Shown here: positions 1 to 64,000 of the stretch, one piece after another | Numbering within the stretch: the first letter of the stretch is position 1 | How the letters are laid out: each line of letters starts with the position of its first letter | Source of the DNA: a plasmid | Strand: one strand, 5' to 3' | Sequence record: NZ_AP023324.1 | Length of the DNA: 64,000 nucleotides | The notes under the pieces: model-generated | Database searches by the model: none | What the model saw: only the letters and a program-made list of their open reading frames with translations | What the model was told of the DNA's origin: nothing | Made by a program: the position numbers and the translations under genes

Positions 1-2680
1 CTCGGCGAACAGGTTGATGCCTTTGGCCAGCTGCACGCTGCCCGTCACGTCGAGCTGGCCGCGGCCTCCCAGTACAGGTCGAGCGCGGGGTTGTCGGCGT
101 TGATCTCGTCCAGATAGTCGGAGCGCTTGGTATAGGCGACGCGCAGGTTCACCGGCCCGCGCTCGTAGAAGACGCTGGCGTTCCACATATGCGTCGACTG
201 GCCCGGCAGCGCGAAGCGGCTGCGCCCGCCATAGGTCCCGTCGAAGGTCGCGCTGCCTTTGGTATAGGTGTAGTTGGCGAAGACGCCCAGGCCGCCCAGC
301 ACGCCCGGCAGGAAGCTCAACTGCTGCTGCCAGTTCAGCTCGACGCCGTAGAGCTCGCCCTTGCGCGCATTGATCGGGCGGCTGAGGATCGCGCCGCCCA
401 CGCCGTTATACACGCCGGTGCTGGTCAGCGTGTAGCGATAGTCGGTCAGGTCCTTGTAGAAGCCGTTGACCGAGATCACGCCCAGCGGCCGGATGTAATA
501 TTCCAGGCCCGCATCGACATTGTTCGACAAGGTCGGCTTCAGGTCCGGGTTGCCGAACTCGACGCGCATGGTGTTGCCCTCGCTCGTCTCCAGCACGCGC
601 GGGGCGATCTGCGGGAAGTTGGGGCGGTTGATCGCACGGCTCAGCGCGCCGCGCAGGATCAAATTGGGCGTGAAGGCGGCGCAGCGTCAGGTTCGGGAAG
701 AAGTCGGCATAGCCATTTGTCCCTCGCGCCGTGGTCACCGCGCCGGTGCGCGAGACGCTGGGCGCGCGGCTCTCGAAATCGGTGGTCTCGACGCGCAGCC
801 CCGCGATCAGGGTCGTGCCGTCCTTCACATATTTAGCCATGCCGAACAGGCCGAGGATCTTCTCCTCCGCGACATAATCGGCGGTCAGCGATTGCGGCAG
901 GCGACGCTCCGAGGCGGCCTTGGTCGCGTCGAAATAGGCATCGGCCAACCCGGTGTCGAATCGCTTGCCCAGCTCATAGCCGAAATTGCGCGAGTCCTCG
1001 TCCGACAAGAGCCCCGCCAGTTCTGCGTCGGCGCGGCCGAGGCGCGACGGTCGCGGAAGCGCTCTTCATCGGCGTTGATGTGCCGCTCGCGATATTTGCC
1101 GCCGCTCGACAGGGTGATGAAATCGCCCAGCGGCACGTCCGAGCGGACGGCCAGCGTCAGCTCGTCATTCTTGGTCGTGTTCGAACGGTAAGCGTTTTCG
1201 CGGAAACCGTACGTGCCGAGCTGGAGATGCTCCTTGGTCGTGAAGAGCGAATAGCTGGGCAGATCGACATCGGCGAAATCATAGGACAAGGTCGGGCGCA
1301 GCGTGGAGCGGAACAGCAGCTCGTCGCGGCGCGGATAGGTTTGCGAGCTTTCGCTATAGGCCACGTCAGCGCGGATCGTGCCCTCACCCAGCCGCTGCTC
1401 GATGCCCGCCGTCGCCGACCAGATCTCGTTGACCTGTTTGCGGTGGCGGACCTGCTTTTCGATGCGGGTGTTGCGCCAGGTCGCGGCGCGGTCGGTCGAC
1501 CCGGCCTGGAGCGTGCCCTCGCTCCACAGGATGCCGATGCGGTCGCGGTACTCGTCATCCTCGAACCGGGCATAGGTCCCGCGCACCCAGGCATGGGTCT
1601 GGTCGGACGGGCGCCACTCGAAGGCGCCGGTGCCCGCGATACGCTGGCGCTTGGTGTCGTAATCCTTGAACAGCGTCTCGGTGACGCGCAAGCCCGCAGG
1701 CGTCTGGCTCCACGTATTCTCGACATTGTCGGGGCGGCGATGCGTGCGCGAATAGCTGCCGGAGAAGAGCAGGCCGAACTGGCGATCGGGGCCGAAGGTA
1801 TCGCTGACCGCGGCCGATCCGCGATAGTCGCTGCCTTTGCCATATTGGTTGTAGCTGGCGCCCGCCATGCCGGTCAGCGCGAAGCCCTTGCGGTCGAAGG
1901 GCGAGCGGGTGGTGATGTTGACCGCGCCGGCGATCGAGTCCGCATCCTGATAGGGGAGCAGCGACTTGGTTACCTCCAGATTGGCGACGATGTCGGAGGG
2001 CAGCGTGTCGAGGTCGACCGCGCGCGTCGTCGGGTCGACCGAGGGGATATGGATGCCGTCGACCGAGATGGCCGACCACTCGCTGGGCGCGCCGCGCACG
2101 TTGATATAGCGGCCCTCGCCCTGGTCGCGCTCGATGCCGACGCCCGGGGCGCGTTGCAACGCCTCGGCGATGTTGGGATCGGGGAAGCGACCGATCGCGT
2201 CGGACGAGATGATGGTGACGGTATTGTCCGCCGTCCGCTGCTGGTTGAGCGCGCGCGCGGTATTGTCGAGCAGCGAGGCGCCGGTGACGACGATGTCGCC
2301 ATCCTCGCCACTGGCGGCGGGCAGGGTCAGCGAGACCGGCCGACCCCGCTCGGCTGCGGGCACGATGCGGGTGACGGGCGGGCGGCCGAGATAATCGACC
2401 AGCAGCGTGACGTCGCCGGCCGCTTCGGGCGTGACGATGCTGAACTCGCCACGGAGATTGGTGGTGGCCTGCGCCCCGTCCCCTCGACCACGACCCGCGC
2501 ACCCGGCAGCGCGACACCGGTCGCGTCATAGATCCGCCCCGACAAGATCGGCCCCGATGCCGGCACGCCCACCGGCGTGGCCGCATCGCTGGCCATGGCG
2601 AGCGCGGGGCTTGCGGCAAAGCCCAATGCGATGAGAGAGGCCCCCGCGAGACCGCGGATGCCGGAACGGATGGCGTGCAT
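1..2680 (-). CDS. TonB-dependent outer-membrane receptor; the C-terminus runs off the window start; the reading frame is broken into 4 ORF-track fragments (45-662, 406-1008, 885-2363, 2327-2713)
   Basis: N-terminal signal peptide MHAIRSGIRGLAGASLIALGFAASPALA followed by a carboxypeptidase-regulatory-like segment. Plug-like text includes IVVTGA...DNTARALNQQRTADN, TIISSDAIGRFPDPNIAEALQRAPGV and VRGA. The beta-barrel text is rich in aromatic-terminated strands. After the frame break near nt 65 the reading frame continues LDVTGSVQLAKGINLFAE past position 1. The break at about 2440 removes one base in a C-run (expected VVEGDGAQ). Confidence 0.8.
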
Positions 2681-2844
2681 GATGCTCCCCCTGGGTGCTG
2701 GTCGTGCCGACACCCCCCGGCGCCGGTCGTTCCCGCCCCCGTGGCGGCGCTTTGTTACGAAGCGATGTTATCGGGATGACGATTGGGTGACGGTGGCGTC
2801 ACAATCGATTTTGGGTGATGGGCGGGGCGCGTGTTGCGCATCGG

Positions 2845-2880
2845 CCTCAAGGGGGATCAATTTCATTGATCCCCTTGAGG
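2845..2880. promoter_or_regulatory. Near-perfect inverted repeat CCTCAAGGGGGATCAAT-TTC-ATTGATCCCCTTGAGG (17/16-nt arms); a hairpin, bidirectional terminator or operator candidate
   Basis: Read directly from the sequence. It sits about 80 nt downstream of the stop of the putative immunity gene (minus strand) and about 165 nt upstream of the TonB-receptor start. Confidence 0.5.
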
Positions 2881-2961
2881 TTGAGACACGTGAAATTAGT
2901 GAAGATTATAGTGCCAACACGTATCCCAAAATCCGCTTCGCTGAAAGGAGGGCGTTTACTA

Positions 2962-3561
2962 CTAAGCGGTTTGGATGACGGAATGGACCTTTTCATTTTT
3001 AGAATTTATAAAAATATAGATTTGGGATGTGTCGTGCTTCAGCTTGTCAAGGCTCAATTGACCGACGAAGATCATCGGCTGCTTGTCGTCAAACTGCCAC
3101 TCTGGTGACTGCAACCATTTTGGTGGCTTGCCTAATGAAACGAAATCTCGCTTGATCACATCCTTGACGATAGAACGCGCTTGTTTTGTATCTGCTCCCT
3201 TTATGTCATCTTTGATTTTTTCGATGTAAAACTCCGGGAGTGATAGCCAATCGGGGCTAGATTTGAGTATGAGTTCATATTCTCGTAGCGCAGAATCATC
3301 CTGAGAATAGGGTATACCCTTAAAATCTAGAAATTTTGCCATCACATCCTGCAGGTTAACGGAGGTTGCAGGATTGTCGTAATTTTGGCTAATTATATAA
3401 AGGTAGAGAGAGCCATCATTTGTATATGGCTTCGAGAAAAAACCATCAAAAAATGATTCTGATTCTGGGCTGGATTTTACCTTCTCATAAAGATTTTTGG
3501 CGGAAGTCCGACCTTCGACAAATGACTTTATATCTTCGATCAGGCTCACAAAATACCTCAC
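2962..3561 (-). CDS. Putative immunity protein for the downstream-encoded Rhs C-terminal toxin
   Basis: 199-aa ORF whose start overlaps the Rhs stop by 4 nt (ATGA coupling). It is strikingly AT-rich (about 35-40% GC by eye) against >65% flanks. Its position immediately 3' of an Rhs toxin tip is the canonical immunity position. Confidence 0.5.
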   Translation of the reverse strand: MRYFVSLIEDIKSFVEGRTSAKNLYEKVKSSPESESFFDGFFSKPYTNDGSLYLYIISQNYDNPATSVNLQDVMAKFLDFKGIPYSQDDSALREYELILKSSPDWLSLPEFYIEKIKDDIKGADTKQARSIVKDVIKRDFVSLGKPPKWLQSPEWQFDDKQPMIFVGQLSLDKLKHDTSQIYIFINSKNEKVHSVIQTA

Positions 3562-6500
3562 AAATGTCTGAACGGATCAAGATCGGAATGCTGTTCGCGG
3601 GTGACTTCGCGTAGGTTACCCGGATTATGGGTGTTTGGACTCGGCGCTCGTTGTGGGACGTGGTGATGTAATTCCATCGGGTTACCGTTCGCATCTAGAG
3701 GAGCTGCACCTCGGCGCATCCGGGCCAAGGTCGCAGCATCAAACTCGCCGGTATTCTCTCGTACAGCTGCATCCGCCCGGTTCTTCCAATATCGCGACCG
3801 CACCACGTCCCATTTGGGAGGGCTGCCATCGGGCATTGGCTTATCGATCGCGTCGCCAGGTTTCCAACGTTTGAATTTCACGCATGCGGCCAACCCATCC
3901 GGATCGAACCACCGCAACGGGTCGTGCACATAGGCATGGGTCCGCAGACCCCCGTCGACGCCGATCGGATCGGGGGACAGATATTGGCCGGTTTCAGGAT
4001 CGTAATAGCGGTTGAGGTTATAGTGCAGCCCGCTTTCTGCATCCTCCCATTGGCCGGGAAAGCGTAGCGCGCAGGGGGCGGTGTCGCCTTCTCCGCCAGC
4101 ATCGCTTCCCCCGCGTTCGCGCAGCAGCGCGCGGGCGGTGCGGGTGCGGCCCCATAGCTCGGGCTCGGCACGCCATTGACATTGGCCGTCCTCGCCGAAC
4201 AGTGCGTGCGGCGCGCCGAGCTGGTCGGCGACGATCGGCAGCCATTGCGCCTCCGCCAGCACCGGTTCGGCATCCGCTCCGCTCGGCACCAGTTCCTTGG
4301 CCAGCGGGCGCAGGCCGTCGGGTTCGAAATGCCAGCGTTCGATGGAGAGGCTCTCGTCACCCTTGCCTTCGCCCGTGCGATGCCCGGAGCGATACCATGC
4401 CTCGGCGAGCGAAATGCCCTGCCAGACATAATCGATCCGCCGCGTCGCGGTACCGCCCAGCAGCGTCTTGCCCACGCGCCGCCCGAAGGCGTCATAGCTG
4501 TAGCGCCAGCGCGCCCCGTCGGGCGCCTCCAGCTCGACTAGCCGGTCGAACCCGTCCCAGAGATAACGCCAGCGGCGCGGGCGAAAGCCCTGCTCGGACA
4601 GGACACGCTCGACCATCCGCCCACGCGCATCGTAGCGGAAGCGGTTGGGCCCCGCCTCCACCACGCAGTCGCGCCAGTAGCGGTGCTCGCCCGCCAGCCC
4701 TTCGGCCGGTTCATCAGCGCGTCGTAGCGATAGGCCTCATGCGCACCGGGCCGCTCGACGGCGACCGTCTGGTCGCGCAGATCGTGATGGAAGCGCGTTT
4801 CGCCCCGGAGGCCGCTCGCGCCTGCGTCCCTGATCCCCGCCAGTCGCCCGGCGCGATCCCAGTCATAGTGGCGCACCAGTTCGCCGGGTGCGGGCGGCGT
4901 CCCCGAAAAGACCGCGACCCCGCCCGCCCGCTGTTCCGCCAGCCGCCCGGCGGGGTCATAGGCTCTGGTCAGCTGAAAGGCGGTGCGCACCCCGATCGCG
5001 GCCGCCTCGCGCAGCGTCTCCAGCCCGCTGGCGTCATGGGCGAAGCGCAGCGCATGGCCGTTGCTCTCATAGCGCCGCAGCAGCCCGGCCTCGTCAAAGC
5101 TGAGCGAGGTCTCGCCGCTGGGGCTGGTGCGCCCGACACAGCGGCCCGCTTCGTCATAGCGATAGGTGACGGCGATGCCGTTCTGCTCTTCGGCGACCAA
5201 TCGGCCTTTGTCGTCATAGCGCAAGCCGACATCGGCGATCGCCTGCGGCACGCCATCGATCAGGTTCGGTCGTCGCACCGACCAGCCGATCCGCCTCGTC
5301 ATAGCGGTAGGAGATCGCGTCCGCGCCCGCGATCACCCGGGTGATACGGTCGCGGTCGTCCTATTCGAAATGCTGCTCGGCCGCGTCGGGCATTCGCTTG
5401 GCCAGCACACGGCCCAGCGCGTCGCGGCGGTAGAGCGTCTCGCGCCCCGCCCAATCGGCCTGCGCCGCGAGGCGTCCCGCCGCGTCATAGCGGAAATGCC
5501 ATGCCTGCCCGGCTGCATTGGTGATCGTCGCCAGCCGCCCCGCGCCGTCATAGGCAAAGCCGGTCGTGGCCCCCAGCGGATCGATCGTCTGGCGCAGCGT
5601 GTCGAAGGCCCCGTGGATGAAGCGGATCGCCTGCCCGTCGCCCCGGATACGCGCGGTGAGCAGACCCTCACCGTCATAGGCGAAGCGGATTTCGCCGCCA
5701 TCGGGGGTGCGCGCCCGGCTGACCGCGCCGCGCGGATTGTCGGCCGATCGCTCATAGGCCCAGGCGCTGGTGCGCCCGACGGGATCGGTCAGCTCCAGCA
5801 ACCGTCCGAACCGGTCCCAGCAATAGCGGGTGACGCGCTCGCTCGCCGAGGCGGTGGGCGGATCGTGGCGGGCGACCGGACGCCCGGCCGCGTCATTCTC
5901 GTACCGCGTGACGCCACCGCCGGCGACCTGCTCCTCGATCAGCGCACCGCGTTCGTCATAGCGCGCGGTCACCTTGACCCCGTCGGCACCGACCCAGCCG
6001 ATGATGTTGCCCGCCGCATCGCGGGTCCAGCGGACCGCCCCGTCCGGCGCCGCGAAGGCGACCAAGGCCCCCCAGCGATCATAGGCCCAGGTCACGCTGC
6101 GCCCGCTCCAGTCGGTCTGCGCGATCAGCCGGCCATCGCTATCATAGGCGAAGCGCGTCTCGCGCCCGGCGGGGTCGATGCGTCGTTGCAGCCGCTCCAG
6201 CGCATCCCACTCGCTGACCGTGCGTGCGCCGAGCGGGTCGATCTCCTCGATGACGAGGTTGTTCGCGTCATAGCGAAAGCTGGTGACGGCACCGGTCGCA
6301 TCGACATAGCGCGACAGCCGTTCCTCGGGAAAATAGAGGAAACGATCGTTGAACATGCCGTCGCCGGTGCGCGTCGCGGTCACCCGCCCGGCCGCATCAT
6401 AGGCGATCTCGACCCGGGTCGGGCCGCTGTCCTGCCACCCATTCAGCCAGCCTTCGGGCGAATAGCGATAATGGAACTCGCCGGTGAAGGTCCCCAGCAC

Positions 6501-8014
6501 ATCGAGCAGATGCCCGGCCGCGTCATAATGATAGCGGACCAGCGGCTCGCGCTCGCCCTCCATCCACAGCGCGCTCAGCCAGCCCTGCGGCGTGGTGTCG
6601 ACGCGGAAGCGCGTGCCATCGGGAGCGCGCACCCCGCGCAGCCGCCCCTCGGCGTCGCGGTCGAAGACGATGCGGTTGCCGTTGCGGTCCTCGATCCCCG
6701 CCATCAGCATCAGCGCGGGGTCGTTGGTGGTTGCGAAGATCAGATATTGCTGGCTGCGGCTGTCATAGAGGCGCAGCGCCTCGCGCGGGCCGGTCAGCCG
6801 GTAATAGGGTGCTTTCAGGTGGCGTGCTTCGACATGGTCGCCGTCACCGATCGCGAAGAGCAGCCTCTGGCCGCCGGCATCCTCGAGCAGCGCGGTGCCC
6901 GCCTCGGCATCGAGCAGCAGCCGCTGTGACCAGTTGCAGATCCAGCGGGGGCCGAGCAGCCCCTCAACCCGCATTTTGCCCGGATAGGTGCGCTCCAGCC
7001 GGAGCGGCAGCAGCCCGGGATATTCGAAATCGACCCGCGCATCGGCATAATCGCCGGTGACGACGTCGACCGGTTCGCCAAACAGTCGGCGCAGCGGTCC
7101 GTCGAGCAGACCGCCACGGCGAACGGCGGAGCGCATCCCCGCCACTTCGGCCACCGACAGCAGCAGCTGCTCGGCGACCGACAATTCGGCGTCGGGCGTT
7201 CCATAGCTGCCGGTGCTGGTGTCGCCGAAGATCGTCTCGCACCCTTGCTGTATCACGGCGTCGCAGGATAGCTTGTGGCCGATCCGCGCCATGGGCAGGC
7301 CGTTGATGAAGATGGTCTGGCTGCCCTCGATGATCTTGGAAGGCGGGGTGCCGGGATGCTTGGTGCAGGCGGCGGTGTCGGTAACGCGCGCCGCATTCTT
7401 GCCCTCGAAGAAGACCGTGAGCGAACCCGAGGTGATCGGGCCGGACAGGGTGGCGGTCTTGGACCCTGCGCCGGCGATCGCGGTGGTGACGAAGCCGCCC
7501 GCCGCGCCCGCGCCGAAGGCCACCGCCGCGCCGACCAGCGGGGCCGCCATGCCCGCCGTACCGATGATCGCGGCCGCGCTGACCGCCACCACCGCGCCCA
7601 CCACGATCCCGGCCGCGATGCCAGCGAGCAGGCCGTTGAAGGTGTTGCTGTGCGCGATCTGGTGCTCGATATGCGCGGCCTGCCGTCCCGCCGGGGCGAT
7701 ACGCTGCGCGCCGAATTGCTGCGCGACCCAGAAGGCGCCCTCGTCTGCATGGACCTGTTCGGCCAGCCACGCGCCCGCCATCGCCCCCGCGATCGGCGCG
7801 GCGATACGCCCGGCGAAGCATTTCAGCGCGGTCACCCCGCCCGAGGCACCGGCGGAATAGGCCCCGCCGCGAAGATGCCGGCCGATGCGACATGCCCCGT
7901 CGTCGCGATCGCCGACACGGTGCCCGCATTGCTCGACGCGGCCGTCTCCTCGCGCAACGCGCGCAGCTTGTCGTCGGCCGTCGGTTCCCGGTTGGAGGTC
8001 GCGCTGCCCGTCAC
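3558..8014 (-). CDS. T6SS-type TMD-PAAR-Rhs (YD-repeat) effector with a C-terminal HNH/EHHH-like nuclease toxin; frame broken 3 times (fragments 7832-8014, 5361-7835, 4538-5302, 3558-4664)
   Basis: The N-terminus MTGSATSNREPTADDKLRALREE... joins the VTALKCFAG ORF across a 1-nt frame break. It contains Gly/Ala-rich transmembrane helices (GLLAGIAAGIVVGAVVAVSAAAIIGTAGMAAPLVGAAVAFGAGAAGG). The PAAR domain reads NAARVTDTAACTKHPG...INGLPMARIGHKLSCDAV. Many YD/RHS repeats follow (RYHYDAAGHL, FRYDANNLV, ETRFAYDSDGRL, YRYDEAGR). The Rhs core end is GQWEDAESGLHYNLNRYYDPETGQYLSPDPIGVDGGLRTHAYVHDPLRWFDPDGL. The variable tip is ...NGNPMELHHHVPQR...NLREVTREQHSDLD. Confidence 0.85.
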
Positions 8015-8027
8015 GGGATCGCGTCCG

Positions 8028-8450
8028 TTACGCGGTGGCGAAGGTGAAGGAGGTGATCGCCGCGACCAGCGCGTTGCGGCTTTCCGGCTCGGGCCCGCCC
8101 GGGATCGATCCGGTGAAGTTCAGGATGGCATTGTCGCGGTGAAGCACCATCGCCACCACCTGATGGATCGGCTTGCCGTCGCTGCGCCGGTCATTTCCGA
8201 AATGCGCCTCATGACCGTCGATCTGCCCGCCGGTGTCGGCGATCAGTTCGAACCCGGCGAGCTGGGCTGCGAAGCTTTGCCGCTGCTGGATGACATAATC
8301 CTGAAAGGTCAGCCCCAATGCCAGCCGATCGCGCGCGATGACCAGGCTCGTGCCCTGCACCCGCGCATCCTTGGGCATCAGCACATTGATGCTCTGATCC
8401 TGCCACACCGTCGGCGCGCCCAGCGATCCTTCATCAATCCGATACGCCAC
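8028..8450 (-). CDS. DUF1795/DcrB (Eag-family) chaperone-like protein immediately upstream of the PAAR-Rhs gene
   Basis: 140 aa, MAYRIDEGSLGAPTVWQDQSINVLMPKDARVQGTSLVIARD... The size, the QDQS(V/I)NV motif region and its position 14 nt upstream of the Rhs start fit Eag/DUF1795 partners of TMD-containing PAAR effectors. Confidence 0.6.
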   Translation of the reverse strand: MAYRIDEGSLGAPTVWQDQSINVLMPKDARVQGTSLVIARDRLALGLTFQDYVIQQRQSFAAQLAGFELIADTGGQIDGHEAHFGNDRRSDGKPIHQVVAMVLHRDNAILNFTGSIPGGPEPESRNALVAAITSFTFATA

Positions 8451-8713
8451 GCGTTCTTTCTCCCGCCGTCGATCGTCGCGCGTATTGGTAGCGTCTTGAA
8501 CGGGCCACGCCTACCCTCTTCAAACTCCAGCACAGTATACGTGGCTTGTGCCCTAGAGATCGGTGCTTGCTTCGTTCGAGATGCCTGCCCCGGATGTGAC
8601 CTGCAAAATTGGCGTAGATTTATCCTGAGTTAGATCGGGCCTCATTTTTACGCGATCGTAAAGGTGCAGAGCGACCGCCAGAACCAAACGTCGCGATATC
8701 ATGATCACCGCCG

Positions 8714-8753
8714 GCAGAGAAAGGGGCCGGGGCGAATATCCGCCCCGGCCCCC
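8714..8753 (-). terminator. Rho-independent terminator candidate after the autotransporter gene
   Basis: GGGGCCGGGGCG-aatat-CGCCCCGGCCCC, a perfect 12-bp GC stem at 8723-8752. On the minus-strand transcript it is followed by a UUUCUCU tract. It lies about 25 nt after the autotransporter stop. Confidence 0.5.
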
Positions 8754-8777
8754 ATAGTCCCCTGCTTAGGGGCGTAC

Positions 8778-11700
8778 GCCTCAGAAGCGCAGGCGCAGGC
8801 CTGCCGCGATCGTTTCCTGATGGTCGTCGCGGCCGGTCTGCGCGCTGCCGGTCGCGTACAGGTCGACGCCGTTCGCAAAGCGATAGGCGACGCCGGCGGT
8901 CGCGGTGCCAACCAGCGGCGCGCGCTGCGCACCCAGTGCGACCAGGCCCAGCCCGCCACCGGCATAGCCGCCCAGCGCCAGGGCGCGGTTGCCCTCGATC
9001 TGGTAGCGGGCGCCCAGCGTCACGAACGGGCGGAACGGCGCATCCGACGTGTCGCTGCGACCCAGGGTCAGCCCGCCATCGGCGAAGCCCGCGACATGGC
9101 GGTCCTTGGCGACGCTGAGCGCGAAGGGGCTGCCCCGTCTCGCCCACGCCCGCGCGGGTGGTGCGCAGATAGGTCAGGCCCGCACGCGGGGTCAGCGCCC
9201 AGCCATCCGCCATCTCGGCGGTGTAGTGGATCGACAGATCGCTGGTCCAGCTGTGCAGGTCGTAGCGACCGAAGCCCGAGGCCGTGCCCGGCAGCGCGCG
9301 GGTGGTCCGCGCCTGCGCACCGTCATAGATGACCGAGGCGCCAAAGCCGAAGCCGTTCGGCATCGTGTAGCGGCCATGGACGCCCGCCACCACGCCATCG
9401 GCGCGGGTCGAGGCGGCGAGCGGGGCGATCGACTGGCGGGTGTCGAGCCAGCCGCCGAACGCGCCGATCATCCATTGCTGGTCGCCGTAACCCACGCCGC
9501 CAGGAAGCCATAGCCGCGCGTCCGCGCCGCGCTGGTCCCCTGTGCCCGGTCGGCACCCAGCGTGTGCCACTGGCCCAGCGTCTGCGCGAAGGTGAACGGA
9601 CCGGCCTCGCTGCGGTTGGTGGCGAAGGCGGGACCGCGTGCCGCACTGGTCAGACCCAGCGCATTGTCGACGCCGATCTGCGTGGCCGAGGCATAGGCTT
9701 CGGGCGTCACCTGCGCGAAGCCTTGTGCGTTGGATGCGCCCGAGGCGGTCAGCAGCGACGGGAGTGCGGCGAACAGCGTGCTGGTCGCGGGCTGCTTGGC
9801 GAGCGTGGCATTGGCATAGTCGATGCTGCGCGCGACCTGCGGGCTGAACCGCGCATCGCCCAGGAACTGGCCGAGCAGCTGGATGCGGTCGGCGCGCTGG
9901 ACGATGAAGCCGAACAGGTCGCTGGGCTTCTGGATGGTCGTATAGCTGCCGCTGATCCCGCCGCTGGCGACGATCAGGTCATAGGAGGTACCGGGGCGGA
10001 TCGCGCCGCTCGACACGATCTGGAGCGTCGACCCGCTGTTGATCGTCATCGCGCCATTGACGACCAGCTTGTCCGAGATGGTCGGGGTCAGCTCGAAGTA
10101 GGACAGCGAGCCGTTGTTCAGCGTGACGTTGCCGTTGACCGTCATCGTGCGGCGACGCGCCGGGGCTGAGGATGCCCGCGACCGTCACATTGCCGTTGAC
10201 CGTCCCCGCCGAACCGAAGGTCGCACCTTGGCGGACCAGGAACTGCGTCGCGCTCATCGCCGAGTTGGCCAGGCCGACCAGTCGACCGTTCGACATGTCG
10301 ACAGAGCCGAAAGCGGCATTGCCCAACACGGTGGCATAACCGCCAGTCATCGCCAGCGCCTCGACATTGGCGACGTTGGTGAAGGCGACCGGTGCAGCGG
10401 CCGTCCCGCCCGACAGCGCGATCGTGTCGGTGCCGGCCCCGCCATCGACCGCACCTGCGAAGGTGCCGGCGATGGTGAAGCGCTGATTGCCGCTGGTGAA
10501 GGCAACCGGCCCGCCGTCAGGCTGCTGCCCGCCGCGATGGTCAGGTCGGTTGCGGCATTGACTTGATTATAGGCCTGCGTGCCGGCCAGCGAAAGCGTGC
10601 CGGTGCCCTCGCTTGCCAGCGTCTCGAAGCCGGTCAGCGTGCCGGCGGCCAGCGTCTGGTTGCCCGCCAGCTCCAGCGTGGCGCTGTCATTGCCCGCACC
10701 GCCGGCAACCGTGGCCTGCAGGATCGAGCCCGCCGACAGGCGCAGCGCGTCGTTGCCTGCACCCAGATCGATGACCCCGGCCAGCGTCGCGCTCTTGGCG
10801 ATGGTCAGCGACGTGTCGCCGTCACCGAAGCCCAGCGGTGCGCCGTTCGAACCGAGGACGCCGGTGACGGTCAGCGCCTTGCCGGTCAGCGATACATTCT
10901 CGAAGCCCGTCGCCAGCCCGCTCAGCACCACCGGCGCATTGGCGGTGAAGGCGAGCGTATCGGTGCCCGTGCCCCGTCGTAACGGCCCGCCGCATTGGTC
11001 GTGCCCAGCGCCAGCAGGTCGTTGCCTGCGCCGAGCGAAACGCTGGCGATGTCGCCATCGACGCGCAGCTGCTCGGCCGCGTCCGATCCGGTGACCGCAC
11101 CGATACGGTTGCCCGCCAGCGCCACGTTCAGCCCGGTGCCCGTGAGGGCCACCGTGCCGAAGCTCTGGTCGAGCGTCAGCGACAGCGTGCCCGAACCGGT
11201 CACCGCCAGCTGCTGGAAGTTGCTGCGCTGGCCCAGACCGGTGCGATCATCGCTGAGCAGCGCGGTATAGAGGTTGGTCCCCGCCCCGCCATCGACGCCG
11301 CCTGCGACGCGCGAGCCGGCCATCTCGACGAAGCTGTCATCGCCATCGCCCAAGGACACCGTGCCCTGGACCAGCCCGGCATTGACGAAGCGGTCATTGC
11401 CGCCGCCCAGCGCGACCGCGCCGGCGATGGTGCCGTTGTTGGTCACCGTTTCGGCCGCGTCGGTACCGGTGATGGTGGTGGCACCGGTGCTGGCGAGCGT
11501 CTGGCCCACCGCGACCGTCACCGATCCGCCCGCCACGCCCAGCGTGTCGAAGTTGAAGGCCCCGGCATAGGTGACGTTGCCCTGACCGACCTGGCTGAAG
11601 CGTTCGAAGTTCAGGAACTGGTTGCCGTTGACGGTGCCGCCCCCGGTCGCATCGACGATTAGGTTGTCGGAGCCCGCCCCGCCATCGACCGTACCGGTTA

Positions 11701-14700
11701 GCGTCGCGCTGGCGCGGTGCAAGAAGGTGTCGTCGCCCGCACCCAGGAAGACATCGCCTTGGATCTGGCCGTAATTCTCGATCCGGTCATTGCCCGCGCC
11801 CAGCGCGATCGAGCCGATGATGGTGCCGGTGTTGGCGATGCGGTTGTCGAAGGCACCGATGGTCTGGATGGCACCGGCAATATAGGTGCCGTTCTGGCGC
11901 GCGAGGGTGTCGTTCGACGCCAGCGTCGTCCCAACGCCGCCATGGATCGTGCCGGCATTGGTCAGGTCGAGCGCGACGCCATCGGCCAAGACCGCGACCG
12001 ACTTGGTGCCGGTCGCCTCGATCACGCCGGTCGCGCTGTTGACGAGCGTCGCCGTGGCGGCACCCTTACCATAGAGCGAAACGCCGGTGGCGATGATGGT
12101 GGTGGGGGCGTCGCGATCCTGCGGCACGCTGGCACCAGCATAGGGATCGACGATCGTCCGGCCACCGCCATTGGCGCGGATCGTGCCGCTGTTGGTGATC
12201 GCGAAGCTCTGAACGGTGGTGCTGGCGGGGTTGCCGACGAAATTGGCGCTGACGCCGTAACCGGAAACACCGCTGGCCTCGATCGTACCGCTGTTGGTCA
12301 GCGTGATGGACCCGGCCATGTCGCGGGAATCGTTGATCGTCAGCAGGGCGGCGGCTTGCCCGTACCCGCTCGCGTTGATCGACCCACTATTGGTGACGGC
12401 GATGCCCATCCCCTGGGCCGTCTCGGGCAGCGTCGTGTCGTAATAGGTATAGTTGCTGGCATAGGCGTTGACGCCCTGCGTGACCGTGCCGCTATTGTCG
12501 AACTGGATCGACCCGCCCACGCCCCGCTCGTCGTTGATCGTCAGCTGGACGCCCGATCGCCGGTCGGAGGTGGTGGCGATGGTGCCGGTGTTGGTCAGCG
12601 AGACCTTCAGCGGCTGTGGGGCATCCGGGGTGGTGATGCCATAAGAGTTGTAATTCCCGGCAAAGGCGCTCAGCCCCTGAGCGACCGTGCCGCTATTGGT
12701 GGCAGTGATCGTCCCCGCATTGACTGACAGGTTGACGCTGGAATAGCTGCTGTCGTTCAGGATCGTACCCGAGTTGGTGATAGTCGTCGCACCGGTGCCG
12801 TAGAGCGACACCGCTGTCCGCTTCGAAGCGGCGTCACCGATCGTGCCGCTGTTGGTGAAGCTCGAAACGGCCCGAGACGCTACCCTTGACGATCGCCTGG
12901 TTGGTCAGCGCGGCAAGCACGGTCGCCTGTAGCGGCTGCGGATAGTAATAATAGCTGTTGCCGATGGTTAGGTCGCCATCGACATTGGCGGTGTTGACCA
13001 CCTGGCCGTCGCCCAGCACGCCGAGCGAGGTCAGCGCGGTGCTCGCGCCGATGGTCACGACGGTGTCGGCGCCGATCGCCTGGACATCCTCGCGTTCGAA
13101 ATTGACGGCGGTCAGGCTGCCCAGCGTCGCGGTGCCCGACTTGGTGAAGGCGCGGCGATAGGTGTCGGTGCCGGCGCCCCGTCGATCGTGCCGGTCACGC
13201 CGGTCTGGCCGTCCATCTCGACGAACACGTCGCTGCCGTCGCCGAAGCGCAGGTTGCCGGTCAGCGTGCCGCCACTATTGGTGTAGATGGCGCTGTTGTA
13301 CGAGCGACCGCCAAAGCTGGCATAGCCCAAGTCGACGTCGCCGGTGATCGTGCCCGCATTGCTGAGTTGCCCCGCCGAGCCGGATGGCGTTCTGCCCGGT
13401 CGCACCCGCGATCGTACCCCCGGCTAGATTGCGGATCACTGTACCATAGCTGTAATTCTGGCTGATTGCGATGCCGCCGGTGCTGGCGATGCGGCCGCTA
13501 TTGTCGATCGTGCCGCTCGAATAATCCATGACGACCGCGTTGCCCGCGACCTCGATCGTGCCGCTGTTTACCAGCGTAGTGAAGCCCGATTCCGGTTGCG
13601 GCCCGCCCGCCCGTCGTCTGGACGATACGGCCGTTGTTGGTGACGGCCCGGGCGGATTGAATACCGGTCGCACCGTTCAGCGTGATCGTGCCGTCATTGG
13701 TCACGCTCTTGCCGCCCGAAATCGCGGCGAGCGTGTTGTAGTTGTTCGATCGCGTGTCGGTGACGTTGATCGTACCCGCATTGGTGAAGCTGTCGTCGCT
13801 GCCCAGTGACACGGCATAGGCGCCGTAGACATCGCTGCTCGATACCGCGAGCGACAGCGCGCCGCGGCTGGTGACGGTCAGCGCGTTGGCGGCATAGGTC
13901 TCGCCCGGCGCCTGGCTGCGCGTGGTCAGCTGGATGACCGAACCGGCGGTGCTGGCGATGTCGGCGGTCAGGTCGACCGTCCCCTGCCCGGACAGATAGA
14001 GCGGCCGGGTCGAGGCCGCGCCGGTCAGGGTCAGCGCCGCCTTGTCGAACAGCTCATAGCCGACCGTGGTGAACTGGCTCGTGGTCGGCAGCGTCGCGGT
14101 GGTGTCGGTGCGCACGCGCAGGCGCAGGCCCGCATTGGTGCCCGACACCGTGCCGGTGATGCCGGCGAAACGGTTGCCGGTAGTGCCTGTCGCCTCAGCG
14201 ATCAGCAGATCGCCACTGGTCAGCGTCAGATTGCCGTTCAGGACGCCGCCCGCCAGCGCGTAATAGGCGTTGTTGTTGCCGTAATAGCTGCTCGACGAGG
14301 ACGAGCCGAAGCTCACGTCGCCGTTGATCGTGCCCGCATTGGCGATGCGCGCGTTGAACACGCTGAAATTGCCGTTCGGCGCGATGGCGCGCGTGCCGCC
14401 GGTGACGATGCCGCCTGCCGCATTGGTGAGCGAACCGTAAGAGCCAATGAACACGCCGGTGCCGGTCGCGGTAATGGTGCCGCTGTTGGTCAGGCTGCTC
14501 GACAGCTGGAGGCCTGCGCTCGCGCCCTCAATCCGGCCGCTATTGGTCGAGGTCGACCCCGACGAACCCGACAGGATCGCGCCGATCCCGCCGGTCGAGC
14601 GGATCGTGCCCGAATTATTGAAGTTCGGCCCAAACAGCGAGACGGCGGTGCCGGTCGCAGTGATCGTGCCCGAATTGACGAACGTCCCTTGCGTGCTGAA

Positions 14701-16202
14701 CGAGACGCCGTTCTGACTGGCAGTGACGGTGCCGCTATTCTCGAAACGGTTCACTGAACTCAGCGAGACGGCATAGACGCCGCTCTGCGTGCCCGTGCCG
14801 GTGATGCTCCCCGCATTGGTGAAGCTGGGCGAGCCGGACGAGGTATATTCGTCGGCCAGCACGGTGCCGGTGCCGCTCAGCGCGGTGTTGTTGACGACCG
14901 TGCCGCTGCCCCGACGCGCACAGAGCCTATGACCGTAAAGCCGCGCGCCAGCGTCGTGGTCATTTTGGCATCGGGGGCGGGGTCAGCTGTTCGAAATTGG
15001 TCGGCAATGCCAGGCCTGAGGACAGGGTGGCATCGCTGGTGAAGCGGACGCGCAGCGTGTCGGTGCCCGCCCCGCCGTCGATCGTACCGCTGATCCCGGT
15101 GCGGATCACGCCGTTTGCATAACCGACGACCAGCGTATCATTGCCCGCGCCGAGGCGGACATTGCCGGTGATCGTCCCGGCCGCGTTGTCGATGCTGCTG
15201 CTGTAATAGCTGAACTGGCCTGCGGTCGACGCGATATCTCCGACGATGATGCCGCTATTGACCAGGCTGATGCCGCTGTCGTTCTGAATAGCGGTTGCGC
15301 CGGCGGTGGCGATCCGGCCACCGGTCTGGTTGACCAGCGACAGGCTGTTGCCCGAGGCGGCGACGATAACCGCACCGGTCCCGGCATTGCTGATCGTACC
15401 GCTGTTGGTCAGCGTCGATCCGCGATAATTGGCCAGCGTCGCGGCGGTGCCGTTGTTGCCGATCGTGCCGCTGTTCGTCCAGCTGCCGCCATAGACGGCC
15501 GAGCTATAGGCTGTGCCCGCATCGATCGCGCTGCGGCTGCCACCATTGATGGTCCCCGCATTGGTCAGTGAGCCCACAGGCCCGCTGATCGCGCCGATCA
15601 TGCCGCCCGCGCGGTTGGTGATCGACGAGAAACCGGCATAAGAGGAATTGGTCGACAGCAATGCATAGCCGTTCGTGCCGGTGCCCGTCCCGCTGATCGT
15701 GCCGCTATTGTCGATCGTCGCGGTCGCGGCCATAGCCGGTACCGGTCTGGCCGATGACGACGCCGTTCGCGCCGCTGACGCTGCCGCCCGCCGCGACCGT
15801 CATGGTCAACTGGGCGGAGGAATAGTTGTTGTTGGATGACTGGCGGGTCAGCTGGACGCCCGCCTGGGTGCCGCCATCGACCTTGCCGCCGATGGTCAGC
15901 GTCGAATAGGCATAGCTGGAATTGGTGACGGGGATTTCGACCGCGATCGCCGGTGCGCCGCTGTTCGACACGACCGCGCTCGCCGCCACATTGACCGTCG
16001 TGCCCGAGGTCGTGACCTTCAGGCCATTGCTGTCGGTACCGGTGCAGGTCGTGGTCGCATTGCTCTGCGTCGGATCGGGGGTGCACTGCGCGAAGGCCGG
16101 GCCGGCCACCATCACCGCCAGCAGAATCGCGCTCGTCTCCAGAGCGCGCGCCTTTACCTGCCGAACGCGCGGCATTGCCTTCATCATGTCTGAAACCCCC
16201 AA
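8778..16202 (-). CDS. Giant autotransporter (type Va) adhesin-like protein of about 2470 aa with a repeat-rich passenger; the frame is broken about 9 times
   Basis: N-terminal signal peptide MKAMPRVRQVKARALETSAILLAVMVAGPAFAQ. The passenger is full of degenerate T(N/G)(S/A)G(T/S)I(T/S/N/E)(A/G/N) beta-helix-type repeats (TNSGTISGT, TNAGTINGD, TNSGTIEAS, VNSGTIEVAG and others). The C-terminal beta-barrel text (GYGDQQWMIGAFGGWLD..., ...YRFANGVDLYATGSAQTGRDDHQETIAAGLRLRF*) ends in the typical aromatic. ORF-track fragments 15705-16202, 14960-15733, 13498-14862, 13275-13673, 13112-13405, 12834-13058, 10922-12811, 10347-10931, 9979-10350, 9468-10145, 8620-9570 and 8781-9023 tile one reading direction. 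The 14862/14960 junction shows two indels within 100 nt at C/G runs. Confidence 0.8.
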
Positions 16203-16439
16203 TTGACCGACATTTCCTAGGATGAAGACGATGTCATGTCCACGTCAAAATCGCGTCTTTGCTATATGACCAAATAGAGACAATTGCCTGTAGTTTACCC
16301 ATGAAGACAGATGCCTGCATTAACGATGTATTATCGCCGACAGGGCGTAGTTAAGGCATGGGTAATGGAAACGCCCGGTTATTTGAGCGTGCAGAAGGAT
16401 TTAATGGTGGCGTGAATGGAGACGGTTGAGAGAAGCATA

Positions 16440-16957
16440 TCAAAGGTGTGGGAGTAACCAACCATCCGGATCAAGCAATTCGAGCTGCGCGCCCTCGCCT
16501 GCTGCGCCCATACGCCGCCAATGCCAAAGAACCAGAGCCGTGCCGCCCGGATTTTGTGCAGACGGAACCAGCGCACCTTGGGCGCCATCCGCGATCAGCT
16601 TGGCGGCTAATGCCCAGCTTGGCGGTAGGACGCCTTCAACCTCAGCGATGCTTTTCCATGGGGCGGTCATGGCTTGGGCAACATCGTCGTCGCAAGCCCT
16701 GTCCCGCCCGTCGGTCAGGTCGGCGATCGCCGTGGCGTCCAGACGATAGGGGGCCAGCGTGCCGGGTCTGGCGAGGCCTTGATAGAATTCGGCGATCGCG
16801 GTCGCATGGTCGGTGCCCAAATACAGCGCCGCCACACCCGGCGGGTTCCAGCGCCCGCCATGAAGCCGCGCTCCCTCCCTGAAAAGGGTTCGCGCTGATA
16901 GCGGATGGTCAGCATTCGCCAGAGCGGGCAGCGAAGGGGGCGGATGGGATAGGTCAT
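16440..16957 (-). CDS. RES-domain toxin (MbcT/ParT-like); one frame break near 16840
   Basis: The fragment MTYPIRPLRCPLWRMLTIRYQREPFSG... continues in another frame as ...ALYLGTDHATAIAEF...ALVPSAQNPGGTALVLW. R...E...S-family text pattern. The gene sits directly downstream of the DUF2384 antitoxin. Confidence 0.65.
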
Positions 16958-17030
16958 GGCAAAAGGCTAAGCCGGTGCCGATCCGGGTTGCGATAGCGTG
17001 TTCTTGTAGAAAGGCTTTCTACAAGAGCCG

Positions 17031-17387
17031 TCAGGAATACACCCCTTCGGCCATGCGATCGAGGTCGCGCAGGACCAGTGCGGCATGGCCTTCCTCGACG
17101 AGCTGCTCGGGCGTCTTGCCGAAGCCGGGCAGCGGCTGGTGCCGGAACCAGATGATCGCACGACCCTCGTCTCCCGACAGCTCGGCCGCGCGCGTGATGA
17201 TCTGTGCGATCTCCCCGAGGCGCGCTTGGACCGCGGGGCTGCCGGGCTTGGCCGCCATGGTGTTGCGGTTGATCTGCGCCAGCTTGGCCAGCCGGGTCAG
17301 CGGCAGACGCAGGCGCTCGGCCATGCGACGCGGGGCGATTATGTCGTGGTCGCGAATATCGTCCAGAAACGCGGCGAGCATGTGCAA
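17031..17387 (-). CDS. Xre-like antitoxin with a DUF2384 (MbcA/ParS-type toxin-binding) domain
   Basis: 118 aa, ...LTRLAKLAQINRNTMAAKP...GRAIIWFRHQPLPGFGKTPEQLVEEGHAALVLRDLDRMAEGVY. The C-terminal text is characteristic of DUF2384 partners of RES toxins. Antitoxin-then-toxin order. Confidence 0.65.
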   Translation of the reverse strand: MHMLAAFLDDIRDHDIIAPRRMAERLRLPLTRLAKLAQINRNTMAAKPGSPAVQARLGEIAQIITRAAELSGDEGRAIIWFRHQPLPGFGKTPEQLVEEGHAALVLRDLDRMAEGVYS

Positions 17388-17505
17388 ACTCCTTGCCTAT
17401 AATATGCTCGTCTTTCGCCTGCGCTTCAAGGGCGACACGGTGCGCGAAAGCCCCTAGTCTGCCCTGCCCCGTAGAGGGAACGGCAACAGGAGCGGGCACG
17501 CCAAG

Positions 17506-18492
17506 GTGAAGGAAACCATCGCTTTTTCCAGCGAGGGCATGGATGCGGAGACCGGCTTCGCCCGCTATCGCCAGCTTTACGCGCAGGGTGCCGATGTCGA
17601 GCGGCTGGACGGGCCGTTCCATGCGCGCGTCACCGGCTGGCGGTTTCGCCATATGCTGCTGTTCGACCGGCATTTGTCGGGCATGGCACATGCCCGGGAG
17701 GAGCGGGTGCAGGCCGATGGGTTCGACCATATCGTGCTCCACCATGTGCTGGCGGGCACGCTGATCGGCCATGCGCGCAGCGGGTTCGAGCAGGCGGGGC
17801 CGGGGGACATCGTCTTTCTCGACACGCGGCGCGGCCATCGGACCGAGACGCACGGCCTGCACATCATCACCGTCAGCATCGCGCGCGACATGATCCATGC
17901 CGCGCTCGGCAGCCTCGGCGCGCTGCACGGGCTGGTCGTGCGTGCGCCCGAGACGGGGATGCTAAGCGATTTCCTGCAATCGCTGGTCCGGAATGCGTCT
18001 ACGCTCGACGACCGGCATGACGGGGCCTTTGCCCGCGCGCTGATCGAGCTCCTCCCCACGGCTCTGGGCGGCCCGCGCGACGTGGCGGTGGAGGCCCGGC
18101 GGCAGGATCATCTGCGGCGCGAGGCGGTCGAGCAGCTGATCGAGCGCGAGATCGACAATCCCAACCTGACCGGTGCGGTCATCGCCGAGCGGGTCGGCGT
18201 GTCGCGCGCGACGCTCTATCGCCTCTATCAGCGCACTGGCGGGATCGCGCAGCATGTCCGCCGGCGCCGGGTGGATGCGGTGCGGCGCGCGCTGGAGGGC
18301 GAGGATATGGTCCCGCTGGACGAGCTGGCGCGCCGTTACGGGCTGGGCGATGCCGGGGCGCTGACCCGCGCCTTTCGCGCCGATCGCGGGGTCGATCCCG
18401 ACAGCTATCGCCGGACCATGCGCCAGACGCAGGCCGATATGGTCGAGACGGGGACGCGGCGCTGGAACGGCTGGATGCGCGAACTCGATTAA
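17506..18492 (+). CDS. AraC-family transcriptional regulator
   Basis: 328 aa with a C-terminal double HTH (...VIAERVGVSRATLYRLYQRTGGIAQHVRRRRVDAVRRAL...LARRYGLGDAGALTRAFRADRGVDPDSYRR). Confidence 0.85.
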   Translation: MKETIAFSSEGMDAETGFARYRQLYAQGADVERLDGPFHARVTGWRFRHMLLFDRHLSGMAHAREERVQADGFDHIVLHHVLAGTLIGHARSGFEQAGPGDIVFLDTRRGHRTETHGLHIITVSIARDMIHAALGSLGALHGLVVRAPETGMLSDFLQSLVRNASTLDDRHDGAFARALIELLPTALGGPRDVAVEARRQDHLRREAVEQLIEREIDNPNLTGAVIAERVGVSRATLYRLYQRTGGIAQHVRRRRVDAVRRALEGEDMVPLDELARRYGLGDAGALTRAFRADRGVDPDSYRRTMRQTQADMVETGTRRWNGWMRELD

Positions 18493-19795
18493 CGTGCCCG
18501 GCGGACCGCAATCCCTGCGGCCGCGCAGCCCAGCACACAGGTCGCGCCCAAGACCATGCCGACCGCATCGGCCAGCCCCGCCAGCGCCTGGCTGGCCAGC
18601 CCGACCGCCCATGGGCCGAGCGCGGTGCCCAGCAGCGTGACGATCGTCAGGAAGATCGCCGTCGCCTCGACCCGCAGACCAGCGTCGGTCCGCGCCTGAA
18701 GCCCGATCATGGCATTGGCCAGCGCCATCGACAGGCCGACGACCGCGAGCGTCAGCGCGGCCAGCGCCATCGCGACCGAGGGGCTGCGCGTCAGCGGCCA
18801 GAGCGTAAGGCCGCACAGGCCAAGCCCCAGCAGCATCAACCCCGGCGCGACGCGCGCGCCCTGCCCCAGCCGATCGGACAGCCATCCGCCCAGTCCGTGC
18901 CCCGCCATCCCGGCCAGCATGATCGCTAGCCCCACTTGCAGGCCGGCAGGGGGCGGCGTCAGGCCATGCTGACGGATCAACAGACTGGCCGACCAGCTGG
19001 TCAGCGATTGTAGTGCGAGGACACCGCACAGGGCGGCGAGGATATGCGGGGCGAGCGCGGCCCGGTCGGCGATCATCCCTCGCAGCGCCGGTCCCATCCG
19101 GGCGGTTGCGGGACGGGCGTGGCGGACCGGTTCCCGCCAGAGATACAAGGTCAGGATGAAGGGCAGCGCCAGCAGCGCCGCGACGATCAGCACCAGTCGC
19201 CACGGCGCGATCCCGGTCTGCGGGGCCAGCGCTGCCAACAGCGCAAGCAGCCCCGCCCCCAATCATCGCCACCCCGCCCGGGGAGGCGCCGGCGGTGAAG
19301 AAGGCGATGCCCCGCCCGCGATGCGCCGGGATCATGGTCAGGACGATCAGGCCGATCGCAGCCGGGCCGATCGCCGCCTGCGCCAGGCCCATCAGCATCC
19401 GGGCGGCAATCAGCGCCTCGACCGACCCCGCCCATCCGCAGGCCAGCGTCGCCAGGCTCGACCCCAGCAACGCCAGGGCGAGCAGCCGGGCAAGCGGCCA
19501 GCGGCGTGCGGCCATGATCATCGGGATCACCGCCAGCCCGTTGATCAGTGCGAAGGCCGGCCTGGACAAAGCCGATCGCACCGTCACCCAGATGCAGCGC
19601 GGTCTTGATCGGCTCGATCAGGATCGACAGCAGGAAACGGTCGCCCACCGCCAGCATATGGACCAGCGCCATCAGCAGCGCGACGCCATAGCCTTTGCGT
19701 GGCGCCGATCGGGTCAAATCCGTTTCCGTCCTGTTGTCAGCGTGCTCCCATGGCGCGATCCTGTTGCCAGGCGCCGATAGGATCGGTCCCGTCAT
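18489..19795 (-). CDS. MFS transporter; frame broken at least twice
   Basis: N-terminal text ...GYGVALLMALVHMLAVGDRFLLSILIEPIKTALHLGDGAIGFVQ. The middle helices lie in the 19587-19260 frame (ARMLMGLAQAAIGPAAIGLIVLTMIPAHRGRGIAFF) and the C-terminal half in 18489-19262. Confidence 0.6.
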
Positions 19796-20450
19796 AGGGC
19801 GCGGACGGCGCATCCGAAAGCCCGATGCGAACCTGCTCGGGGGGCCAGGCGGCCTGCAAAGTCGATATGTCGTCCCAGTCGCCGTCCAGCCACCGCGCGC
19901 GGTCCTCAGGGGCAACGATCATCGGCAGGCTGGACCAGGGTGTATGGCCGCTTACACAGCCCAGCATCGCGAAACAGCGCGCACCGCCATGATCGCGCCA
20001 CAGCCCCGCCACGGTGAACAACACTTCGTCCGCCAGCGTGAACCATGCCGCGCGCCCGCCCCGCGCGCCCGAGGGCGACAGCGCGACACAGGCGGCGGTC
20101 AGCGGATCAGGCAGCGCTGCGCGGGATGCTTGGCCAGCCGGCGCCACCAGGGCAGCGACAGGCTGAGGATCTGGGTGGTCGGCCAGCACGCCTCACCCCG
20201 CTGATGTCCCATCGCTGGGTATCCAGGATGAGGCCACCCCGCCCCGCCGCAGGACGAAGGCGGGATCGCCGGCGCGCAAATCCTGCAACCGCGACCAGGC
20301 GCCCCGACCCCTGCCCACTTTGGGCCATGGCGAAGTCGCGGCACAGCTCGCTCGCCGTCCGGTCCAGCGTCGCGTGGTCCGTCGACGGAGCCGCCATGCC
20401 GGCCATCGGATGGGGCCGATGATCACGGGACGCTGGCCCAGAGCCATTTC
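19737..20450 (-). CDS. Possible SOS-response-associated peptidase (SRAP/YedK, DUF159)-like protein, frame-disrupted
   Basis: The C-terminal text ...FTVAGLWRDHGGARCFAMLGCVSGHTPWSSLPMIVAPEDRARWLD resembles the SRAP FAGLW / HDRMPVIL / WLD region. The N-terminus was not cleanly recovered. Confidence 0.35.
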
Positions 20451-20836
20451 CGGCGCGTCACCGAATAGCGGCGCCGAACCGACTGGCAGAGCAGGACATG
20501 ACGGCGATGATCATCCTGTAGGGTTACGACCCGAAACAGGACGAAAACCGTCCGCCAGCTGCGCGTCCGCACGAACGGAAGCGCCAGCGACACCTTGGGG
20601 AAGCGCAGCATCACGATAAGGAACTTTGATCGAGGAATGGCGCGGGACGAAGGGGACGTGGTTGGGCACAACCCCATCGCCCCGACGAAGCCAATTTAGA
20701 TCAAGGGGTTCCGTCTGCCCATCTTGGACACATCACCGTCTCACGAATGAGACGACGGTGGCGGAGAACGTCTAAACGGACGGTATGTCCGCACCGATCG
20801 CGGCTGCGGCCAGCCCGCGCACATCGACCCGGGCCT

Positions 20837-22123
20837 TCAATCGCGCGCAGAGCAGCGCGCTGCCGCTGATCTTGCGCTGGACGAACAGCGTCTCGACATG
20901 CGGGACATGCCGGTGTCGCGGTCGGCAATCATCGGACGCGTCTCTTCGCGGACCACCGGCACGAAGGCGCGATCGCCAAAGTCGAAGGGGCCCGGCCGCG
21001 CCATCGTATCGTCGATCGCGGCGATGATCCGGTCGACCGCCGGGCGGTGCGCGGCGACCGCCGCCTCGCCCAGAAAACCCGTCTCCACCGCGATCTCGCG
21101 GATGCGGTCGCGGTCATGCGCCAGCCCTGCCTCGATCAGCCGGCGATAGGAGGCGACCGTCTCGGGCGGCACGTCGCGCGCGGCACCGAAATCGAGCAGG
21201 ACGAGGCGCTGGGTATCGGGCTGCCAGCGGTAATTGGCGAAATTGGGATCGGTCTGCATCATGCCGAAATCGAACAGTTCATGCAGGACCAGATCGATCA
21301 GCGCGGTCATCGCGCCATCGCGGGTCACCTGATCGGCCTCGGCCAGCGTCTCGATCGGCTGGCCGGGGATATAGTCCATCGCCAGCACCAGCGGCGTGGT
21401 CAGCGACTTCTCTGGCCTGGGCACGACATAGCGCGGATCGTCCGCCAGTCGCTCGGCGAAGCGACGCATGCGGTCGGCCTCGCGGATATAATCGGCTTCC
21501 TCGGCGAGCTGGGTCTTGGCTTCCGCCAGTAGTGGCTTGAGGTCAATCGCGGGCGGGATCAGGTTGGACACGCGCAGCAACGTCGCGACATTGTCGACGT
21601 CCGAGCCGATGCTGTCGCGCACGCCGGGATATTGGACCTTGATCGCGAGCACCCGTCCATCGGGCAGGGTCGCGCGGTGGACCTGCCCGATCGAGGCGGC
21701 CGCCATCGGCGCGGCCTCGAAATGGCGGAAGCGGCGACGCCAGTCGGCGCCCCATTCGACGCGCAGCACCTTGTCGAGTTGCGCGGGCGGCATCCGGTAG
21801 GCCTGGTCACGGAGCCGTGCGAGGATGGTCTGGAGTTCGGGCGGCAACAGGTCGCCCGCATCCATCGAAATCATCTGCCCCAGCTTCATCGCCGCGCCGC
21901 GCAAATGCGACAGCCGGTCGGCGACGCGCGCGGCATTGCCGGGGGTCAGGACCAGATCGCCCAGCCTCGGCCGCTCGCCTTGCGCCAGACGCCGCGCGCC
22001 CTCGGCCAGCATGCCGCCGGCGACCCCACCCGCGAGCCGGCCGAACGCGCCGGCACGGGCGAAGCGGCCGCTGGGCACGGCGCGGTGGGTCGGCTTGTCA
22101 TTGTCATTGGCCATGCCCGGCAT
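20837..22123 (-). CDS. ABC1/UbiB-family atypical kinase (C-terminal part frame-disrupted)
   Basis: ...AAMKLGQMISMDAGDLLPPELQTILARLRDQAYRMP...APMAAASIGQVHRATLPDGRVLAIKVQYPGVRDSIGSDVDN...DPNFANYRWQPDTQRLVLLDFGAARD. Confidence 0.75.
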   Translation of the reverse strand: MPGMANDNDKPTHRAVPSGRFARAGAFGRLAGGVAGGMLAEGARRLAQGERPRLGDLVLTPGNAARVADRLSHLRGAAMKLGQMISMDAGDLLPPELQTILARLRDQAYRMPPAQLDKVLRVEWGADWRRRFRHFEAAPMAAASIGQVHRATLPDGRVLAIKVQYPGVRDSIGSDVDNVATLLRVSNLIPPAIDLKPLLAEAKTQLAEEADYIREADRMRRFAERLADDPRYVVPRPEKSLTTPLVLAMDYIPGQPIETLAEADQVTRDGAMTALIDLVLHELFDFGMMQTDPNFANYRWQPDTQRLVLLDFGAARDVPPETVASYRRLIEAGLAHDRDRIREIAVETGFLGEAAVAAHRPAVDRIIAAIDDTMARPGPFDFGDRAFVPVVREETRPMIADRDTGMSRMSRRCSSSARSAAARCSARD

Positions 22124-22193
22124 AGCGGCGGGGATAGGGGTTGGTTCCCTCGGTGCCGTGCAGGAGCCAACAGTCCGACCTGTCAGAAGGAAA

Positions 22194-22208
22194 ACATGTC
22201 GACATGTC
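22194..22208. repeat. Palindromic motif copy a: ACATGTCGACATGTC (perfect 15-mer palindrome core), upstream of the ABC1-kinase gene
   Basis: Read directly from the sequence. Confidence 0.7.
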
Positions 22209-22355
22209 TTCAAGTGGGTGAGGCGACAACCGGGGATGGCTCCCGTCTTGACGATAGCAGGCAGGGAGTGAGGCGCGTCCCAATGTTCGCTACACGCCTC
22301 CGTCCATGCCGGCGGCTTGAACCTTTATTTCAATCCCCGGGCCGTGCTCCGATGG

Positions 22356-22907
22356 TCAGCGCAGGATGATGTCGGCGCCATGTTTGTGCGCCCGGATTTC
22401 TTCCTCGGTCAGGCCATTGATCTCGTGTGGGAAGATGAGCCAGTCATTCGTCTCGTGGACGAAAAAGTCGGGCTTGAGATCGGTCACGTTGCGCGACGGC
22501 TTGTAATAGACGGTCGCGACCTTCACCTCGTCCGGCAGGTTGTTCCGGCACCGCTGTTTCAGTTCCTTCAGGAGGGCGCGGATCGACCGCCCGGAATCGA
22601 AGACATCGTCGATCAGGAGCAGGCGATCCTCGGGGTTGAGGACATCCACGAGATGGCCCAGGCCATAGATGCGGACCTGCGGCTCCTGCTGGTCGATGCC
22701 CGTATAGGAGGCAGTACGGATCGCGATATGGTCGCTCTGGATGCCGCGATATTCGAGCAGCTCCTGAACCGCGATGCCGACCGGCGCACCGCCGCGCCAG
22801 ATGCCGACGATATGGGTCGGCCGAAAGCCGGAGTCGAAGACCAGATTGGCCAGGCGGAAGGAATCCTCCAGCAGGCGGTCGGCGGACAGATAGATTTTGG
22901 TGGTCAA
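22356..22907 (-). CDS. Phosphoribosyltransferase (purine PRT-like)
   Basis: 183 aa with the PRPP-binding text LLLIDDVFDSGRSIRAL. Confidence 0.8.
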   Translation of the reverse strand: MTTKIYLSADRLLEDSFRLANLVFDSGFRPTHIVGIWRGGAPVGIAVQELLEYRGIQSDHIAIRTASYTGIDQQEPQVRIYGLGHLVDVLNPEDRLLLIDDVFDSGRSIRALLKELKQRCRNNLPDEVKVATVYYKPSRNVTDLKPDFFVHETNDWLIFPHEINGLTEEEIRAHKHGADIILR

Positions 22908-23134
22908 GGATCGTCAATCATTGTTGCGGAGCGGGGCACGAAGCCATCGGCCCCTGATAGGCGCTCCATTTTGGCGGGCTCCTGCGGGAAGAGCAACCAT
23001 GGTGTGACCAGACGGAGCCATGGCGAGCGCGTGGGTCGGAAACGTAACGAGGGGCTGTGCCGAGAAAAGTGCCCCGTTATCGTCTCTTTGTTTCGTCATG
23101 CGCTACCAGCTAACGCGTACAATCGTGTCAAATA

Positions 23135-23165
23135 ATCGACGTGTCGAATTGTCTACATGTCGATT
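23135..23165. repeat. Motif copy b: ATCGACGTGTCGAATTGTCTACATGTCGATT (between the phosphoribosyltransferase and MerR genes)
   Basis: Read directly from the sequence. Confidence 0.7.
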
Positions 23166-23187
23166 AGTAGTAAGCTCTCCTTTCTGA

Positions 23188-23625
23188 TCATCGGGAAAGC
23201 GGCCTCGGGCAGGTCTCCGCCTCATGCTCGAAAGACAGCAGGATCGGGCATGGTCCTGCCGCCCCGTTTCCGCATTCGCGGACCAGATGGTCGAGCGCGG
23301 CCCGCGCCTTTTGCAACCCCGCGATCTGCACATCCAGCGCCGCGATCCGTTCCTGCGCCAGATCGCGCACCCGCGCCCGATCATCGGTCGCATCCAGCGC
23401 CAGCAACGCGCCGATCTGCGCCAGTGTGAAGCCCGCCTGCTGCGCCGAGCGAATGAAGCGAAGCCGCCGCGCATCCTCCTCGCCATAACGCCGGATGCGG
23501 CCCGCCCTGCCCGGCCCGGGGACGCTCGGGCGTGGCAAGCAGGCCGCGCCGCTGATAATAGCGGATCGTCTCCACCCCCACCCCGCCCTCACGCGCCAGC
23601 CCCGCGATCGTCCAGTCGGCCATGA
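23188..23625 (-). CDS. MerR-family transcriptional regulator (one frame break)
   Basis: N-terminal HTH MADWTIAGLAREGGVGVETIRYYQRRGLLATPERP. The C-terminal dimerisation and metal-region text is YGEEDARRLRFIRSAQQAGFTLAQIGALLALD...LVRECGNGAAGPCPIL. Confidence 0.7.
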   Translation of the reverse strand, partial: SWPTGRSRGWRVRAGWGWRRSAIISGAACLPRPSVPGPGRAGRIRRYGEEDARRLRFIRSAQQAGFTLAQIGALLALDATDDRARVRDLAQERIAALDVQIAGLQKARAALDHLVRECGNGAAGPCPILLSFEHEAETCPRPLSR

Positions 23626-23742
23626 TGCCACTCCAACCTGCCAATGACCTTGTGCGGATAAATGCTAGAGAGTTTGTCAGCATATTATCGCTGGACGCCA
23701 AGCGCGGCGAGATAAGGGGCTGGATCACCGGCCCCGTGATCT

Positions 23743-24781
23743 AGCGCTTCATGGCCTCAATCAGCTTCTTGACGTCGGCTACGTCCACGTGGCAGGATCA
23801 GAATGTCTTCGCCGCTTGCTACCACGATCAGGTCCTGTACGCCGACCGCCGCAACACGTACGCCGTCAGTGCGGATCAGGCAATTCGTGGTATCGATGGC
23901 CAGCACCTCGCCGCGATGGGCATTGCCGAAGCCGTCCAGCTCACTGATGGCGTGCAGGGCATCCCAGCTGCCGACATCGTTCCAGCCCATGGCGACAGGG
24001 ACTACCGCAACACGGTCGGCACGTTCCATCACGGCATAATCGATCGAGTCTGACGGGCATGCGGCGAAGGCGGCCTCATCGGGGCAGATGCGCTTGCCGT
24101 CGTGCTTGGCTGTACGAACCGCCTCTTCGGCTGCGGCGAGCATTTCCGGCGCATGTCGGCCGAGCTCTTCCAGATAACGATCGGCACGGAACAGGAAGAT
24201 ACCGCCGTTCCAAGCGTAGTCGCCCCGCGCGAGCATGGCTTCCGCCCGTTCCAGCTGAGGCTTTTCGACAAAGCGCGCGACCTGATGCACACCCTTGGCG
24301 ATCTCGCGACCGACACGGATCCAGCCATAGCCTGTTTCGGGCTTGTCGGCCGCAATGCCAAAAGTGGCGAGCCAGCCTTGGGATACCATGGGCAGCGCTG
24401 CTCGAATGGCGCTGTGGAATGCATCGAGATTTTCGATGACGTGATCCGATGGCATGACGAGCAGCACATCCTCGGGCTGGGCGACAAGAGCCGCCAGCGC
24501 GATGGCGGGTGCGGTGTTGCGGGCAACCGGTTCGGGATCAGCGCACGGGGCGGGGTGCCTGCTTGGGTCAGCTGGCTTTCGACCAGATCAGTATGGCGTT
24601 GTCCCGCCACGACAATCGGGGCTGCAAAACCATCGGTGTTGGTCCGCTGCGCGGTCAATTGCAGCATCGTCTCGTCCGATGTCAGCGCTAGCAACTGCTT
24701 GGGCATTTCCGGCCGTGACATTGGCCATAAACGCGTGCCGGACCCGCCGGACAGGATTACCGGCACGATCAAATGGTTCAT
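23743..24781 (-). CDS. Mannose-1-phosphate guanylyltransferase-like nucleotidyltransferase (2 frame breaks)
   Basis: N-terminus MNHLIVPVILSGGSGTRLWPMSRPEMPKQLL. The middle reads LLVMPSDHVIENLDAFHSAIRAA...GYGWIRVG. The C-terminus is recovered as ...HVDVADVKKLIEAMKR* after a break near 23790. Confidence 0.7.
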
Positions 24782-24946
24782 GAAGACTTCCTTGCGTCGT
24801 CGCGCCATTTGCAAAAATGGGCAATCAGTATCAGTGTTGAAGACGTCATGCGACGCCCGGTTCGCAGGCGCAACAAGAACGCAAATATCTATGCGTCGCG
24901 CTGCCCCAATCTTGCTCGCAGCGGGCATCTCCGCTGCGATAGAGAG

Positions 24947-24977
24947 TCTACATGTCGACGTATCGGATTGTCGGCAC
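24947..24977. repeat. Motif copy c: TCTACATGTCGACGTATCGGATTGTCGGCAC (divergent region between the guanylyltransferase and Grx-MauE genes)
   Basis: Read directly from the sequence. Confidence 0.7.
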
Positions 24978-25101
24978 TAATGGGACTGGCAAAATGGGAC
25001 ACCATTGACTCCGTACCATGGTACGTCCCCCATATGGGATGCGCACCCTCGATGGAGAAGGACGATGGCCAGCGCCGCCCCGGACCGCAACCCTGTACCG
25101 C

Positions 25102-25812
25102 ATGGTAATGGACACGCATGTCTGTCCCTATGGCCTGAAGGCCAGAGACCTACTGCGGCGCCAGGGCTATCGGATCAAGGATCATGCCTTGCGCACCCGT
25201 GAGGAAACCGACGCCTTCAAGGCCGAGCATGGCGTGAAGACCACGCCGCAGGTCTTTATCGGGGGCGAGCGGGTGGGTGGCTATGACGATCTATGTCGCT
25301 TCTTCGGCAAGCGCGTCGCCGACCCCAAGGCCACGACCTATCGCCCGGTCGCGGCGCTGTTCGCCATGACCGCGCTGATGGCGCTGGCCGCGTCGCAGGC
25401 GGTCTATGCGACGCCCCTGACCCTCCGTGCTGTCGAATGGTTCGTCGCGTTCAGCATGGCGGTGCTGGCGCTGCTGAAGCTCCAGAATGTCGAGAGCTTT
25501 GCGACCATGTTCCTGAATTACGACCTGCTCGCCAAGCGTTGGGTCCCCTATTCCTATGTCTATCCCTTTGCCGAAGGGTTGGCCGGTGTCCTGATGCTCG
25601 CCGGCGTGGCGGTCTGGGCCTCGGTGCCGATCGCGCTGGTCATCGGTGGCATCGGCGCGGTGTCGGTCGTCAAGGCGGTCTATATCGACCGGCGCGAGCT
25701 TAAATGCGCCTGTGTCGGCGGATCGAGCAACGTGCCGTTGGGCTTCCTATCGCTGACCGAAAATCTGATGATGATCGGCATGGCGCTATGGATGCTTATC
25801 CGACATGTATGA
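25102..25812 (+). CDS. Glutaredoxin-domain / MauE-DoxX-like membrane protein fusion
   Basis: The N-terminal Grx fold text is MDTHVCPYGLKARDLLRRQGYRIKDHALRTREETDAFKAEHGVKTTPQVFIGGERVGGYDDL, with a CPYG site, that is a monothiol-like variant of CPYC. It is followed by about 5 predicted TM helices with a MauE-like text. Confidence 0.6.
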   Translation: MVMDTHVCPYGLKARDLLRRQGYRIKDHALRTREETDAFKAEHGVKTTPQVFIGGERVGGYDDLCRFFGKRVADPKATTYRPVAALFAMTALMALAASQAVYATPLTLRAVEWFVAFSMAVLALLKLQNVESFATMFLNYDLLAKRWVPYSYVYPFAEGLAGVLMLAGVAVWASVPIALVIGGIGAVSVVKAVYIDRRELKCACVGGSSNVPLGFLSLTENLMMIGMALWMLIRHV

Positions 25813-25826
25813 TTGTCGACACGGGG
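25796..25826. repeat. Motif copy d: TTATCCGACATGTATGATTGTCGACACGGGG (just 5' of the recombinase gene)
   Basis: Read directly from the sequence. Confidence 0.7.
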
Positions 25827-25877
25827 ACACGTAGACTTGTGAGAGGGTTATGGGGCTGCTAGCATCGGTGTCGTCCC

Positions 25878-26838
25878 ATGGCCCGGCTGTCCCCCCTCCC
25901 CTCGCCCACGCTGCAATTGCCCGCGATCGTTGCTGCGGCGGATGAGCGGGCGCAGAAGCATTTCCTCGAATTTTTCGTCGCCACCATCCGCAATGCCCAT
26001 ACCCGGCGCTCCTATGCGCGTGGCGTGTCCGACTTCCTCGCCTGGTGCGCCGAGCGCGGTGTCGTCGCCCTCCCCAGATCGAACCGATCCATGTCGCGGC
26101 TGGATCGAGGAACTGGGCCGCGAACTGTCGGTGCCGACGGTCAAGCAGCGACTGGCGGGGATACGGCATCTGTTCGACTGGCTGGTGCGCTGTCATGTCG
26201 TGCCGACCAATCCGGCGATCTCGGTACGCGGGCCGGCCTATAGCGTTCGGCGTGGCAAGACGCCGGTGCTCGATCCCATCGAGGCGCGCGAACTGCTCGA
26301 CAGTATCGACGTGTCGACATGTATAGGGCTTCGTGATCGCGCATTGATCGGGTTGATGGTCTACAGCTTCGCGCGGGTCGGGGCGGCGCTGGCGTGCCGG
26401 GTCGAGGATGTGTTCGTCCAGAACCGCCGCCTTTGGGTGCGGCTGCACGAAAAGGGTGGCAAGCGGCATGAGATGCCGTGCCACCACAATCTCGACGAAT
26501 ATCTCCATGCCTATATCGACGGCTGCGGGCTGGCTGAGGATCGCAAGGGCTATCTGTTCCGTACCATCGCGCGCGGCACCGGCCGGCTGTCCCAGACCCC
26601 GCTGCCCCAAGCCAATGCCTATCAGATGGTCCGCCGGCGCGCGCTGGCGGCCGGGATCGGCACCGCGATCAACAACCATTGTTTCCGTGCGACGGGGATC
26701 ACCGCCTATCTGAAGAATGGCGGCACCCTCGAGCGCGCGGCCGCGATGGCCAACCATGCCTCCACCCGCACAACCCAGCTCTATGACCGGCGCTCGGATA
26801 CGGTGACGCTGGACGAGGTAGAGCGGGTGATCATCTGA
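25878..26838 (+). CDS. Tyrosine recombinase/integrase (XerC/D-phage integrase family), one frame break near 26070
   Basis: N-terminal SAM-like text ERAQKHFLEFFVATIRNAHTRRSYARGVSDFLAWC. The catalytic domain reads ...GLRDRALIGLMVYSFARVGAALACRVEDV...HNLDEY...NHCFRATGITAYL...HASTRTTQLYD, giving R..H..R..Y. Confidence 0.8.
26305..26326. repeat. Motif copy e: ATCGACGTGTCGACATGTATAG (inside the recombinase coding region)
   Basis: Read directly from the sequence. Confidence 0.6.
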
Positions 26839-26865
26839 CATGTCGGATTGTCGACATGTCGTCAG
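26835..26865. repeat. Motif copy f: CTGACATGTCGGATTGTCGACATGTCGTCAG (immediately 3' of the recombinase stop)
   Basis: Read directly from the sequence. Confidence 0.7.
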
Positions 26866-26877
26866 AAAGGGTGGGGC

Positions 26878-27250
26878 ATGGAGAATATCACGGCGAACCG
26901 ACTGGCGGCCGGATCGGTGCTGCGCTTCGCCTATCTCGCGCACCTTGCGCTGGTCTTTCCAATCTGCCTGCTATTCGGGCTGATCGGCATGATGAGCGGC
27001 GGCACGGTCTATCATAACGGCCAGACGGTTCATGGCTTGCCGGCGCTGTTCATCGCGCTGGCGCTGGGGGCCATCCTTCCCTTGCTGCCGGCCTTGTGGT
27101 TCTGGCTGGGTGTCCTGGTCCTGCGGCTCTTGCGGGGCAGGGGGCGGCCTGAGCGTCCGGCAGGACTGAAGCCTCGCTCTACCGGGCCTTTCCTTCCGCT
27201 GGTCGCAGCCGGATGGCGCCCGGCGACCCCGTCGATAGAAGCACCGCGCG
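26878..27250 (+). CDS. Hypothetical small membrane protein (2 predicted TM helices); the 3' end is uncertain because the ORF reads into the iterons
   Basis: MENITANRLAAGSVLRFAYLAHLALVFPICLLFGLIGMM...LPALFIALALGAILPLLPALWFWLGVLVL. There is no recognisable family. Confidence 0.3.
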
Positions 27251-27257
27251 CCCGGCC

Positions 27258-27357
27258 CAATTCATACTCGAAAGCACGAATTCAATCGTCCGCGAGGTGG
27301 TTTCCCCAAGGGGCAGGGCGCTGGCCCTCCCAAAGTTCGTGCTTTCGAGTATGAAAT
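27258..27357. repeat. Iteron pair upstream of repA: 27258-27288 direct and 27334-27357 inverted copy of TTCATACTCGAAAGCACGAAT
   Basis: Read directly from the sequence. This is the same 22-mer as the downstream iteron array. Confidence 0.65.
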
Positions 27358-27486
27358 CCAACATGACCCGTACGCCCACCCCGCGCGCAAAAGGACGCCA
27401 GTCCCCGATCGCCGGCCCGCCCACAGGGCGACCTGTTCCACCTCGACAGTCCGCTGACCAGCGAGATCCGGGGCGAGCGCTCGCTG

Positions 27487-28310
27487 ATGGCCTTTCCCTT
27501 CTTCGCGCTCAGCAAGACCGCGTGGATGAAGCCGCTGACCTATCATCACGCCAATGTCTCGATCGAGGTCCGCCCCTCGGCGCGGGGGGTGGCGACCATC
27601 TATGACAAGGAGATCGTCCTCTATATCGCCAGCCTGATGGCGGGAAAGATCGAGCGCGGCGAGGAGGTGGGGCAGGACTTCGTCTTCACCGCGCATGACC
27701 TGTTCTCGGTGACGAGCTCCAACCATTCGGCGCGCTCCTATCAGCGGCTGTCCGAGGCGTTGGAGCGGCTGCAGGGCACGCAGATCAAGACCAATATCGA
27801 GGCGGGCGGCGAGGGCGAAGAGGGCTTCTTCTCGGCTGTCCGAGGCGCGGCTGCATTATTCCAAGACGCGCACCGGCGAACGGCGGCTGAAGGCGGTCAA
27901 GGTGCGGCTGTGCGACTGGCTCCACCGCGCCATCCTGCGCGATCGGCAGGTGCTGGCCTATGCGCGGCCTATTTCCAGCTCGGCCCGGTCGAACGGCGCA
28001 TCTATGAGGTGGCGCGCGCGACTGCCGAGGAGGGGCGGCTGGAGATCGACGGCGACCTTCCGGCTCCAGATCGGCTATCAGAACCCACTCGCCAATTTCC
28101 GCGCCGCGATGAAGGCGATCGCGCAGGCCGACGCCATTCCCGATTACCAGGTCGAAGTCATCGAGGATGCCGAGCCCGAGGAACCCGCTGAGGGCAGGGG
28201 GCGGGGGCGGCGCGCGCCCTCCGCCCGGGTGATCGTAACCGCGCGCCCGCCAGCACTTCCGGATGAGGTTTCAGAGACACCCCGAATCACATCGGCACCC
28301 ATCGAGACGT
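27487..28310 (+). CDS. repA: Replication initiator protein RepA (RPA family of alphaproteobacterial plasmids); frame-disrupted near 27900
   Basis: N-terminal text MAFPFFALSKTAWMKPLTYHHANVSIEVRPSARGVATIYDKEIVLYIASLM... matches the RPA N-terminus pattern (F.L.K...P..Y.H..V.I.V.P...G.ATI.D.D.L.Y). It is flanked by iterons. Confidence 0.7.
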
Positions 28311-28328
28311 GATTCGCGGGGCGCGACC

Positions 28329-28479
28329 CAATTCATACTTGATAGCACGAATTATCGGCGTGAATTCATACTCGAAAGCACGAATGCTTCGCCGAATTCC
28401 TATCCGATAGCACGAATGACGCGCCCGAATTTTGTAATTCGGGCGGTGTTTTTGAATTCATACTCGAAAGCACGAATCG
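28329..28479. repeat. oriV-like iteron array: 4 direct copies of about 22 bp (28329, 28361, 28394 (degenerate), 28453) plus the inverted repeat GCCCGAATTttgtAATTCGGGC at 28423-28444
   Basis: Read directly from the sequence. Spacing is 32/33/59 nt. The array lies immediately 3' of repA. Confidence 0.7.
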
Positions 28480-28949
28480 TCACGGCTTACTTTGTTGGAG
28501 ATTTACTGCAAGGTTAACCCATATCGCGGGTCGAGACCTGTGAAGGCAGCATATGGGAGCGGTCGTGACCACATAAAGGAAAGCCCGGCACGAAGGCCGG
28601 GCATCCAGTACTACAGGAGCGACGTCGCCAAACGTCGATCCGGGGCATCACACACCCCCTCCTGATACGCCTGTCGCCCCTGCGGTTCAAGGATGCGCGC
28701 TTCGCGCCACGCCCTTTCTCGTCCTTTTTTGGTCCGGCCCCGGAAATAAGGGGAAGGAAGATGACGGCGTTCACCTTTGGTGAAGCGACGACGCGCGCTT
28801 GCGCAGGCCGCGGCCACGCGATCGGGGACATCCGTGCGCGTAGGCCATCGCACCGGCGCGCGTGTCCGCCGTGACAGCATCGAGGCGGGGACGTTCGAGG
28901 ACATGTTCTTCGCCACGCCGGCCAAGGGGAGTGTGACCGGCTGATCCGC

Positions 28950-29609
28950 ATGGCCCGCACCGCGCTCGATGCCGGTCGGCGGATCAAACGCGAGGCACGG
29001 GGGCAGGGCAGGGCGCTGACCGGCCCCGAACACGCGCTGGCCAGCCTGACGGCGGGGGCGGTGCGGGTCTATGAGGAGCTGTGCACGCTCGCCCGGCTCA
29101 ATGCGGGCCGTGTCTATCCCAGCTATGACCGCCGGCCGCCGCGACCGCGCTCGGCCGCGCCACCGTCGCGCGCGCGCTCAGATCTGGAGGAAGCTGGCTT
29201 CCTCGTCCGCCAGCGCCGGTTCCGCCGGGTGGAAGGCGAGGGGCCGGGGCCGCGCTGGGAACAGACCTCCAACGCCTATCGGCCGGTCGTGCCCAAGCAG
29301 CTGTTATCGCTATTACCCCGCTGGCTCCGCCCCGCCCCGGTTCCCGACGATGCCCTTCAGCATGTGGCGGAGCAGGCCGAGGAACAGGAACGGCTCAAGG
29401 CGCAACTGACCTGTCGCGAACTGGCGCAGTTCACCGTGGGGGGAGCGCTAGGCCGCGTACTGGCCCGGCTGGGCATTGCGATTGATCGACAGATGCCCGT
29501 GCGAGAGTCTCATGCCGATCCTGAACCCCTCCCCAGTTTATTTGAGAAGGAGAATAAAGCCTCCCCCTTGCCAGGTGAGACGCCCCTTAGTGGCCATGAG
29601 ACCACGTAG
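28950..29609 (+). CDS. Hypothetical protein in the plasmid-maintenance block. It is preceded by a translationally coupled small ORF (about 28757-28936) with a strong AAGGGGAAGGAAG RBS.
   Basis: 219 aa with no recognisable family. Arg-rich N-terminal text ...ALASLTAGAVRVYEELCTLARLNAGRVYPSYD suggests DNA binding (weak). Confidence 0.3.
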   Translation: MARTALDAGRRIKREARGQGRALTGPEHALASLTAGAVRVYEELCTLARLNAGRVYPSYDRRPPRPRSAAPPSRARSDLEEAGFLVRQRRFRRVEGEGPGPRWEQTSNAYRPVVPKQLLSLLPRWLRPAPVPDDALQHVAEQAEEQERLKAQLTCRELAQFTVGGALGRVLARLGIAIDRQMPVRESHADPEPLPSLFEKENKASPLPGETPLSGHETT

Positions 29610-29783
29610 AACGCCCACCGCAAACGACATAACTAGGGGAAATGACGGGAAGCGCCGGCTTCGCCGACGCCATGCTCCCTAGAAGGAGCAAGCGGATCCG
29701 TCAGCCTGTCTTTCGGCCTGTTTGGTGATGTGGAGGAGGAGAGTGGAAATAAGCCTGATCCGGCCATCATGTGCCGTTTCCTA

Positions 29784-29834
29784 CTCGACACGTCGGCCTG
29801 TCGACATGTAGTCTATATGACATGCCGACAATCG
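29784..29834. repeat. Motif copy g: CTCGACACGTCGGCCTGTCGACATGTAGTCTATATGACATGCCGACAATCG (spans the parA start)
   Basis: Read directly from the sequence. Confidence 0.7.
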
Positions 29835-30472
29835 CGATCATCAGCCAAAAGGGCGGTGCGGGAAAAACGACCTTGGCCATCCATCTTGCCGCCGCAGGAC
29901 AGGAAGTGGGACAGGTGTCGCTCATCATCGACACCGATCCCAGGGCGACCGCCAGCCAATGGGCGTCGGCGCGAGGACGCGCCCCCCGAAGTCATCGACA
30001 GCCCACCTCCACGCCTCGCCGCCAAGGTCGAACAGGCCAGGGGGCAGGGGGCCAAGCTGATCGTCATCGACACGCCGCCCCATGCCGATAGCGCCGCCCG
30101 CGCCGCAGTCGAGGCGGCCGACTGGTACTGATCCCCTGCCGTCCGAGCGCCTTCGACCTCTCGGCGATCCAGACGACCGCCAAACTGGTCCAGCTGCTGC
30201 GCAAACCAGCCTTCGTCGTGTTCACCGCCGGCAACCCCAACGCGCCGCGCGTCTATGCCGAGGCGGGCGAACTGGTCGAAAGCTATGGCACCCCGCCATG
30301 CCCCGTCCTGATCCCCGACCGGGCCGCGTACCGCCACGCCTCGGCGGAGGGGCGCACCGTCATGGAAACCGAACCGGCGGGCAAGGCGGCCGAAGAAATT
30401 CGTGAACTCTACAAGTGGACATGTCGACAACTAGACCTGCCCGTCGCTCGTTTTAAGAAGGTCCCTGCATGA
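29822..30472 (+). CDS. parA: ParA/Soj-family partition ATPase (2 frame breaks)
   Basis: MPTIAIISQKGGAGKTTLAIHLAAA (deviant Walker A)...IIDTDP...LIVIDTPPH...PSAFDLSAIQTTAKLV...IPDRAAYRHASAEGRTVME. Confidence 0.8.
30418..30435. repeat. Motif copy h: GGACATGTCGACAACTAG (3' end of parA)
   Basis: Read directly from the sequence. Confidence 0.6.
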
Positions 30473-30743
30473 GCCGCAAACCCAGCTTCGCCAATCTGCG
30501 CGATCGTACCGCGCCAGTCGCGGCGCAAGCCCATCAAACTCCGTTACTAATAGCGATGATGGAAGAGCCAGTCGTCCTGCTAGTCGAGAGGGCCGCAAAC
30601 AGATCGCTGGCTTCTTCACGCCTGAAATGTCTTTAGCAATGCATATGATGGCACGACGGCAGGGGCGAAGCCTTCAGGCGCTAATGGCAGAGGCGTTTGA
30701 CGATGTGCTGCGCAAATATGGGGAAAGCCCGGTGGGGGGATGA
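30469..30743 (+). CDS. Small ribbon-helix-helix (ParG/CopG-like) partner of ParA (one frame break)
   Basis: Its start overlaps the parA stop (ATGA). The C-terminal text is KQIAGFFTPEMSLAMHMMARRQGRSLQALMAEAFDDVLRKYG, typical of RHH centromere-binding proteins and antitoxins. Confidence 0.5.
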
Positions 30744-30761
30744 GACTGTGCCTTTTGAGAC

Positions 30762-31823
30762 AGGCTAGAGCAGATTCCGATCAGTATGCATCGTATCCGG
30801 CAGCGGCGAAGTAGTTGGCGCATTCGGCGGGCGTGAAGGTGTCGATGGCGGCACCTATGGCGCGGGACAGATCGTCGACGGTTTGTGCAGCGGCTTTGCG
30901 CAGGAGTGCTTTCAGCTTGGCGAAGGCGTTTTCGATCGGATTGAAGTCGGGCGAGTAAGGCGGAAGGAAGAGCAGCCGGCGCCCCTTGCCTCGACCGCCT
31001 CCCGCGCCGCGACGCTTTTGTGGGCGGGCAGGTTGTCCAGGATCACAACGTCGCCCCGTTTCAGCGTTGGAGCGAGTACCCGGGCAACCAGGCCTCGAAC
31101 CACGCCCCGGTCATCGGTCCGTCGATGACGAGCGGTGCGGTCATGCCCGAGAGCCGCAAGCCACCGACGAACGTGGTCGTCATCCAGTGTCCGTGCGGTA
31201 CAGCCATGCGCAGCCGTTCGCCACGTGGAGCGCGTCCATAGCGGCGTGCCATCTTCGTACTGGCACCCGTCTCATCGACGAAGACCAGCGTTTCCGGATC
31301 GAGGTCGAGCTGGCCATCGAACTAGGCCTCGCGCGCGCTCAGGACGTCGGGGCGGTCCTGTTCCTGCGCGTGGCCAGTCTTTTTTTGCGCGTATGCCCGT
31401 GACGGGCGAAGAAGCGCCACAGCGTCGATACCGCGACCGCGATCCCCTCGGCGGCCAGGCCCTCGCGCAGCTCGGCAAGAGTGATGTCGGGAGCCGCCTC
31501 GCACAGCGCCCAGATGCGCGCCGCCTTGGCCTCGGTCGTGGCCGAGCGCGTGTCACCGTCCTGCGGCTTGGCCGCTGGCTTTCCCTGATCGCGCTGAAGG
31601 GCCACCCACCTCACGGCACTGGCTGCGCTGACCCCGAACCGTGCGCGGCCGCCCGGCGTGACATGCCTCCCGAAATGGCACCAACAACCCGCTCGCGCAG
31701 GTCCATCGATAACGGCTTGCCCATCTGACCGGCCTCCCCTCGCCGGGGACGAGCATGAATCAGACTTCACTCCCTTTGGGAATCCCTCAACGATTCACAC
31801 TGATCGGATTTTGCTCTAACCTA
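30762..31823. mobile_element. IS630-family insertion sequence (about 1.06 kb) with about 22-bp imperfect terminal IRs
   Basis: IRL GGCTAGAGCAGATTCCGATCAG (30763-30784) versus the reverse complement of the right end GGTTAGAGCAAAATCCGATCAG (about 31800-31821). TA follows the right end. The internal transposase is of IS630 type. Confidence 0.7.
30785..31727 (-). CDS. IS630-family transposase (several frame breaks)
   Basis: N-terminal HTH ...FGVSAASAVRWVALQRDQGKPAAKPQDGD...TLAELREGLAAEGIAVAVSTLWRF. The DDE region reads ...VVILDNLPAHKS...LPPYSPDFNPIENAFAKLKALLRKAAAQTVDDL. Confidence 0.7.
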
Positions 31824-31964
31824 TCAGCGGCCTGAAAATGGGGAGCACGTCAACCTGCTATGACTACCGCATAATCCATTTCACTGCCTTTGCCTATTTC
31901 ACCGCTCTCGCAATCTATCTACATCGAATGGTGATTGACTTTAAATCAAGTCTTACTACCTCAA

Positions 31965-33154
31965 TCAGGTCGTAGCAATCGCATACCGAGGAAGTTCACT
32001 TTGATTATTAACAATAACTTCAGCGCGGGCAACTTCATATGCAAAATTACGCAGAAAATGACCTCGAGCAAAACGCTGTGCATTAGTGATCGCAGCCTCT
32101 GGGTCAAAGCTTGGGAGCCAAGTATCAAAGCGATTTAGTGCGTCGATCAGCGATTCTGCGGTCTGTTCATAAAAGTGAATGCCTGTCACGCCATCGATCA
32201 CTGTTTCCGTGCCGCCTCCGCGGCCGAAGACGACGACCGGACGACCAGCTGCCTGAGACTCGACCGGAATGATGCCGAAGTCTTCTTCGGCAGTGAAAAT
32301 CAGTGCGGAGGCTCGAGCATAGGCAGCCCGTAGGTCGTCGAAGCGCATCCGCGTGGTAAAGCGCACGTTTGGACCAGCTCGTGCCTTCAGCATTTTTAAC
32401 ATTGGGCCATCGCCGATGACGTGCAGTTTGCGGCCGGTTCAGTGAAGGCATCAACTGCTATATCAGGGCGCTTATAGGGAACGAGTTGGCTGATCCAGAC
32501 GCACTCGTCGCTGACATCGTCCGTTCGTTGGAACAGGTCGACATCGACTGGCGGATAGACGACGCTGGCATCACGCCCCCAGAATTTGCCGATGCGACGC
32601 CGGACAAACTGGCTATTGGCAATGATGAGGTCGGGTCGTGAGGCGCTTGAGCGGTCCCAGGCACGCATACGCGGCGCAATCAATTTCAAGTACAGCCCGG
32701 CCAGACGCCCGCTGGCAGCTCGATAGGCATGATACTGATCCCACAGATACCGCATAGGCGAATGGCAATAAGTGACGTGAATCGCGTCGGGTCGGGTGAT
32801 CACGCCTTTAGCCGGGCCAGCCTCACAGCTAATGACCAAGTCGTAGGCGCTGAGGTCGAGCGCCTCAAGCGCACCAGGCATTAGTGGGAGGTATTTCTGA
32901 TATTGTCTCCGGGCGAAGGGTAGCTTGGCAATCGCTGTCGTAAAGATACGGTGTCGCTTAATAGTCTGCGACAAGGCGGAATGATCGACAACATGGGTGA
33001 AAATGTCGGCATCCGGGTACAAGTCACAGATTCGCTCCAGTACGCGTTCACCACCGCGCATTACCACCAGCCAGTAATGGATGATGGCGACCTTGCGAGG
33101 CCTGACTGGAGCAGGAGCAGGGACGTCAGGCATCGGGGGCAGGGCGGAGGTCAT
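31965..33154 (-). CDS. GT4-family glycosyltransferase (frame break near 32400); the 3' region is AT-rich
   Basis: C-terminal text ...FTAEEDFGIIPVESQAAGRPVVVFGRGGGTETVIDGVTGIHF (the E-x7-E region). The N-terminal half reads VAIIHYWLVVMRGGERVLE. Confidence 0.7.
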
Positions 33155-33223
33155 TTATGGATATCCTGTCGAAATGAAAGCGGTAGCGGCGTCAGGAAAA
33201 GGGCGAGCTACGATCTGATAGTA

Positions 33224-34236
33224 TTACAGGCGGGGCGGCGTTTCCTGCTGGTCTAGCAGGGTCGCCTGCGCCACCCATCGCCGTCCACCTTGCCCAAGCG
33301 CGAGGCCGAAGGCCGGCAACAGGCCGAGCTGTTTCATGACGAGATAGGCTATAACCGGCGCGCCCATGCCGATCGCCGTGCACAGGACGAGATACAGCCA
33401 ACTGATGGGCGGCACGTGCAAGATTTTCATCAAAATGATTCGCGCACCAGCGCCGGCAAGAATATGCATGACGTAGATTGCCATCGACATGGTACCGATC
33501 GCCACCAGCGCGGCCACATGTTCCAGCCGCTGCGAAATCCATAGCATCACCACGATCCCACCGATAGCGGCAGGCAGCATGAGTACGGAGTTGTAGTTGC
33601 TGAAGCCATGATGATGGGCGACGGCGATGGCGGCGGCGCCCAGCAGCGTTAAGCCCGCCGCAACCCCGCCACCTATGCGTAGCAGGTCACGCAGCTTCGG
33701 ACGACCCATCGCCATTCCCGCAACGAAGAAGATCGGAAAATGTAGTAATTGATGGCCAAAATTGTCTTTCGGTAGCCATTCTCCGATCAGGAAGGCAGCC
33801 AAGGCGGGACGAAGAATAGCGGCAGTGGCAGGACGCTGGCCAGCATCATGAACAGGAATAGCGCATATAAGAACCAGAAAGGTGAAATAGGTGCCCAGGC
33901 GATGTAAAGCATTTGACGGGGGTCAAAGGCATTGTTGGTGACATGGCTGAGTACGGTCATGATGGTGCCCGACAATAGAGACCAGAGCACATAGGGATAC
34001 AGCACGGAGGCGATTTTGCTGCGTCGAAAATAGGTCATCCCTTTGCCAAGGCTGTTTGGCACGTTGAGACCGGCCAAAAACATGAACAGTGGCATATGGA
34101 ATGTGTACAGCGCGAAATCGAATAACTGCCAGCGGACATCCCGAAGCGTCCCCGCCGACACCAACCCACGCTCCATGTGGCCGAGCACGACCAGGAATAT
34201 TCCTATACCCTTCGAGGCATCCTGGGGGCACCTCAA
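33224..34236 (-). CDS. Acyltransferase-3 family membrane O-acyltransferase. Its first approximately 30 codons lie at 42058-about 42150 on the far side of the transposon.
   Basis: ...DASKGIGIFLVVLGHM...FHMPLFMFLAGL... is followed by multiple TM helices. The reading frame continues across the Tn boundary: RC of 42058-42150 gives ...LTNQPPSPQRWPTTSPQVYETATNKLSRSARYIWQ|DASKG. Confidence 0.7.
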
Positions 34237-34266
34237 GGTTTGTCATATGGACAGCGGCAGTCGGAA
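34224..34266. repeat. Tn3-family left terminal inverted repeat
   Basis: See the transposon entry; it starts with the GGGG typical of the family. Confidence 0.8.
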
Positions 34267-34370
34267 CAAATGGTCAACAAAAGCCTGAGCGTTGCCGCAA
34301 AGTATATTAAGTTTCGTGGGTTTGTGAGGTTGGACGAGTTGGAAGTTACCGGATCACCTCTCGTGATGTT

Positions 34371-35194
34371 TCACCCGCGGAGCTCGTAGTAGACGATCTG
34401 CCATCCATTCTTGGGACCGCGCCACTGGGTGATCTGAAAGCTATGGGCTTGTGCAGACCCGTCGAGGACGCGGCTACTCCACCGTAGCGTTTCATCGTAA
34501 CTGCTTCCGGACGATAACGCACCCGCTATGCGCCGAATGGGCAGCTTGGCGGGGAGCCTGCGGATGCGTCGGCCATCGTTGCCGACAAAGATAACGTCTT
34601 CGGCCACGCTTCGTCTTGGAACAGCCAACCAGTCGACCTGTTTGCCGGCCTGCTCCTGTCGCAAAACAGACGCGATCTCTTTCGCATCGCTAACGGCTTG
34701 GATTTGGAGCTGTTCATTGGTGAGTTTTGCCGAGCACTCAGGTTCGATCGCTTGTAAACTTTCTGCCGCTAATGCCTTCGATCCATCCCGACGATAGTCG
34801 TCGATTTCCAGCGCCACCCCTCAGCACTGTTCCGCCAAAGCGTCTTATATGATCCAACTCGATTTCCGCCATCGTACAGCCCGCCGATAACAACTGCCGA
34901 CCCGCTCGGATCACAGGACGGAAAGACAAGTTCGGGTCTGCGCTCGGCATGGCTCTCGACACTCATCATTGTGAGCCACCACCTTCGGCTACTCTCGGCT
35001 GCTTGCAACATGCTGGCCACAGATGGAGAGCGCGCGGTTTCGGGCGCATGTTGTATTGGCCAGGGGTCGCTTTGTGGACCGAAACTGCGTGCCGCTGCCT
35101 GACGGCCACTGGCAAGTACAGCTTCCGAGTAGGCCCGCTCCGCCTCCAGCGCGGAATTCGGCGAACTTGCCGCTAGTAGAAGCGCGAAGATCAT
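34371..35194 (-). CDS. Secreted hypothetical protein with two NTF2-like/DUF4440-like halves (one frame break near 34800); transposon cargo
   Basis: Signal peptide MIFALLLAASSPNSA. Each half ends in a DUF4440-like text: ...VGSYKTLWRNSAEGWRWKS and ...SFQITQWRGPKNGWQIVYYEL. Confidence 0.4.
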
Positions 35195-35214
35195 GGCGAA
35201 ATCCTACTCCTCAA

Positions 35215-35818
35215 TCAACGTGTCGAGCGATGTACGGGCATCTGCGCCGGATGGTTGAGCGCCCGATAGAGCGTGGCATGATGACACTTCAGCAGCTTCG
35301 CCGCTTCGCGCACCGATGTGCCTTCGCCGACGAGACGCTGTCCGAGCGCGATCTGGTCCGGAGTGAGCTTGGGCTTACGCCCGAACTTCACGCCGCGCGC
35401 CATGGCTGCCGCGCGGCCGGAACTGGTACGCTGGTGGATCAGCTCGCGCTCGAACTCCGCGATGCCGGCGAACACGGTGAGCACCATGCGTCCCGCAGGC
35501 GTGGTCGTGTCGGCCCGGGCTCGGCGAGCGAGCGCAGCCCGCTCCCGCCTCGTTCAGCTTCTCGGCGATGTCGAGCAGGTCGCGCGTCGACCGCGCTAGG
35601 CGATCGAGCCGGGTGACCACAACCACGTCGTCGTCGCGCAGCTGCTCCAGCATCCGGTCGAGTTCCGGTCGGGCGCGCTTGGCGCCGGACACCTTCTCCT
35701 CGAATGTCCGCCGGCATCCGGCCGCCTTCAGTGCCGTCTTTTGAAGCGTGAGATCCTGATCGTCGGTAGATACGCGCGCATAGCCGAGGAGCATGTCGCA
35801 GATGTGCATTGGAACACG
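35215..35818 (-). CDS. Serine recombinase (resolvase/invertase family); frame break near 35480
   Basis: MLLGYARVSTDDQDLTLQKTALKAAGC...VVVVTRLDRLARSTRDLLDI...VLTVFAGIAEFERELIHQRTSSGRAAAMARGVKFGRKPKLT...C-terminal HTH. Confidence 0.8.
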
Positions 35819-35929
35819 GCTGATTAGCAACAGACATTTGCGACAGCGTCCGCCCTCGTGGCGTGACCGGTTGTAAACGCTCGCGCTAAGTGGCGGCATT
35901 CTGATCGCGCTATTTGTCGGCGAGCGTCG

Positions 35930-36506
35930 CTACGCGGCTACCGGCTTGGTCTCGGCCGATCGCACATAGGCGTAGAGTGTTGGCTTGGAGATGCCGAGCA
36001 TCGAGCAAATCTTGGCGATCGGCATCGTGTTCTCGTGGTAGAGCCTGACGGCGGTCGCGCTTGTCCTTGCCGAGTGCGGCCGGCCGGCCACCCTTCTTGC
36101 CGCGAGCGCGGGCTGCGGTGAGACCGGCACGGGTCCGCTCGCGGATCAGGTTGCGCTCGAACTCCGCCAATGCCCCGAACAGGTGGAAGGTAAGCTTGCC
36201 CGACGTGGTGGTCGTGTCGATCGCCTCGTGCAGGCTCAGCAGCCCGACCTTTTCCTCGTCGAGGTAGGTCATCCATCCGATCAGATCACGGAGCGAGCGG
36301 CCGAGCCTGTCGAGGCGCCAGACCACCAGTGTGTCGCCGGCGCGAAGCAGCTCCTTCACCTTTTCCAATCCAGGGCGAGCGGCAGTCGCCCCGGAGGCCT
36401 TGTCGGTGATGACCTTCTCGCAGCCGGCAGCCTTCAGCGCATCACGCTGGAGGTCCGGTTCTGCTCGGCGGTCGATACGCGGGCGTAACCGATTTTCATG
36501 CGTAGG
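35930..36506 (-). CDS. Second serine recombinase (resolvase family); 2 frame breaks
   Basis: (M)KIGYARVSTAEQN...LQRDALKAAGCEKVITDKASG...LVVWRLDRLGRSLRDLI...LFGALAEFERNLIRERTRAGL. The C-terminal HTH is recovered as ...AVRLYHENTMPIAKICSMLGISKPTLYAYV. Confidence 0.75.
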
Positions 36507-36611
36507 GCCGGTGGCGCCCGATCGGGCGCGGTTTGGGAAGAAAGTCGTCATCGGCAGGTCTATGTTGCCCTAGTTTTCTTTACCGGGTAGATTTACGTCG
36601 AACAGGCCGGT

Positions 36612-38080
36612 TTGGCAACGCGAGCGGACTCGCATGGCGATGGGCAGGCAAATCTCCGTTTTCCTTACCTGCGACACGGACCGTCGGCGGTGACGCATCC
36701 GGCGCTTGTCCCGCCGCTGGCGATCGAGCGCTACCGCGTCCTTGAACCGCACCTCGCCGATGGCATCCCGCTCGCGGACCTCGCCCGCACCGGCACGCTG
36801 AGCGAGCGGACGTTGCAGCGCTGGCTCGGGCGCTACCGTGCCGAAGGACTTGCCGGTCTCGCGCGTCTGCCGCGCAACGATCGGGGCAGGCTGCACCTGC
36901 CGGAACATCTGGTCGAACTGACCCGCACTCTCGCCACCAAGCGCCCGCGACCCCCGGTCGCCGCCATTCACCGAAAGGTGCAGGAACTCGCCATCGCGCA
37001 TGGACACCGAACCCCCAGCTATGCGGCCGTCGCGCGTGTCGTCAGGGCGATACCGGCAAGCCAGATCGCCGCAGCCTCCGATCCGGCCGTCTACCGCGAC
37101 CAGCACGAGCTAGTGCATCGGCGCGAAGCCGCGACCTCGAACGAGATGTGGCAGGCCGATCATACCGTTCTCGACATTCTCGTGCTCGATGATGCCGGAA
37201 CCCCGGTGCGTCCTTGGCTGACCGTCATCGTTGACGATCACAGCCGAGCCATCGCCGGTTACTTCCTCAGCCTCGATGCCCCCAGTGCCCTCAACACGGC
37301 GCTCGCCTTGCGGCAGGCGATCTGGCGCAAGCCCAATCCCGAATGGATCGTCAGCGGCATTCCCGAACAGCTTTACGTCGACAACGGCTCGGATTTCATC
37401 TCCGAGCATATCGAGCAGGCGTGCATCGCCCTCAAAATCCGCCTCATCCATTCGCTGCCGGGGCGTCCTCGCGGGCGCGGCAAGATCGAGCGGCTGTTCC
37501 GCACCATCAACGACATGTTCCTGCCCGACCTGCCCGGCCACCTGATCGCGGGCAAGCCGCTGTCGGCGCCAGTGCTCACGCTCGACGAGCTGCGCGCCCG
37601 CTTCGAGGCGTTCGTGTGCGGCGTCTATCATCGTCGCCCGCATGGCAGCACCGGCGAACCGCCGATCACGCGCTGGCAGAAGGGCGGGTTCCTGCCCGCA
37701 ATGCCCGACAGCCTTGAACAGCTCGACATGCTGCTCGTGCACGTGCCCAAGCCCCGTAAAGTGCTGCGCGACGGCATCCGTCTGATGGGCAGGCGCTATG
37801 TCGAACCCACGCTCGCGGCCTTCGTCGGCGAGCAGGTCGAGGCGGTCTATGACCCCGCGACCTGACCGAGATCCACGTCTACCACCAGGGGCCGGTTCGT
37901 CTGCCGTGCGCTCAGCTCCGAGCACGCTGGGCACCCGTCGTTGCGCGCGATCCAGCGCGCCCGGCGCGGCGCGAAGGAGCGCGACAAGCAGGTGCCTGCC
38001 CCCACGGAGACCTTCGATGGCGACCAAGAGGATACGGCTTCCCGGCCCACCACCTACCGAGGGCTCCGGCTCTACGCCGC
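36612..38080 (+). CDS. TniA-like DDE transposase (Tn5053/Tn402 TniA or TnsB-type integrase core); the start and C-terminus are uncertain
   Basis: MWQADHTVLDILVLDDAGTPVRPWLTVIVDDHSRAIAGYF...YVDNGSDFISEHIEQA...RPRGRGKIERLFRTIN. It is followed by a TniB-like ATPase. Confidence 0.65.
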
Positions 38081-38893
38081 TGACGATTGAGTTCCTGGTC
38101 GAGCAGCCGTTCACGGCGACCCGCGAACATGCCCGGTTCGTCGAGTTTGCCGAAGCCTGCGCGCACTACCGCTATATCGGCGTGTGTCATGGCCGGCCGG
38201 GCGTCGGAAAGACGCGATCGGCGCGCGAGTTTTCCAGCTTCCCCGACCGGGGAATATGCCGCGCTCCGTCCCATTGCCGCGCTCCTTGGCGAAAAGGTCG
38301 CTCGCTGCCGCGCCGTCTTCTACACCGTGTCGGTCAGCAACACGCCCAAGACGATCGACGCGGTGTTGGGCCTCAACCTCATTAAGCTGGGCTATGCCCG
38401 GCTGACGGTCGCGGGCGGCTCGCAGGACGAAATCACCCATGACGCCGCCCGCATCGCCTGCCCCCTCGTCATCGTCGACGAGGCCGACCGCCTGACCATA
38501 AAGTCGCTCGAACATCTCCGCGACATGGCCGATCGCCACGGCTTCGGGCTGATCCTGATGGGTATGCCGGGCTTGGAGAAGCGCCTCGCCCGCTATGCCC
38601 AGCTCTACTCGCGGATCGGCTTCGTCCACGAGTTCAAACCGCTTACCGAGACCGAAATGCGGCTGCTGCTCGCGACCCACGCCGGCGATTTCGGGATCAG
38701 CTTCGACCCGGCCCAACTCGACGCGATCGAAGCGCAGGCAGCCGTGATCCGCATCACGCGCGGCAACTTCCGGCTCATGGAGCGCCTGTTCGCGCAGATG
38801 CGGCGGATCATGACCCTCAACCGCGTCGAGGAGGTCACCGCTGACATCGTTCAGGCCGCGCGCGATTGCCTCGTCATCGGACCCGGCAACTGA
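38016..38893 (+). CDS. TniB-like AAA+ ATPase (transposition helper); frame break near 38240
   Basis: Walker A ...YRYIGVCHGRPGVGKTRSARE. Walker B region LVIVDEADRLTIKSLEHLRDMADRHGFGLILMGMPGLEKRLARY. Confidence 0.65.
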
Positions 38894-39030
38894 CAAATAG
38901 CGCGATCAGAACGCCGCCATTTAGCGCGAGCGTTTACAACCGGTCAGGGCCGCTGTCACGAAACTTGAGAGTTACGCGACACCTCGCACGTGTCGGCCAT
39001 AAACTATACGCTCCCGGACAGGGGTGATCG

Positions 39031-41989
39031 ATGGCCAGACGCGATCTGTTAACGGGCGACGAACGCCGCGCGTTGTTCGGCGTGCCCCTCGACCATGCCT
39101 CGCTCGCCAAGCATTACACGGTTGCCGATGAGGACCGGCCACTGATCGAAGCGAAGCGCGGCGACGCCAACCGGCTCGGCTTCGCGCTGCACCTCGCCCT
39201 GCTGCGTCATCCCGGCTTCGGCATACGCCACGACGATGTCGTCCCCGATTTTCTGATCCGGCACCCGCGCAACTCGACATCGCGCCCACAGCGTTCGAGG
39301 GCTACGCGCATCGCGCCCAGACCCGGCTCGAACACGCACGGGAGGCGATGGAGCGTTTGCGCCTGCGCGCGTTCGAGGCGGCCGACGTCCCCGGCGCGCT
39401 CGGCGCAGCCACCCGCGCGGCGGAAGCGACCGAACGGGGCAAGCCGATCGCCGCGGCAGTGCTGGGCCATTTGCGTGCTGCCCGGATCGTTCTGCCCGCG
39501 CCCGCCCGTATCGAGCGGATCGGGGTGGCGGGGCGCGCCATGGCGCGCCGCCTCGCGGCCGACACGCTGGTCGATGCGCTTGCTCCGGAGCAGGTGACGG
39601 GGCTGGATGCGTTGCTGATCGTGGACCAGGATCGCAGCACGACGCCGCTCGCGTGGCTGCGCGACACGTCGGACAGCCCGACCGCGCGCAATCTCGCCGG
39701 CATTCTCGCCCGGCTCGCGCACGTGCGCCGGCTCGGGCTCGACCCGGGCATGGCCGGCCGCATCCACGAGCACCGCTTCGAGCAGCTCGTGCGCGAAGGC
39801 CACGTCGCGCCCGCGTTCCTCCTGTCCGACTACTCGCTCCGCAGAAGGCGCGCGACACTCGCCGCAGCCGTCATCGACACGGAAGCGCGGCTCGCGGACG
39901 CCGCGATCGAGATGTTCGGCAAGCAGACCGGCCTCCTGTTCGCCAGGGCGGGGCCGCGCAGAAGCGCGGCATCGAGGCGACCACACGCGACGTGAACCGG
40001 CTCATGCGGCTGCTGGGCGCCACGGTCGGCGCACTCCGGGTCGCGCGCGAGGACGGGTTGGACGTCTGGGCGGCGCTCGACGACGGGGTGGGCTGGACGA
40101 GGCTTCTGGACGCCGAGAGCGAGGCGACCGCGATCGCCGACCTGACTCGCGACGAGCCGCTGATCCGCGCGGCGGGGCGCTACATGACGATGCGGCGCTA
40201 CGCGCCCGCGTTTTTTGACGCGTTCCGGTTCAAGGCGGCAGGCTCGCGCGACGGCGTGCTCGGCGCGATCAAGGTCGTGCGCGCGCTGAACGCGACCGGG
40301 CGGCGAGACGTACCGGCCGATGCGCCCATGCCGTTTTCCAGAAAATGGAAGGCGGCGATCACCGAGGGCGGCGTCATCGACCGCCGTCGCTACGAAACCG
40401 CCACGGTCGCGACCGTGCGCGAGCGGCTCCAATCGGGCGACCTGTGGGTGGAGGGTACGCGCGAACACCTGCGCTTCGACAGCTATATGCTCCCGCCCGG
40501 CAAAGCGGCCGAGATCGCGCTCACGCTGCCGTTCGACACCGACGTCGGCCGCTACTTGGAGGGGCGCGCCAGGCTGCTCGACTGGCGGTTGCGCCGGTTC
40601 GCAGGCTCGCTGAAGCGCGGCACGCTCGACGGCGTGGAGCTGCGGGGCGGTAACCTCAGGGTCAGCCCGCTCGCGGCCGTAACGCCCGCTGCGGCCGACA
40701 GGCTGGACGCGGCCGTCGACCGGCTCATGCCCCGCGTGCGCATCACCGAGCTGCTCGCCGAGGTGGAAGCCCGCACCGGGTTCCTGTGCGCATTTCCGGA
40801 ACTGCGCTCGGGCCGCGCCCACTCCAACCCGCAGGCCGTGCTCGCCGCGATCGGCAGACGCGACGAACCTCGGCATCGAGCGCATGGCCAACGCCAGCCG
40901 GGCGTCACCTACGCCCAGCTCGCCTGGACGCATGGCTGGTACGTATCGGAAGAGAATTACGCGGCAGGGCTGCGCCATCTGGTGGACGCGCAAGCCGCGC
41001 TGCCGCTCACGCGCGTGTGGGGCGACGGCACCGCGTCGAGCTCGGACGGGCAGTTCTTCCGCTCGGGCAGGCGGGGCGCGGCCGGCAGCACCAACGCGCG
41101 CTACGACCGGGAGCCGGGGCAGAAGATCTACGCCCATGTCGCCGATACCTACGCGCCCTACCATGTCCGGCTGATCTCGGCGACCGCGGCGGAGGCGCCC
41201 TATGTGCTGGACGGGCTGGTCGCGCACGGCTGCGGCATCGAACCCGCGACCCACTATGCCGATACGGGCGGCGCGTCCGACCACGTGTTCGCGCTCGCGC
41301 ACCTACTCGGCTTCCGGTTCGTGCCCCGCCTGCGCGATCTAGCCGATCGCCGGCTCGGCCTGTTCCCGGGCACGGCCCGCCCCGAGGCGCTCGCGAAGCT
41401 GATCGGGCGCCCGTTCAACATCGCTGCCATCCGCGAAAGCTGGGACGAGATCGTCCGGCTCGCCGCGTCCGTGAAGGCCGGCGTGGTGCTACCGTCGGTC
41501 ATGCTGAAGAAGCTGGCCGCGTACCGTCGCCAGAACCGGCTCGACTTCGCGCTCCAGGAGCTGGGCCGGATCGAGCGCACCCTGTTCACGCTCGACTGGC
41601 TAGAATCCAGGGCGCTCCGCCAGCAGTGTCAGGCTGGGCTCAACAAGGGCGAGGCGCGTCACACGCTCGCCCAAGCCGTGTTCGTCCACAAACAGGGCCG
41701 CCTGCGCGATCCGCAGTTCGAGAACCAGGCGCTGAAAGCGTCCGGGCTGACGCTGGTCACCGCCGCGATCGTGTACTGGAACACGCTTTACATGGGCCGC
41801 GCCGTCGAGCATCTGCGCGCCAGCGGCGAGCCCGCGCCCGACGAGCTGCTCGCCCATGTAGCCCCGCTAGGCTGGCGACACATCAGCCTGACCGGCGATT
41901 ACCTCTGGCAAAACGCCGCTGCCGAGCTCGATCAAGACGGCTACCGCGCACTCAACATCGCCGGCGGACCCGGAGCCAAGGTGGCCTGA
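39031..41989 (+). CDS. tnpA: Tn3-family transposase TnpA (about 985 aa); 2 frame breaks (about 39290 and about 39960)
   Basis: N-terminal DUF4158-like MARRDLLTGDERRALFGVPLDHASLAKHYTVADEDRPLIEAKRGDANRLGFALHLALLRHPG. The long C-terminal DDE region reads ...TGGASDHVFALAHLLGFRFVPRLRDL...LVTAAIVYWNTLYMGRAV. Confidence 0.85.
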
Positions 41990-42009
41990 GCCGCCCTGTT
42001 CGCTACCTG

Positions 42010-42052
42010 TTCAGCTTACCGCTGTCCGTGTCACAAACCTTGAGGTGCTCCC
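42010..42052. repeat. Tn3-family right terminal inverted repeat
   Basis: Reverse complement matches IRL at about 36 of 43 positions. Confidence 0.8.
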
Positions 42053-42274
42053 ATCCTGCCATATGTAGCGGGCCGACGATCGGCTGAGTTTGTTGGTTGC
42101 TGTTTCGTATACCTGCGGTGAGGTTGTTGGCCACCTCTGCGGCGAGGGGGCTGGTTCGTCAATCATCTAGAAATCTTTCTGACATTCGCACGATGCTAGC
42201 CCGGCTTTGATGCGGGGGATAGACGAAGGCCAGTCTGCCCGCCCATTCCTGATGATAGCGTGTCACCCGCAGGC

Positions 42275-43400
42275 TTAGCGACGATCCCCGGTATTTTCCA
42301 ATGGGCTTTGGGGAAGATGGGATGTACTGCAGGCAATAGCCTCAATCGCGTCGGCTAACGTATCAGCCGATGTTATCCAACTGAACCGGGTCAGTTGAGC
42401 ATGTCCCACAGCGATCCGCTGCGCGCGCCATGCCTCGTCCTCCGCCGCACGCTGCATCCATCGTGCCAGCGCTCGATCGTCATGCGGATCAAAATATTCG
42501 GCTGCATCGCCACAGGTTTCCCTGGACGGCCTGCGCCGTACTAGCCAGTACCGGGCAATCGTTCGCCATTGCCTCCAAGGGAGGAATACCAAATCCTTCG
42601 TACAGGCTAGGAAAGATGAGCGCGCGGGCCGAACGCATCAACCCGGCAACTTCGGCATCGTCCAGTCTGCCCGGCAGAATGAGTCCTGGCCCCTTGGGTG
42701 GAAGATGGCCGTGTCCGAACACCGACCCGTCTAACCGTCCGACCGCGACGAGCCGGATGGGTGAGGGCTGCAACCGCGCCAGGGCGCGAATGGCGACGGC
42801 TAGATTTTTGTTAGGGGCAATATTGCCAAGGATCAGGAAATAGGGGGTGTTTTCCAAATGAAGACGATCGACGATCTTCATATCAGGTGTGATGGAAAGG
42901 TGTTCCGCGCCGTTCTTGGCAACTATGATCTGTTGACTAGGCACGCGGAGCACTTCGGCCAGCTCGCGCTGTGAAAATTGCGATACCGTCGCCAAGTGCG
43001 CGCGCCGGGCCAGCAGACGATCGATCGTATTATGCACCCAAGCATAGGTCTTTCCGAAATTCTCCGGGTGCCGCTGTACCGCAGCGTCGTGTATCACCAC
43101 AAGCTGGCGGCGCAACGTAACCGGCCCGGTCGCACCCAAGCACAAAGCGGCCCCCCTGCGCGCTGCCCAAGCAAATTCCAGCTGATCCCAGACATGCCCG
43201 CCGCGTCTCCCGACGACCCGTTGTTCGATATGCCGCAATCCGGCATCGCGCGCACCGTGCGGGGTAAGTATGACGTAAGGGTTGGCCGCCCGGCCTGCGC
43301 CTACGCGCTGGTCGAGGCGCGGACGATCTCGTTGGCATAGCGTTGCACGCCGCTCAACGTCTGGGTCAGGAAACGGCCGTTAATATAGATGGTGCGCCCG
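42275..43400 (-). CDS. GT4-family glycosyltransferase (frame break near 42540; N-terminus uncertain)
   Basis: ...FILGNIAPNKNLAVAIRA...IFPSLYEGFGIPPLEAMANDCPVLAS... Confidence 0.6.
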
Positions 43401-43554
43401 GTCGTCATCCCGTCCCCTGTGCATTGAAAGCTGGCGATATACCCGTCCGCATACCTTGGCGATGCCGCTCACCGCCGCATAGTCCGGTGGTGCGGCGGGT
43501 CAACCCATCAGGATTCCGTGCGCACCCGTAGCAGGGCCACGCACGCGGACGTAA

Positions 43555-44990
43555 TTATCGCGGTCGTGCCGGCGAGGGGAGGTTCTGACCGTTAAAGTGA
43601 AACTGCCTCCAGGACGTCCGCTTGAGGTCAATGTCGCCGCCCAAGGCCTCTCCCGGCGCGTCCGTCAGTCCCACCAGATCAATATGCAACCAAGCAAAGT
43701 GCCGCGCGCCGTCGCCATGTATATTGTCGGTCAGGCGTGGGCGCGCCATCCGGGTGTCGGTTGCCGTCAGGCGTTCGTAGCTGTGCGTACCAGTCATGCG
43801 TGCTGACAGGATGAAGGGAACGCCGTCGCATTCCTGAATGTCGATGAACCCCGAACAGTCGCGCCCACCCAAAAGCGTAGCATAGCCAGCGGCATGGGGC
43901 CCGCGAATATGATCGAGCTTTAGGGCATAGCGAATGCGGTTGAGCTGCGCGCTGTTGCTGTCGAGTGCGCAAGCCGCCCGATCACCCATGCCGATCACGT
44001 GTCCGGCGATCTCGCCGTCAGAGACATCCTGCACGCTGCTGGAGATTCCCAAGCGGGCGGGGCGGTCACGGCCGCTCAGCAGGATGATCGGCTGGGCGAA
44101 GTCGCGGGCCAACCCAATGCCTGTGACGCATTGCGAAGCAGTAAAATCGCGAATCCACCAGTCGCGCACCCCGAACGTATCAAAGGATCCTCGCTGCACA
44201 CATAGATGGCAGCCGCTGAGGACCGCGAGATACGTGGGCGCAGATGGTGGATGGTTTGGCCGCCTACGATCGACAGGCCGCGCGCGTGGGCATCAGCGAC
44301 CACTAGATCTTTGGTCGCGATGTTGCGGCACGTCCGACCGTCGCCAAAATAGCTGACGACCGCGAACCCGTCGTCACCCGAGGTGAAGACGCTGCAGTTC
44401 GTGAAGGACAGGTCCTCAGACCCGTGGGTGACATGGATACCGTCGGCGCGCGTGTCTTCAACTCGCAGCCCGGCGACGCTGCCGTCGTGTGCACCGAAGA
44501 ACATTGCGCCCGATCCCGCAAACCCCTTGGCAGTCCCATCGGCATCGATGCGTACGTTAGAGATGCTGAAACCCGATGCGGTGACGACCAGCCCGCAATG
44601 CGTCAATTGAGTGCCACGTTTTGTGCTAGTGCCCGTCAGCCTGACGTTGCGTAGCGCCGTCCCTTTTCCAGATAAGAACACCGTGCCCTGATCCGGCGAG
44701 GTCGCGCGCAGCGTGCACCCGCGCCCGTCGAACGCAATGCCGTCCAGCCGCAACGGACCCGTATGGGCATAGACCGCCGGGCTTCGCCCAGGATCGTACC
44801 GATCCCTTGCGCCTTGGCCTGTTCGACCGCCGCGTTGATCGCGCCGGTCTGGTCGCGAGTGCGATCCGATACGATGCCGAAAGAGGCAAGCGTCCGGGTA
44901 GCCTGTGGCCGCCCCGGCCTGATCAGTCAGATCGCGGCCCGGGCTGGGATGGCCATCAGAAGGCGTTGTCATGCCGGATGACGAAGATCG
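43555..44990 (-). CDS. Right-handed parallel beta-helix (pectin-lyase-fold) protein, a candidate polysaccharide lyase or depolymerase; frame break near 44150
   Basis: Repetitive beta-helix coil text: ...NVRLTGTSTKRGTQLTHCGLVVTASGFSISNVRIDADGTAKGFAGSGAMFFGAHDGSVAGLRVEDTRADGIHVTHGSEDLSFTNCSVFTSGDDGFAVVSY. Confidence 0.5.
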
Positions 44991-45017
44991 TGCGGAAAAT
45001 GATCCAGATATCGCGGT

Positions 45018-46347
45018 TCATCGACCAGTTGCGCAAATATTCGGGTCGGATGCTAGACGGTTGGATAGGTCACTGGCTAAGATCGTCGCCCCGCGAAAGC
45101 CACGAATCTGGGCTAGACCCGTCACACCGGGCTTGACCACGTGGCGGTGCCGATAACGATCGTCGATTTCCCAGTACAGGCGTTCGGCGGCCTTGGCCGA
45201 CAGGGCGTGCGGGCGCGGTCCAACGATGCTCATCTCGCCACGCAGCACGTTAAGCAACTGCGGAAGTTCGTCGATACTATTGCGCCGAATGAATTGTCCC
45301 ACCCGCGTCACTCGGCTGTCATTGCGGGCGGTCAGAACGCTAGCCGACGGGTCGCACTTGTCGGTATGCATGCTGCGGAACTTGAACATCATGAACAGAA
45401 CGTTGTCTCGGCCGATGCGCTGTTGCCGGAACATAACCGGGCCGGGCGATTCTAGCTTGATTGCGATGGCCACCGCCAGCAGCACCGGCCCGAGCAGGGT
45501 CAGCGCTAACAGCGAGACCACAATGTCGAACGCGCGCTTAATAATTCGAGCGCGCAGGTGCAGTGGGCCCGTTGAGACAACCAGCGTACGCAGGCCGCGA
45601 TGTTCGCTGATCCCCAGAACGCCAATCTGATCCACCTCTGGTGCGATGATCTGCCCGTCGACCGCCATGCATTTCAAAACATGTGACCATGAGGGTACGC
45701 GATCGTCGTTACAGGCCACAAGTACCCGGTCGGCCTTACCGATCAGCTTCGCCAAGCGGTCATATTCCATCGGATCGTCAGTGAGAGGGTCGAACCCGAT
45801 TGAATTCGTATTGATCACCTTATCCTGTGGCGCGGCTTCCGGATATATTGTCGACGAGCACGATCTGGCTGAACACCTGATCATTCAACCGGCGCAGGAT
45901 CATGCGTCCGACGAATAGCCGTTCGACAATTAGTAAGGTTATTGAGCAAAAGGTGCCGCTCAAAAAATCACGCGCGAGAAATTCTCGCCTACCTTGAAAG
46001 AATAGGCAACGATCAGCGTCACCGCAGCTGCGAGACCAGAGCGCGTACGGCCTTGAACGCGCCGACGCGCGGGTCGCCGAGCGTGGGATTACTATAGGCG
46101 CCGTTAATACCAGCAAAGCCAGGAACGTCGGAATGATCACCGACATCATGGTTACGCCATGCGATGCAAGCCAGTCACCGATATAGAGCTTGTTGACGAC
46201 GAAGAAGCTAGCCGCGACAGTGCATATATCGACGACGGTCAGCGCAAGGTAATAGCGGATCCTACGATATTCCATGTTCTGGATGACGGGCATGTCAAAA
46301 ATATCCGCGTTGGCCCGATCGTGCGTCCCACTGATGTGCGTGGTCAT
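45018..46347 (-). CDS. Polyprenyl-phosphate glycosyl-1-phosphate transferase (WbaP/ExoY-type bacterial sugar transferase); frame break near 45850
   Basis: C-terminal catalytic text FDIVVSLLALTLLGPVLLAVAIAIKLESPGPVMFRQQRIGRDNVLFMMFKFRSMHTD...IDELPQLLNVLRGEMSIVGPRPH. N-terminal TM helices are present. Confidence 0.75.
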
Positions 46348-46499
46348 TTCATAATCGGCAAGGATGCGCTGGTGTTGCGGGCGAAAGATGACGTCCGGGC
46401 AAGATGAATGTGAAGTTTCACCACATGGTCCGGGAAAGGCAGTGCTGTCTACGCCCCGGATCTCGGTATCTGTCGCGGCGTATGACAAAACGACAATGC

Positions 46500-47774
46500 T
46501 AATGGCCTGCTGGGCAGAATTTGGCAAGCGATATGCAGACATGAATGGGGCCGGGCCCGTCGATCGTTTCAGGTGGTGGCATGCAGTCGCTGACGGATCA
46601 TCCGGCGGACTACCAGCGTGATCGTCACACTGAGGGCCGTGTTTTGAAAAAGCACCGCTAGCGCCACCGTTTCCATCACCCCTAGCATCTGGGTGAGCGA
46701 CAACGTTAGGCAGAAGGTCGCGAAACCGATGCCCCCCCCGATCACCCACCAGCGTTCCTGATGTAACGCGGTTACAGCCAAACCGAAGGGTGAAGCGGCA
46801 CAGGTCACCATTGCGCTGAGGAACAGCGGCGTTGCGGGCAACCGGGATCACCAGCGTCTTCCATCCCAGCATCCCCATCACCACTACCCCGACGATTGCA
46901 GAGGGGATGTAGATCAGGGCGAACAGGGCCGACAGGCGGCCGTTCTGGCGGATGATCTTTACTACCATGGGCATGTCATTGTTTGCTGCGGCAGTGATGA
47001 TCCGCGGGGAGTAGGCAATCGCCAGCCCGTGCAGGAACACCGAAATCGCCGAGGACAGCTTGCGCACCACCTCGAACGTTGCGACGCGCTGCGGCGCCAA
47101 GCAAGGTCAGCGCCAGCGTCGGCATATTTTCAGTCGCCGAGCTGATGATGCCGCTAAACAGGAAGGTACGGCTTTCCAGCCAGAGTAGGCGGATCTGTCG
47201 TCGGTCAATGGTCATCGCTCCCGCCGGCGCGACCCGCGCAGCATGAGCGAGAGCAGGGCGGGTGTCATATAAGCGAGCGCCATAATAATCGCGATCGCCT
47301 GCCAGCGCAGCGGCCATCGCATCAGGGCGCTGACGACAAAGCTGGCCGAGGTGATTGAGGGGGGCAGGATGTAGAACAGCAGAACCGAGGTCATCTGCCG
47401 CTCGTGTGCGATCTGGCGGACCTCCTCCAGCTTGGTAAGCAGGATTGAAAGCACCGCTAGCGCGAAGATGAGCGCCCCGTTGGCGAGGCGAACCCTGTCC
47501 CAGCCAGCCCGGCCATGACCATGCCGACGATCGACATGAAGACCATAACGATATGCGACGCAGGTATCTGCGCACGATCGGGAAGCAGCAGTGCACGCAT
47601 ATAGCCTTGGCTGGCATATTGCGCCACGGGCCCGACGATCATCATCGCGAGCGCAAAGGAGGTGGCGCCAAGGCCATATTGCCGTGCGTCGAGGAAAATC
47701 GCGGCGGTCAGCGACGGGAAGAAGCCGACGCCCCCGGCGATCAGGCGCAGGAACAGCAGGCGGGACACCTTCAT
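46500..47774 (-). CDS. Wzx-type polysaccharide flippase (polysaccharide biosynthesis protein family); heavily frame-disrupted (at least 4 fragments)
   Basis: The fragments MKVSRLLFLRLIAGGVGFFPSLTAAIFLDARQYGLGATSFALAMMIVGP..., ...LSALFALIYIPSAIVGVVVMGMLGWKTLVIPVA and ...TLSLTQMLGVMETVALAVLFQNTALSV tile the region on one strand. Confidence 0.5.
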
Positions 47775-47901
47775 CGCGCAGCATCATCCAGTGGGGCTAC
47801 CATCTCGGCTGTGACCTGACGCCATGTCCGGGGATGGTCTGGCCAGCGGCGTTCGCATGCCAGTGCCCGCTCGACCGCACGCAACAGCGATGCGTCATCG
47901 C

Positions 47902-48870
47902 CTACCGTATAGCCGAAGCGAAGCGGATGACCCCTTGCGCGAAGTCCGGGCAGATCGCGGGCAGGCCGATCGCGGCGAACTGCATTAGTTTCATCGAGGT
48001 GTCGACGAGATAGTCCGCCATGCTGGCCGACCGGTAGGGAGCGATCCCGAAGCGGGCATGCTGGATATAGGGGATGGTGTCCTCAAATCCCATTTCCGAA
48101 ATCCAGTGAAGATTTTCGCGGTCCTGCCCGTCATGGCCCGATCCAATGACGTGAAAATCAATATGCGGAAAGGCCTTGGCCGCGACGTCGAATACGCTTG
48201 GATCGAACAACATACTGCCCACCGAAACTGCCGAAGTGCGTCCGGCATAGGGATCGGGCCGCTCGGCAAAAAAGGTTTCGGCCAGCCCGTGGGGGATGAT
48301 CCGGTGGTGGGCGATGCAAGTATGGTCGGCCGCCATGCGCGCGGAGGGCAGGCGCGCATAGTCGATCAACGGCGCCGCCTTCTCCAACGCGTGCTCGTAG
48401 AAGCGTGCCATGCCGATGGTGCGCAACGTGTCCGATGCGCTGTAGATGATCCGCGCGTCCGGATTGCGGCGCGCAATCTCGGGGATTAGGGCGACGGCGC
48501 TCCCCGATTCCACGATGATGGTGCGCGCACGGCGGACCATGACGTTGACCCGGTGCGGCATGATGCGGGCATAGAGGGCACTGGCTACCGCGTTCCACGC
48601 GGCCAGTCCCGCCGGGCGCAGGTTCACGGGATGCAGCATCGAATACCATAAATGGCTTTCTACCGCACTACCCGCTGGCGAGGGGACGTTGCGCAATTCG
48701 TGGCGCTGGTCGCGCCCCCGCAATGTCGACAGTGCGCTGGAATGGGTGGCGAGGAACATCGTCTCGCCGAGGCGGCTAAGTTCATCGGCGATGAAGTGCA
48801 GGTCGACGCGCCTCTTCGTGCGATAATCGTGGGTGGCAGTGACGATTAGATAGGGGGGATCGAAGGTCAT
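47902..48870 (-). CDS. GumK-like (GT70) glucuronosyltransferase
   Basis: 322 aa. The text blocks LIVTATHDYRTKRRVDLHFIADEL, AVSVGSMLFDPSVFDVAAKAFPHIDFHVIGSG, HARFGIAPYRSA and YLVDTSMKLMQFAAIGLPAICP correspond to the conserved GumK blocks as I recall them from Xanthomonas GumK. This needs alignment confirmation. Confidence 0.65.
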   Translation of the reverse strand: MTFDPPYLIVTATHDYRTKRRVDLHFIADELSRLGETMFLATHSSALSTLRGRDQRHELRNVPSPAGSAVESHLWYSMLHPVNLRPAGLAAWNAVASALYARIMPHRVNVMVRRARTIIVESGSAVALIPEIARRNPDARIIYSASDTLRTIGMARFYEHALEKAAPLIDYARLPSARMAADHTCIAHHRIIPHGLAETFFAERPDPYAGRTSAVSVGSMLFDPSVFDVAAKAFPHIDFHVIGSGHDGQDRENLHWISEMGFEDTIPYIQHARFGIAPYRSASMADYLVDTSMKLMQFAAIGLPAICPDFAQGVIRFASAIR

Positions 48871-48872
48871 CT

Positions 48873-50034
48873 TTAGTGCTGGGTCCCGAAGCCGGACAGA
48901 TAGGCGGCGTGTTCGATAGCCACTGCCGACCGTGCAAATCCCGCCGCATGGGCGATGCGATCCTCCGGGGTGCCTAGGGGTGTGGTCGTCGACAAGTGCC
49001 GGATCATCGCATCAGCCAGCGCGACGGGGTCGCCGGGGGGGACCAAGGTGCCCAGCTCAGGCCGGGTTATGATGTCCTCCGGCCCGAAATCGCAGCGCGC
49101 GGCGATGACGGGCAGTCCGGCGCTCAGCGCCTCGACGATGGCTACGCCGAAGCCTTCCCAGCGCGAGGCGCTGACGAAAGCGCTGGCGGCTGCCAGCTCT
49201 TGCGATGGGTCAGAGATCATCCCCTTGAGGATCACGTTGCGCGTTAAGTCCAGTGTCTCGACCAACGCGGCCAGCGCCTGATGCTCCGGCCCGCCGCCAA
49301 CGATGGCGAAGGTCGCCTGGGGAAAGCGATCGACCACTGGCGGAACGCGCGGATCGCGATGTCATGCCCTTTCTGATGAGCTAGGCGTCCAACGGTCACG
49401 AAATGCTGAGCCTGCGGCGCGTGTCCGCCGACTGGGGGAAGCTGGCGCACCGGATTGGGCAAATAGCGGACCGCGCCCTTTCCGCCCAACGCGCCCAAGG
49501 TCGATCGCGCTAGGCGGTGATACCGTGACGATCCCGGCAAACCATGTCGCGGTCGCACGGTATAGAGAGAAGACGAGACGCGACTTTACCGACATCACGC
49601 GTTCGATGTCGGGGTTGCCGTGCAGATGCAGGACGATCCGGTCGCGACGTCCGTGGAGTCGGTTGTAGATCAGGCTGAGCACTGCGTTTTCAAACTGTGG
49701 TATGACGATAACGTCGAAATCGTTCGTGGCCAACACGCGGTGCAGTCCGGCCGGGACGTCACGCACTCGATCGCCCGGCCCGAATGATCCGGTAGGGGGC
49801 GTCGCGAACCTCGGGATAGTCAGTGAAATAAATGACCGACACTGCGATCGATCCGGCATGGTGTTCGACCAGTTCGGATGCGAGCTCGTGGGTCACGCGC
49901 TCCATGCCCGCGAAATGCGGGGAGGGGGGAACGAGATAGGCGACCCGGACACGCGAATTTTCAGTGAAAACGGGGGCAGAGACGAGGTTTGCGTGAGGCA
50001 GGGTTGAAGGCGGCGAGGTCATGGTCATCCACAA
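48873..50034 (-). CDS. GT4-family glycosyltransferase (at least 3 frame breaks)
   Basis: N-terminus RVAYLVPPSPHFAGMERVTHELASELVEH. C-terminus ...FVSASRWEGFGVAIVEALSAGLPVIAARCDFGPEDII. Confidence 0.65.
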
Positions 50035-50413
50035 GAGGCTTATGTGCTGACCGCACCCGGTATGGGTACGGATCCTATCCGTGCGGCGGGCATGTTAATG
50101 AAGGTACTGTTTCGTTAATGGGGAACGTTGTCGACCGCGCGGTTCGTGGCGTTCCTCGCCTTGTCGGTATTAATGGTTGTTCGTCACTCTCAGACATCGT
50201 TGGAGGGCATATGTCTGCTGGCGCGGCCCTATGCCACCAAAACCGATGCGCATAAAGGTCAGATCCTCAAATGATCCGCTTGCCTGTCTCTTTACCAGCC
50301 ATTCCGCGTCTTATATTGGACGCCAAGATAAATGAACACGGTGCGGCGGTTCGTATCCCGGTTTGCTCGTGCCACCCGGTATCGCCCCGGGCGTATGAAG
50401 GAAGCGATACCTG

Positions 50414-51717
50414 ATGTCTCCCGGCCTCTCTCCCAGACCGATTAAGGTGCAATGGTGGCATTCCCCCGCGCTGCTGATCCTCGGGTTTACGCTTCCCTTT
50501 TTCCTGCTGGTCGCTGCAATCACGCCCAGCGTCATCCGCAACGCGCCAGTCCTCGCTTCGCGCGAGATGTATCTGACCCTGTTCCGGGTAATCCAAGCGA
50601 TTAGCCTGCTTCTCGTATTCGCTGCGGGCGCCGCCTATGCGGGCAGGAAAACGTTCATCGGTAAGGTGCAGCTGTACGACGGCTGTATGGACTTCCTATT
50701 CTACCTGACGTTCGCCGCTTATATCATTTGGTTCGGACCACTCGTCCTATCCAATCCTCGGCTGATTTTGGAAACCTTTACCGGCACCGTCGGCGCGATT
50801 TATGACGTCCGTGACGAGGCACAGAATATTTCGGGTGTCACGACCGCTACGCAGTTCGGAATTTCCTATGCAATCATCTATGCAATCAAGCGGTTTCAAG
50901 ACGGTGAGATTGTGCCCCGCAAATATACCATTATGCTGGGGATCATCGGAGGGCTGGCCCTGTTCCGAGCTACCGTATACTCAGAGCGTATTGCAGTCGC
51001 AGAAATATTTATTGCAGCGTTTGTGATTTTTGTTGTTTCTTATCAATCCAGAAAACGCTATGTTAGATTAGGAATAAAATATTTTCCATTTTTGCTCTAT
51101 GCGGCAGCACCAATATTTTGCGGTGTTTGAATATCCGGAGCTGGCTCAATCACTATATTGATATTTATGACAATTTCTGGCATTTTGTCATGGATAGATT
51201 TTCATTGTATTATGTTACGTCACTCAATAATATATGTGCATTGCTAGATTATTCGCAGAATCCGACATATGATGGCGGCTGGACGTTGAACTGGTTGTAT
51301 CGATTTCCCGTCATTGGTCCGCTGCTATCCGATGAAGGCGCCAATGGTGGGGGCGTTGGACATTCGTGGTTTCTAAAATTTTTGGCTGCTTATGCGTCGC
51401 CGGAATTTAACAACACCACTGGTGTTTTGACGGTTGTCTATGACTGGGGCTGGCCACTTGGGCTGGTGCTGATGGGAATATACGGAATATTGGCGGGGCT
51501 AACCTTTGCGTCTTTTAAGAGCGGCAATGGCGTGCTGCGCTACGTCTATCCTATATTCTTATACTCGATCCTCGAGCTTCTGCGTATCGGCTATATCTAT
51601 GACGGCCGCGCCGTTGCCGCGATCATTGGGATCATTATCGCGATCGGATTCTGGAGGAAAGCTGCGGCAATGGCACCACCAATGACGATGGCCCCGGGCG
51701 GTCTTCGGCCACGATAA
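50414..51717 (+). CDS. Polytopic membrane protein, candidate Wzy-type repeat-unit polymerase (EpsG-like); frame break near 51120; AT-rich
   Basis: At least 9 predicted TM helices with no catalytic soluble domain. It lies in an exopolysaccharide locus next to an O-antigen-ligase-family gene. GC content is markedly lower than the surroundings at about 51.0-51.3 kb. Confidence 0.4.
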
Positions 51718-51813
51718 GCAGCCGTAGCCGATAAGACGGTTTCGTTTCGGATTGGCATTGGCTACACGGTGCCCTAATGCGTTTTTAAATCTTTCACTTC
51801 CTCCATACGCTCG

Positions 51814-53145
51814 ATGCCATTGGCGATCCCCTTCCTCGTGTTCATTGGGGTTTTGTGGGTCGCGGGTGGCGCCTCCCGTGCGGATGTCGCAGGGCAGGTA
51901 GTCAGCCGCGCAGCGGCATGGGTCGCCTTGGTCACGCTCATTATATTGGGTGATCGGCGCAGCCTGATCGGAGACCGCCAGGTCTTGGCGTTGTTAGTCG
52001 CCACGATTTTGCTGCCATTAGTTCAGATCATTCCGATTCCGCCATCATGGTGGTCGGGGCTGCCTGGGCGGGGCATATTTTTAGAGGCAGCCACCGCGGC
52101 CGGGATGGCGCAACCCTGGCGACCATGGGCCATTGTACCGTCTGCCGCCTGGAATGCGCTTTTCTCGTTGGTCGTGCCGCTGGCCACCTATTTCCTCATT
52201 GCGGGTTTTGGTCGAGTTGGACATCTGCTGATGCTCGGACACTACTCATATTGATTGTAGTCTCCACTGTAGTCGGCCTGATGCAATTCTCCGGCGTCAA
52301 TGTCGACAATCCGTTTGTTAACGGATCAGGCGAGGTGAACGGGATGTTCGCCAATCATAATCACTTCGCACTGTTTATTGCTATGGGCTGCCTGCTAGCT
52401 CCAATCTGGGCTTTTTGCGAATCCCGTAAGCCGGCTGGCAGCATCCGGTTGCGCTTGGATTGGTCTCGTTGTTTATCCTCACCATCCTGTCCAGTGGTTC
52501 GCGTGCGGGTATGATCGCTGGGCTGATCGGGGTGAGTGGTGGCTTTTGGTGACACAGGGGGATGCCCGTAAGGCGCTTCGGCGTTACCCGCGCTGGGTAT
52601 TCCCTGCTCTAATTGCCGCGACGCTGGTCAGTGTGACCGGACTGGTCCTTTTGAGTGTGATGTCAGACAGAGCCATGTCGATTCACCGCGCGATGACCGT
52701 TGATGTGTCACAAGATATGCGTTCCCGCGCACTGCCCGTCGTATTGAAAATGATTCGGGAATATTTTCCCATGGGATCGGGCTTTGGCGGCTTTGACCCG
52801 ATATTTCGGTTACACGAACCATTTGCCCTACTTAAGCCAACCTATTTCAACCACGCGCATAACGACTTTCTAGAGATTGTTCTTGATGCGGGACTGCCGG
52901 GGCTGATTTTGCTCATGCTGGCTATCGGATGGTGGATGTGGGGCAGCATCGATGCGTGGCGCAGTCGCGGCGAGGACGCCGGACTGCGAAGGACTGGGTC
53001 CATCATGCTGTTGATGGTCTTTGCTGCCAGCGTCTTCGACTATCCGGCCCGCACCCCGATCATCATGGCGGTGATTGTGATCGCGGCGATCTGGCTTAGC
53101 GGATATGCACGGCAATCCGCTGCATCGGCTTTACGTCAACCATAG
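51814..53145 (+). CDS. O-antigen ligase / Wzy_C-family membrane protein (2 frame breaks)
   Basis: The C-terminal fragment carries the Wzy_C-like text ...YFPMGSGFGGFDPIFRLHEPFALLKPTYFNHAHNDFLEIVLDAGLPGLILL... plus flanking TM helices. Confidence 0.55.
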
Positions 53146-53210
53146 CCGCTCGTATAGACGCCATGATTTGCACTGCCTTGCGATCCATTACCGTGGAAGC
53201 TTCCGACCTT

Positions 53211-53921
53211 ATGCGTAAGACCTGCCTTATTCTGCCGGCTATCATAATGATGTCGGCATGCTCGCATCGGGAGCCGCTGGTTTCGACGCCACAGCTGACT
53301 GTGGTCGAAAGCAGTCATGCTCTGCCTCCTCCCAATCGCAGCGATCTCACTGCGGCGGATCGTCCGGCGTTGATCGGACCCCTCGATACCATTGAGGTAG
53401 ACGTCTTCAATGTGCCCGACCTCAGCCGGGAAATGCAGGTGGATGCCAGCGGCCGGATTGTCATGCCGCTGGCGGGTGAAATCGCAGCAAGTGGGCGTAC
53501 TGCCAGCGAACTGGCTTCCGCCGTCGCGGGAGCGTTACGAAAGCGCTATATTCGTGATCCCGAAGTAACGGTAAATATCAAGAGCTCAGTGAGCCAAGTC
53601 GTGACTATTGACGGGCAGGTGGTTGAACCGGGACTTTATCCTGTAACCAACCAAATGACTTTGTTACGAGCAATCGCTTCTGCCAAGGGATTGTCCGAGT
53701 TTGCGCGGCAAGAGGATGTGGTTATTCTACGTACGGTCGAGGGGCGGCGCATGGCTGGCCTTTACAACATCGACCAAATTCGACGTGGTGCCTATGATGA
53801 CCCGGCGATCTACGCCAATGACCTAGTAATTGTTGGTGACTCCCCGCAGCGTCGCCTGTTCCGTGATTTCGTGTCGTTGTCGCCGCTCCTTGCCGGGCCG
53901 TTGATCGCCATTTTGCAATAA
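53211..53921 (+). CDS. wza: Wza/GumB-type polysaccharide export outer-membrane lipoprotein
   Basis: Lipoprotein signal MRKTCLILPAIIMMSAC. The Poly_export text is ...IGPLDTIEVDVFNVPDLSREMQVDASGRIVMPLAGEIAASGRTASELASAVAGAL. An SLBB-like segment follows. Confidence 0.8.
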   Translation: MRKTCLILPAIIMMSACSHREPLVSTPQLTVVESSHALPPPNRSDLTAADRPALIGPLDTIEVDVFNVPDLSREMQVDASGRIVMPLAGEIAASGRTASELASAVAGALRKRYIRDPEVTVNIKSSVSQVVTIDGQVVEPGLYPVTNQMTLLRAIASAKGLSEFARQEDVVILRTVEGRRMAGLYNIDQIRRGAYDDPAIYANDLVIVGDSPQRRLFRDFVSLSPLLAGPLIAILQ

Positions 53922-53932
53922 GGCCGGATTTG

Positions 53933-56112
53933 ATGAACGCTGTTACCTCCGTCCCTCAGGACGGCATCGCCGGTCCTGAAACACGATTCCCCTTCCGAGA
54001 GGGGAGCAGACTTCAATAATTCGACACTATCTACATATCGCTCAACGGTGGCGTTACGTCATTATTGGCATAACTACCGCCTGTATCTTGGTGGGATTGA
54101 TTGTAACTTTGCTTATGACACCGCAATATACTGCGGTGTCGGCCATCGAAATTGCACGAGATTCGAGCAAGGTCACTGATTTTCAAGGTGTCGAGCGCGA
54201 AACGAGCGCACTCGATCAAGAATTTTACCAAACCCAATATGGGTTGCTGCGTTCGCGGGCTTTATCTGAACGGATCGCGAACCAATTGCGCCTAGTCGAC
54301 GATGCTAAGTTTTTCGCAATGTTCGGCTATAAGAAGGATAGCCCGGCGTTTAAACTGACCAGGGGCGCTATCCGGCCAATGGCCGCGCTGAACGACTGCG
54401 GATCGCGGGCGAAATTCTGCTCGATCATCTATCCGTTAACCCTACGCGTATGTCGCGTCTAGTTGACGTTGGCTTTACCAGTCCAGACGCTGATTTCTCC
54501 GCACGCATTGCCAATGCGTGGGCCGATCAGTATATCCAAAGCAATCTTGAGCGTAAAGTTCAGGCGACATCCTATGGACGTAATCTTTTACAGCGGCAGT
54601 TAGCCCTACAGAAAGAGCGTCTAGATGAATCTCAGCGCCAGCTCGTCGGCTATGCCTCCGCGCAGCAAATTATTACCCTACCGTCCCAGACGAGCAACGG
54701 TACGACAACATCAGAACGTTCTATCGTTGCCGATGATCTTGCGGCGCTAAATTCTGCACTGTCGCAGGCAACCGCTGATCGTATTCAGGCTGAGGCGCGT
54801 TTCCAGCAGGCGGGACGTGCTGGGGCCTCAACCGAAGCGTTGCGCAACACCGCGATTAATAATCTACGCCAACGCCGTGCGGAACTGGCTGCAGAATACC
54901 AGCGGCTCATGGTGCAGTTTGAACCGGGCTATCCTGCTGCTAAAGCCGTCCAGTCCCAAATCGCTCAGCTTGATCAAGCGATCACGCGCGAAGAGGGGCG
55001 TGTGTCGGGGTCGCTCCAAGCTGACTATCGTGAAGCACAGGAGCGTGAACGTGCGCTTCAGGCTCAGGTTAATCAGCTTAAATCGCAGTATCTCGACCAG
55101 CGTCGGCGTAGCATCCAATACAATATCTACCAGCAGGAGGTTGATACCAACCGGGCTCTATACGACGGCCTGCTACAGCGTTTTAAAGAAATTGGGATTG
55201 CTGGCAGTGTTGGCGTCAATAACATTTCAATTATTGACAATGCCGATGTGCCCCAGAAACCGTCCAGTCCTCGTCTGCTATTGAATATTGCCATTGCGTT
55301 CGCTGCGGGTTTGGTCTTGGGTGGTTTGGCCGCATTCGCGCTCGAGCAGATGGATGAGGCGATTGCAGATCCGGCCGAGATTGAGCGTCGGCTTGGTCTT
55401 CCACTCCTCGGGGCTGTTCCTAATCTAAAAGATATCCGTCCGGAAGATGCTCTACGAGATCGTAAGTCAGCGCTGGTTGATGCTTATCTCGCAGTACAAA
55501 CGAACCTGTCGTTCACTACCGAACACGGCGTGCCACGGTCTTTTGCTGTTACCTCCACGCGCCCCGCTGAAGGCAAGTCTACTACCGCCTTTGCGCTAGC
55601 AACTATGTTGTCGCGCTCGCAAAGGCGGGTCGTACTGGTCGATGGCGATATGCGTTCTCCCTCAATCCACCACTTGGTCGGCATCGGGCACGACCTAGGT
55701 CTTAGTAATTTTCTGGCAGGCGAGGACAATCTGCCATCGTTGATCTTCCCAGTTGAAACCCTTGGCTTCGACGCAATGACGGCTGGGCCAATTCCACCCA
55801 ATGCTGCCGAACTTTTGACAGGCAACCGGCTTGCGATGCTGATCGAAGGTTTACTCGATCGCTATGATCACGTTGTTATCGATTCTCCCGGTCATGGGGT
55901 TGGCTGATGCGCCGCTGATTGCGTCACGCGTGGAAGGTGTCATTTACGCTGTAGAGTCGCATGGTATCAGCTCGGGTTTGGTGAAGACTGCACTGCGTCG
56001 TCTAGATAGCGCTAATGCTCGGATCTTCGGCAGCGTCTTGACTAAGTTCGAAGAGAAAAAGTCGCGCTATGGCTATGACTATGGCTATGGCTATGGACGC
56101 CAAGAAACTTGA
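53933..56112 (+). CDS. wzc: Wzc/GumC/ExoP-type polysaccharide co-polymerase with a C-terminal BY-kinase (3 frame breaks: about 54005, 54450, 55880)
   Basis: Wzz-type N-terminus with a TM helix (ITTACILVGLIVTLLMTPQYTAVSAIEI). A long coiled-coil periplasmic region follows. The second TM helix is LLLNIAIAFAAGLVLGGLAAFAL. The Walker A reads VTSTRPAEGKSTTAFALA, the Walker B region ...VVLVDGDMRSP, and the C-terminal tyrosine cluster RYGYDYGYGYGRQET*. Confidence 0.8.
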
Positions 56113-56115
56113 GTT

Positions 56116-57369
56116 GTGATAATGGCGAATAGTCAATCTGCCCTATCGGCTAAGGTCCGGCGCTCCCAGCGAGTATGGCGATCGCCCCAAGAATGGGTTG
56201 TACGGGGGCTGGCTGCTGCGGTGACTGCCGGACTTGGCTATTATTGCGTGATCTTTTCCGTTGCTCAAGTTACTGTTCGCGGTAACCCGGCATCGGCATA
56301 TAGGATGGTTCCTAATAGCGGAGCCATCGCGGGTGATTATGCTGCTGGGTTAATGCGTGAAAATCCCTCACTTGCTAACGTACTAGCCCGGCGTGCTCTA
56401 ATGCATGATCCGACAGCAATCGGCGCGATCGTTACTTTAGGCATAAATGCTCAGTTACATGGTGATGTCGGTGCTGCACGGCGTTTGTTCGCCTATGGCC
56501 AACGCCTATCACGTCGCGACAACTCGACACAATTATGGGCGATCGAAGATGCGGTCGCTCGCAATGACATACCTGACGTGCTGCGTCATTACGACGTCGC
56601 ATTACGTACCTCTCCGAATTTGGCAGACATTTTGTATCCGGTACTGGCATCGGCGAGTGCCGACCCTGCGATCCGTTCGGCCCTGATCCGCACGCTTATT
56701 GCCAGGCCTCCATGGGGAGACGGCTTCCTTATATACATGTCGGGTAAAGGGCCTGACCCAGAAGCTAGTGCGCGCTTCCTACAGGGAATGGCGCAAGCTA
56801 AATTGCCTGTACCGGCCGAGGCCATAGCTAATACGGTCAATGCTTTGTTAGCCATTGGACATGGCGATGACGCGTGGGCTGTGTATCAGATGTGGCATCC
56901 GAAGGCGGATCGCCGTTATTCTCGCGATCCTCGCTTTACAGGTAGTCGCCAGGCTCTATCAGTCCTAGACTGGATTCCTATAGACGGTGACGGGCTAACT
57001 GCATCGATCCAGGCGGGGCAGCGCGGCGGAATTTTAGATTTTGTGGCTTCATCCAGCGCCTCCGGTCCTGTTGCCCGGCAGATCCAGTTGCTACCGGCGG
57101 GTACCTATCGTTTGACGGGACACAGCACAGGACCAGCGCAGGCACAAGATGCTCAACCCTATTGGACAATCCGGTGCCAAAATAATCTAGAGATAGCACG
57201 AGTATCGCTTGCAAATGTCGATGGCGATGCTGGTAGTCATCAAGAAGTGATATTCAAGGTGCCTGCCGGATGCCCGTTGCAGATCACGGAATTAGTCGTT
57301 CGTCCGTCCGACAACGCTGCTGGGTCGAACGGACAAATTGATTATCTTAAAGTAGAGCCAATTCGATGA
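56116..57369 (+). CDS. Hypothetical single-pass membrane protein (helical N-domain, beta-rich C-domain) directly downstream of wzc
   Basis: 417 aa with TM ...LAAAVTAGLGYYCVIFSVAQV. There is no recognisable catalytic text. It starts 4 nt after the wzc stop. Confidence 0.4.
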   Translation: MIMANSQSALSAKVRRSQRVWRSPQEWVVRGLAAAVTAGLGYYCVIFSVAQVTVRGNPASAYRMVPNSGAIAGDYAAGLMRENPSLANVLARRALMHDPTAIGAIVTLGINAQLHGDVGAARRLFAYGQRLSRRDNSTQLWAIEDAVARNDIPDVLRHYDVALRTSPNLADILYPVLASASADPAIRSALIRTLIARPPWGDGFLIYMSGKGPDPEASARFLQGMAQAKLPVPAEAIANTVNALLAIGHGDDAWAVYQMWHPKADRRYSRDPRFTGSRQALSVLDWIPIDGDGLTASIQAGQRGGILDFVASSSASGPVARQIQLLPAGTYRLTGHSTGPAQAQDAQPYWTIRCQNNLEIARVSLANVDGDAGSHQEVIFKVPAGCPLQITELVVRPSDNAAGSNGQIDYLKVEPIR

Positions 57370-57797
57370 TACGGCCATTATCTTTGGCAATAATATGGGT
57401 CGTGGCTCTATTCACTGGCGTAGGCTGGGCAAATACCTCTGTAGCGCAACAGGGCACATCGATACGATCTCATTCTGAAAGAGGAGCGAGAGAGGGGAGC
57501 GAAGCCTCAGGATCGTTTTCACAATCAAACTCGCAAATTGCCCTGCCTACTAGGCCAGCGTCTGCCGGACATGTTGCGAGATCCACTGTTGGGGAAGTCG
57601 GTCATCGCGTAAACCGCGAAGATAGCTTTTTGCAATCCCAACCTTTGGCACGTATTGATAGTCGTATTCGTAACAGGGTTCAGTCGCGATTGAGGACACG
57701 AATTGATCGGATATATGATCCTCAAGAAACCTCCACATCGGCTTTCAATACAGCGGCAAACCAAGCGCGCATTGCCGTAGGTAAAATTCCAAGGTAA
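57366..57797 (+). CDS. Hypothetical secreted protein (signal peptide), translationally coupled to the upstream gene
   Basis: MIRPLSLAIIWVVALFTGVGWANTSVAQ... It is low-complexity Ser/Arg-rich. ATGA overlap with the previous stop. Confidence 0.35.
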   Translation: MIRPLSLAIIWVVALFTGVGWANTSVAQQGTSIRSHSERGAREGSEASGSFSQSNSQIALPTRPASAGHVARSTVGEVGHRVNREDSFLQSQPLARIDSRIRNRVQSRLRTRIDRIYDPQETSTSAFNTAANQARIAVGKIPR

Positions 57798-58284
57798 AGT
57801 ATTTGCAAAATCTAAGTTACAATTCAACATAAATGGCGCTGTTACTGTGATAAAAATTATTTTATAATGCGCTGTACGTCTAATCTTACGCAGGTACGTT
57901 AATTCTAAGCGGTAGACCTGCAGACATCGGCATTGACTACGGATAACGTAAGAATAAAATAGGGCGTAGGATAAGGGGCGGCCACGGTTACTCCCTCATC
58001 GCATAAGTTTTTACTTAAAAGCACGCTATTGTTAAAATAGGCACGGGCAAGAGGCCTTGCCTGATCGATCTACGTGCATTTGTCGCGGTGCCAATGGTAC
58101 AAAAGACATTTTTTCATTTGGTTATGTACAAGCAAGCCCTTTCCGCTGCGACTATCTGATAATGTCTTTTATCAAATTAATGACGTATATGCTTGTATGT
58201 AATAAGGGCCGGGCTGAGGCAGATGGTGGTCGTTTTCTGACCAACAAAGCCAACGTGCCTGATAATCGTCTATTAGGTCGGCCA

Positions 58285-59961
58285 TCACATTTGATCGTAC
58301 CGGTTGATGTCATCAGCGCGGCGTTGAATACGTCGAATGTCACTCAGCCGGGCGGCAGCCGCCCGCCTCGGAGCTGATTTCGTAAGCAAGCTTTCCGCAC
58401 TCCGCGTCAAAGCTTCCCACTCCTCAACCGCCAGACCGGTATGACGATCCTTCGTGCCCGCGGCCTCGAGCACGGCGCGCAGATGGCGGGTGATGACGGG
58501 GCGGAAGCGGATCTCTTGGAACCCATCCACGCCAGCGTGATAGGTGCCCGCAATCCGCCGCCACCCTTTGTCCCAATATTCCAGATGCCAGGCCGCTGGC
58601 GGGGCAATGCCCTCGTCCGAGCCGGCGGGGTGGTCGGCGAAGAAGCGGATGCGGCTGGCATTCAGGGTGACGGGGTGGGGCCAGCGATATTCGATCCAGG
58701 CGGTGGCGGGGTTCTGCCTGGTCCAGTTGCTCCACATGTCGGGCGGTAGCGGGTTCGCGCGCACCACGCCGTCGTTCAGCGCGGCGAGCCAATATTGCAC
58801 CGGCACCGGCGCGTTGGAGGCGGTGGCCGAGGCGCTCGGGGCGACATTGCGCGTGGGGCGTGGCGGTGGACCGGGGGCTTTGGTCGGCTGTACCGGGCGG
58901 ATGGCGGCGGGGGAGACGCTGTCGTCCCATGTCATCGGATCGAGCGCGACCGAGCGGCGGAAATGGCCGCCGCCTTTCGCGTCCGCCGTATGATAGGCGA
59001 GGTACCAGCGCCCCTTGAATTCGATCGCGCCGGCATGGGAGGTGGTGGAGGAGACGGGGCGCAGGATCACACCGCGATAGGTCCGGGGACCCATGGGTGA
59101 TGGGGCCGAGGCATAGGCGGCACGCATGGTAGAGGGTCGGGGTGCAGGGGCTGTCGGGGCCGGCATTGTTCGCGGCGTAGAGCAGATAATAGGTGCCGCG
59201 CCGTTTCATCAGCCAGGGCGCTTCGAAGAAACCGGTCGCGCCGGTGACGATATGTTCGGGCCCTTTGGGGGTGACCATGTCCGCCGCCAGTTCCATCGCA
59301 CGCAGCCGGCCGAACGTGCCCCAATAGATATAGATGCGGCCGTCATCGTCGATCAGGACGGTGGGATCGATATTCTGGATGTCGTTGGCGACCGGCGTCT
59401 CCTGCGAGATGATCGGGCCGGTGGGATGCGCATCGCGCCGGGGCCGGTCGGCCGATCGGCGACCGCGACGCCGATCGCGAAGCGGTCCTTGGCCTAGCTC
59501 TGGCTCTCGCGCTGCAGGACCGGGGCATAGAGATAGAAGCGGCCGTCGCGCCCCTTCACCATCTGCCCGGCATAGGCGCGGCCCGGCTCGGCCAGGGCGA
59601 AGACGGTCTCGGGCCGGGCGATGGCAGGATGGTGCTGCCATCGCCCGCTGGTGGGATCGTTGGTCGACAGCAGCTGCCACTCGTTCATGATGAAGTCGTT
59701 GACGCCGTCCGGGGCTTCGTCGCGACCCGCCAAGATCCAGAGCGTATCGCCATCGACCAGTGGCGCGGGGTCGGTCGAATAGAAGCGACCATCGCGAAGG
59801 ATCGGATTGCCACGGCTATGGATTGTCTCGGGCGACGGCGTCGCGGCACCGGCGAGCAGGATCAGCAAGGGCAGGATCGCATGACGCCCCCTCCTGCCGC
59901 GACGGGTCGGCGAGTGGAGTGGAGCGTCATCAGGGATTGTCATAGCGGCATGATATCGCAA
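58285..59961 (-). CDS. Glycoside hydrolase family 43-like enzyme with a C-terminal beta-sandwich (CBM-like) domain; at least 2 frame breaks
   Basis: Signal peptide ...HAILPLLILLAGAATPS. GH43 N-terminal text NPILRDGRFYSTDPAPLVDGDTLWILAGRDEA. Then ...GRIYIYWGTFGRLRAMELAADM...GFFEAPWLMKRRGTYYLLYAANNAG. Confidence 0.7.
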
Positions 59962-60670
59962 TCACGCCACTATGAAAGACAATAGTATACAATCTTGATA
60001 CTATGTAGACATGTCGATCAATCGACAGGTCTACGGAAAAAAAGCCTTGATCGTCAGGGATTTCGGCACTTGCGTCCTTCCCAGTATCCCCGTTCAGCAC
60101 CCAGCGATCACCCTCGCGCGTGGCGGCCTGCTCGGCGCTATGCACCTCGTCCAGCTGGCGGGTGAGGAAGGGGAAGGCGGCACGGATGTCGGCGCGCTGG
60201 GTCCAGGCGGGGGGCTGGACGATGCGATAGTCGTAACGCAGCACCTCGCCCTTGACCGCCGGACCGGTCGCGGCGCCGACATCGCGGGCCTCGGGGCGGA
60301 CCGCGACCACCTGTTTGCGGCCGTAGCAGAGCAGAGGCTCGGCCGGGCTGCCGGGGTCCAAGCGACGCAGCCACAGATCGCGCTTGCCCGCTTCGGTCGG
60401 CTCGATCCGGACGCGCGGACGATCGCCGGTGTCGGGCAAGGCCACGCGGCGGACCAGTCCGGCCGCGACCAGCGCGTCGACCTTGGGGCCGCTCAGCGCA
60501 TCGGCGCTGAATTCGATCGGCCATGTACCCGACAGCAGCGGTGCGCATTGCCGCTGCCCCTCCACCTGCGCGCGGATCTGGGCAAGCGCCTCGCCGCTGG
60601 GCTGGGGCTGGCTCGCACCTTCGCTGCACGCGGCGAGCAGCGCCAGCCCGGCGACCAGCGCGCGGGTCAC
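59930..60670 (-). CDS. Hypothetical lipoprotein
   Basis: MTRALVAGLALLAACSEG lipobox. The 3' end reads through an AT-rich segment containing a palindromic motif copy, so the stop is uncertain. Confidence 0.4.
   Translation of the reverse strand: MTRALVAGLALLAACSEGASQPQPSGEALAQIRAQVEGQRQCAPLLSGTWPIEFSADALSGPKVDALVAAGLVRRVALPDTGDRPRVRIEPTEAGKRDLWLRRLDPGSPAEPLLCYGRKQVVAVRPEARDVGAATGPAVKGEVLRYDYRIVQPPAWTQRADIRAAFPFLTRQLDEVHSAEQAATREGDRWVLNGDTGKDASAEIPDDQGFFSVDLSIDRHVYIVSRLYTIVFHSGVIAISCRYDNP
60006..60033. repeat. Motif copy i: TAGACATGTCGATCAATCGACAGGTCTA (inverted pair, AT-rich junction between the lipoprotein and GH43 genes)
   Basis: Read directly from the sequence. Confidence 0.6.
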
Positions 60671-61694
60671 GTCCGCAACCCCAGCGGCGCCAGCGGTTGC
60701 GTCATATCGGAGAGCCAGGTCAGGGTCCGCTCGGCGCGGCGACCTCCTTCAGCCGGGCCTGGCCGACATCGCTTTTGCCGAACCAGCCGCCGGGGGCGTA
60801 AAAGGCGTTGCCGCGCACATGCTTGTGCACCTTGTCGATCTGATCCTCGACATCGCCGCCCGGGCGGGTGACGCCGACCCATTGCACGGGGCCGCGTGAC
60901 GGATCGGTATTGCCGCGCGGATAGTCGCGCGAACTGGGCAGCGCATCGATCGGCTTGCTGGTCAGGCTGTGCATATTGCCCGGAATGGTCTGGGTCACCA
61001 GCTCGTCGGAATCGAGCACCCACACCATATAGAAGCCGAGTTCGATCTTGGGCGCCAGCCGGGCGGGATCGATCTTGCCCTTCGGCTTGTTGGCGATCGG
61101 CGCGGCGCGCAAGCTATCATAGGCGCGCGCCTTGTCACGCTCGCTCAGCGAGCGGCTGCGTTCGATCGCGTCGGCCGCCTCGAACGCCAGCAGCTTGTGA
61201 TTGATCAGCCAGGAATTGAGCTGCTTGTCGCGGTTGAGCGGGTCGGTGGCCAGCAGGTCGCGGCTGTTGCTCATCGCCTTGACGATCGAGTCCTTGATCA
61301 CCTTGCCCGTCTCGTCCTTGACGATGTCGAGCGCCTTGCCGATCGCGAAGGTGGCGGTCGCATTGGCGGCCACCGCATTATAGACGTTCAGCGCACGGGT
61401 GGTGCTGCGCCCCGCCAGCAGGCGCAGCGCGCCGCGATTGGCCAGCACCCGCAGCGAAGAGGTGGCGGCGGTCGCCATCAGAATCGATCCCGGCAGGATC
61501 GCCGCGGCGGTCACGAACAGCTCGGCGCGCGCCTTGTCGCTGTCATTCTGCTTCTTGAAGGTGTCGTTGTAGCTTTTGTACGCCGTATTATAGGCGATGA
61601 TATAGGGGTTGCAGACATTGGCCTGCCACGCATCCACCGCATCGCTCACCTGGTTGCGATAGCTTTGTAGTCGATCCGGCATTGTGCCCTCCAT
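60667..61694 (-). CDS. Hypothetical cytoplasmic protein (about 340 aa, one frame break near 60730), no recognisable family
   Basis: MEGTMPDRLQSYRNQVSDAVDAWQANVCNPYIIAYNTAYKSYNDTFKKQNDSDKARAELFVTAAAIL...HKHVRGNAFYAPGGWFGKSDVGQ... Confidence 0.4.
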
Positions 61695-61815
61695 CGGTCG
61701 TCCGGGGGATGGGCCGCGCCATCGGGACGGTGGTCGAAAGTTGCTCAGTGCGAACGTGGGAGGGACCCTAGGGGGCAATATCGTGGGTCGACAAGGGGGT
61801 AGCCGCTTCGCCTGG

Positions 61816-63358
61816 TTAAGTCGGGCTGTCCAAATCGGCGCGCGACGGACAGTGCACGGGCGTCGTGCCCGGCCCCGGACGATAGACCAGCCGCATCCGG
61901 TGCGGCCCCGTCGGCACGCAGGCGGCCAGGTGATAGTCGCGCGCCAATACGCCGCGCAGCACCGCGCGGGTGGCGGCATTGCCAAAGGCAAAGCGCGGAT
62001 AATCGTCGACGATCGCGCCAGGCCGCTGGGCGAGGATGCGGCGGATCTCGACAACGGGATCGGTGCCGATCGCGGCTGCGCTCGCCTCATCGCGGGTATT
62101 GAGATGGCCGGGAAAGACCCAGCGTGACGGCAGGCAGCTATGGGTCAGCATATAGAGCGCTGGATAGCCGTCATAGACATAGAGGCAGCCGCTGGCCGGT
62201 GTCGCCGCGCGCGCGACCGCCATCGCCTCGGCCGCACCGCCCTTGGTACGTTCGCTCAAGAAAAGCACGATCTGCCCGGCCAATGCGATCGCGAGGACGA
62301 AGGTGATGATCCATGTCCGCCGCCAGCGGTCGAATACGGGCGCCGCGACGATCACGGCGGGCAGGACGATCGGCATGGCATAATGCGGGCTGCCGAACCG
62401 GCCATAGAGCAGCACCGCCGCGACCGTCACCGCCAGCCAGATCAGCAGCACGCCGAAGCCGCCCCGTGCCTCGCCCGGTACGCGACGCCAGGGCCGGCCG
62501 ACCGCGATCACCAGCGCCAGCGGCGACAGGATGCCGAAACAGGCCGCCAGCCCTTCCAACTCATCGGCCAGCGGCCGCGCCGCCTGTCCGCCGACGGACA
62601 GGAAATTGCCGAACAGCCAGGGCGGGGCCATGCCCCATCGTGGCATAGACGCCGTAAGCGACCAGCGTCGGCAGCAGCGCCAGCGCGATCCACCCCAGCG
62701 CCATGCCGGCCAATCGCGCCATCGGCACCCGCGTGCGCCACCCGTGCCAGAGCAGGATACAGCCAAAGGCCACCCCTTCGGGCAGCACCGAATATTTGAT
62801 CTGGAGCGCGATCCCGATCGCCGCCATCGCGACCGCGCCCTGAACGCACAGCCGCCCCGCCCTGGACCGCGCGCAATACCGCGCCCGCCGCCACCAGCAT
62901 CAGCGCATTGTAGAAGACGGGGACTGACCCCCTTCCCCTCCATCAGGTTCAGCCAGAGGATATAGAGGATCGCCGCCACGATCGCGCCGACCGAGCCCGC
63001 GAACCGCCGTGCCACCCGGTGCACGCCATAAGCGGTAGCGATGACGAAACCGGTCGCGACCAGCTTATAGGCCAGAACCCGTCGCCCCGAGCGACCGCGC
63101 ACCGGCATAGAGCAGGAACAGCCCGATCGGCTTGCGGTCGAAAATGTCGACATAGGGCAGCGCGCCGTGCAGCACCCGGTCGCCGACCAGCAGATAGAAT
63201 TGCTCGTCGAACCCGATTACCGGATTGCCGAAGGTCCGCGCGCGGGCGACCAGCGCGACCAGCGTCAGGAGCAGCAGCACGGTCCCCTGCCCGCCCCAGC
63301 CCTGCCCGTTCCGGCTGCGCCGCGCCGTCCATCCCCGCTGACCCTGCCCGTCCTTCAT
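61816..63358 (-). CDS. ArnT/GT39-like (GT-C fold) polytopic glycosyltransferase, frame-disrupted
   Basis: N-terminal text ...FGNPVIGFDEQFYLLVGDRVLHGALPYVDIFDRKPIGLFLLYAGA is followed by many TM helices. Confidence 0.55.
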
Positions 63359-63541
63359 ACGACCAGCGGGTGGGTCGCTTTGCGCGCGAAGGCAAGCGGC
63401 AATGCGTCGGGGCCGCGATGACAGTCCCTTATGACGCCTGTGTCATGGGGGGCTGTCTATGGACGGGGCGGTCATGCTATCCGGGCGACCTATGAGCGGG
63501 ATCATGGGCCATATCGATAAGGATCGGGGCGGGCGGATGAC

Positions 63542-64000
63542 GTGCGCGTCCTGACCTTCCTGCACAGTTTCGAACCGGGTGGGGTGGAGCGGATCGCGCT
63601 GCGCCTCGTCCATCGCTGGCGCGCGACCGGCGTCGATGCGCCGCTGTTCCTGGGGCGGACCGATGGCGCGATGGCGCGAGATGTCGGCGCCGACCTCGAC
63701 TTCGTGACGCCGCGACGTCGCTGGCCGGGCATCGTGCATTGGGAAACGCTGTGGATGGTTGCCACGCTGCCGCGCGCGGTGCGGACGATCCGGCCGGACG
63801 TGCTGTTCTGCGCGGGCAATACCTATGCCTTTGTCGCGGTGATGCTGAAGCTGATCCTGGGTCGCGATTGCCCGCCGATCATCGCCAAGATCAGCAACAA
63901 TCTCGATCGCACCGACGCGTCTGGGTCTACCGTGTCTTCTACCGCCTCTGGCTGCGTATCCAGGGGCTGGCGATCGACCATTTCGTCGGCATGGAAAAGC
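63542..64000 (+). CDS. GT4-family glycosyltransferase, N-terminal part (runs off the window end; GTG start)
   Basis: VRVLTFLHSFEPGGVERIALRLVHRWRATGVDAPLFLGR...VLFCAGNTYAFVAVMLKLIL. This ORF is not in the supplied ORF track. Confidence 0.45.
   Translation, partial: MRVLTFLHSFEPGGVERIALRLVHRWRATGVDAPLFLGRTDGAMARDVGADLDFVTPRRRWPGIVHWETLWMVATLPRAVRTIRPDVLFCAGNTYAFVAVMLKLILGRDCPPIIAKISNNLDRTDASGSTVSSTASGCVSRGWRSTISSAWKS

Follow-up and report, generated by a model that had tools for sequence, protein, structure and literature searches.

Short palindromic sequences recur across a 64,000-nucleotide stretch of plasmid DNA (the window, analysed at its full length), and their concentration around the recombinase, RepA and ParA genes raises the question of what these sequences are and which protein they serve. 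The window is part of a Sphingomonas paucimobilis-type plasmid. A first-pass annotation had proposed operator or centromere-like sites of a locally encoded DNA-binding protein, with a ribbon-helix-helix (RHH) ParG-like protein, a MerR regulator, the 28950 ORF and the recombinase as candidates, or alternatively a short mobile palindromic repeat family.

Tandem arrays with an 8-bp period

Analysis of the window recovered all nine motif copies that had been listed, together with a tenth array inside the autotransporter gene, which the earlier count had missed (Table 1). The copies had been described as units recombining in different arrangements, often as inverted pairs, a description that overlooked the organising principle. 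Rather than loose palindromes they are arrays, in each of which the unit TCGACATG, that is, the palindrome TGTCGACA in tandem, repeats with a strict period of 8 bp, usually about four times (range 2–6). The exact palindrome occurs 10 times in the window, compared with 0.80 ± 0.80 in dinucleotide shuffles; the earlier figure of nine copies at up to one mismatch was too low, because 50 one-mismatch copies are present (22.5 expected, a weak statistic). A more robust test built a position weight matrix (PWM) on the 8-bp unit and scored it over three consecutive units. Exactly 10 clusters in the window reached at least 14 bits, with scores of 20.4–29.3, while the best score per shuffle averaged 14.0 and never exceeded 18.3 in 30 dinucleotide shuffles; a shuffled window thus yields about one array or none, against the 10 real ones.

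Table 1. Repeat arrays and partition genes in the window
Feature	Position	Strand	Units, sequence or context
parA-proximal array, six 8-bp units	29785..29832	.	TCGACACG TCGGCCTG TCGACATG TAGTCTAT ATGACATG CCGACAAT
Array within parA 3' end	30408..30439	.	TCTACAAG TGGACATG TCGACAAC TAGACCTG; 30-60 bp upstream of RHH start; codes for ParA residues ..LYKWTCRQLDL..
Dispersed array, 4 units	26835..26866	.	Overlaps recombinase stop codon; 13 bp upstream of small ORF preceding repA
Short array, 2 strong units	26306..26321	.	Inside recombinase coding sequence
Dispersed array, 4-5 units	25800..25839	.	Between glutaredoxin/MauE-DoxX gene end and recombinase start
Dispersed array, 4 units	24947..24978	.	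Divergent gap, mannose-1-phosphate guanylyltransferase / glutaredoxin/MauE-DoxX genes
Dispersed array, 4 units	23136..23167	.	13 bp past MerR stop codon
Dispersed array with perfect 14-bp palindrome	22175..22214	.	ACATGTCGACATGT; AarF/UbiB kinase start to phosphoribosyltransferase gene end
Distant array, 4 units	60006..60037	.	Upstream of family-43 glycosylhydrolase gene; corresponds to reference-plasmid positions 1911-1946
Distant array, 4 units	10274..10305	.	Inside autotransporter coding sequence
Predicted parA promoter	29785..29814	+	-35 TCGACA (29785-29790), 18-nt spacer, -10 TAGTCT (29809-29814)
parA, small Walker-type partition ATPase	29822..30472	+	NCBIfam NF041546; Pfam AAA_31/CbiA
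RHH gene, proposed array-binding centromere protein	30469..30743	+	Pfam PF20605, E = 8e-22

Eight of the ten arrays lie within positions 22179–30443 (8.3 kb, 13% of the window; binomial P ~3e-6). The view that the motif is almost exclusively intergenic holds roughly, for seven arrays; the short array in the recombinase gene and the arrays in the parA 3' end and the autotransporter gene are intragenic. To say that every intergenic gap of the dense stretch carries a copy was an overstatement, since arrays occupy six of its nine gaps. The MerR/ManC gap has none, and both gaps flanking repA carry RepA iterons instead. Of 38 arrays in annotated relatives, 28 lie between genes, in DNA that is only 15% intergenic (P = 8e-16).

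The ParA–RHH gene pair and its arrays across Sphingomonas

The window encodes a small ParA, a small RHH gene downstream of it and short-repeat arrays beside the operon, the features by which type Ib partition systems are recognised. ParA scores 206 bits against the NCBIfam model NF041546 ('ParA family partition ATPase'; cutoff 180), and its intact orthologue, at 217 aa, has the size of a type Ib ATPase and no N-terminal DNA-binding domain. The RHH gene overlaps the parA stop by 4 bp. Its orthologue is a 91-aa protein with the PF20605 domain at residues 40–89, at the C-terminus, and alignment revealed a conserved N-terminal MSRKPSFANLR followed by a variable Ala/Pro-rich linker. In the window, parA carries two frameshifting deletions, and the RHH gene is put out of frame by a 1-nt deletion near 30541, leaving the RHH domain intact in frame 30543–30740; these frameshifts reflect either sequence errors or a system that is decaying here. 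Four members of the RHH family gave no match to the Pfam ParG family PF09274 even at E ≤ 10, and the RHH protein matched no PDB sequence. A Foldseek search with a single-sequence model, which is weakly informative, placed ParG (1p94) second at E = 3.6, and its RHH matches were non-significant.

The parA promoter was assigned from sequence and was not called by a generic sigma-70 scan. Comparison of 80 aligned parA upstream regions revealed a conserved TTGACC-N18-TAGAAG-N7-ATG pattern that the array overlaps, and the six-unit array in the window covers the predicted core promoter plus the start codon. The ATG at 29822 stands only 7 nt past the putative -10 hexamer, suggesting a leaderless parA mRNA.

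We then compared 80 other Sphingomonas loci with the same ParA/RHH gene pair (1.45 Mb). These loci contain 400 arrays, compared with 1 in block-shuffled controls; arrays accompany the gene pair in 80 of 80 loci, with a median and mode of four units. An array is located upstream of parA in 79 of the 80 loci, in a register relative to the parA ATG that is fixed in 66, and another lies in the parA 3' coding end in 78. At this second site the codons TGT (42/42), CGA (34/36) and ACA (28/35) are kept, against a background use of 20%, 6.9% and 8.7%, respectively, and these rare codons serve to preserve the motif. In 56 of 68 cases a dispersed array persists at the orthologous position, compared with 29 expected under neutral decay; selection acts on the arrays, the dispersed ones included. 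Promoter-bearing gaps are not over-represented among those that hold arrays (tandem 18/105, divergent 4/30, convergent 3/25), leaving a general operator role of the dispersed copies unsupported. Many arrays touch the stop codon of the preceding gene or overlap it.

Candidate proteins and elements behind the arrays

The comparative data support the proposal that a DNA-binding protein encoded nearby uses these sites, and among the candidates they single out the RHH protein, the one named first: arrays are present in all 80 loci that pair ParA with RHH, and the box covaries with the RHH subgroup. The 8-bp period and the par-proximal positions persist in four RHH subgroups, whose boxes vary along with the beta-strand. 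In the Sphingomonas group the beta-strand reads GRKQIAGFF. In the Gluconobacter/Sphingobium/Rhizorhabdus subgroup it reads GKKAMTGYF and the box is CATG-N4-CATG-N4-CATG, with 2–4 sites per locus compared with 0.00–0.01 expected, found only upstream of parA, at the parA 3' end, and in or adjoining the gap directly downstream of the RHH gene. Other 8-bp boxes occupy the same positions in Acetobacter (GKRAVVGYF) and Calothrix (GKKAITVHF).

The other candidates fared differently. Homologues of the MerR regulator and of the recombinase occur in 3 of 80 loci each, and plasmids with the MerR homologue only lack arrays. More attention is required by the 28950 ORF, an HTH_36 protein encoded beside repA, because the arrays could be operators or iteron-like sites of this protein or of RepA. 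An HTH_36 homologue is found on all ten close-RHH plasmids in PLSDB, so whole-plasmid co-occurrence alone cannot separate HTH_36 from RHH. Arrays are also located upstream of repA in 18 of 30 loci with RepA-HTH adjoining par and in 6 of 18 loci that have the two apart, and a complete S. aerolata plasmid with RepA-HTH, lacking RHH and small ParA, has three arrays, including one that lies upstream of repA. The separated loci, however, point the other way: arrays are usually absent around a RepA-HTH sited away from par, with none within 400 bp of RepA-HTH in 12 of 18 such loci, and in the plasmids of S. hankookensis, S. insulae and strain NY01, in which RepA-HTH lies 3–15 kb from par, arrays are found at par and none at RepA-HTH. 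Moreover, the 32 of 80 loci with no RepA-HTH within 10 kb still average 5.7 arrays, the Sphingobium RAC03 plasmid pBSY17_3, which encodes a ParAB system and whose HTH is 58% identical, has 0 arrays in 39 kb, and RHH subgroups on plasmids without this HTH gene carry 8-bp arrays at the same par positions. The RepA iterons form a separate family of ~24 nt, GAATTCATACTCGAAAGCACGAAT, at 27256–27361 and 28327–28491; this difference in sequence led us to reject the arrays as RepA origin iterons, and we consider it improbable that they serve the HTH_36 protein or RepA at all.

The arrays might instead be att, cassette or dif-like sites of the tyrosine recombinase (25878–26838) that bound exchangeable gene modules. 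Its gene sits between 32-nt direct-repeat arrays (25790–25821 and 26835–26866) that are 81% identical, as it does in locus L061; in S. pseudosanguinis a different gene replaces the segment between the arrays at 22175 and 23136, with the left breakpoint at the array, and one array travels with a cargo gene into a plasmid without RHH. Nevertheless, homology breakpoints fall near arrays in ~30% of cases, as random intergenic gaps would yield. The recombinase is encoded in only those 3 of the 80 array-bearing loci, loci with its homologue alone have no arrays, and for pPDL2 Int, the homologue that has been characterised, the attP matches a tRNA-Ser gene at its 3' end (PMC3516476). Recombinase target sites were rejected on these three grounds, and we regard this origin as very improbable.

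REP- or MITE-like palindromes, RNA hairpins at gene 3' ends or host-factor sites, unrelated to partition, form the remaining alternative, to which we assign hardly any weight. Base pairing is not what is preserved, for conservation is base-specific with the 8-bp period, even though several arrays are able to form hairpins. Contact with upstream stop codons is frequent and the TCGACA within the arrays is similar to a -35 hexamer, yet the positions at parA are fixed, including within coding sequence, and the box varies with the RHH subgroup. Related Sphingomonas/Sphingobium DNA lacking this RHH, ~160 kb in all with 50 kb from a gyrA-carrying large replicon, contained 0 arrays. The short mobile palindrome proposed earlier fails on the same count and on the lack of shared flanks; REP/BIME or MITE dispersed repeats were rejected, as shared sequence ends by ~32 nt.

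Proposed partition mechanism and related systems

Co-occurrence with ParA-RHH, positional conservation and covariation argue that the arrays are quite likely the binding sites of a dimeric RHH protein such as WP_082052576.1, the centromere-binding partner of the small Walker ParA, which would make this a type Ib partition system. One RHH dimer would occupy each 8-bp unit, and adjacent dimers 8 bp apart would bind cooperatively. The parA-proximal array is a putative operator and centromere site: RHH bound from the -35 to the -10 hexamer and over the start codon would repress the parA operon and form the partition complex, in which the conserved N-terminal peptide may stimulate ParA. The second array is overprinted on the last parA codons, and the other eight could act as extra loading sites near the replication/partition core, most likely as further centromere-like sites through which the partition complex grows larger. 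Some dispersed arrays, such as the one ahead of the repA operon, may have a regulatory role.

In formal terms, the closest match to tandem TGTCGACA is provided by the metboxes of MetJ, in which one RHH dimer binds each 8-bp palindrome (AGACGTCT), two to five boxes stand in tandem, and dimers 8 bp apart make cooperative contacts. MetJ is, however, a chromosomal, co-repressor-dependent regulator that is not known to have a ParA partner or to take part in DNA segregation. The scattering of sites resembles that of KorB/OB of IncP-1 plasmids and of the phage-plasmid N15 centromeres, with ~4–12 partition-protein sites over the replicon, but those proteins are of the HTH ParB type (type Ia), and their sites are single palindromes rather than 8-bp-period arrays.

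Among type Ib systems, the gene order resembles ParF-ParG of TP228, a small Walker ATPase gene followed by that of a small RHH protein whose N-terminal tail is flexible, although the RHH protein of the window falls outside the Pfam ParG family. ParG binds ACTC boxes with regular 4-bp spacers, one dimer per box, and the short-box arrays of 8-bp period upstream of the operon (parH/OF), which are matched here, serve TP228 as operator and centromere (PMC3130281). Here, in contrast, the 8-bp unit is a GC-rich palindrome and AT-rich spacers are absent, arrays have ~4 units compared with 8 and 12, and each plasmid carries about ten of them, including one within the parA coding sequence, whereas TP228 has one contiguous region. 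Comparison with omega/delta/parS of pSM19035 likewise revealed an RHH centromere-binding protein with several separate arrays per plasmid. Omega recognises 7-bp repeats at six promoter-overlapping parS sites and needs at least four contiguous repeats (PMC9499535), a functional minimum of about four that coincides with the modal array here. The pSM19035 arrays overlap partition and copy-control promoters, and one array here precedes the repA operon. Omega repeats, however, are non-palindromic and of a Firmicute host, and all omega sites are at promoters, whereas the dispersed arrays described here have no preference for promoter gaps and many flank cargo genes.

The architecture is thus that of ParG/parH and omega/parS, in a family new to experiment in the literature found: our literature search returned no paper on the PF20605-type RHH partition family or its centromere, and the pPDL2 paper reports the absence of a parB homologue (PMC3516476). 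Two features go beyond textbook type Ib, namely the site overprinted on the parA 3' coding end and the many dispersed, selection-maintained arrays. We tentatively raise a further possibility, on balance rather doubtful, for this large family of Sphingomonas plasmids. RHH and its distributed, selection-maintained arrays of four units, which number up to a dozen per replicon and lie at the borders of cargo genes or even within coding sequences, would build a multi-site centromere or chromatin-like scaffold; this would also insulate or silence genes nearby and move with cargo on plasmid recombination. If true, it would be an RHH counterpart of KorB or of chromosomal multi-parS networks, without ParB-type spreading.

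ParA with a PF20605-type RHH protein, matched in 113 plasmid records and 212 genome contigs, is the partition module on many plasmids of sphingomonads and acetic-acid bacteria and on some of cyanobacteria. Tandem TGTCGACA with an 8-bp period lets their centromeres and operators be annotated, and a site so defined helps to predict partition-based incompatibility and is useful for the design of stable vectors in these bacteria.

Structure and setting of the arrays

The 22-31 kb region of the window shares 95.6% identity with plasmid unnamed2 of Sphingomonas paucimobilis FDAARGOS_908 (NZ_CP065671.1, 76,480 bp), which is collinear with the entire window except for insertion sequences and one 7.8-kb insert. 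The annotated gene order is AarF/UbiB kinase, phosphoribosyltransferase, MerR, mannose-1-phosphate guanylyltransferase, glutaredoxin/MauE-DoxX, tyrosine recombinase, a small ORF, RepA, HTH_36 protein, ParA, and a 91-aa ribbon-helix-helix (RHH) protein. Collinearity is interrupted at insertion sequence (IS)-related sequence right after the RHH gene, and a stretch of about 7.8 kb beyond it has no counterpart in the reference plasmid. MerR and glutaredoxin/MauE-DoxX genes are adjacent and divergent in other plasmids (e.g. locus L007), and in the window they are separated by the guanylyltransferase gene and an array. Relative to a near-identical contig of S. paucimobilis strain NBRC 13935, the window has substitutions at 3.8% of positions and 43 small indels, most of them deletions of 1-2 nt; the indels put two frameshifts into parA and one into the RHH gene. 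Split ORFs suggest frameshifts likewise in the repA, recombinase, and guanylyltransferase genes; these differences could be sequencing errors or gene decay.

All nine copies of the palindromic motif listed in the first-pass annotation were found at their stated positions. Exact TGTCGACA occurs 10 times in the window vs 0.8 expected, and with one mismatch 50 times vs 22.5 expected, a much weaker signal than the exact count. The copies are laid out as arrays with a strict 8-bp period and the unit consensus TCGACATG, for example TCGACGTG TCGAATTG TCTACATG TCGATTAG. Read from another start, the TCGACATG arrays are the tandem palindrome TGTCGACA, and unit conservation is symmetric around the central CG. 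A position weight matrix (PWM) of the 8-bp unit, summed over three consecutive units, returned exactly ten clusters of 20-29 bits; in shuffles the top score was 14 on average and 18.3 at most. The tenth array, overlooked before, lies within an autotransporter gene. Eight of the ten arrays fall in 8.3 kb, where the earlier claim of a copy in every intergenic gap was too strong: an array is present in six of nine gaps, and the gaps flanking repA hold RepA iterons. The latter are a separate family of about 24 nt, GAATTCATACTCGAAAGCACGAAT, with six copies, two of them inverted relative to each other ahead of repA and four in direct orientation behind it; these are presumably the origin's RepA iterons.

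Coordinates of arrays and associated features in the window and in compared loci of other plasmids or contigs (L handles)
Feature	Location	Coordinates	Remark
Tenth array	window	10274-10305	
Predicted parA promoter, -35-like	window	29785-90	TCGACA; by alignment
Predicted parA promoter, -10-like	window	29809-14	TAGTCT, after 18-nt spacer; by alignment
parA start codon	window	29822	ATG
ParA C-terminal tail with second constant array	window	30408-30472	..YKWTCRQLDL..; array at 30408-30439
Third par-linked array	L012	6466	
Third par-linked array	L013	17424	
Third par-linked array	L014	1156	
Third par-linked array	L015	8313	
Third par-linked array	L010	20283-20318	
Orphan array	L100	17998-18033	S. 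aerolata NZ_CP098764.1
Orphan arrays	L102	25594-25633, 27140-27163	S. aerolata NZ_CP098764.1
GAATTCATACTCGAAAGCACGAAT repeats	window	27256-27361, 28327-28491	
Direct repeats	window	25790-25821, 26825-26856	
Swapped segment	window; L017	22218-23239; 1802-2724	L017, S. pseudosanguinis
MerR to glutaredoxin/MauE-DoxX, with guanylyltransferase gene and array between	window	23188-25812	
NBRC 13935 comparison	window; L016	20520-30767; 2-10300	389 substitutions
IS-related sequence	window	30764-34224	
Stretch absent from reference	window	34224-42052	

The protein that the arrays follow

Arrays are present on plasmids encoding ParA-RHH homologues. A Sphingobium plasmid that has the recombinase homologue alone lacks them, as does an S. 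sanguinis plasmid limited to MerR and glutaredoxin. The repA-HTH_36 gene pair lies 3-15 kb away from parA-RHH in S. hankookensis, S. insulae, and strain NY01, and there the arrays are grouped around ParA-RHH, with none close to RepA-HTH. We further scanned one genome per species, giving 80 loci, nearly all from Sphingomonas, with RHH proteins 58-100% identical. At a threshold of at least 18 bits, 400 arrays were detected in the 1.445 Mb of these loci vs 1 in block-shuffled copies, with a median size of four units. Of these, 79 immediately precede parA, 78 are in its 3' end, and 243 are dispersed. The recombinase and MerR are each encoded in 3 of the 80 loci, and 32 loci have no RepA-HTH within 10 kb and carry a mean of 5.7 arrays. 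No array was detected in about 160 kb of related DNA lacking this RHH, which included 50 kb of a large gyrA-bearing S. parapaucimobilis replicon and a Sphingobium plasmid that combines RepA-HTH with a ParAB system. Co-occurrence and location thus led us to reject or down-weight the recombinase, MerR, RepA, and the HTH_36 protein as the binder. This comes with two caveats: the HTH protein is also encoded on each of the ten close-RHH plasmids in PLSDB, and one S. aerolata plasmid without RHH carries three arrays.

These orphan arrays are on a complete plasmid that also lacks the small ParA. One of them is located where a cargo gene ends, and the homologue of that gene in the RHH plasmid L061 carries an array at the same position; arrays can therefore move together with cargo. 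A MITE or REP element was rejected, with shared flanks absent and zero copies in the control DNA. Arrays as recombination junctions were also considered: an array was within 25 bp of 85 of 492 homology breakpoints and at a junction of 52 of 109 structural differences. This excess is no greater than random intergenic breakpoints give, because about 20-28% of intergenic gaps in these loci already contain an array, and the reading was rejected; individual cases remain as suggestive anecdotes. S. pseudosanguinis has an unrelated TPR-like gene on the opposite strand in place of the phosphoribosyltransferase gene that lies between two arrays, with the left breakpoint at the array and the right about 60 bp past the array, inside the MerR 3' end. 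In the window, 32-nt direct repeats that are 81% identical, themselves two arrays, bracket the tyrosine recombinase gene, and the recombinase is bracketed by arrays in L061 too. This recombinase is homologous to the pPDL2 integrase, whose attP resembles the 3' end of a tRNA-Ser gene (PMC3516476); the pPDL2 study also reported a ParA without a parB homologue (PMC3516476).

Constant arrays at parA and dispersed arrays

Alignment of the 80 parA upstream regions revealed a conserved TTGACC-N18-TAGAAG-N7-ATG, with the array register fixed in 66. The window holds an equivalent of this promoter-like pattern, and the array therefore spans the predicted parA core promoter and the start codon, although a generic promoter scan did not call the parA promoter. 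The parA mRNA is probably leaderless. The second constant array doubles as coding sequence for the ParA tail ..YKWTCRQL... In parA genes of GC-rich replicons (63-67% G+C), its codons are TGT in 42/42, CGA in 34/36, and ACA in 28/35 cases, vs 20%, 6.9%, and 8.7% of their codon classes elsewhere in the same genes. Selection therefore acts on the nucleotide sequence itself at the parA 3' end. These rare A/T-ending codons are kept over dozens of species. In other RHH subgroups, the ParA tail shifts together with the box sequence. In many relatives a third par-linked array lies within or beside the short gap that directly follows the RHH gene, a position that cannot show in the window because an insertion sequence follows the gene.

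Among annotated relatives, 28 of 38 arrays are intergenic, compared with 15% intergenic DNA (P = 8e-16), and many of the intergenic ones adjoin or extend over the stop codon of the preceding gene. Between relatives, dispersed arrays did not exceed their flanks in nucleotide identity (0.764 vs 0.785); only pattern retention was significant. Of 68 orthologous positions compared, 56 keep the array pattern vs 29 expected under neutral decay, indicating that dispersed arrays are maintained. A generic sigma-70 scan placed a promoter at none of the arrays, and array-bearing gaps show no preference for promoter-bearing types (tandem 18/105, divergent 4/30, convergent 3/25), which is evidence against a general operator role. 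The operator reading was rejected for the dispersed arrays, and the evidence slightly favours a promoter-independent role.

Distant RHH subgroups and the proposed partition system

In more distant RHH relatives, the array positions and the 8-bp period are kept and the box is altered. In plasmids of Gluconobacter, Sphingobium, and Rhizorhabdus (RHH 45-53% identical), CATG-N4-CATG-N4-CATG sites are confined to three places: the parA upstream region, the 3' end of parA, and the gap directly following the RHH gene or its immediate vicinity. Each locus has 2-4 of them vs 0.00-0.01 expected. At the same par positions, an Acetobacter plasmid has AACATGG-type units and a Calothrix plasmid has GATGGCAT units. 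A lag-8 self-similarity scan of these subgroups gave nothing above the threshold used; explicit box patterns succeeded. The predicted DNA-reading beta-strand varies with the box (GRKQIAGFF, GKKAMTGYF, GKRAVVGYF, and GKKAITVHF), and all four subgroup proteins match Pfam PF20605 and none the Pfam ParG family. A PDB sequence search with the RHH protein gave zero matches. In a single-sequence AlphaFold model (pLDDT 76), the beta-strand came out as a helix, and Foldseek matches of the model to RHH proteins were not significant.

MetJ is a binder of tandem 8-bp metboxes. ParG binds as one dimer per ACTC box, with boxes regularly separated by 4-bp spacers (PMC3130281), and omega of pSM19035 has six parS sites, with four contiguous repeats as the minimum it requires (PMC9499535). 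The present system resembles that of omega in its multiple arrays, and the omega minimum equals the modal four units here. It differs from the known systems in its palindromic, GC-rich unit, its short arrays, the site inside the parA gene, and about ten arrays per plasmid, and its RHH protein lies outside the ParG sequence family. A literature search for the motif, PF20605, and sphingomonad partition sites found nothing relevant. The motif is real, and the first-pass proposal of operator or centromere-like sites for a locally encoded DNA-binding protein is supported. The arrays are best explained by a type Ib partition system with a putative array-binding RHH protein; binding, repression, and centromere activity are functions predicted from sequence. 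The RHH protein would bind the tandem 8-bp units, presumably with one dimer per unit, and the parA-proximal array would serve as both operator and centromere.

Follow-up and report, generated by a model that had tools for sequence, protein, structure and literature searches.

In the classical iteron plasmids pPS10, F, P1, pSC101 and RK2, and in small Paracoccus plasmids, a winged-helix initiator works on phased direct repeats, which form the origin; autorepression involves an inverted (partial) iteron located at the start codon or the promoter of rep (PMC3832669). Among the sphingomonads, the Sphingobium plasmids pUT1 and pPDL2 combine an RPA-type initiator with iterons; a fragment holding repA and oriV suffices to replicate, and the pPDL2 repA, of RPA/Rep_3 type, has been found to replicate autonomously in sphingomonads when carried on a fragment with its iterons (PMC3516476). 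The "type 1" plasmid pTK3 of Sphingobium sp. TKS encodes a 319-aa RPA RepA with an iteron array directly past its stop codon (PMC5144681), and the RPA replicons of sphingomonads and of Azospirillum are classed as iteron-type (PMC5144681; bioRxiv 10.64898/2026.09.14.751567). Here we consider a locus of this kind on pKira_1 (AP023324), a circular plasmid of 79,575 bp from Sphingomonas paucimobilis strain Kira. The stretch analyzed, which we call the window, comprises 64,000 nt of that plasmid (record NZ_AP023324.1), the remaining 15.5 kb or so, where a second replicon could lie, being outside it, and all coordinates are those of the window. Our comparisons lean on a sister plasmid, "unnamed2" of S. 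paucimobilis FDAARGOS_908 (NZ_CP065671.1), which is closed and circular at 76,480 bp, is typed as rep_cluster_1131 and has a "replication initiator protein A" that is intact at 319 aa. We think it very probable that the locus is the basic replicon of pKira_1, theta-type and iteron-controlled, and that the frameshifts in its repA are nanopore errors.

The repeat that marks the locus, TTCATACTCGAAAGCACGAAT, has five matches with at most three mismatches in the 64-kb window, every one of them within 27261-28477, and no chance match at that stringency arose in 100 shuffles. Two copies precede repA: iteron U1 (27261..27281, plus strand) is an exact 21-mer and the first arm of an inverted pair that is kept in related loci, and iteron U2 (27335..27355, minus strand, one mismatch) is inverted and ends 7 nt before the repA ATG. 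The arms are 100% complementary over 20 nt and stand 55 nt apart, a gap also present in three of the related loci (L004, L005 and L007). Past the gene follow, all on the plus strand, D1 (28332..28352, two mismatches), D2 (28365..28385, exact), D3 (28397..28417) and D4 (28457..28477, exact). D3 is degenerate, with four mismatches; it retains the GATAGCACGAAT part and is identical in the sister plasmid. Start to start, the downstream copies are spaced at 33, 32 and 60 nt, so that the 32-33-nt phase is limited to the first three. An iteron replicon is expected to have, beside a rep gene, at least three helically phased direct repeats some 17-22 bp long, and one or more inverted iterons at the rep promoter or start; the four copies at 28332-28477 and the conserved U1/U2 pair are what we find. 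The original prediction had described a 22-mer occurring twice 5' of repA, once inverted, and four times 3' of it at 32-33 nt. The two upstream sites lie where it had placed them and three of the downstream copies are good, but the motif as written has 21 letters, the fourth downstream copy is degenerate and the last gap is 60 nt. Compared with the classical iteron plasmids, the replicon has weak or no sequence similarity, its spacing corresponds to three helical turns rather than two, and its inverted copies, each of full length, are separated by 55 bp and do not form a tight palindrome.

Between the two repeat sets lies repA (27363..28312, plus strand), which as sequenced spans three reading frames. 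Stitched across these frames, its product matches the Pfam RPA replication initiator family (PF10134) at 2e-54 and 184.9 bits, over profile positions 2-228 of 228; the intact RepA homologue does so at 5.7e-57 and 193.4 bits. Both scores exceed the gathering threshold of 27 bits, which we required over the full domain, and the expectation of an RPA-family RepA between the repeat sets is thereby confirmed. The Rep3_N profile reaches just 1e-5 on RepA, and we found no solved structure matching it by sequence. By comparison, the RepA of pUT1 and pPDL2 is a 367-aa protein with RPA and Rep_3 domains, whereas that of the window has 319 aa. In these plasmids repA is preceded by the iterons, a DnaA box and an A+T-rich stretch; in the window the direct array follows repA, and a DnaA box was looked for and not found. 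The likeness to pTK3 extends to the length of RepA and to the position of the array; however, its RepA is 29% identical, and its iterons, TCGGGGTTTCACACACCG, are unrelated and phased at 22-23 nt instead of 32-33 nt. Assignment to the same type as pTK3 type 1 was rejected for these differences in identity and iterons, the shared 319 aa notwithstanding.

The reading frame of repA is broken by six deletions, at 27379, 27389, 27403, 27834, 27964 and 28051, amounting to 10 nt in total. These six explain all of its frame changes, and once they are filled the ORF is open, with no stop codon. Against the intact 319-aa homologue, the repaired gene has 26 synonymous and 4 non-synonymous codon differences. 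Such breaks are not peculiar to repA. Comparison with the sister plasmid shows 164 indels, of which 135 (82%) are deletions on the side of the window. A CCWGG motif is no more than 5 nt away from 27% of the indels, compared with 2% of random positions, and 61% lie at homopolymers of at least three bases, compared with 27% at random. CCWGG itself occurs 1.62 times per kb in the window; in the sister plasmid its density is 2.68 per kb. As a result, 26 of the 33 coding sequences common to the two plasmids are broken in the window, including those for the recombinase, RepA, the winged-helix protein, ParA and the ribbon-helix-helix (RHH) protein. Indels at methylated motifs and homopolymers are a pattern that fits nanopore error. 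The pKira_1 assembly was made from nanopore R9.4.1 reads with Canu and polished with Pilon, and BUSCO completeness before polishing was 32% (PMC7883840). The frameshifts in repA are uncorrected nanopore or assembly errors and not decay. The true gene is almost certainly an intact ORF of 319 codons, and RepA is almost certainly intact in the real plasmid, because the filled ORF is open and the codon differences are so largely synonymous.

Could repA nevertheless be a true pseudogene, with some other replicon (within the 15.5 kb that the window leaves uncovered, or based on the winged-helix protein) maintaining the plasmid and the iterons left as relics? Six frame-breaking deletions in one gene would suit such a reading, as would the statement "repA, absent" in the genome announcement on pKira_1 (PMC7883840) and the weak match of the winged-helix protein family to the RepC N-terminal domain (14 bits against RP-C for the protein itself, with a cut-off of 24.4, and 26.2 for one distant homologue). 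However, most of the genes common to both plasmids are broken likewise, by indels with the signature of sequencing; the substitutions within repA are mostly synonymous, and the iterons are perfectly conserved between variable spacers. We therefore regard a pseudogene as very unlikely. The original prediction had itself named a RepA that is a pseudogene beyond the sequencing-level breaks, together with a chromosomal oriC or essential single-copy genes at even coverage on the contig, as what would count against it; the indel signature, the number of broken genes and the 26:4 ratio of codon differences speak otherwise. In other words, repA seems broken, and was published as absent, because of sequencing errors; pKira_1 has a normal RepA-iteron replicon, against the wording of its announcement. 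More broadly, many nanopore indels remain in the deposited pKira_1 sequence and break most of its genes, which calls for caution in mining the record for its exopolysaccharide, RHS/PAAR (earlier called "T6SS effector") or autotransporter genes.

The original prediction had left open whether the contig is a plasmid or a plasmid integrated into a chromosome. The strain Kira genome consists of a chromosome and two plasmids, with pKira_1 circular (PMC7883840), and the whole window is collinear with NZ_CP065671.1 at 94-98% identity, also across the start and end of that record; in the replicon itself (27200-28520) nucleotide identity is 96% over 100% of the length. The differences are few in kind. 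The window has, besides its indel errors, a Tn3-family insertion of 7.8 kb (34224-42052); it is without the galU/IS5 segment and the IS3 copy of the sister plasmid, and a stretch of about 1 kb has been replaced. A 219-aa ORF at 28950-29606 (plus strand), the 3' part of the frameshifted winged-helix gene, is 100% identical to BCI72881.1 (SPKIRA_37110), a truncation product that is labelled "(plasmid)" in the 79,575-bp record and is the only member of its protein cluster. Collinearity with a closed plasmid and a truncated protein unique to pKira_1 together identify the window as plasmid and not as an integrated element. Integration of the replicon in a chromosome is a reading to which we give almost no weight, even though a RepA homologue (L022) sits on a 1.76-Mb contig of S. 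desiccabilis and shows that large or integrated contexts exist: all 64 kb match a closed circular plasmid of 76.5 kb with its origin crossed, neither a tRNA nor a chromosomal segment was found in the window, and pKira_1 was assembled apart from the 3.9-Mb chromosome. Of the two options, the plasmid thus stands and integration, for which the chromosomal flanks are missing, does not. It also follows, as had been suggested, that the exopolysaccharide locus, the autotransporter and the supposed T6SS effector, which corresponds to RHS/PAAR genes, are extrachromosomal.

The remainder of the backbone surrounds the replicon, and the genes foreseen alongside repA (parA with an RHH gene, and a recombinase) are all present, each of them frameshifted. 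Upstream is a tyrosine recombinase gene, a candidate multimer resolvase (25878..26838, plus strand). Downstream, also on the plus strand, come a winged-helix gene (Pfam HTH_36; 28761..29609), frameshifted in this assembly, parA for a partition ATPase (29822..30472), and an RHH gene for its probable centromere-binding partner (30469..30743). The original prediction had called this a full backbone minus conjugation genes, a statement that can hold for the window alone: the sister plasmid has a MobF relaxase in the part corresponding to the outside of the window. A repABC replicon, with a repA(parA)-repB(parB)-repC operon and the origin within repC, was considered and rejected in view of the gene order, RPA repA, winged-helix gene, parA and RHH gene, and of the RP-C score of the winged-helix protein, which is below the cut-off. 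In kind the replicon is ordinary: it belongs to a sphingomonad cluster that is very common, though little described, and its membership in rep_cluster_1131 is judged by rep-region similarity, as the five closest plasmids compared all carry that MOB-suite type. Plasmids of the cluster include NZ_CP065671.1, S. taxi STP1, a plasmid of S. hengshuiensis and S. hankookensis pSZ.B2R2_2. In NZ_CP065671.1 all six iterons are identical to those of the window, and the order recombinase, repA, iterons, winged-helix gene, parA and RHH gene is the same.

How general is this layout? A scan of one genome per species gave 168 RepA relatives, and the best 80 of these 168, which are 70-100% identical, reside nearly all on contigs of Sphingomonas, Sphingobium and Novosphingobium, mostly of 40-200 kb. 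Among 84 loci with a RepA 70-100% identical, nearly all share the layout of the window. A 14-nt iteron core, CTCGAAAGCACGAA, forms a plus/minus inverted pair, about 70 nt start to start, that ends at the repA start codon; three to five direct copies follow at 31-33 nt, the first of them 3-90 nt past the stop codon, and a longer gap (52 or 62 nt) before the last one is frequent, like that in the window. The module order is likewise conserved, from the recombinase (which is variable) through repA, the iterons, a non-coding block, the winged-helix gene and parA to the RHH gene. The alphaproteobacterial iteron-type layout that had been proposed for the locus is thus strengthened by its recurrence. 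The window and the sister plasmid have the same iteron sequences but differ by substitutions in the spacers, a contrast which suggests that the iterons are under selective constraint. In the literature we found no autonomous-replication test for any member of this RepA cluster, no description of the iterons of rep_cluster_1131 plasmids (databases annotate the protein only, as "replication initiator protein A") and nothing specific on "Mega-RPA", rep_cluster_1131 or sphingomonad minimal replicons. An iteron consensus, with its core, and a layout are now defined for a cluster that is common in the three genera; the consensus can serve to type plasmids, to predict incompatibility and to design vectors.

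What, then, might the two repeat sets do? By analogy with the systems described at the outset, RepA, a winged-helix initiator of the RPA family, would bind in monomeric form to the four direct iterons of 21 bp that follow its own gene and that, at about three helical turns apart, would lie on one face of the DNA. RepA would then open the adjoining stretch of lower G+C content and recruit the host replisome, making the downstream array the likely oriV. The two inverted iterons that bracket 55 bp before the start codon would be the operator at which RepA represses its own gene, U1 and U2 together forming a putative autoregulation site; a scan of 26800-28800 found no sigma-70-type promoter for repA. 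Copy number might be limited by handcuffing, i.e. by RepA bridging the upstream and downstream sets or the iterons of sister plasmids.

Within the array, the 60-nt gap holds an inverted repeat, CGCCCGAATT-TTGT-AATTCGGGCG at 28422-28445, with 10-bp arms and a 4-nt loop, followed by GTGTTTTT, so that the feature with its T-run extends over 28422..28454. On the plus strand, which is the repA strand, it resembles an intrinsic terminator, both by its score and by its folding (-19 kcal/mol, z = -4.0), and the hairpin and T-run probably end the repA transcript. In relatives with five evenly spaced iterons, an iteron takes the position of the hairpin. G+C content across 28320-28540 is 42-50%, compared with about 65% elsewhere, and the part adjoining the last iteron (28478..28540), which holds a semi-conserved GCTTCC...TGTTGGA...CTGCAA, is a candidate unwinding region. 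This dip is a relative one, to 42-50% G+C, with weak sequence conservation and without repeated 13-mers. DnaA boxes are frequent in iteron origins but not universal; none (TTWTNCACA, at most one mismatch) was found in 24816-32005, and the count across the window is at the level of chance. The original prediction had spoken of a complete origin that included an inverted repeat with an AT spacer. The iterons, the RPA-type RepA and the repeat are there; however, "complete" overstates a locus in which no DnaA box was found and A+T-richness is only relative, and the repeat looks like the repA terminator rather than a part of the origin.

The iterons that follow repA in P1 do not fire but titrate the initiator. 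The main rival reading of the downstream array is that it, too, is a copy-control (incompatibility) locus like P1 incA, with initiation elsewhere, for example at the inverted pair or further downstream near the structured block described below. In favor of this reading, the array has neither a neighboring DnaA box nor a strongly A+T-rich unwinding element. We nevertheless consider this reading improbable because upstream of repA there are just two inverted copies and a G+C-rich, non-conserved spacer (in an alignment of 70 upstream regions, the iterons alone are conserved and the spacer between them is not), which makes a poor origin candidate. Both the sole phased direct array and the sole G+C dip are downstream, and pTK3, another RPA-type sphingomonad replicon, has its sole iteron array just downstream of repA. 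The downstream array accordingly remains our preferred candidate for oriV.

The non-coding block between the last iteron and the winged-helix gene is better conserved than repA itself. A simple anchor search detects it at 82 of the 86 loci. On the minus strand, from 28661 to 28568, it holds three hairpins. The first, at the 5' end, is variable: its sequence turns over completely between loci while its pairing is retained, with double changes at six of six pairs. The second, CGACG-N8-CGTCG, has compensatory variants. The third is an invariant GC-rich hairpin, GCCCGGC-CTTCGT-GCCGGGC, followed by a tail (TTTCCTTTAT, also given as UUUCCUUUAU) and terminator-like on the minus strand. The variable hairpin was overlooked by MAFFT with RNAalifold, and a hand-seeded covariance model was used instead. 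This model recovers the element from 80 of the 86 sequence sources (the window and 85 loci), always antisense to repA. Double changes occur at 14 of its 27 pairs; none of 500 shuffles reaches the observed values, and controls with slid partners have far lower scores. Directly ahead of the element on the minus strand is a promoter-like motif (28662..28690), made up of a -35 element TTGAAC (28685-28690), a 17-nt spacer and a -10 element TATCAG (28662-28667). In the form TTGAAC-N17-TATNNG and with its spacing fixed, it precedes the element in 72 of the 74 unique sequences, and two further replicon families have it too; as a promoter consensus it may be written CTTGAA-N17-GTATCW. Just upstream of the -35 element is a conserved palindrome, GCGCG-CTT-CGCGC (28695..28707; GCGCG-N3-CGCGC in general form), a possible operator. 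The winged-helix gene is directly downstream of the element in 76 of the 77 loci with enough sequence, and other replicon families have a diverged motif and block ahead of homologous winged-helix genes, on plasmid pDE3 with no repA nearby.

These features would fit an undescribed antisense RNA of about 95 nt (28568..28661, minus strand), with its own promoter and an invariant terminator, that controls the winged-helix gene; we put this forward tentatively, as a reading with roughly an even chance or somewhat less. Its closest counterparts would be the ctRNA upstream of repC in repABC plasmids and CopA of R1, which are short, structured and antisense, with their own promoter and an intrinsic terminator. 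Like plasmid ctRNAs in general, the candidate is in a non-coding region upstream of a maintenance gene and beside the origin. In contrast to the repABC ctRNA and CopA, the gene downstream of it encodes a winged-helix protein and not an initiator, and it has no Rfam match at threshold: a permissive scan of 27000-29200 gave at best 15-24 bits against thresholds of 45-70, and these for the terminator hairpin only. Nothing specific on sphingomonad antisense RNAs was found in the literature.

A block of this kind could just as plausibly act at the level of DNA, where the winged-helix protein might use it as an operator or single-strand initiation might take place, or be simply the folded 5' leader of the plus-strand mRNA of the winged-helix gene. 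Much of it is invariant, a hairpin loop included, which suits recognition by a protein, and one hairpin loop is flipped in two loci, an event typical of DNA hairpins. The variable hairpin, on the other hand, keeps its pairing through complete sequence turnover and is therefore not a sequence-specific protein site, and the minus strand has both a terminator-like hairpin with a U-tract and the -35/-10-like motif at a fixed 17-nt spacing, which recurs beyond this replicon family. Folding is less telling about the strand. In 65 of the 72 sequences folding is better for the minus strand, a count confounded by its G+U richness; single-sequence z-scores favor neither strand, that of the plus strand being significant as well (z = -4.3); and in the variable hairpin, wobble pairs exceed A-C pairs by 37 to 29, a nearly balanced count that favors the minus strand moderately. 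Because folding energy is confounded and the z-scores do not discriminate, our tentative assignment of the strand rests on the promoter and terminator signals. The candidate antisense RNA is the sole part of the locus that could add new biology; if real, a countertranscript would bring to an iteron plasmid the kind of control by RNA that repABC plasmids have.

As for the winged-helix protein itself, NCBIfam gave nothing useful, and comparison with solved structures by sequence returned a marginal match only (E = 0.11). An AlphaFold model (mean pLDDT 73) compared with the PDB by Foldseek gave generic winged-helix matches only, among them CodY, MarR and staphylococcal RepA_N initiators, at E values of about 0.01-0.1.

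The record of pKira_1 contains systematic deletions of 1-2 nt at CCWGG sites and homopolymers when the whole window is compared with its sister plasmid, unnamed2 of S. paucimobilis FDAARGOS_908 (NZ_CP065671.1); examples lie at 27834, 28051, 29968, 23518 and 23777, and 26 of the 33 genes common to the window and the sister plasmid carry frameshifts. The pattern resembles nanopore error that was left uncorrected where Dcm-type methylation occurs. The genome announcement for pKira_1 lists "repA, absent" (PMC7883840); the gene does exist, at 27363-28312, but errors in the assembly have broken it into pieces. Elsewhere in the window, the stretch 30764-31800 is only ~90% identical to the IS630-family transposase region of the sister plasmid, with dense compensating indels; it represents either a copy of the IS that has diverged or a segment with unusually many errors.

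Between the iterons and the winged-helix gene, a three-hairpin element of ~95 nt is conserved and covarying on the minus strand (28568-28707, a range that includes its upstream signals); promoter-like and terminator-like signals accompany it, it lies opposite the winged-helix gene's leader, in antisense orientation, and no Rfam family matches it. On the plus strand, the invariant hairpin and its flank (28583-28602) read GGAAAGC-CCGG-CACGAAG, i.e. the iteron core GAAAGCACGAA interrupted by a short insertion, and the loop of this hairpin is the site of the motif GCACGAA. In two related replicon loci (L020:1843-1935 and L026:4173-4281), the second hairpin keeps its stem but carries an exactly reverse-complemented loop, TCGCCAAA versus TTTGGCGA; this flip is a hairpin-loop inversion.

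The HTH_36 winged-helix protein whose gene adjoins the origin (window 28761-29609; proteins P0094 and P0112) weakly resembles RepC, the initiator of repABC replicons, in the latter's N-terminal domain, and a single distant homologue scores above the Pfam threshold. The winged-helix gene still adjoins repA in S. hankookensis pSZ.B2R2_2, where parA is missing.

In S. desiccabilis, a homologue of RepA, accompanied by the complete iteron layout, sits on a 1.76-Mb contig (NZ_SDPT01000001.1, 621368-628321); the copy could be integrated, or the contig could be a chromid or misassembled. Plasmid pTK3 of Sphingobium sp. TKS has a distant RPA-family RepA (29% identical), and there too the iterons lie directly 3' of the stop codon (L088:956-1200): TCGGGGTTTCACACACCG occurs six times, with four of these copies spaced 22-23 nt.

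The window also carries an insertion of ~7.8 kb (34224-42052) that the sister plasmid lacks. A Tn3-family transposase region forms the right end of this insertion and is at least 99% identical to plasmids of S. naphthae and Sphingomonas sp. gentR, and also to pKira_2 of the same strain.

Follow-up and report, generated by a model that had tools for sequence, protein, structure and literature searches.

Probable recent insertion of a composite Tn3-family transposon into an acyltransferase gene of a polysaccharide cluster

In the 64,000-nucleotide stretch of plasmid DNA analysed here (the window), an AT3 acyltransferase gene is interrupted by a composite Tn3-family element, which was very probably inserted very recently and most likely left the acyltransferase inactive, the frameshifts scattered over the region being, in the same reading, Nanopore errors. 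The insertion itself is a real but ordinary event. What the earlier note had taken for a textbook, plain Tn3 element turned out to be a 4.76-kb carrier with a 3,067-bp transposon nested in its res region. The features are listed in Table 1.

Table 1 Features of the insertion and its surroundings (positions in the window)
Feature	Position	Strand	Basis
GT4 glycosyltransferase, 396 aa, last gene of the array	31965–33154	-	Pfam Glyco_transf_4 and Glycos_transf_1 on intact homologue
Acyltransferase 3' part, codons 38–369	33224–34223	-	PF01757 on both ORF pieces; 99% identical to WP_082052577.1 gene and to P0131
Target duplication, left copy ATCCT	34219–34223		Single-copy in empty sites of L004, L092
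Left terminal inverted repeat, Tn3-family element	34224–34267	+	Same in L001, L002, L093, L094
Passenger gene, 274 aa	34371–35194	-	WP_126014483.1 in L001, L002
tnpR, serine resolvase, 193 aa	35215–35794	-	PF00239 and HTH_7
res region, tnpR-proximal part, ending in ACCGGT (35866–35871)	35795–35871		Comparison with L001
Nested transposon, 3,067 bp	35872–38938	+	Comparison with L001 intergenic region
Nested serine resolvase	~35930–36499	-	Within nested transposon
Nested TnsB/TniA-like transposase	~36690–38090	+	Pfam rve and Mu-transpos_C
Nested TnsC/TniB-like ATPase	~38017–38893	+	Pfam AAA_22
res region, tnpA-proximal part, beginning with second ACCGGT (38939–38944)	38939–39030		Comparison with L001
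tnpA, Tn3-family transposase, 988 aa in intact copies	39031–41989	+	DUF4158 and DDE_Tnp_Tn3 (419 bits) on window pieces
Right terminal inverted repeat, Tn3-family element	42009–42052	-	Repeat comparison within window
Target duplication, right copy ATCCT	42053–42057		Read from window sequence
Acyltransferase 5' fragment, ATG at 42166, 38 codons, MIDEP...ARYIWQD	42053–42166	-	N-terminus as in intact P0131, P0130, P0132

Insertion boundaries and the interrupted gene

The element occupies positions 34224–42052 (7,829 bp) between two copies of ATCCT, both located as previously proposed, with the junctions CGAGGCATCCT/GGGGGCACC and GGTGCTCCC/ATCCTGCCAT; L004 and L092, where the site is empty, have these five nucleotides only once. 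Its ends read GGGGGCACCTCAAGGTTTGT... on the left and GGGAGCACCTCAAGGTTTGT... on the right. It should be pointed out that these GGGG-type inverted repeats are imperfect, being identical at 19/20, 31/38 and 36/44 positions, and therefore do not represent the two clean 43-bp repeats described before. A 20-mer of the repeat is found at two places in the whole window, both of them element ends (0 expected from 100 shuffles). The left repeat is identical in the independent copies L001, L002, L093 and L094, while L095 has the same left junction with the initial G run shorter by one G. The GGGG-type ends, the 5-bp duplication and the Tn3-family transposase, tested one by one, were each found as the earlier note had stated.

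The target gene (PF01757) is split after codon 37, the insertion lying at codon 37/38. Removal of the element together with one ATCCT gives the frame ...SRSSARYIWQ/DASKGIGIFLVVLGHM..., gap-free and colinear with the intact 369-aa gene on plasmid unnamed2 of S. paucimobilis FDAARGOS_908 (1101 of 1110 nucleotides identical), in which a single AGGAT occupies gene nucleotides 110–114. The continuous frame claimed earlier is thus restored, only the peptide quoted for it being short of one S. The split had likewise been correctly located, but the 5' part, formerly given as about 30 codons at 42058 to about 42150, really covers 38 codons from 42166 to 42053. The remainder lies at 34223–33224 as stated, with a further apparent frameshift near 33798, at a CCTGG site, which had been missed and is read here as a sequencing error.

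Eight genes form a same-strand array in which the acyltransferase is the seventh, inside a Wzx/Wzy-type exopolysaccharide cluster, in agreement with the proposal that a gene within a polysaccharide locus has been split; the GT4 gene begins 69 nt downstream. The intact protein shares with the AT3 O-acyltransferases lacking a fused SGNH domain (NolL, ExoZ, GumF/GumG, Oac type) the AT3 domain across residues 36–329, an invariant histidine in the first transmembrane segment and the gene position within a polysaccharide cluster, and its homologues carry the label fucose 4-O-acetylase-like. It differs from them in the narrow range of its close relatives (>55% identity), all of which come from this S. 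paucimobilis plasmid lineage or from a few metagenome contigs. Among the homologues, R33 is nearly invariant, and D38 and H52 are invariant.

Empty sites, source and sequencing errors

The empty site that the earlier note proposed to look for in related strains is present by sequence. In NZ_CP065671.1 the two window flanks are contiguous, overlapping at record positions 21243–21247, with the intact gene annotated there. The intact 369-aa acyltransferase is carried by both S. paucimobilis FDAARGOS_908 and NBRC 13935 (L007, protein 100% identical), and, with the window's own N-terminus, by 14 Logan contigs (assembled from public sequencing runs). L092, one of these contigs, crosses the empty site with one mismatch in each of its 10.1- and 2.4-kb flanks, i.e. 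two substitutions in 12.5 kb. Since the site is empty in sister plasmids whose backbones are essentially the same, the insertion is strongly supported as real and recent, as had been suggested. In some sister plasmids, the end of an IS256 element lies 38 bp from the insertion site.

The window almost certainly represents plasmid pKira_1 of S. paucimobilis strain Kira, judging from ORFs identical to WP_182926904.1 and WP_269474369.1 of that strain, whose ONT R9.4.1 sequence was assembled with Canu, Pilon being used for polishing (PMC7883840). Apparent frameshifts affect tnpA, tnpR, the acyltransferase, GT4 and repA. The tnpA copy has five indels, four of them at CCWGG, with no internal stops after repair; tnpR has two 1-nt deletions and, once repaired, no amino-acid difference from WP_007406331.1; one nucleotide missing from a homopolymer at 34807 splits the 274-aa passenger gene; and a single 1-nt deletion is the sole difference of GT4 from L092. 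As almost all genes of the element and its surroundings are split into several ORFs, an old, decaying insertion with real pseudogenising mutations might be thought of, but this is the least credible of the readings considered. Of the 31 indels relative to reference copies, 17 fall at CCWGG and 9 in homopolymers, and 16 of the 32 substitutions lie inside CCWGG, so that this motif, altered at 24 of its 43 sites, accounts for half of all differences. Moreover, repA, far from the element, shows the same defect, the sister plasmid differs by about two substitutions only, and repairing the indels makes all genes full-length. The splitting of genes over the whole region, on which the earlier note was silent, is accordingly best read as Nanopore base-calling error and not decay.

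Such a visibly error-prone assembly, in which duplicated ends were trimmed by hand (PMC7883840), could also be suspected of having misplaced into pKira_1 the second copy of the transposon present in the same strain—inside a T4SS coupling-protein gene of pKira_2—or of reporting an insertion carried by a minority of plasmid molecules. This is highly improbable, although a mixed population of plasmid molecules is still conceivable. The 5-bp duplication at the junctions is exact and single-copy in the empty site, and the read N50 of 20.7 kb is well above 7.8 kb (PMC7883840). In addition, the nested element lies at ACCGGT in the window and, in opposite orientation, at CCTCGTG in pKira_2; the two copies are physically distinct, and the window copy is therefore not a duplicated mis-assembly. 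The preferred reading remains that of a genuine recent insertion. The same element ends also occur in another context in L002, with the duplication TTCCA, and the same transposon is found in sister plasmids (L093–L095) at a position equivalent to window 31198, 3 kb away.

The Tn3-family carrier

The carrier consists of an inverted repeat, the orphan 274-aa gene, tnpR, res, tnpA and the second inverted repeat. Intact TnpA scored 923.5 bits against NF033527 (cut-off 500), matched PF01526 as well, and matched Tn4430 TnpA over its full length in PDB (E 1e-166). With the Tn3/Tn1000 type, characterized by divergent tnpR-res-tnpA, the carrier has in common a DUF4158 and DDE_Tnp_Tn3 transposase about 990 aa long, GGGG-type repeats of about 38 bp, the 5-bp duplication, a serine resolvase whose res lies in the intergenic region, and a small passenger load. 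It differs in its passenger, for which no match was found in Pfam, NCBIfam or PADLOC, and in its res being interrupted by another transposon. The nearest named relatives of TnpA are Tn4430 by structure search and the TnAs1, TnAs3 and ISPa38 groups by sequence, the identity to named groups being only about 40%. TnpA copies at least 99% identical occur in four records of the plasmid collection, those inspected being Sphingomonas plasmids; no published name was found for the element.

In L001 the uninterrupted tnpR-tnpA intergenic region measures 164 bp. Its tnpA-proximal part holds a 28-bp palindromic unit, TGTC(A/G)CGAAACTTGAGAGTTACGCGACA, and repeated GTCGC-type half-sites suggest candidate res subsites.

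The nested transposon

The nested transposon has the termini TGTAAACG...CGTTTACA and 47-nt inverted repeats, each with two TCGCGCTA(A/T) motifs, and is flanked in the window copy by the 6-bp duplication ACCGGT. Its transposase matches V-K CAST TnsB in PDB (E 2e-43), and its proteins match the PADLOC TnsB/TnsC models; TniQ is absent from the 3,067 bp. It is a member of the Tn7 superfamily. Copies with 99.5% identity are present in more than 25 sphingomonad plasmids, and the element has independently struck res regions at least three times; it behaves as a hunter of res sites.

Tn552 of Staphylococcus relies on three genes for transposition and resolution (transposase p480, ATP-binding p271 and resolvase BinL) and does without TniQ; it has TGT...ACA termini with repeated subterminal sites, generates duplications of 6–7 bp and inserts into the res sites of resolvase genes. 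The nested element resembles it in layout: three genes, no TniQ, 6–7-bp duplications, TGT...ACA ends and res targeting. The best PDB and PADLOC matches of its proteins are V-K CAST TnsB and TnsC. It differs from Tn552 in lacking bla cargo, in its 47-nt repeats (about 116 bp in Tn552) and in its alphaproteobacterial host.

A parallel is offered by Tn6603 and Tn1013, small cryptic Tn3-family carriers whose res was repeatedly and independently entered by TniA/TniB-type transposons of the Tn5053/Tn402 family, the nested composites recurring at several genomic sites (PMC7765201). Here, too, the res of a small carrier has been repeatedly and independently invaded by a TniA/TniB-type transposon, and the nested composite occupies several genomic sites. 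Unlike the Tn5053/Tn402-family elements, however, the present one lacks TniQ and cargo, makes duplications of 6–7 bp instead of 5 bp, and has entered one and the same res region in either orientation, while elements of the Tn5053 family prefer one of the two.

Two orders of events may be envisaged: either the 7.8-kb composite transposed whole, or the plain 4.76-kb transposon arrived first and the 3,067-bp element entered its res later, in the Kira lineage, e.g. from pKira_2. The stepwise order is a serious possibility falling slightly short of an even chance. A search of the plasmid collection gave no second record with the ACCGGT-type composite and no match covering at least 80% of the query, the plain form exists (L001), the nested element has reached res regions on separate occasions, and a source copy is in the same cell. 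On the other hand, no feature of the sequence orders the two events, and composites can move as units, since pKira_2 and an S. naphthae plasmid share the other form (99.4%) at different sites.

Consequences for the polysaccharide cluster

Transposition would have followed the usual Tn3-family route: TnpA, a DDE transposase, would act on the terminal repeats of about 38 bp, the target would be cut in a staggered manner 5 bp apart, and repair would then duplicate ATCCT, the carrier res being struck by the Tn7-superfamily transposon in a separate event.

For the downstream gene, the insertion would sever GT4 from operon transcription, and polarity is plausible. Transcription of tnpR and the 274-aa gene runs in the direction of GT4, so that read-through could soften the effect, which could also be weak because no terminator-like hairpin was found in the 147 bp separating the orphan gene from the left inverted repeat. 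Some residual acyltransferase activity is also conceivable from the sequence, because 332 of the 369 codons, and with them almost all of the Pfam domain (from profile position 5), survive in the 3' fragment, and the RefSeq ORF P0127 starts at a TTG within the left inverted repeat; many homologues begin only about five residues before R33. A mild phenotype, with transcripts passing the left repeat so that both a truncated active acyltransferase and GT4 are expressed, is nevertheless unlikely: the fragment lacks R33, no Shine-Dalgarno-like sequence was seen on inspection before the TTG, and the one promoter-like match in the stretch ahead of the left repeat is at chance level.

Loss of function thus remains the likely outcome, the acyltransferase being most likely inactive because the insertion has taken away its start codon, the promoter side and 37 codons, R33 among them. 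The polysaccharide would most likely be made without one acyl decoration, and loss of acylation is a plausible consequence.

Genuineness and age of the insertion

Comparison with public plasmids indicates that the Tn3-family insertion into the acyltransferase gene of the window, almost certainly pKira_1 from Sphingomonas paucimobilis Kira, is real and evolutionarily very young, since near-identical sister plasmids carry the empty site. In the plasmid unnamed2 of S. paucimobilis FDAARGOS_908 (NZ_CP065671.1), positions 42053-61947 of the window correspond to 1-21247 of the record and positions 12000-34223 to 21243-47472, both flanks being contiguous with one ATCCT common to them. The same plasmid is annotated with an intact 369-aa acyltransferase (WP_082052577.1), the gene of which is identical to the restored window gene at 1101 of 1110 nucleotides, and the acyltransferase encoded by strain NBRC 13935 is 100% identical to this intact protein. 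An intact acyltransferase with the window's own N-terminus (MIDEP...) was also found in 14 Logan contigs from public sequencing runs. The sister-plasmid contig L092 (run SRR32872055) spans the empty site as well and carries a single substitution in each of the two window flanks (10.1 kb and 2.4 kb), the remaining differences being indels; this upholds the real and recent transposition proposed in the earlier note. Scanning the genome collection gave a close homologue of the acyltransferase in only one species representative.

The family of the transposase, the GGGG ends and the single ATCCT of the empty sites all agree with a Tn3-family insertion accompanied by an ATCCT duplication (see the table below). 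The segment between the two ATCCT copies measures 7,829 bp, as had been reported, starting with GGGGGCACCTCAAGGTTTGT and ending with the reverse complement of GGGAGCACCTCAAGGTTTGT. Concerning its terminal repeats, the GGGG start described previously stands, but not the two clean 43-bp copies, the repeats being imperfect (19/20, 31/38 and 36/44 positions matching); the terminal 20-mer occurs in the whole window only at the two ends of the element, the chance expectation being none. On the minus strand, removal of the element together with one ATCCT restores the acyltransferase frame, reading ...SRSSARYIWQ followed across the junction by DASKGIGIFLVVLGHM...; the earlier note had the frame right, the restored sequence aligning to the intact gene, although its quoted peptide lacked one S. 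The start codon is located at 42166, and the 5' fragment comprises 38 codons, so that the split itself is correct, but not the size of about 30 codons ending near 42150. Two ORFs of the window, one of 192 aa at 33224-33802 and one of 149 aa at 33787-34236, exactly match WP_182926904.1 and WP_269474369.1, respectively, and share their protein cluster with BCI72886.1 and BCI72887.1, i.e. SPKIRA_37160 and SPKIRA_37170 on a 79,575-bp plasmid, which makes the window almost certainly pKira_1 of strain Kira.

As to structure, the earlier note is right; the event is genuine, though of an ordinary Tn3-family type and in a genome already published. More instructive than the insertion are the putative res hunter nested in it and the systematic sequencing errors.

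Features of the outer element and of the element nested in it (window coordinates)
Feature	Position	Strand	Remark
Target duplication ATCCT	34219-34223 and 42053-42057		flanks the outer element; single-copy in empty sites
274-aa orphan (passenger) gene	34371-35194	-	first gene after the left inverted repeat
tnpR, serine resolvase	35215-35794	-	PF00239
res-type intergenic region	between tnpR and tnpA		split by the nested element
Nested element	35872-38938		interrupts the tnpR-tnpA intergenic region of the carrier; ACCGGT on both sides (6 bp)
tnpA	39031-41989	+	988 aa, stop-free after indel repair

Base-calling errors in the window

In the window, hardly any gene of this region is unbroken. The Kira genome is a Canu assembly of ONT R9.4.1 reads, polished by Pilon with 75-bp Illumina reads (PMC7883840). 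The error survey covered 14.3 kb of the window (27684-42052), compared with three near-identical sequences, i.e. a plain copy of the carrier (L001), an independent composite copy (L002) and a metagenome contig (L003). It yielded 31 indels—17 in CCWGG, nine in homopolymers of at least three and five elsewhere—and 32 substitutions, 16 of them within CCWGG. This motif represents about 1.5% of the sequence and roughly half of the differences, with 24 of 43 sites altered by indels as well as double substitutions; C/G homopolymers are also affected. Such an error pattern of R9.4.1 at Dcm-type methylated sites is known, and the CCWGG errors are attributed here to the misreading of sites of this type.

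After repair of the indels with the reference bases, no internal stop is left and full length is reached by each of these genes: tnpA, tnpR, the three genes of the nested element, the 274-aa gene, the acyltransferase and the downstream glycosyltransferase GT4. The restored acyltransferase differs from P0131, the intact allele from public contigs, solely in GTCCTGGCC, read in the window as GTCCCGCC, and the only difference in GT4 is one deleted base. Judged from these alignments, the frameshifts are base-calling errors of the kind typical of Nanopore R9.4.1 data without polishing, and they are false in most of the plasmid genes. The window copy is not a duplicate of the copy on pKira_2 (the second plasmid of the strain considered here) produced by mis-assembly, because the nested element differs between the two in both site and orientation.

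A homologue of the RepA (RPA-family) initiator, split over two frames, is found at 27379-28309 on the plus strand. In the genome announcement repA is listed as absent from pKira_1, an "absence" that probably stems from an artefactual frameshift. For users of the genome, it means that pKira_1 retains systematic CCWGG and homopolymer errors and that its apparent pseudogenes, the "absent" repA included, should not be taken for biology.

Probable consequences for the acyltransferase and the polysaccharide cluster

The AT3 domain of the intact homologue matches PF01757 (Acyl_transf_3) with 100.4 bits (cut-off 31) over residues 36-329, the same family being matched by both pieces of the window gene. 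The residue R33 is nearly invariant among the 12 sequences covering it, and H52 is invariant in the 13 aligned, including P0127, the ORF of the truncated 3' fragment from the window. The insertion strips the gene of its promoter side, start codon and 37 codons, these being mostly a non-conserved leader but one that includes R33, which is therefore missing from the 3' fragment; with these parts gone, the function of the acyltransferase has likely been lost.

The reference plasmid has an array of eight genes on one strand, with the acyltransferase in seventh place; their order is GT, GumK_N-type GT, hypothetical, priming Bac_transf, hypothetical, GT4, acyltransferase and GT4, with the genes for Wzy_C, Wza-like and GumC/Wzc-like proteins located beside the array. 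This location in a polysaccharide cluster supports the prediction of acyl transfer to the polysaccharide. The GT4 gene, lying 69 nt downstream of the acyltransferase, is cut from operon transcription. A scan of positions 33100-35300 for promoters and terminators returned one of each, not above shuffled sequences. Since tnpR and the orphan gene are oriented towards GT4 with no terminator-like structure between, polarity on GT4 may be partial. The plasmid-encoded polysaccharide of Kira is thus predicted to be without one acyl decoration and possibly, if GT4 is silenced, without one sugar.

In the contig data, the same gene has suffered a second, independent hit, an IS256-family terminus abutting it at window position 34185/34186, 38 bp from the Tn3 site. 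The contig concerned, L003 (JGI metagenome 3300022693), is 99.5% identical to the window over 27684-34185 and ends in this terminus (L003 1-143). Because of that ending, 38 bp inside the gene, it was rejected as an empty site despite a 99% protein match; as it ends within the acyltransferase gene, it is uninformative on the presence of the Tn3 element there. Chance could explain the two hits, since IS traffic in this plasmid is heavy; alternatively, they could stem from selection for a loss of polysaccharide acylation in the niches of S. paucimobilis, laboratory reagents and the clinic.

The region downstream of GT4 is an insertion-sequence hot spot. Two IS110-family transposase genes are present in L092 (12489-14890), versus about 460 bp in the window (31846/31382), and in the FDAARGOS_908 plasmid the same region is occupied by copies of IS630 and IS5.

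The Tn3-family carrier

An intact TnpA, 99% identical to that of the window, scores 923.5 bits against the NCBIfam Tn3 equivalog NF033527 (cut-off 500) and can be aligned over its full length with the structure of the Tn4430 transposase in the PDB (E 1e-166); the window tnpA pieces match PF01526 with 419 bits and also DUF4158. With the TnAs1, TnAs3 and ISPa38 groups, the identity is only about 40%. Copies of TnpA at least 99% identical are found in four plasmid-collection records, Sphingomonas plasmids being among the matches listed. No published name for the outer or the nested element was found in the literature; the papers retrieved treated res hunters and Tn7-like elements in general. The intergenic region divided by the nested element contains repeated GTCGC-type inverted half-sites. 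The 274-aa protein, encoded by the sole passenger gene of the transposon, has a hydrophobic N-terminus and is 100% conserved in the other copies; Pfam, NCBIfam and PADLOC gave no hit for it.

The outer element is present in one copy per plasmid, at different sites in sister plasmids, an arrangement that would indirectly fit replicative transposition via a cointegrate and target immunity. The plain carrier of L001 is 4,768 bp long and its flanks do not form a clean 5-bp duplication (AATAA vs TAAAG), probably owing to a later rearrangement; the copy in L002 is flanked by the duplication TTCCA. On pKira_2 (NZ_AP023325.1, 3000-10836), a second composite copy of the same strain is inserted in a T4SS coupling-protein gene; its duplication probably reads TATCG, although a G run that has become shorter obscures it.

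In the runs SRR1173335, SRR1062937 and SRR1049735, the left inverted repeat abuts position 13138/13139 of the contigs (L093-L095), equivalent to window position 31197/31198. The acyltransferase is intact in these runs, the plasmid is otherwise identical and the window is uninterrupted at 31198; it is an independent insertion 3 kb from that of the window. In Tn3-family transposition the donor copy stays in place, and for this reason separate acquisition of the element by the two plasmid lineages is most likely.

The nested element

The nested 3,067-bp element has inverted repeats of 47 nt and the termini TGTAAACG...CGTTTACA. Its genes code for a serine resolvase, a transposase of 466 aa (rve and Mu-transpos_C) and an AAA_22 ATPase of 292 aa. 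The transposase matches the TnsB of the V-K CAST in the PDB (E 2e-43) and the PADLOC TnsB model (E 6.5e-46), the ATPase giving only a weak match to the PADLOC TnsC model (E 7.6e-05). A TniQ gene is absent from the element, the 3,067 bp being filled by the genes at 59-631, 823-2223 and 2150-3028 (element coordinates). The element recurs at 99.5% identity in more than 25 plasmids of sphingomonads.

In L002 and pKira_2, this intergenic region of the carrier holds it 11-13 bp from the window site, reversed in orientation and between copies of CCTCGTG (7 bp). Inversion between the 47-nt repeats was rejected as the origin of this orientation, since both the insertion points and the duplications (ACCGGT vs CCTCGTG) differ. 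In FDAARGOS_881, the flanks are GAACGG (6 bp) and the element lies beside another recombinase gene. These three independent insertions each adjoin a serine recombinase gene, a pattern that fits res-site hunting.

In several sphingomonad plasmids (L087-L089), a 3-kb element of the nested type is preceded by one and the same left flank (aspartyl protease, HTH regulator and cation transporter) but has differing right flanks and no duplication, which suggests that flanks were exchanged by res-mediated recombination.

Hunting for res sites is known from Tn5053-family elements residing in Tn6603 and Tn1013; by rule, such elements duplicate 5 bp and favour one orientation with respect to the resolvase gene they target (PMC7765201). 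Like Tn5053/Tn402, the nested element has a TniA (TnsB-like) transposase and a TniB (TnsC-like) ATPase and inserts in or beside res sites; unlike them, it is without TniQ and makes 6-7-bp duplications, in both orientations within one res region. By the length of its duplications, the lack of TniQ and the lack of an orientation preference, it falls outside the Tn5053 family. Tn552 possesses a transposase, an ATPase and a serine resolvase without TniQ and generates a 6-7-bp duplication. The TniQ-free three-gene architecture and the duplications of the nested element are alike, and by analogy with these features it appears to resemble Tn552 rather than the Tn5053 family. As a res hunter of this kind, it would pick its target via the resolvase-res complex alone, entering the same res region in either orientation. 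Taken jointly, a cargo-free, TniQ-free res hunter and acyltransferase hits due to selection for the loss of acylation make a rather doubtful pair of readings.

For the biology of mobile elements, the window adds an unnamed Tn3-family carrier seen in sphingomonads and, putatively, a natural TniQ-free res hunter striking the same res region repeatedly. If true, the latter would extend the Tn552-type behaviour to alphaproteobacterial plasmids.

Follow-up and report, generated by a model that had tools for sequence, protein, structure and literature searches.

Why does a Tn3-family transposon carry two adjoining serine-recombinase genes and, between them and its transposase gene, a pair of genes resembling tniA and tniB? 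The question arises at a locus in a 64,000-nucleotide stretch of a plasmid (sequence record NZ_AP023324.1; the whole stretch is called the window here), where the original prediction saw a Tn3-type element bearing a captured Tn402-like remnant. Taken together, the evidence makes it very probable that the locus consists of two complete transposons, one nested inside the other: a res-hunting element of the Tn552 type within a Tn3-type element, in which the frameshifts that break every gene are artefacts of the sequence.

The outer transposon and its target

The Tn3-family transposon, with everything that it contains, spans 34224-42052 in the order IRL-orf274-tnpR-res-tnpA-IRR, and without the inner insertion it measures 4.77 kb. 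Its 38-bp terminal inverted repeats, IRL (34224-34261, plus strand, beginning with GGGGGCACCTCAAGGTTTGTC) and IRR (42015-42052, minus strand), are identical at 31 of 38 positions when IRL is aligned to the reverse complement of 42015-42052, and homology to the reference stretches L001 and L002 begins at IRL. The element is bordered by two copies of ATCCT (34219-34223 and 42053-42057), the 5-bp target duplication that it made on entry. A plasmid of S. paucimobilis (NZ_CP065671, stretch L135) supplies the empty site for the whole composite, with a single ATCCT at 3954-3958. The target was an acyltransferase gene (Pfam Acyl_transf_3) within a plasmid-type exopolysaccharide cluster of a Sphingomonas replicon. 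The 3' part of this gene lies at 33224-34223 on the minus strand and its first ~37 codons at 42058-42166, with a frame that can be rebuilt across the junction; in L135 the gene is unbroken at 2958-4067.

The transposase gene tnpA (39031-41989, plus strand) encodes a protein of about 990 amino acids with the Pfam domains DUF4158 and DDE_Tnp_Tn3 (4e-136 for the latter). Its unbroken copy scores 923.5 bits against the NCBIfam model transpos_Tn3, for which the cut-off is 500, and the window copy is 99.2% identical to the reference. The resolvase gene tnpR occupies 35215-35794 on the minus strand, in coordinates mapped from alignments, and its unbroken copy at 3993-4574 of L001 encodes a serine resolvase with the Pfam domains Resolvase and HTH_7. 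The setting in a Tn3-type element was therefore correctly recognized in the original prediction, as the transposase, the ends, the duplication and the empty site all attest. Like other members of the family with divergent tnpR and tnpA and a passenger gene, this transposon combines a TnpA of DUF4158 and DDE_Tnp_Tn3 architecture and a serine TnpR with a predicted intergenic res that has a 28-bp palindromic candidate site I, inverted repeats of ~38 bp that start with GGGG, and a 5-bp duplication. It differs by its passenger, an orphan protein of 274 amino acids without an assigned family, and it matched no named transposon.

A second complete transposon within the first

Between tnpR and tnpA lies a second transposon (35872-38938) with termini TGT...ACA. 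The full-length copies that we examined across many genomes all measure 3,073 bp; the window copy is 3,067 bp long because of consensus deletions, and is 99.6% identical to 4645-7717 of L002. Both ends are 47-bp inverted repeats, one at the recombinase end (35872-35918, plus strand) and one at the ATPase end (38892-38938, minus strand), and the former matches the reverse complement of the latter at 45 of 47 positions. Each carries two TCGCGCTA repeats, which are putative transposase-binding motifs, and the ATPase stop codon falls inside the second. A perfect 6-bp duplication, ACCGGT, flanks the element.

Three genes fill this length. The first, on the minus strand (35930-36499), encodes a BinL-like serine recombinase of 190 amino acids that shares 46% identity with the adjoining TnpR. 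The two neighboring minus-strand recombinase genes that had been predicted are both genuine members of Pfam PF00239: the window ORFs of the two genes match with E=7e-27 and 5e-39, and the unbroken reference copies match Resolvase with 4e-45 and 1e-46 (the latter for the BinL-like gene), each accompanied by HTH_7. A divergent intergenic region of 190 bp (36500-36689) follows, with an imperfect direct duplication of ~85 bp (direct repeats D1-D3, 6916-7056 of L002), and presumably holds the element's own res site together with its promoters. On the plus strand are a p480/TniA-like DDE transposase of 466 amino acids (36690-38090; Pfam rve, Mu-transpos_C and an HTH) and a p271/TniB-like AAA+ ATPase of 292 amino acids (38017-38893; Pfam AAA_22, 8e-21), whose genes overlap by 74 bp; the predicted pairing of a TniA-like with a TniB-like protein thus stands. 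No tniQ is present in the 3,073 bp, nor any further ORF or annotation in any copy. The pair had been described as lacking both tniQ and tniR, which is right for tniQ; the second recombinase is the equivalent of tniR.

The sequences on either side of the inner element are two parts of one res. The tnpR-proximal part (35795-35871) contains the half-sites TGTCGCAGATGT and ACATTTGCGACA and ends with the left ACCGGT (35866-35871); these half-sites correspond to inverted repeats I1 and I2 of the uninterrupted res in L001 (4574-4669). The tnpA-proximal part (38939-39030) begins with the right ACCGGT (38939-38944) and includes a candidate crossover site I, the 28-bp palindrome TGTC(A/G)CGAAACT-N4-AGTTACGCGACA at 38954-38981 (inverted repeat I3, 4661-4688 of L001). 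Four 12-bp motifs of the TGTCGC type, the 28-bp palindrome included, are the predicted half-sites of the complete Tn3 res, and the inner element entered the spacer that separates the accessory ones from site I. Removing 35872-38938 and one ACCGGT recreates the simple element of the Sphingomonas sp. gentR plasmid NZ_CP144671 with 99.2-99.7% identity, including its uninterrupted tnpR-res-tnpA. Capture of a second element at res, as originally proposed, is borne out by this reconstruction.

Recombination, site-specific or homologous, could also bring two such elements together, whether it joined res sites or copies of the elements carried by different replicons. Rearrangements of this kind do occur: many copies of the inner element are without matching duplications, and often have one conserved and one variable flank, which indicates that later rearrangements blur the record. 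In the window, however, the duplication is present as a perfect 6-bp direct repeat, the two flanks together rebuild res base for base, and flanks derived from two different res sequences were not seen, so that we regard recombination as a most improbable origin of this junction.

Broken reading frames

In the window, each of the six genes between 34371 and 41989 is divided among two or three ORFs, which at face value would suggest a graveyard of pseudogenes, with truly frameshifted transposition and passenger genes in an immobile composite. The positions of the breaks argue otherwise. The gene orf274 is split where a homopolymer has lost one base at 34807, tnpR is interrupted at 35516 (CCAGG) and 35537 (homopolymer), and the BinL-like gene at 36052 and 36456, both CCAGG. 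The DDE transposase gene has apparent homopolymer errors of -1 at 37856 and +1 at 37891, the ATPase gene an apparent 2-base deletion at 38248 (CCTGG), and tnpA, in three ORFs, errors at 39264, 39948, 40852 and 40899, all at CCWGG. Relative to the references, 14 of 24 CCWGG sites are altered, as against none of 33 CCSGG control sites, and the other indels are in homopolymers; window-wide, CCWGG occurs 104 times where 212 are expected.

The changes themselves, CCTGG read as CACGG and losses of 1-4 bases, correspond to nanopore errors and not to known mutational outcomes, and the error profile of nanopore consensus sequences has the same pattern (PMC6591954). Nor is the damage confined to the transposons, since the adjoining housekeeping-type genes for a GT4 protein and the acyltransferase show breaks of the same kind. 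On this strong but indirect support, the frameshifts are almost certainly consensus errors at methylated CCWGG sites and homopolymers, not decay, though some of them may be real, and a composite of true pseudogenes is correspondingly improbable.

A cargo-less member of the Tn552 family

We compared the three inner proteins with those of Tn552, the beta-lactamase transposon of Staphylococcus aureus, by BLASTP. The transposase is 41% identical to p480 over 440 amino acids (E=2e-124) and keeps the DDE motifs WQADHT, DNGSDF and GKIER; the ATPase is 38% identical to p271 over 265 amino acids (E=3e-70) and keeps Walker A (GRPGVGKT) and Walker B (VIVDEADR); and the recombinase is 53% identical to BinL over its full length (E=4e-68). 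By contrast, the transposase reaches only 29-30% identity with the TniA of integron-associated Tn402-type elements, over 60-70% of the protein. Tn552 encodes p271, p480 and bin, is flanked by 6-bp direct repeats and has res sites as insertion hotspots (PMC3276174). In plasmid pSM39 we found its genes in the order blaZ-blaR1-blaI-bin-p480-p271, with a second recombinase gene adjoining, 137 bp past p271.

By sequence, then, the inner element is a complete, cargo-less member of the Tn552 family, in a nesting of a known kind. The two elements have three transposition proteins that are homologous over their full lengths, both are without TnsA and TniQ, and both enter res sites beside a resident serine-resolvase gene, as Tn552 has done in pSM39. 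They differ in size (3.07 kb as against 6.5 kb) and in cargo, which is blaI-blaR1-blaZ in Tn552. The inverted repeats, long in both, are 47 bp here and about 116-120 bp in Tn552, and the duplications are 6-7 bp as compared with 6 bp. The recombinase gene diverges from the transposase gene in the inner element, whereas the two are co-directional in Tn552, and the hosts are Alphaproteobacteria (Sphingomonadales) in one case and Bacillota in the other.

The original prediction had instead seen a remnant of a Tn402/Tn5053 element. On such a reading, the element would have decayed after capture at res with loss of tniQ and tniR, and the second recombinase would be a separate, extra resolvase of the Tn3 element. 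Members of the Tn5053 family are textbook res hunters, the transposase and ATPase are distant homologs of TniA and TniB, and the inner element has in common with this family its set of DDE transposase, AAA+ ATPase and serine resolvase, a replicative logic, and a preference for res sites, whether on plasmids or in Tn3-family transposons. Yet the Tn5053/Tn402 elements carry tniA, tniB, tniQ and tniR between inverted repeats of 25 bp, the length that had been suggested for a search here, and make duplications of 5 bp; the inner element has no tniQ, 47-bp repeats and duplications of 6-7 bp, and enters in either orientation relative to the resolvase gene. The term remnant fits no better, given that both inverted repeats and a perfect duplication are in place, that the recombinase sits within those repeats and completes the transposon, and that full-length copies in many genomes are a constant 3,073 bp and never contain tniQ. 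With proteins far closer to those of Tn552, the locus is very unlikely to hold a decayed Tn402-like element.

An IS21-type IstA/IstB pair, which had been named as the alternative, would have a superficially similar order of a DDE protein followed by an ATPase. The pair gave no match to IstB_IS21 in Pfam, where it matches rve with Mu-transpos_C and AAA_22, and none to an IS21 model in NCBIfam, and is thus not IS21; the termini and the duplication length are also wrong, and the likelihood of this identity is close to nil.

Insertion beside serine-resolvase genes

The Tn552-type inner element is widespread, with copies in more than 100 Sphingomonadales assemblies, at least 120 genome stretches and more than 25 plasmids. 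From these we gathered 65 distinct junctions, whose flanks contain 14 serine-recombinase genes, every one of them reading away from the element. As measured, 12 of the 14 start 45-129 bp from the junction; one has a disrupted 5' end, and the flank in the window measured 357 bp because of its frameshifts, the true distance being 77 bp. Duplications of 6 bp in ten cases and of 7 bp in five allowed 15 insertions to be rebuilt. Of these insertions, eleven lie 45-129 bp upstream of the start of a serine-resolvase gene and one more within the first codons of such a gene, while three have no resolvase gene close by, so that targeting is not absolute. The Tn3 res of the window has also received a second, independent insertion in S. 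naphthae, at a distance of 11 bp and in the mirror-image position.

Because 11 of 15 rebuilt insertions fall just upstream of serine-resolvase genes, we infer that the inner element is a res hunter like Tn552 and the Tn5053 family. The positions of the insertions further suggest that it depends on bound resolvase. It may also be active, as suggested by near-identical copies across many genomes, intact duplications and genomes with several copies; identical copies in different genomes and contigs collapsed to 3,073 bp are further, indirect signs of mobility.

The outer Tn3 element transposed into the acyltransferase gene, producing the 5-bp duplication, and the inner element entered the spacer of the Tn3 res by transposition, producing the 6-bp duplication. 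Its transposase-ATPase machinery was probably directed to DNA held by the resolvase-res complex. Transposition would probably be replicative, because no TnsA-type nuclease is encoded, and the element's own recombinase would resolve the cointegrate at a putative res in its 190-bp intergenic region.

How the target is read may be suggested by the spacing of the junctions. In the Tn3-type res the junction falls within the spacer of ~29 bp that parts the accessory sites from site I, at 15-16 bp from the GACA core, and the two independent insertions there mirror each other about the spacer center; in the res of a second resolvase family, unrelated in sequence, it lies 92-95 bp from the start codon. 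This near-constant distance from junction to half-site in two unrelated types of res favors a view of the inner element as a minimal targeting system, guided by protein and independent of TniQ, that reads the geometry of the resolvase-res complex, a view that we put forward as tentative and, on balance, rather doubtful. Were it true, with the ATPase or the transposase docking directly on a spacer bent by resolvase, the element would be the simplest known model for selector-free targeting in the Tn7 superfamily.

The passenger gene

The passenger of the Tn3 element, orf274 (34371-35194, minus strand), has its unbroken 274-amino-acid version at 3148-3972 of L001. By the positions of the inverted repeat and the duplication, it lies inside IRL, 110 bp away, and not outside the element, as had been considered. 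The search of its product against Pfam and NCBIfam that had been proposed gave no match, with none to NTF2-like models even at E<=10.

A protein of two tandem DUF4440/NTF2-like halves had been predicted. Duplication of the halves is unproven, since hhalign gave their profiles a probability of 0.7% (E=0.08 over 35 columns) and no duplication could be demonstrated, and the C-terminal half had no match in the PDB. For the N-terminal half the assignment is borderline: a relative (P0004) scores 24.3 bits against DUF4440 in this half, below the cut-off of 25.2, and the best Foldseek matches are NTF2/SnoaL-like but weak (E>=0.039, for a predicted structure of pLDDT 51). A search of 1.84 billion representative proteins gave nine matches, four of which are near-full-length and distant (30-43% identity). 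The hydrophobic N-terminus is conserved, and it is this feature that points to a possible signal peptide and hence to the secretion foreseen in the original prediction.

A Tn552-family transposon nested in a Tn3-family element

By Pfam scan, the region at 34.3-42.0 kb encodes, on the minus strand, two serine recombinases and, on the plus strand, a DDE transposase (rve, Mu-transpos_C) together with an ATPase of the AAA_22 family, as well as a Tn3-family transposase spread over three ORFs; the ORF listing adds two minus-strand fragments at 34371-35194 that match no family. A megablast search of public plasmids for relatives of this composite identified two informative ones. In one, the Sphingomonas sp. 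gentR plasmid NZ_CP144671 (locus L001), a simple Tn3-family element of 4.77 kb has the gene order 274-aa hypothetical gene, tnpR, intergenic region, tnpA; it aligns to window positions 34224-35871 at 99.7% identity and to 38939-42052 at 99.2%. Because both alignments share the same six bases of L001 (4646-4651, ACCGGT), the intervening segment, 35872-38938, is an insertion with a 6-bp target duplication. This inner element starts with TGT and ends with ACA, is bounded by 47-bp terminal inverted repeats (45 of 47 positions matching), and is exactly 3,073 bp long in every reference copy. It has three genes only: one for a serine recombinase (190 aa), a divergent one for the transposase (466 aa) and, overlapping the latter, one for the ATPase (292 aa); tniQ is absent from every copy, and there is no space for one beside these genes. 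Given its repeats, duplication, constant length and gene content, the element is complete, and the 'second resolvase' is part of it. The original prediction was right that one element is nested in another, but not that the tni genes are a remnant. The composite is two complete transposons, nested by a known mechanism. What appeared to be a chimeric, decayed transposon with an extra recombinase thus becomes two intact, well-understood elements, and the main value of this result lies in correct annotation.

When the inner transposase was searched by tblastn against all plasmids, its nearest relatives outside the sphingomonads were in Bacillus and Staphylococcus (41-44% identity over 93-97% of the protein), whereas integron-type TniA aligned at 29-30% over 60-70% only. 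The Staphylococcus match is Tn552 itself, with the arrangement blaZ-blaR1-blaI-bin-p480-p271. Pairwise, the inner transposase is 41% identical to p480 (E=2e-124), the ATPase 38% to p271 (E=3e-70), and the recombinase 53% to BinL (E=4e-68) and 46% to the adjacent TnpR; conservation extends to the DDE motifs, to Walker A and B and to the region of the catalytic serine. Tn552 is described as carrying p271, p480 and bin, producing 6-bp direct repeats, using res sites as insertion hotspots and undergoing later inversions and deletions (PMC3276174), traits that agree with those of the inner element. A Tn402/Tn5053 remnant is ruled out by the completeness of the element, its duplication length, its inverted repeat length and its nearer homology to Tn552, and HMM scans (Pfam, NCBIfam) excluded the alternative that the transposase and ATPase are of the IS21 IstA/IstB type. 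The inner element is a cargo-less Tn552-family res hunter, widespread in Sphingomonadales. It is common on the plasmids of this order, which are rich in pollutant-degradation and metal-resistance genes, and it bears only generic labels in databases. In the literature that was searched no paper names this element, so that as far as we checked it has no earlier name.

Frameshifts as probable consensus errors

Frameshifts split every gene listed at 34.3-42.0 kb, as well as the neighboring glycosyltransferase and acyltransferase genes. Differences between the window and near-identical references were listed one by one: indels and paired substitutions occurred at CCAGG/CCTGG, where CCTGG had become CACGG or had lost 1-4 bases, and the others were in homopolymers. 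Among the CCWGG sites of the references, 10 of 24 are intact in the window, versus 33 of 33 for the control motif CCSGG; window-wide, 104 CCWGG sites are observed versus about 212 expected. Consensus errors in nanopore assemblies are found at Dcm-type motifs and then in homopolymer length (PMC6591954). Since the errors fit this published profile, the genes are most likely intact in the organism, and the CCWGG and homopolymer pattern argues strongly against true pseudogenization. The pattern implies an assembly of the unpolished nanopore type, from a host that probably methylates CCWGG. On the plus strand, CCTGG is affected more than CCAGG; example error positions are 36129-36130, 38113-38114, 39264, 39338-39339, 39879-39880 and 40852.

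The GT4/GT1 glycosyltransferase gene (31965-33154) and the Acyl_transf_3 gene (33224-34236) are each divided into two ORFs by frameshifts, their homologs in NZ_CP065671 are whole, and these splits are the same artefact as those in the transposon genes. Gene calls of this assembly are therefore unsafe for pseudogene inference, and every split ORF in the window is suspect.

Insertion into probable res sites

The inner element lies in the tnpR-tnpA intergenic region of the outer element. Uninterrupted in L001, this region contains four TGTCGC-type 12-bp half-sites, two of which together make up a 28-bp palindrome (L001 4661-4688), a candidate for crossover site I with the typical appearance of one. 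The bases duplicated in the window (4646-4651) fall in the spacer between a half-site at 4614-4625 and the palindrome. A matching Tn3 element on the S. naphthae plasmid NZ_CP117412 also holds the 3,073-bp unit, 11 bp away from the window site, in reversed orientation and with a 7-bp duplication, CCTCGTG (4634-4640); as judged from sequence, this is an independent event at a mirror-image position.

A scan for the inverted repeats in one genome per species found at least 120 stretches, almost all from Sphingomonadales among the matches listed; these matches, together with the other loci analyzed, gave 65 distinct junctions. Every serine-recombinase gene in the 1.5-kb junction flanks points away from the element (14 of 14 among the matches listed), and for 12 of the 14 the measured distance from junction to gene start is 45-129 bp. 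For the flank in the window itself the measurement was 357 bp, owing to the frameshifts, and the true distance is 77 bp; the fourteenth gene is broken at its 5' end. The distances cluster at 66-67 bp for Tn3-type TnpR and at 92-95 bp for a second resolvase family, whose members are mutually 80-84% identical.

By pairing recombinase-end with ATPase-end junctions through their reverse-complementary ends, we rebuilt 15 insertion events among the matches listed, with duplications of 6 bp in 10 and of 7 bp in five. Eleven of the 15 are upstream of a resolvase gene, one is in the first codons of such a gene and three are elsewhere, which bears out the earlier proposal of res-hunter behavior. Either end can face the resolvase gene (6 versus 5). 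This pattern is robust, because chance alone would give only about 0.2 false pairs in 957 possible pairings, and we infer that targeting depends on bound resolvase. When the 58 junction flanks were all compared by position weights, no single common motif emerged, as would be expected were the targets res sites of different families.

At some res junctions, the identical position and duplication are occupied in both orientations in different genomes (locus L002 versus L064 and L086; L108 versus L032). Inversion in situ, by recombination between the two inverted repeats, would have the same outcome, but at the two mismatches that tell the repeats apart none of them is a chimera. Independent, repeated insertions at identical phosphodiester bonds are therefore favored, and an inversion with its crossover in the outer 18 bp of the repeats is less likely.

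The outer element and its insertion site

The outer element has imperfect 38-bp inverted repeats at 34224-34261 and 42015-42052 (31 of 38 positions matching, first bases GGGGGCAC), with the 5-bp duplication ATCCT on both sides. Its flank, with window 42100-50000 as query, matches the S. paucimobilis FDAARGOS_908 plasmid NZ_CP065671, where the acyltransferase gene is whole and a single ATCCT lies precisely at the junction. Because this plasmid has the empty site, the composite must have transposed into the Acyl_transf_3 gene, at about codon 37. The insertion should inactivate the acyltransferase, as predicted from its position, and polysaccharide acylation could change through this disruption. 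The gene belongs to an exopolysaccharide cluster, alongside genes of the GumK-like, Bac_transf, GT4, Wzy_C, Poly_export and GNVR-kinase types. The stretch at 42100-58000, like the NZ_CP065671 locus, is an exopolysaccharide/O-antigen-type cluster that includes a GumK-like glucuronosyltransferase, a Bac_transf priming transferase, a Wzy_C ligase, Poly_export and a GNVR tyrosine kinase. Its part at 42100-50000 shares 97% identity with a plasmid of 76 kb from S. paucimobilis, and on this ground the window is possibly plasmid-borne.

The passenger gene orf274

The 274-aa gene (34371-35194, minus strand) is inside the left inverted repeat of the outer element, and not outside it as the original prediction had considered. 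It starts about 20 bp past the stop codon of tnpR, and the two genes probably share a transcript. The intact protein has no Pfam or NCBIfam match. In a collection of 5.8 billion proteins it is essentially one cluster (94 member sequences, at least 1,000 contigs), and it has nine matches in 1.84 billion representative proteins, four of them near-full-length distant relatives at 30-43% identity. In three of these relatives the N-terminal half aligns to DUF4440; the top score, 24.3 bits (E=4e-5), falls just short of the cut-off of 25.2. Structural models are of low confidence (pLDDT 40 from the single sequence, 51 from AlphaFold with a 5-sequence alignment); in the latter model the N-terminal half is near 70. 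All Foldseek matches of the pLDDT 51 model are NTF2/SnoaL-like and weak (E at least 0.039), and no more than suggestive of such a fold. Profile searches of the halves against PDB sequences gave no match, and homology between the halves was not detected (hhalign probability 0.7%). As a description, 'secreted tandem NTF2-like' is plausible for the N-terminal half alone, and the comparison of the halves gives the tandem arrangement no support. The conserved hydrophobic N-terminus, MI.ALLLAA..P.SA.EAERAF, is compatible with a signal peptide.

Other copies and rearrangements

Most plasmid copies of the inner element have a common flank adjoining an aspartyl-protease gene in a metal-transport region, differ in their ATPase-end sequences and lack the duplication; the original GAACGG duplication beside the resolvase gene is kept only in S. 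paucimobilis FDAARGOS_881 and NBRC 13935. By analogy with Tn552, these copies would fit a history of deletions, inversions or recombination at the element after its insertion. Because it enters res sites and supplies a second recombinase, the inner element is a plausible driver of plasmid and transposon rearrangements in Sphingomonadales, a role that fits copies with one flank kept and the other swapped. Loci L003-L007, L009, L010 and L012 represent a single ancestral insertion beside the aspartyl-protease/cation-transporter region, common to dozens of plasmids, in which the ATPase-end flank has been swapped several times (tyrosine integrase; Tn3 tnpA, in either orientation; copper-oxidase genes) and no duplication is left. 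In some of these copies the transposase gene is broken by an IS or by a further element of the Tn3 family.

Several copies are present in some genomes, and short-read assemblies collapse the inner element to 3,073-bp contigs, which suggests recent activity. Contigs of exactly this length, with many contig ends within the element, occur in loci L097 and L112 and in Sphingomonas sp. S2M10, S. panaciterrae, S. zeae and S. floccifaciens, indicating multi-copy, recently expanded populations in these draft genomes; some insertions there have no adjoining resolvase gene. Identical inverted repeats also occur on short contigs or in MAGs labeled as non-sphingomonad (Umezawaea, L037; Afipia MAG, L088; Bradyrhizobium MAG, L096; Gammaproteobacteria MAG, L059), which could reflect contamination, mis-binning or true spread outside Sphingomonadales.

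Elsewhere in the window, an RHS-repeat protein is encoded at 2962-4664 (upstream to about 7835); its C-terminus carries a nuclease toxin domain of the LHH (HNH/EndoVII) type. The ORF that follows, low in GC (48.5%) and of no family, is likely its cognate immunity gene.
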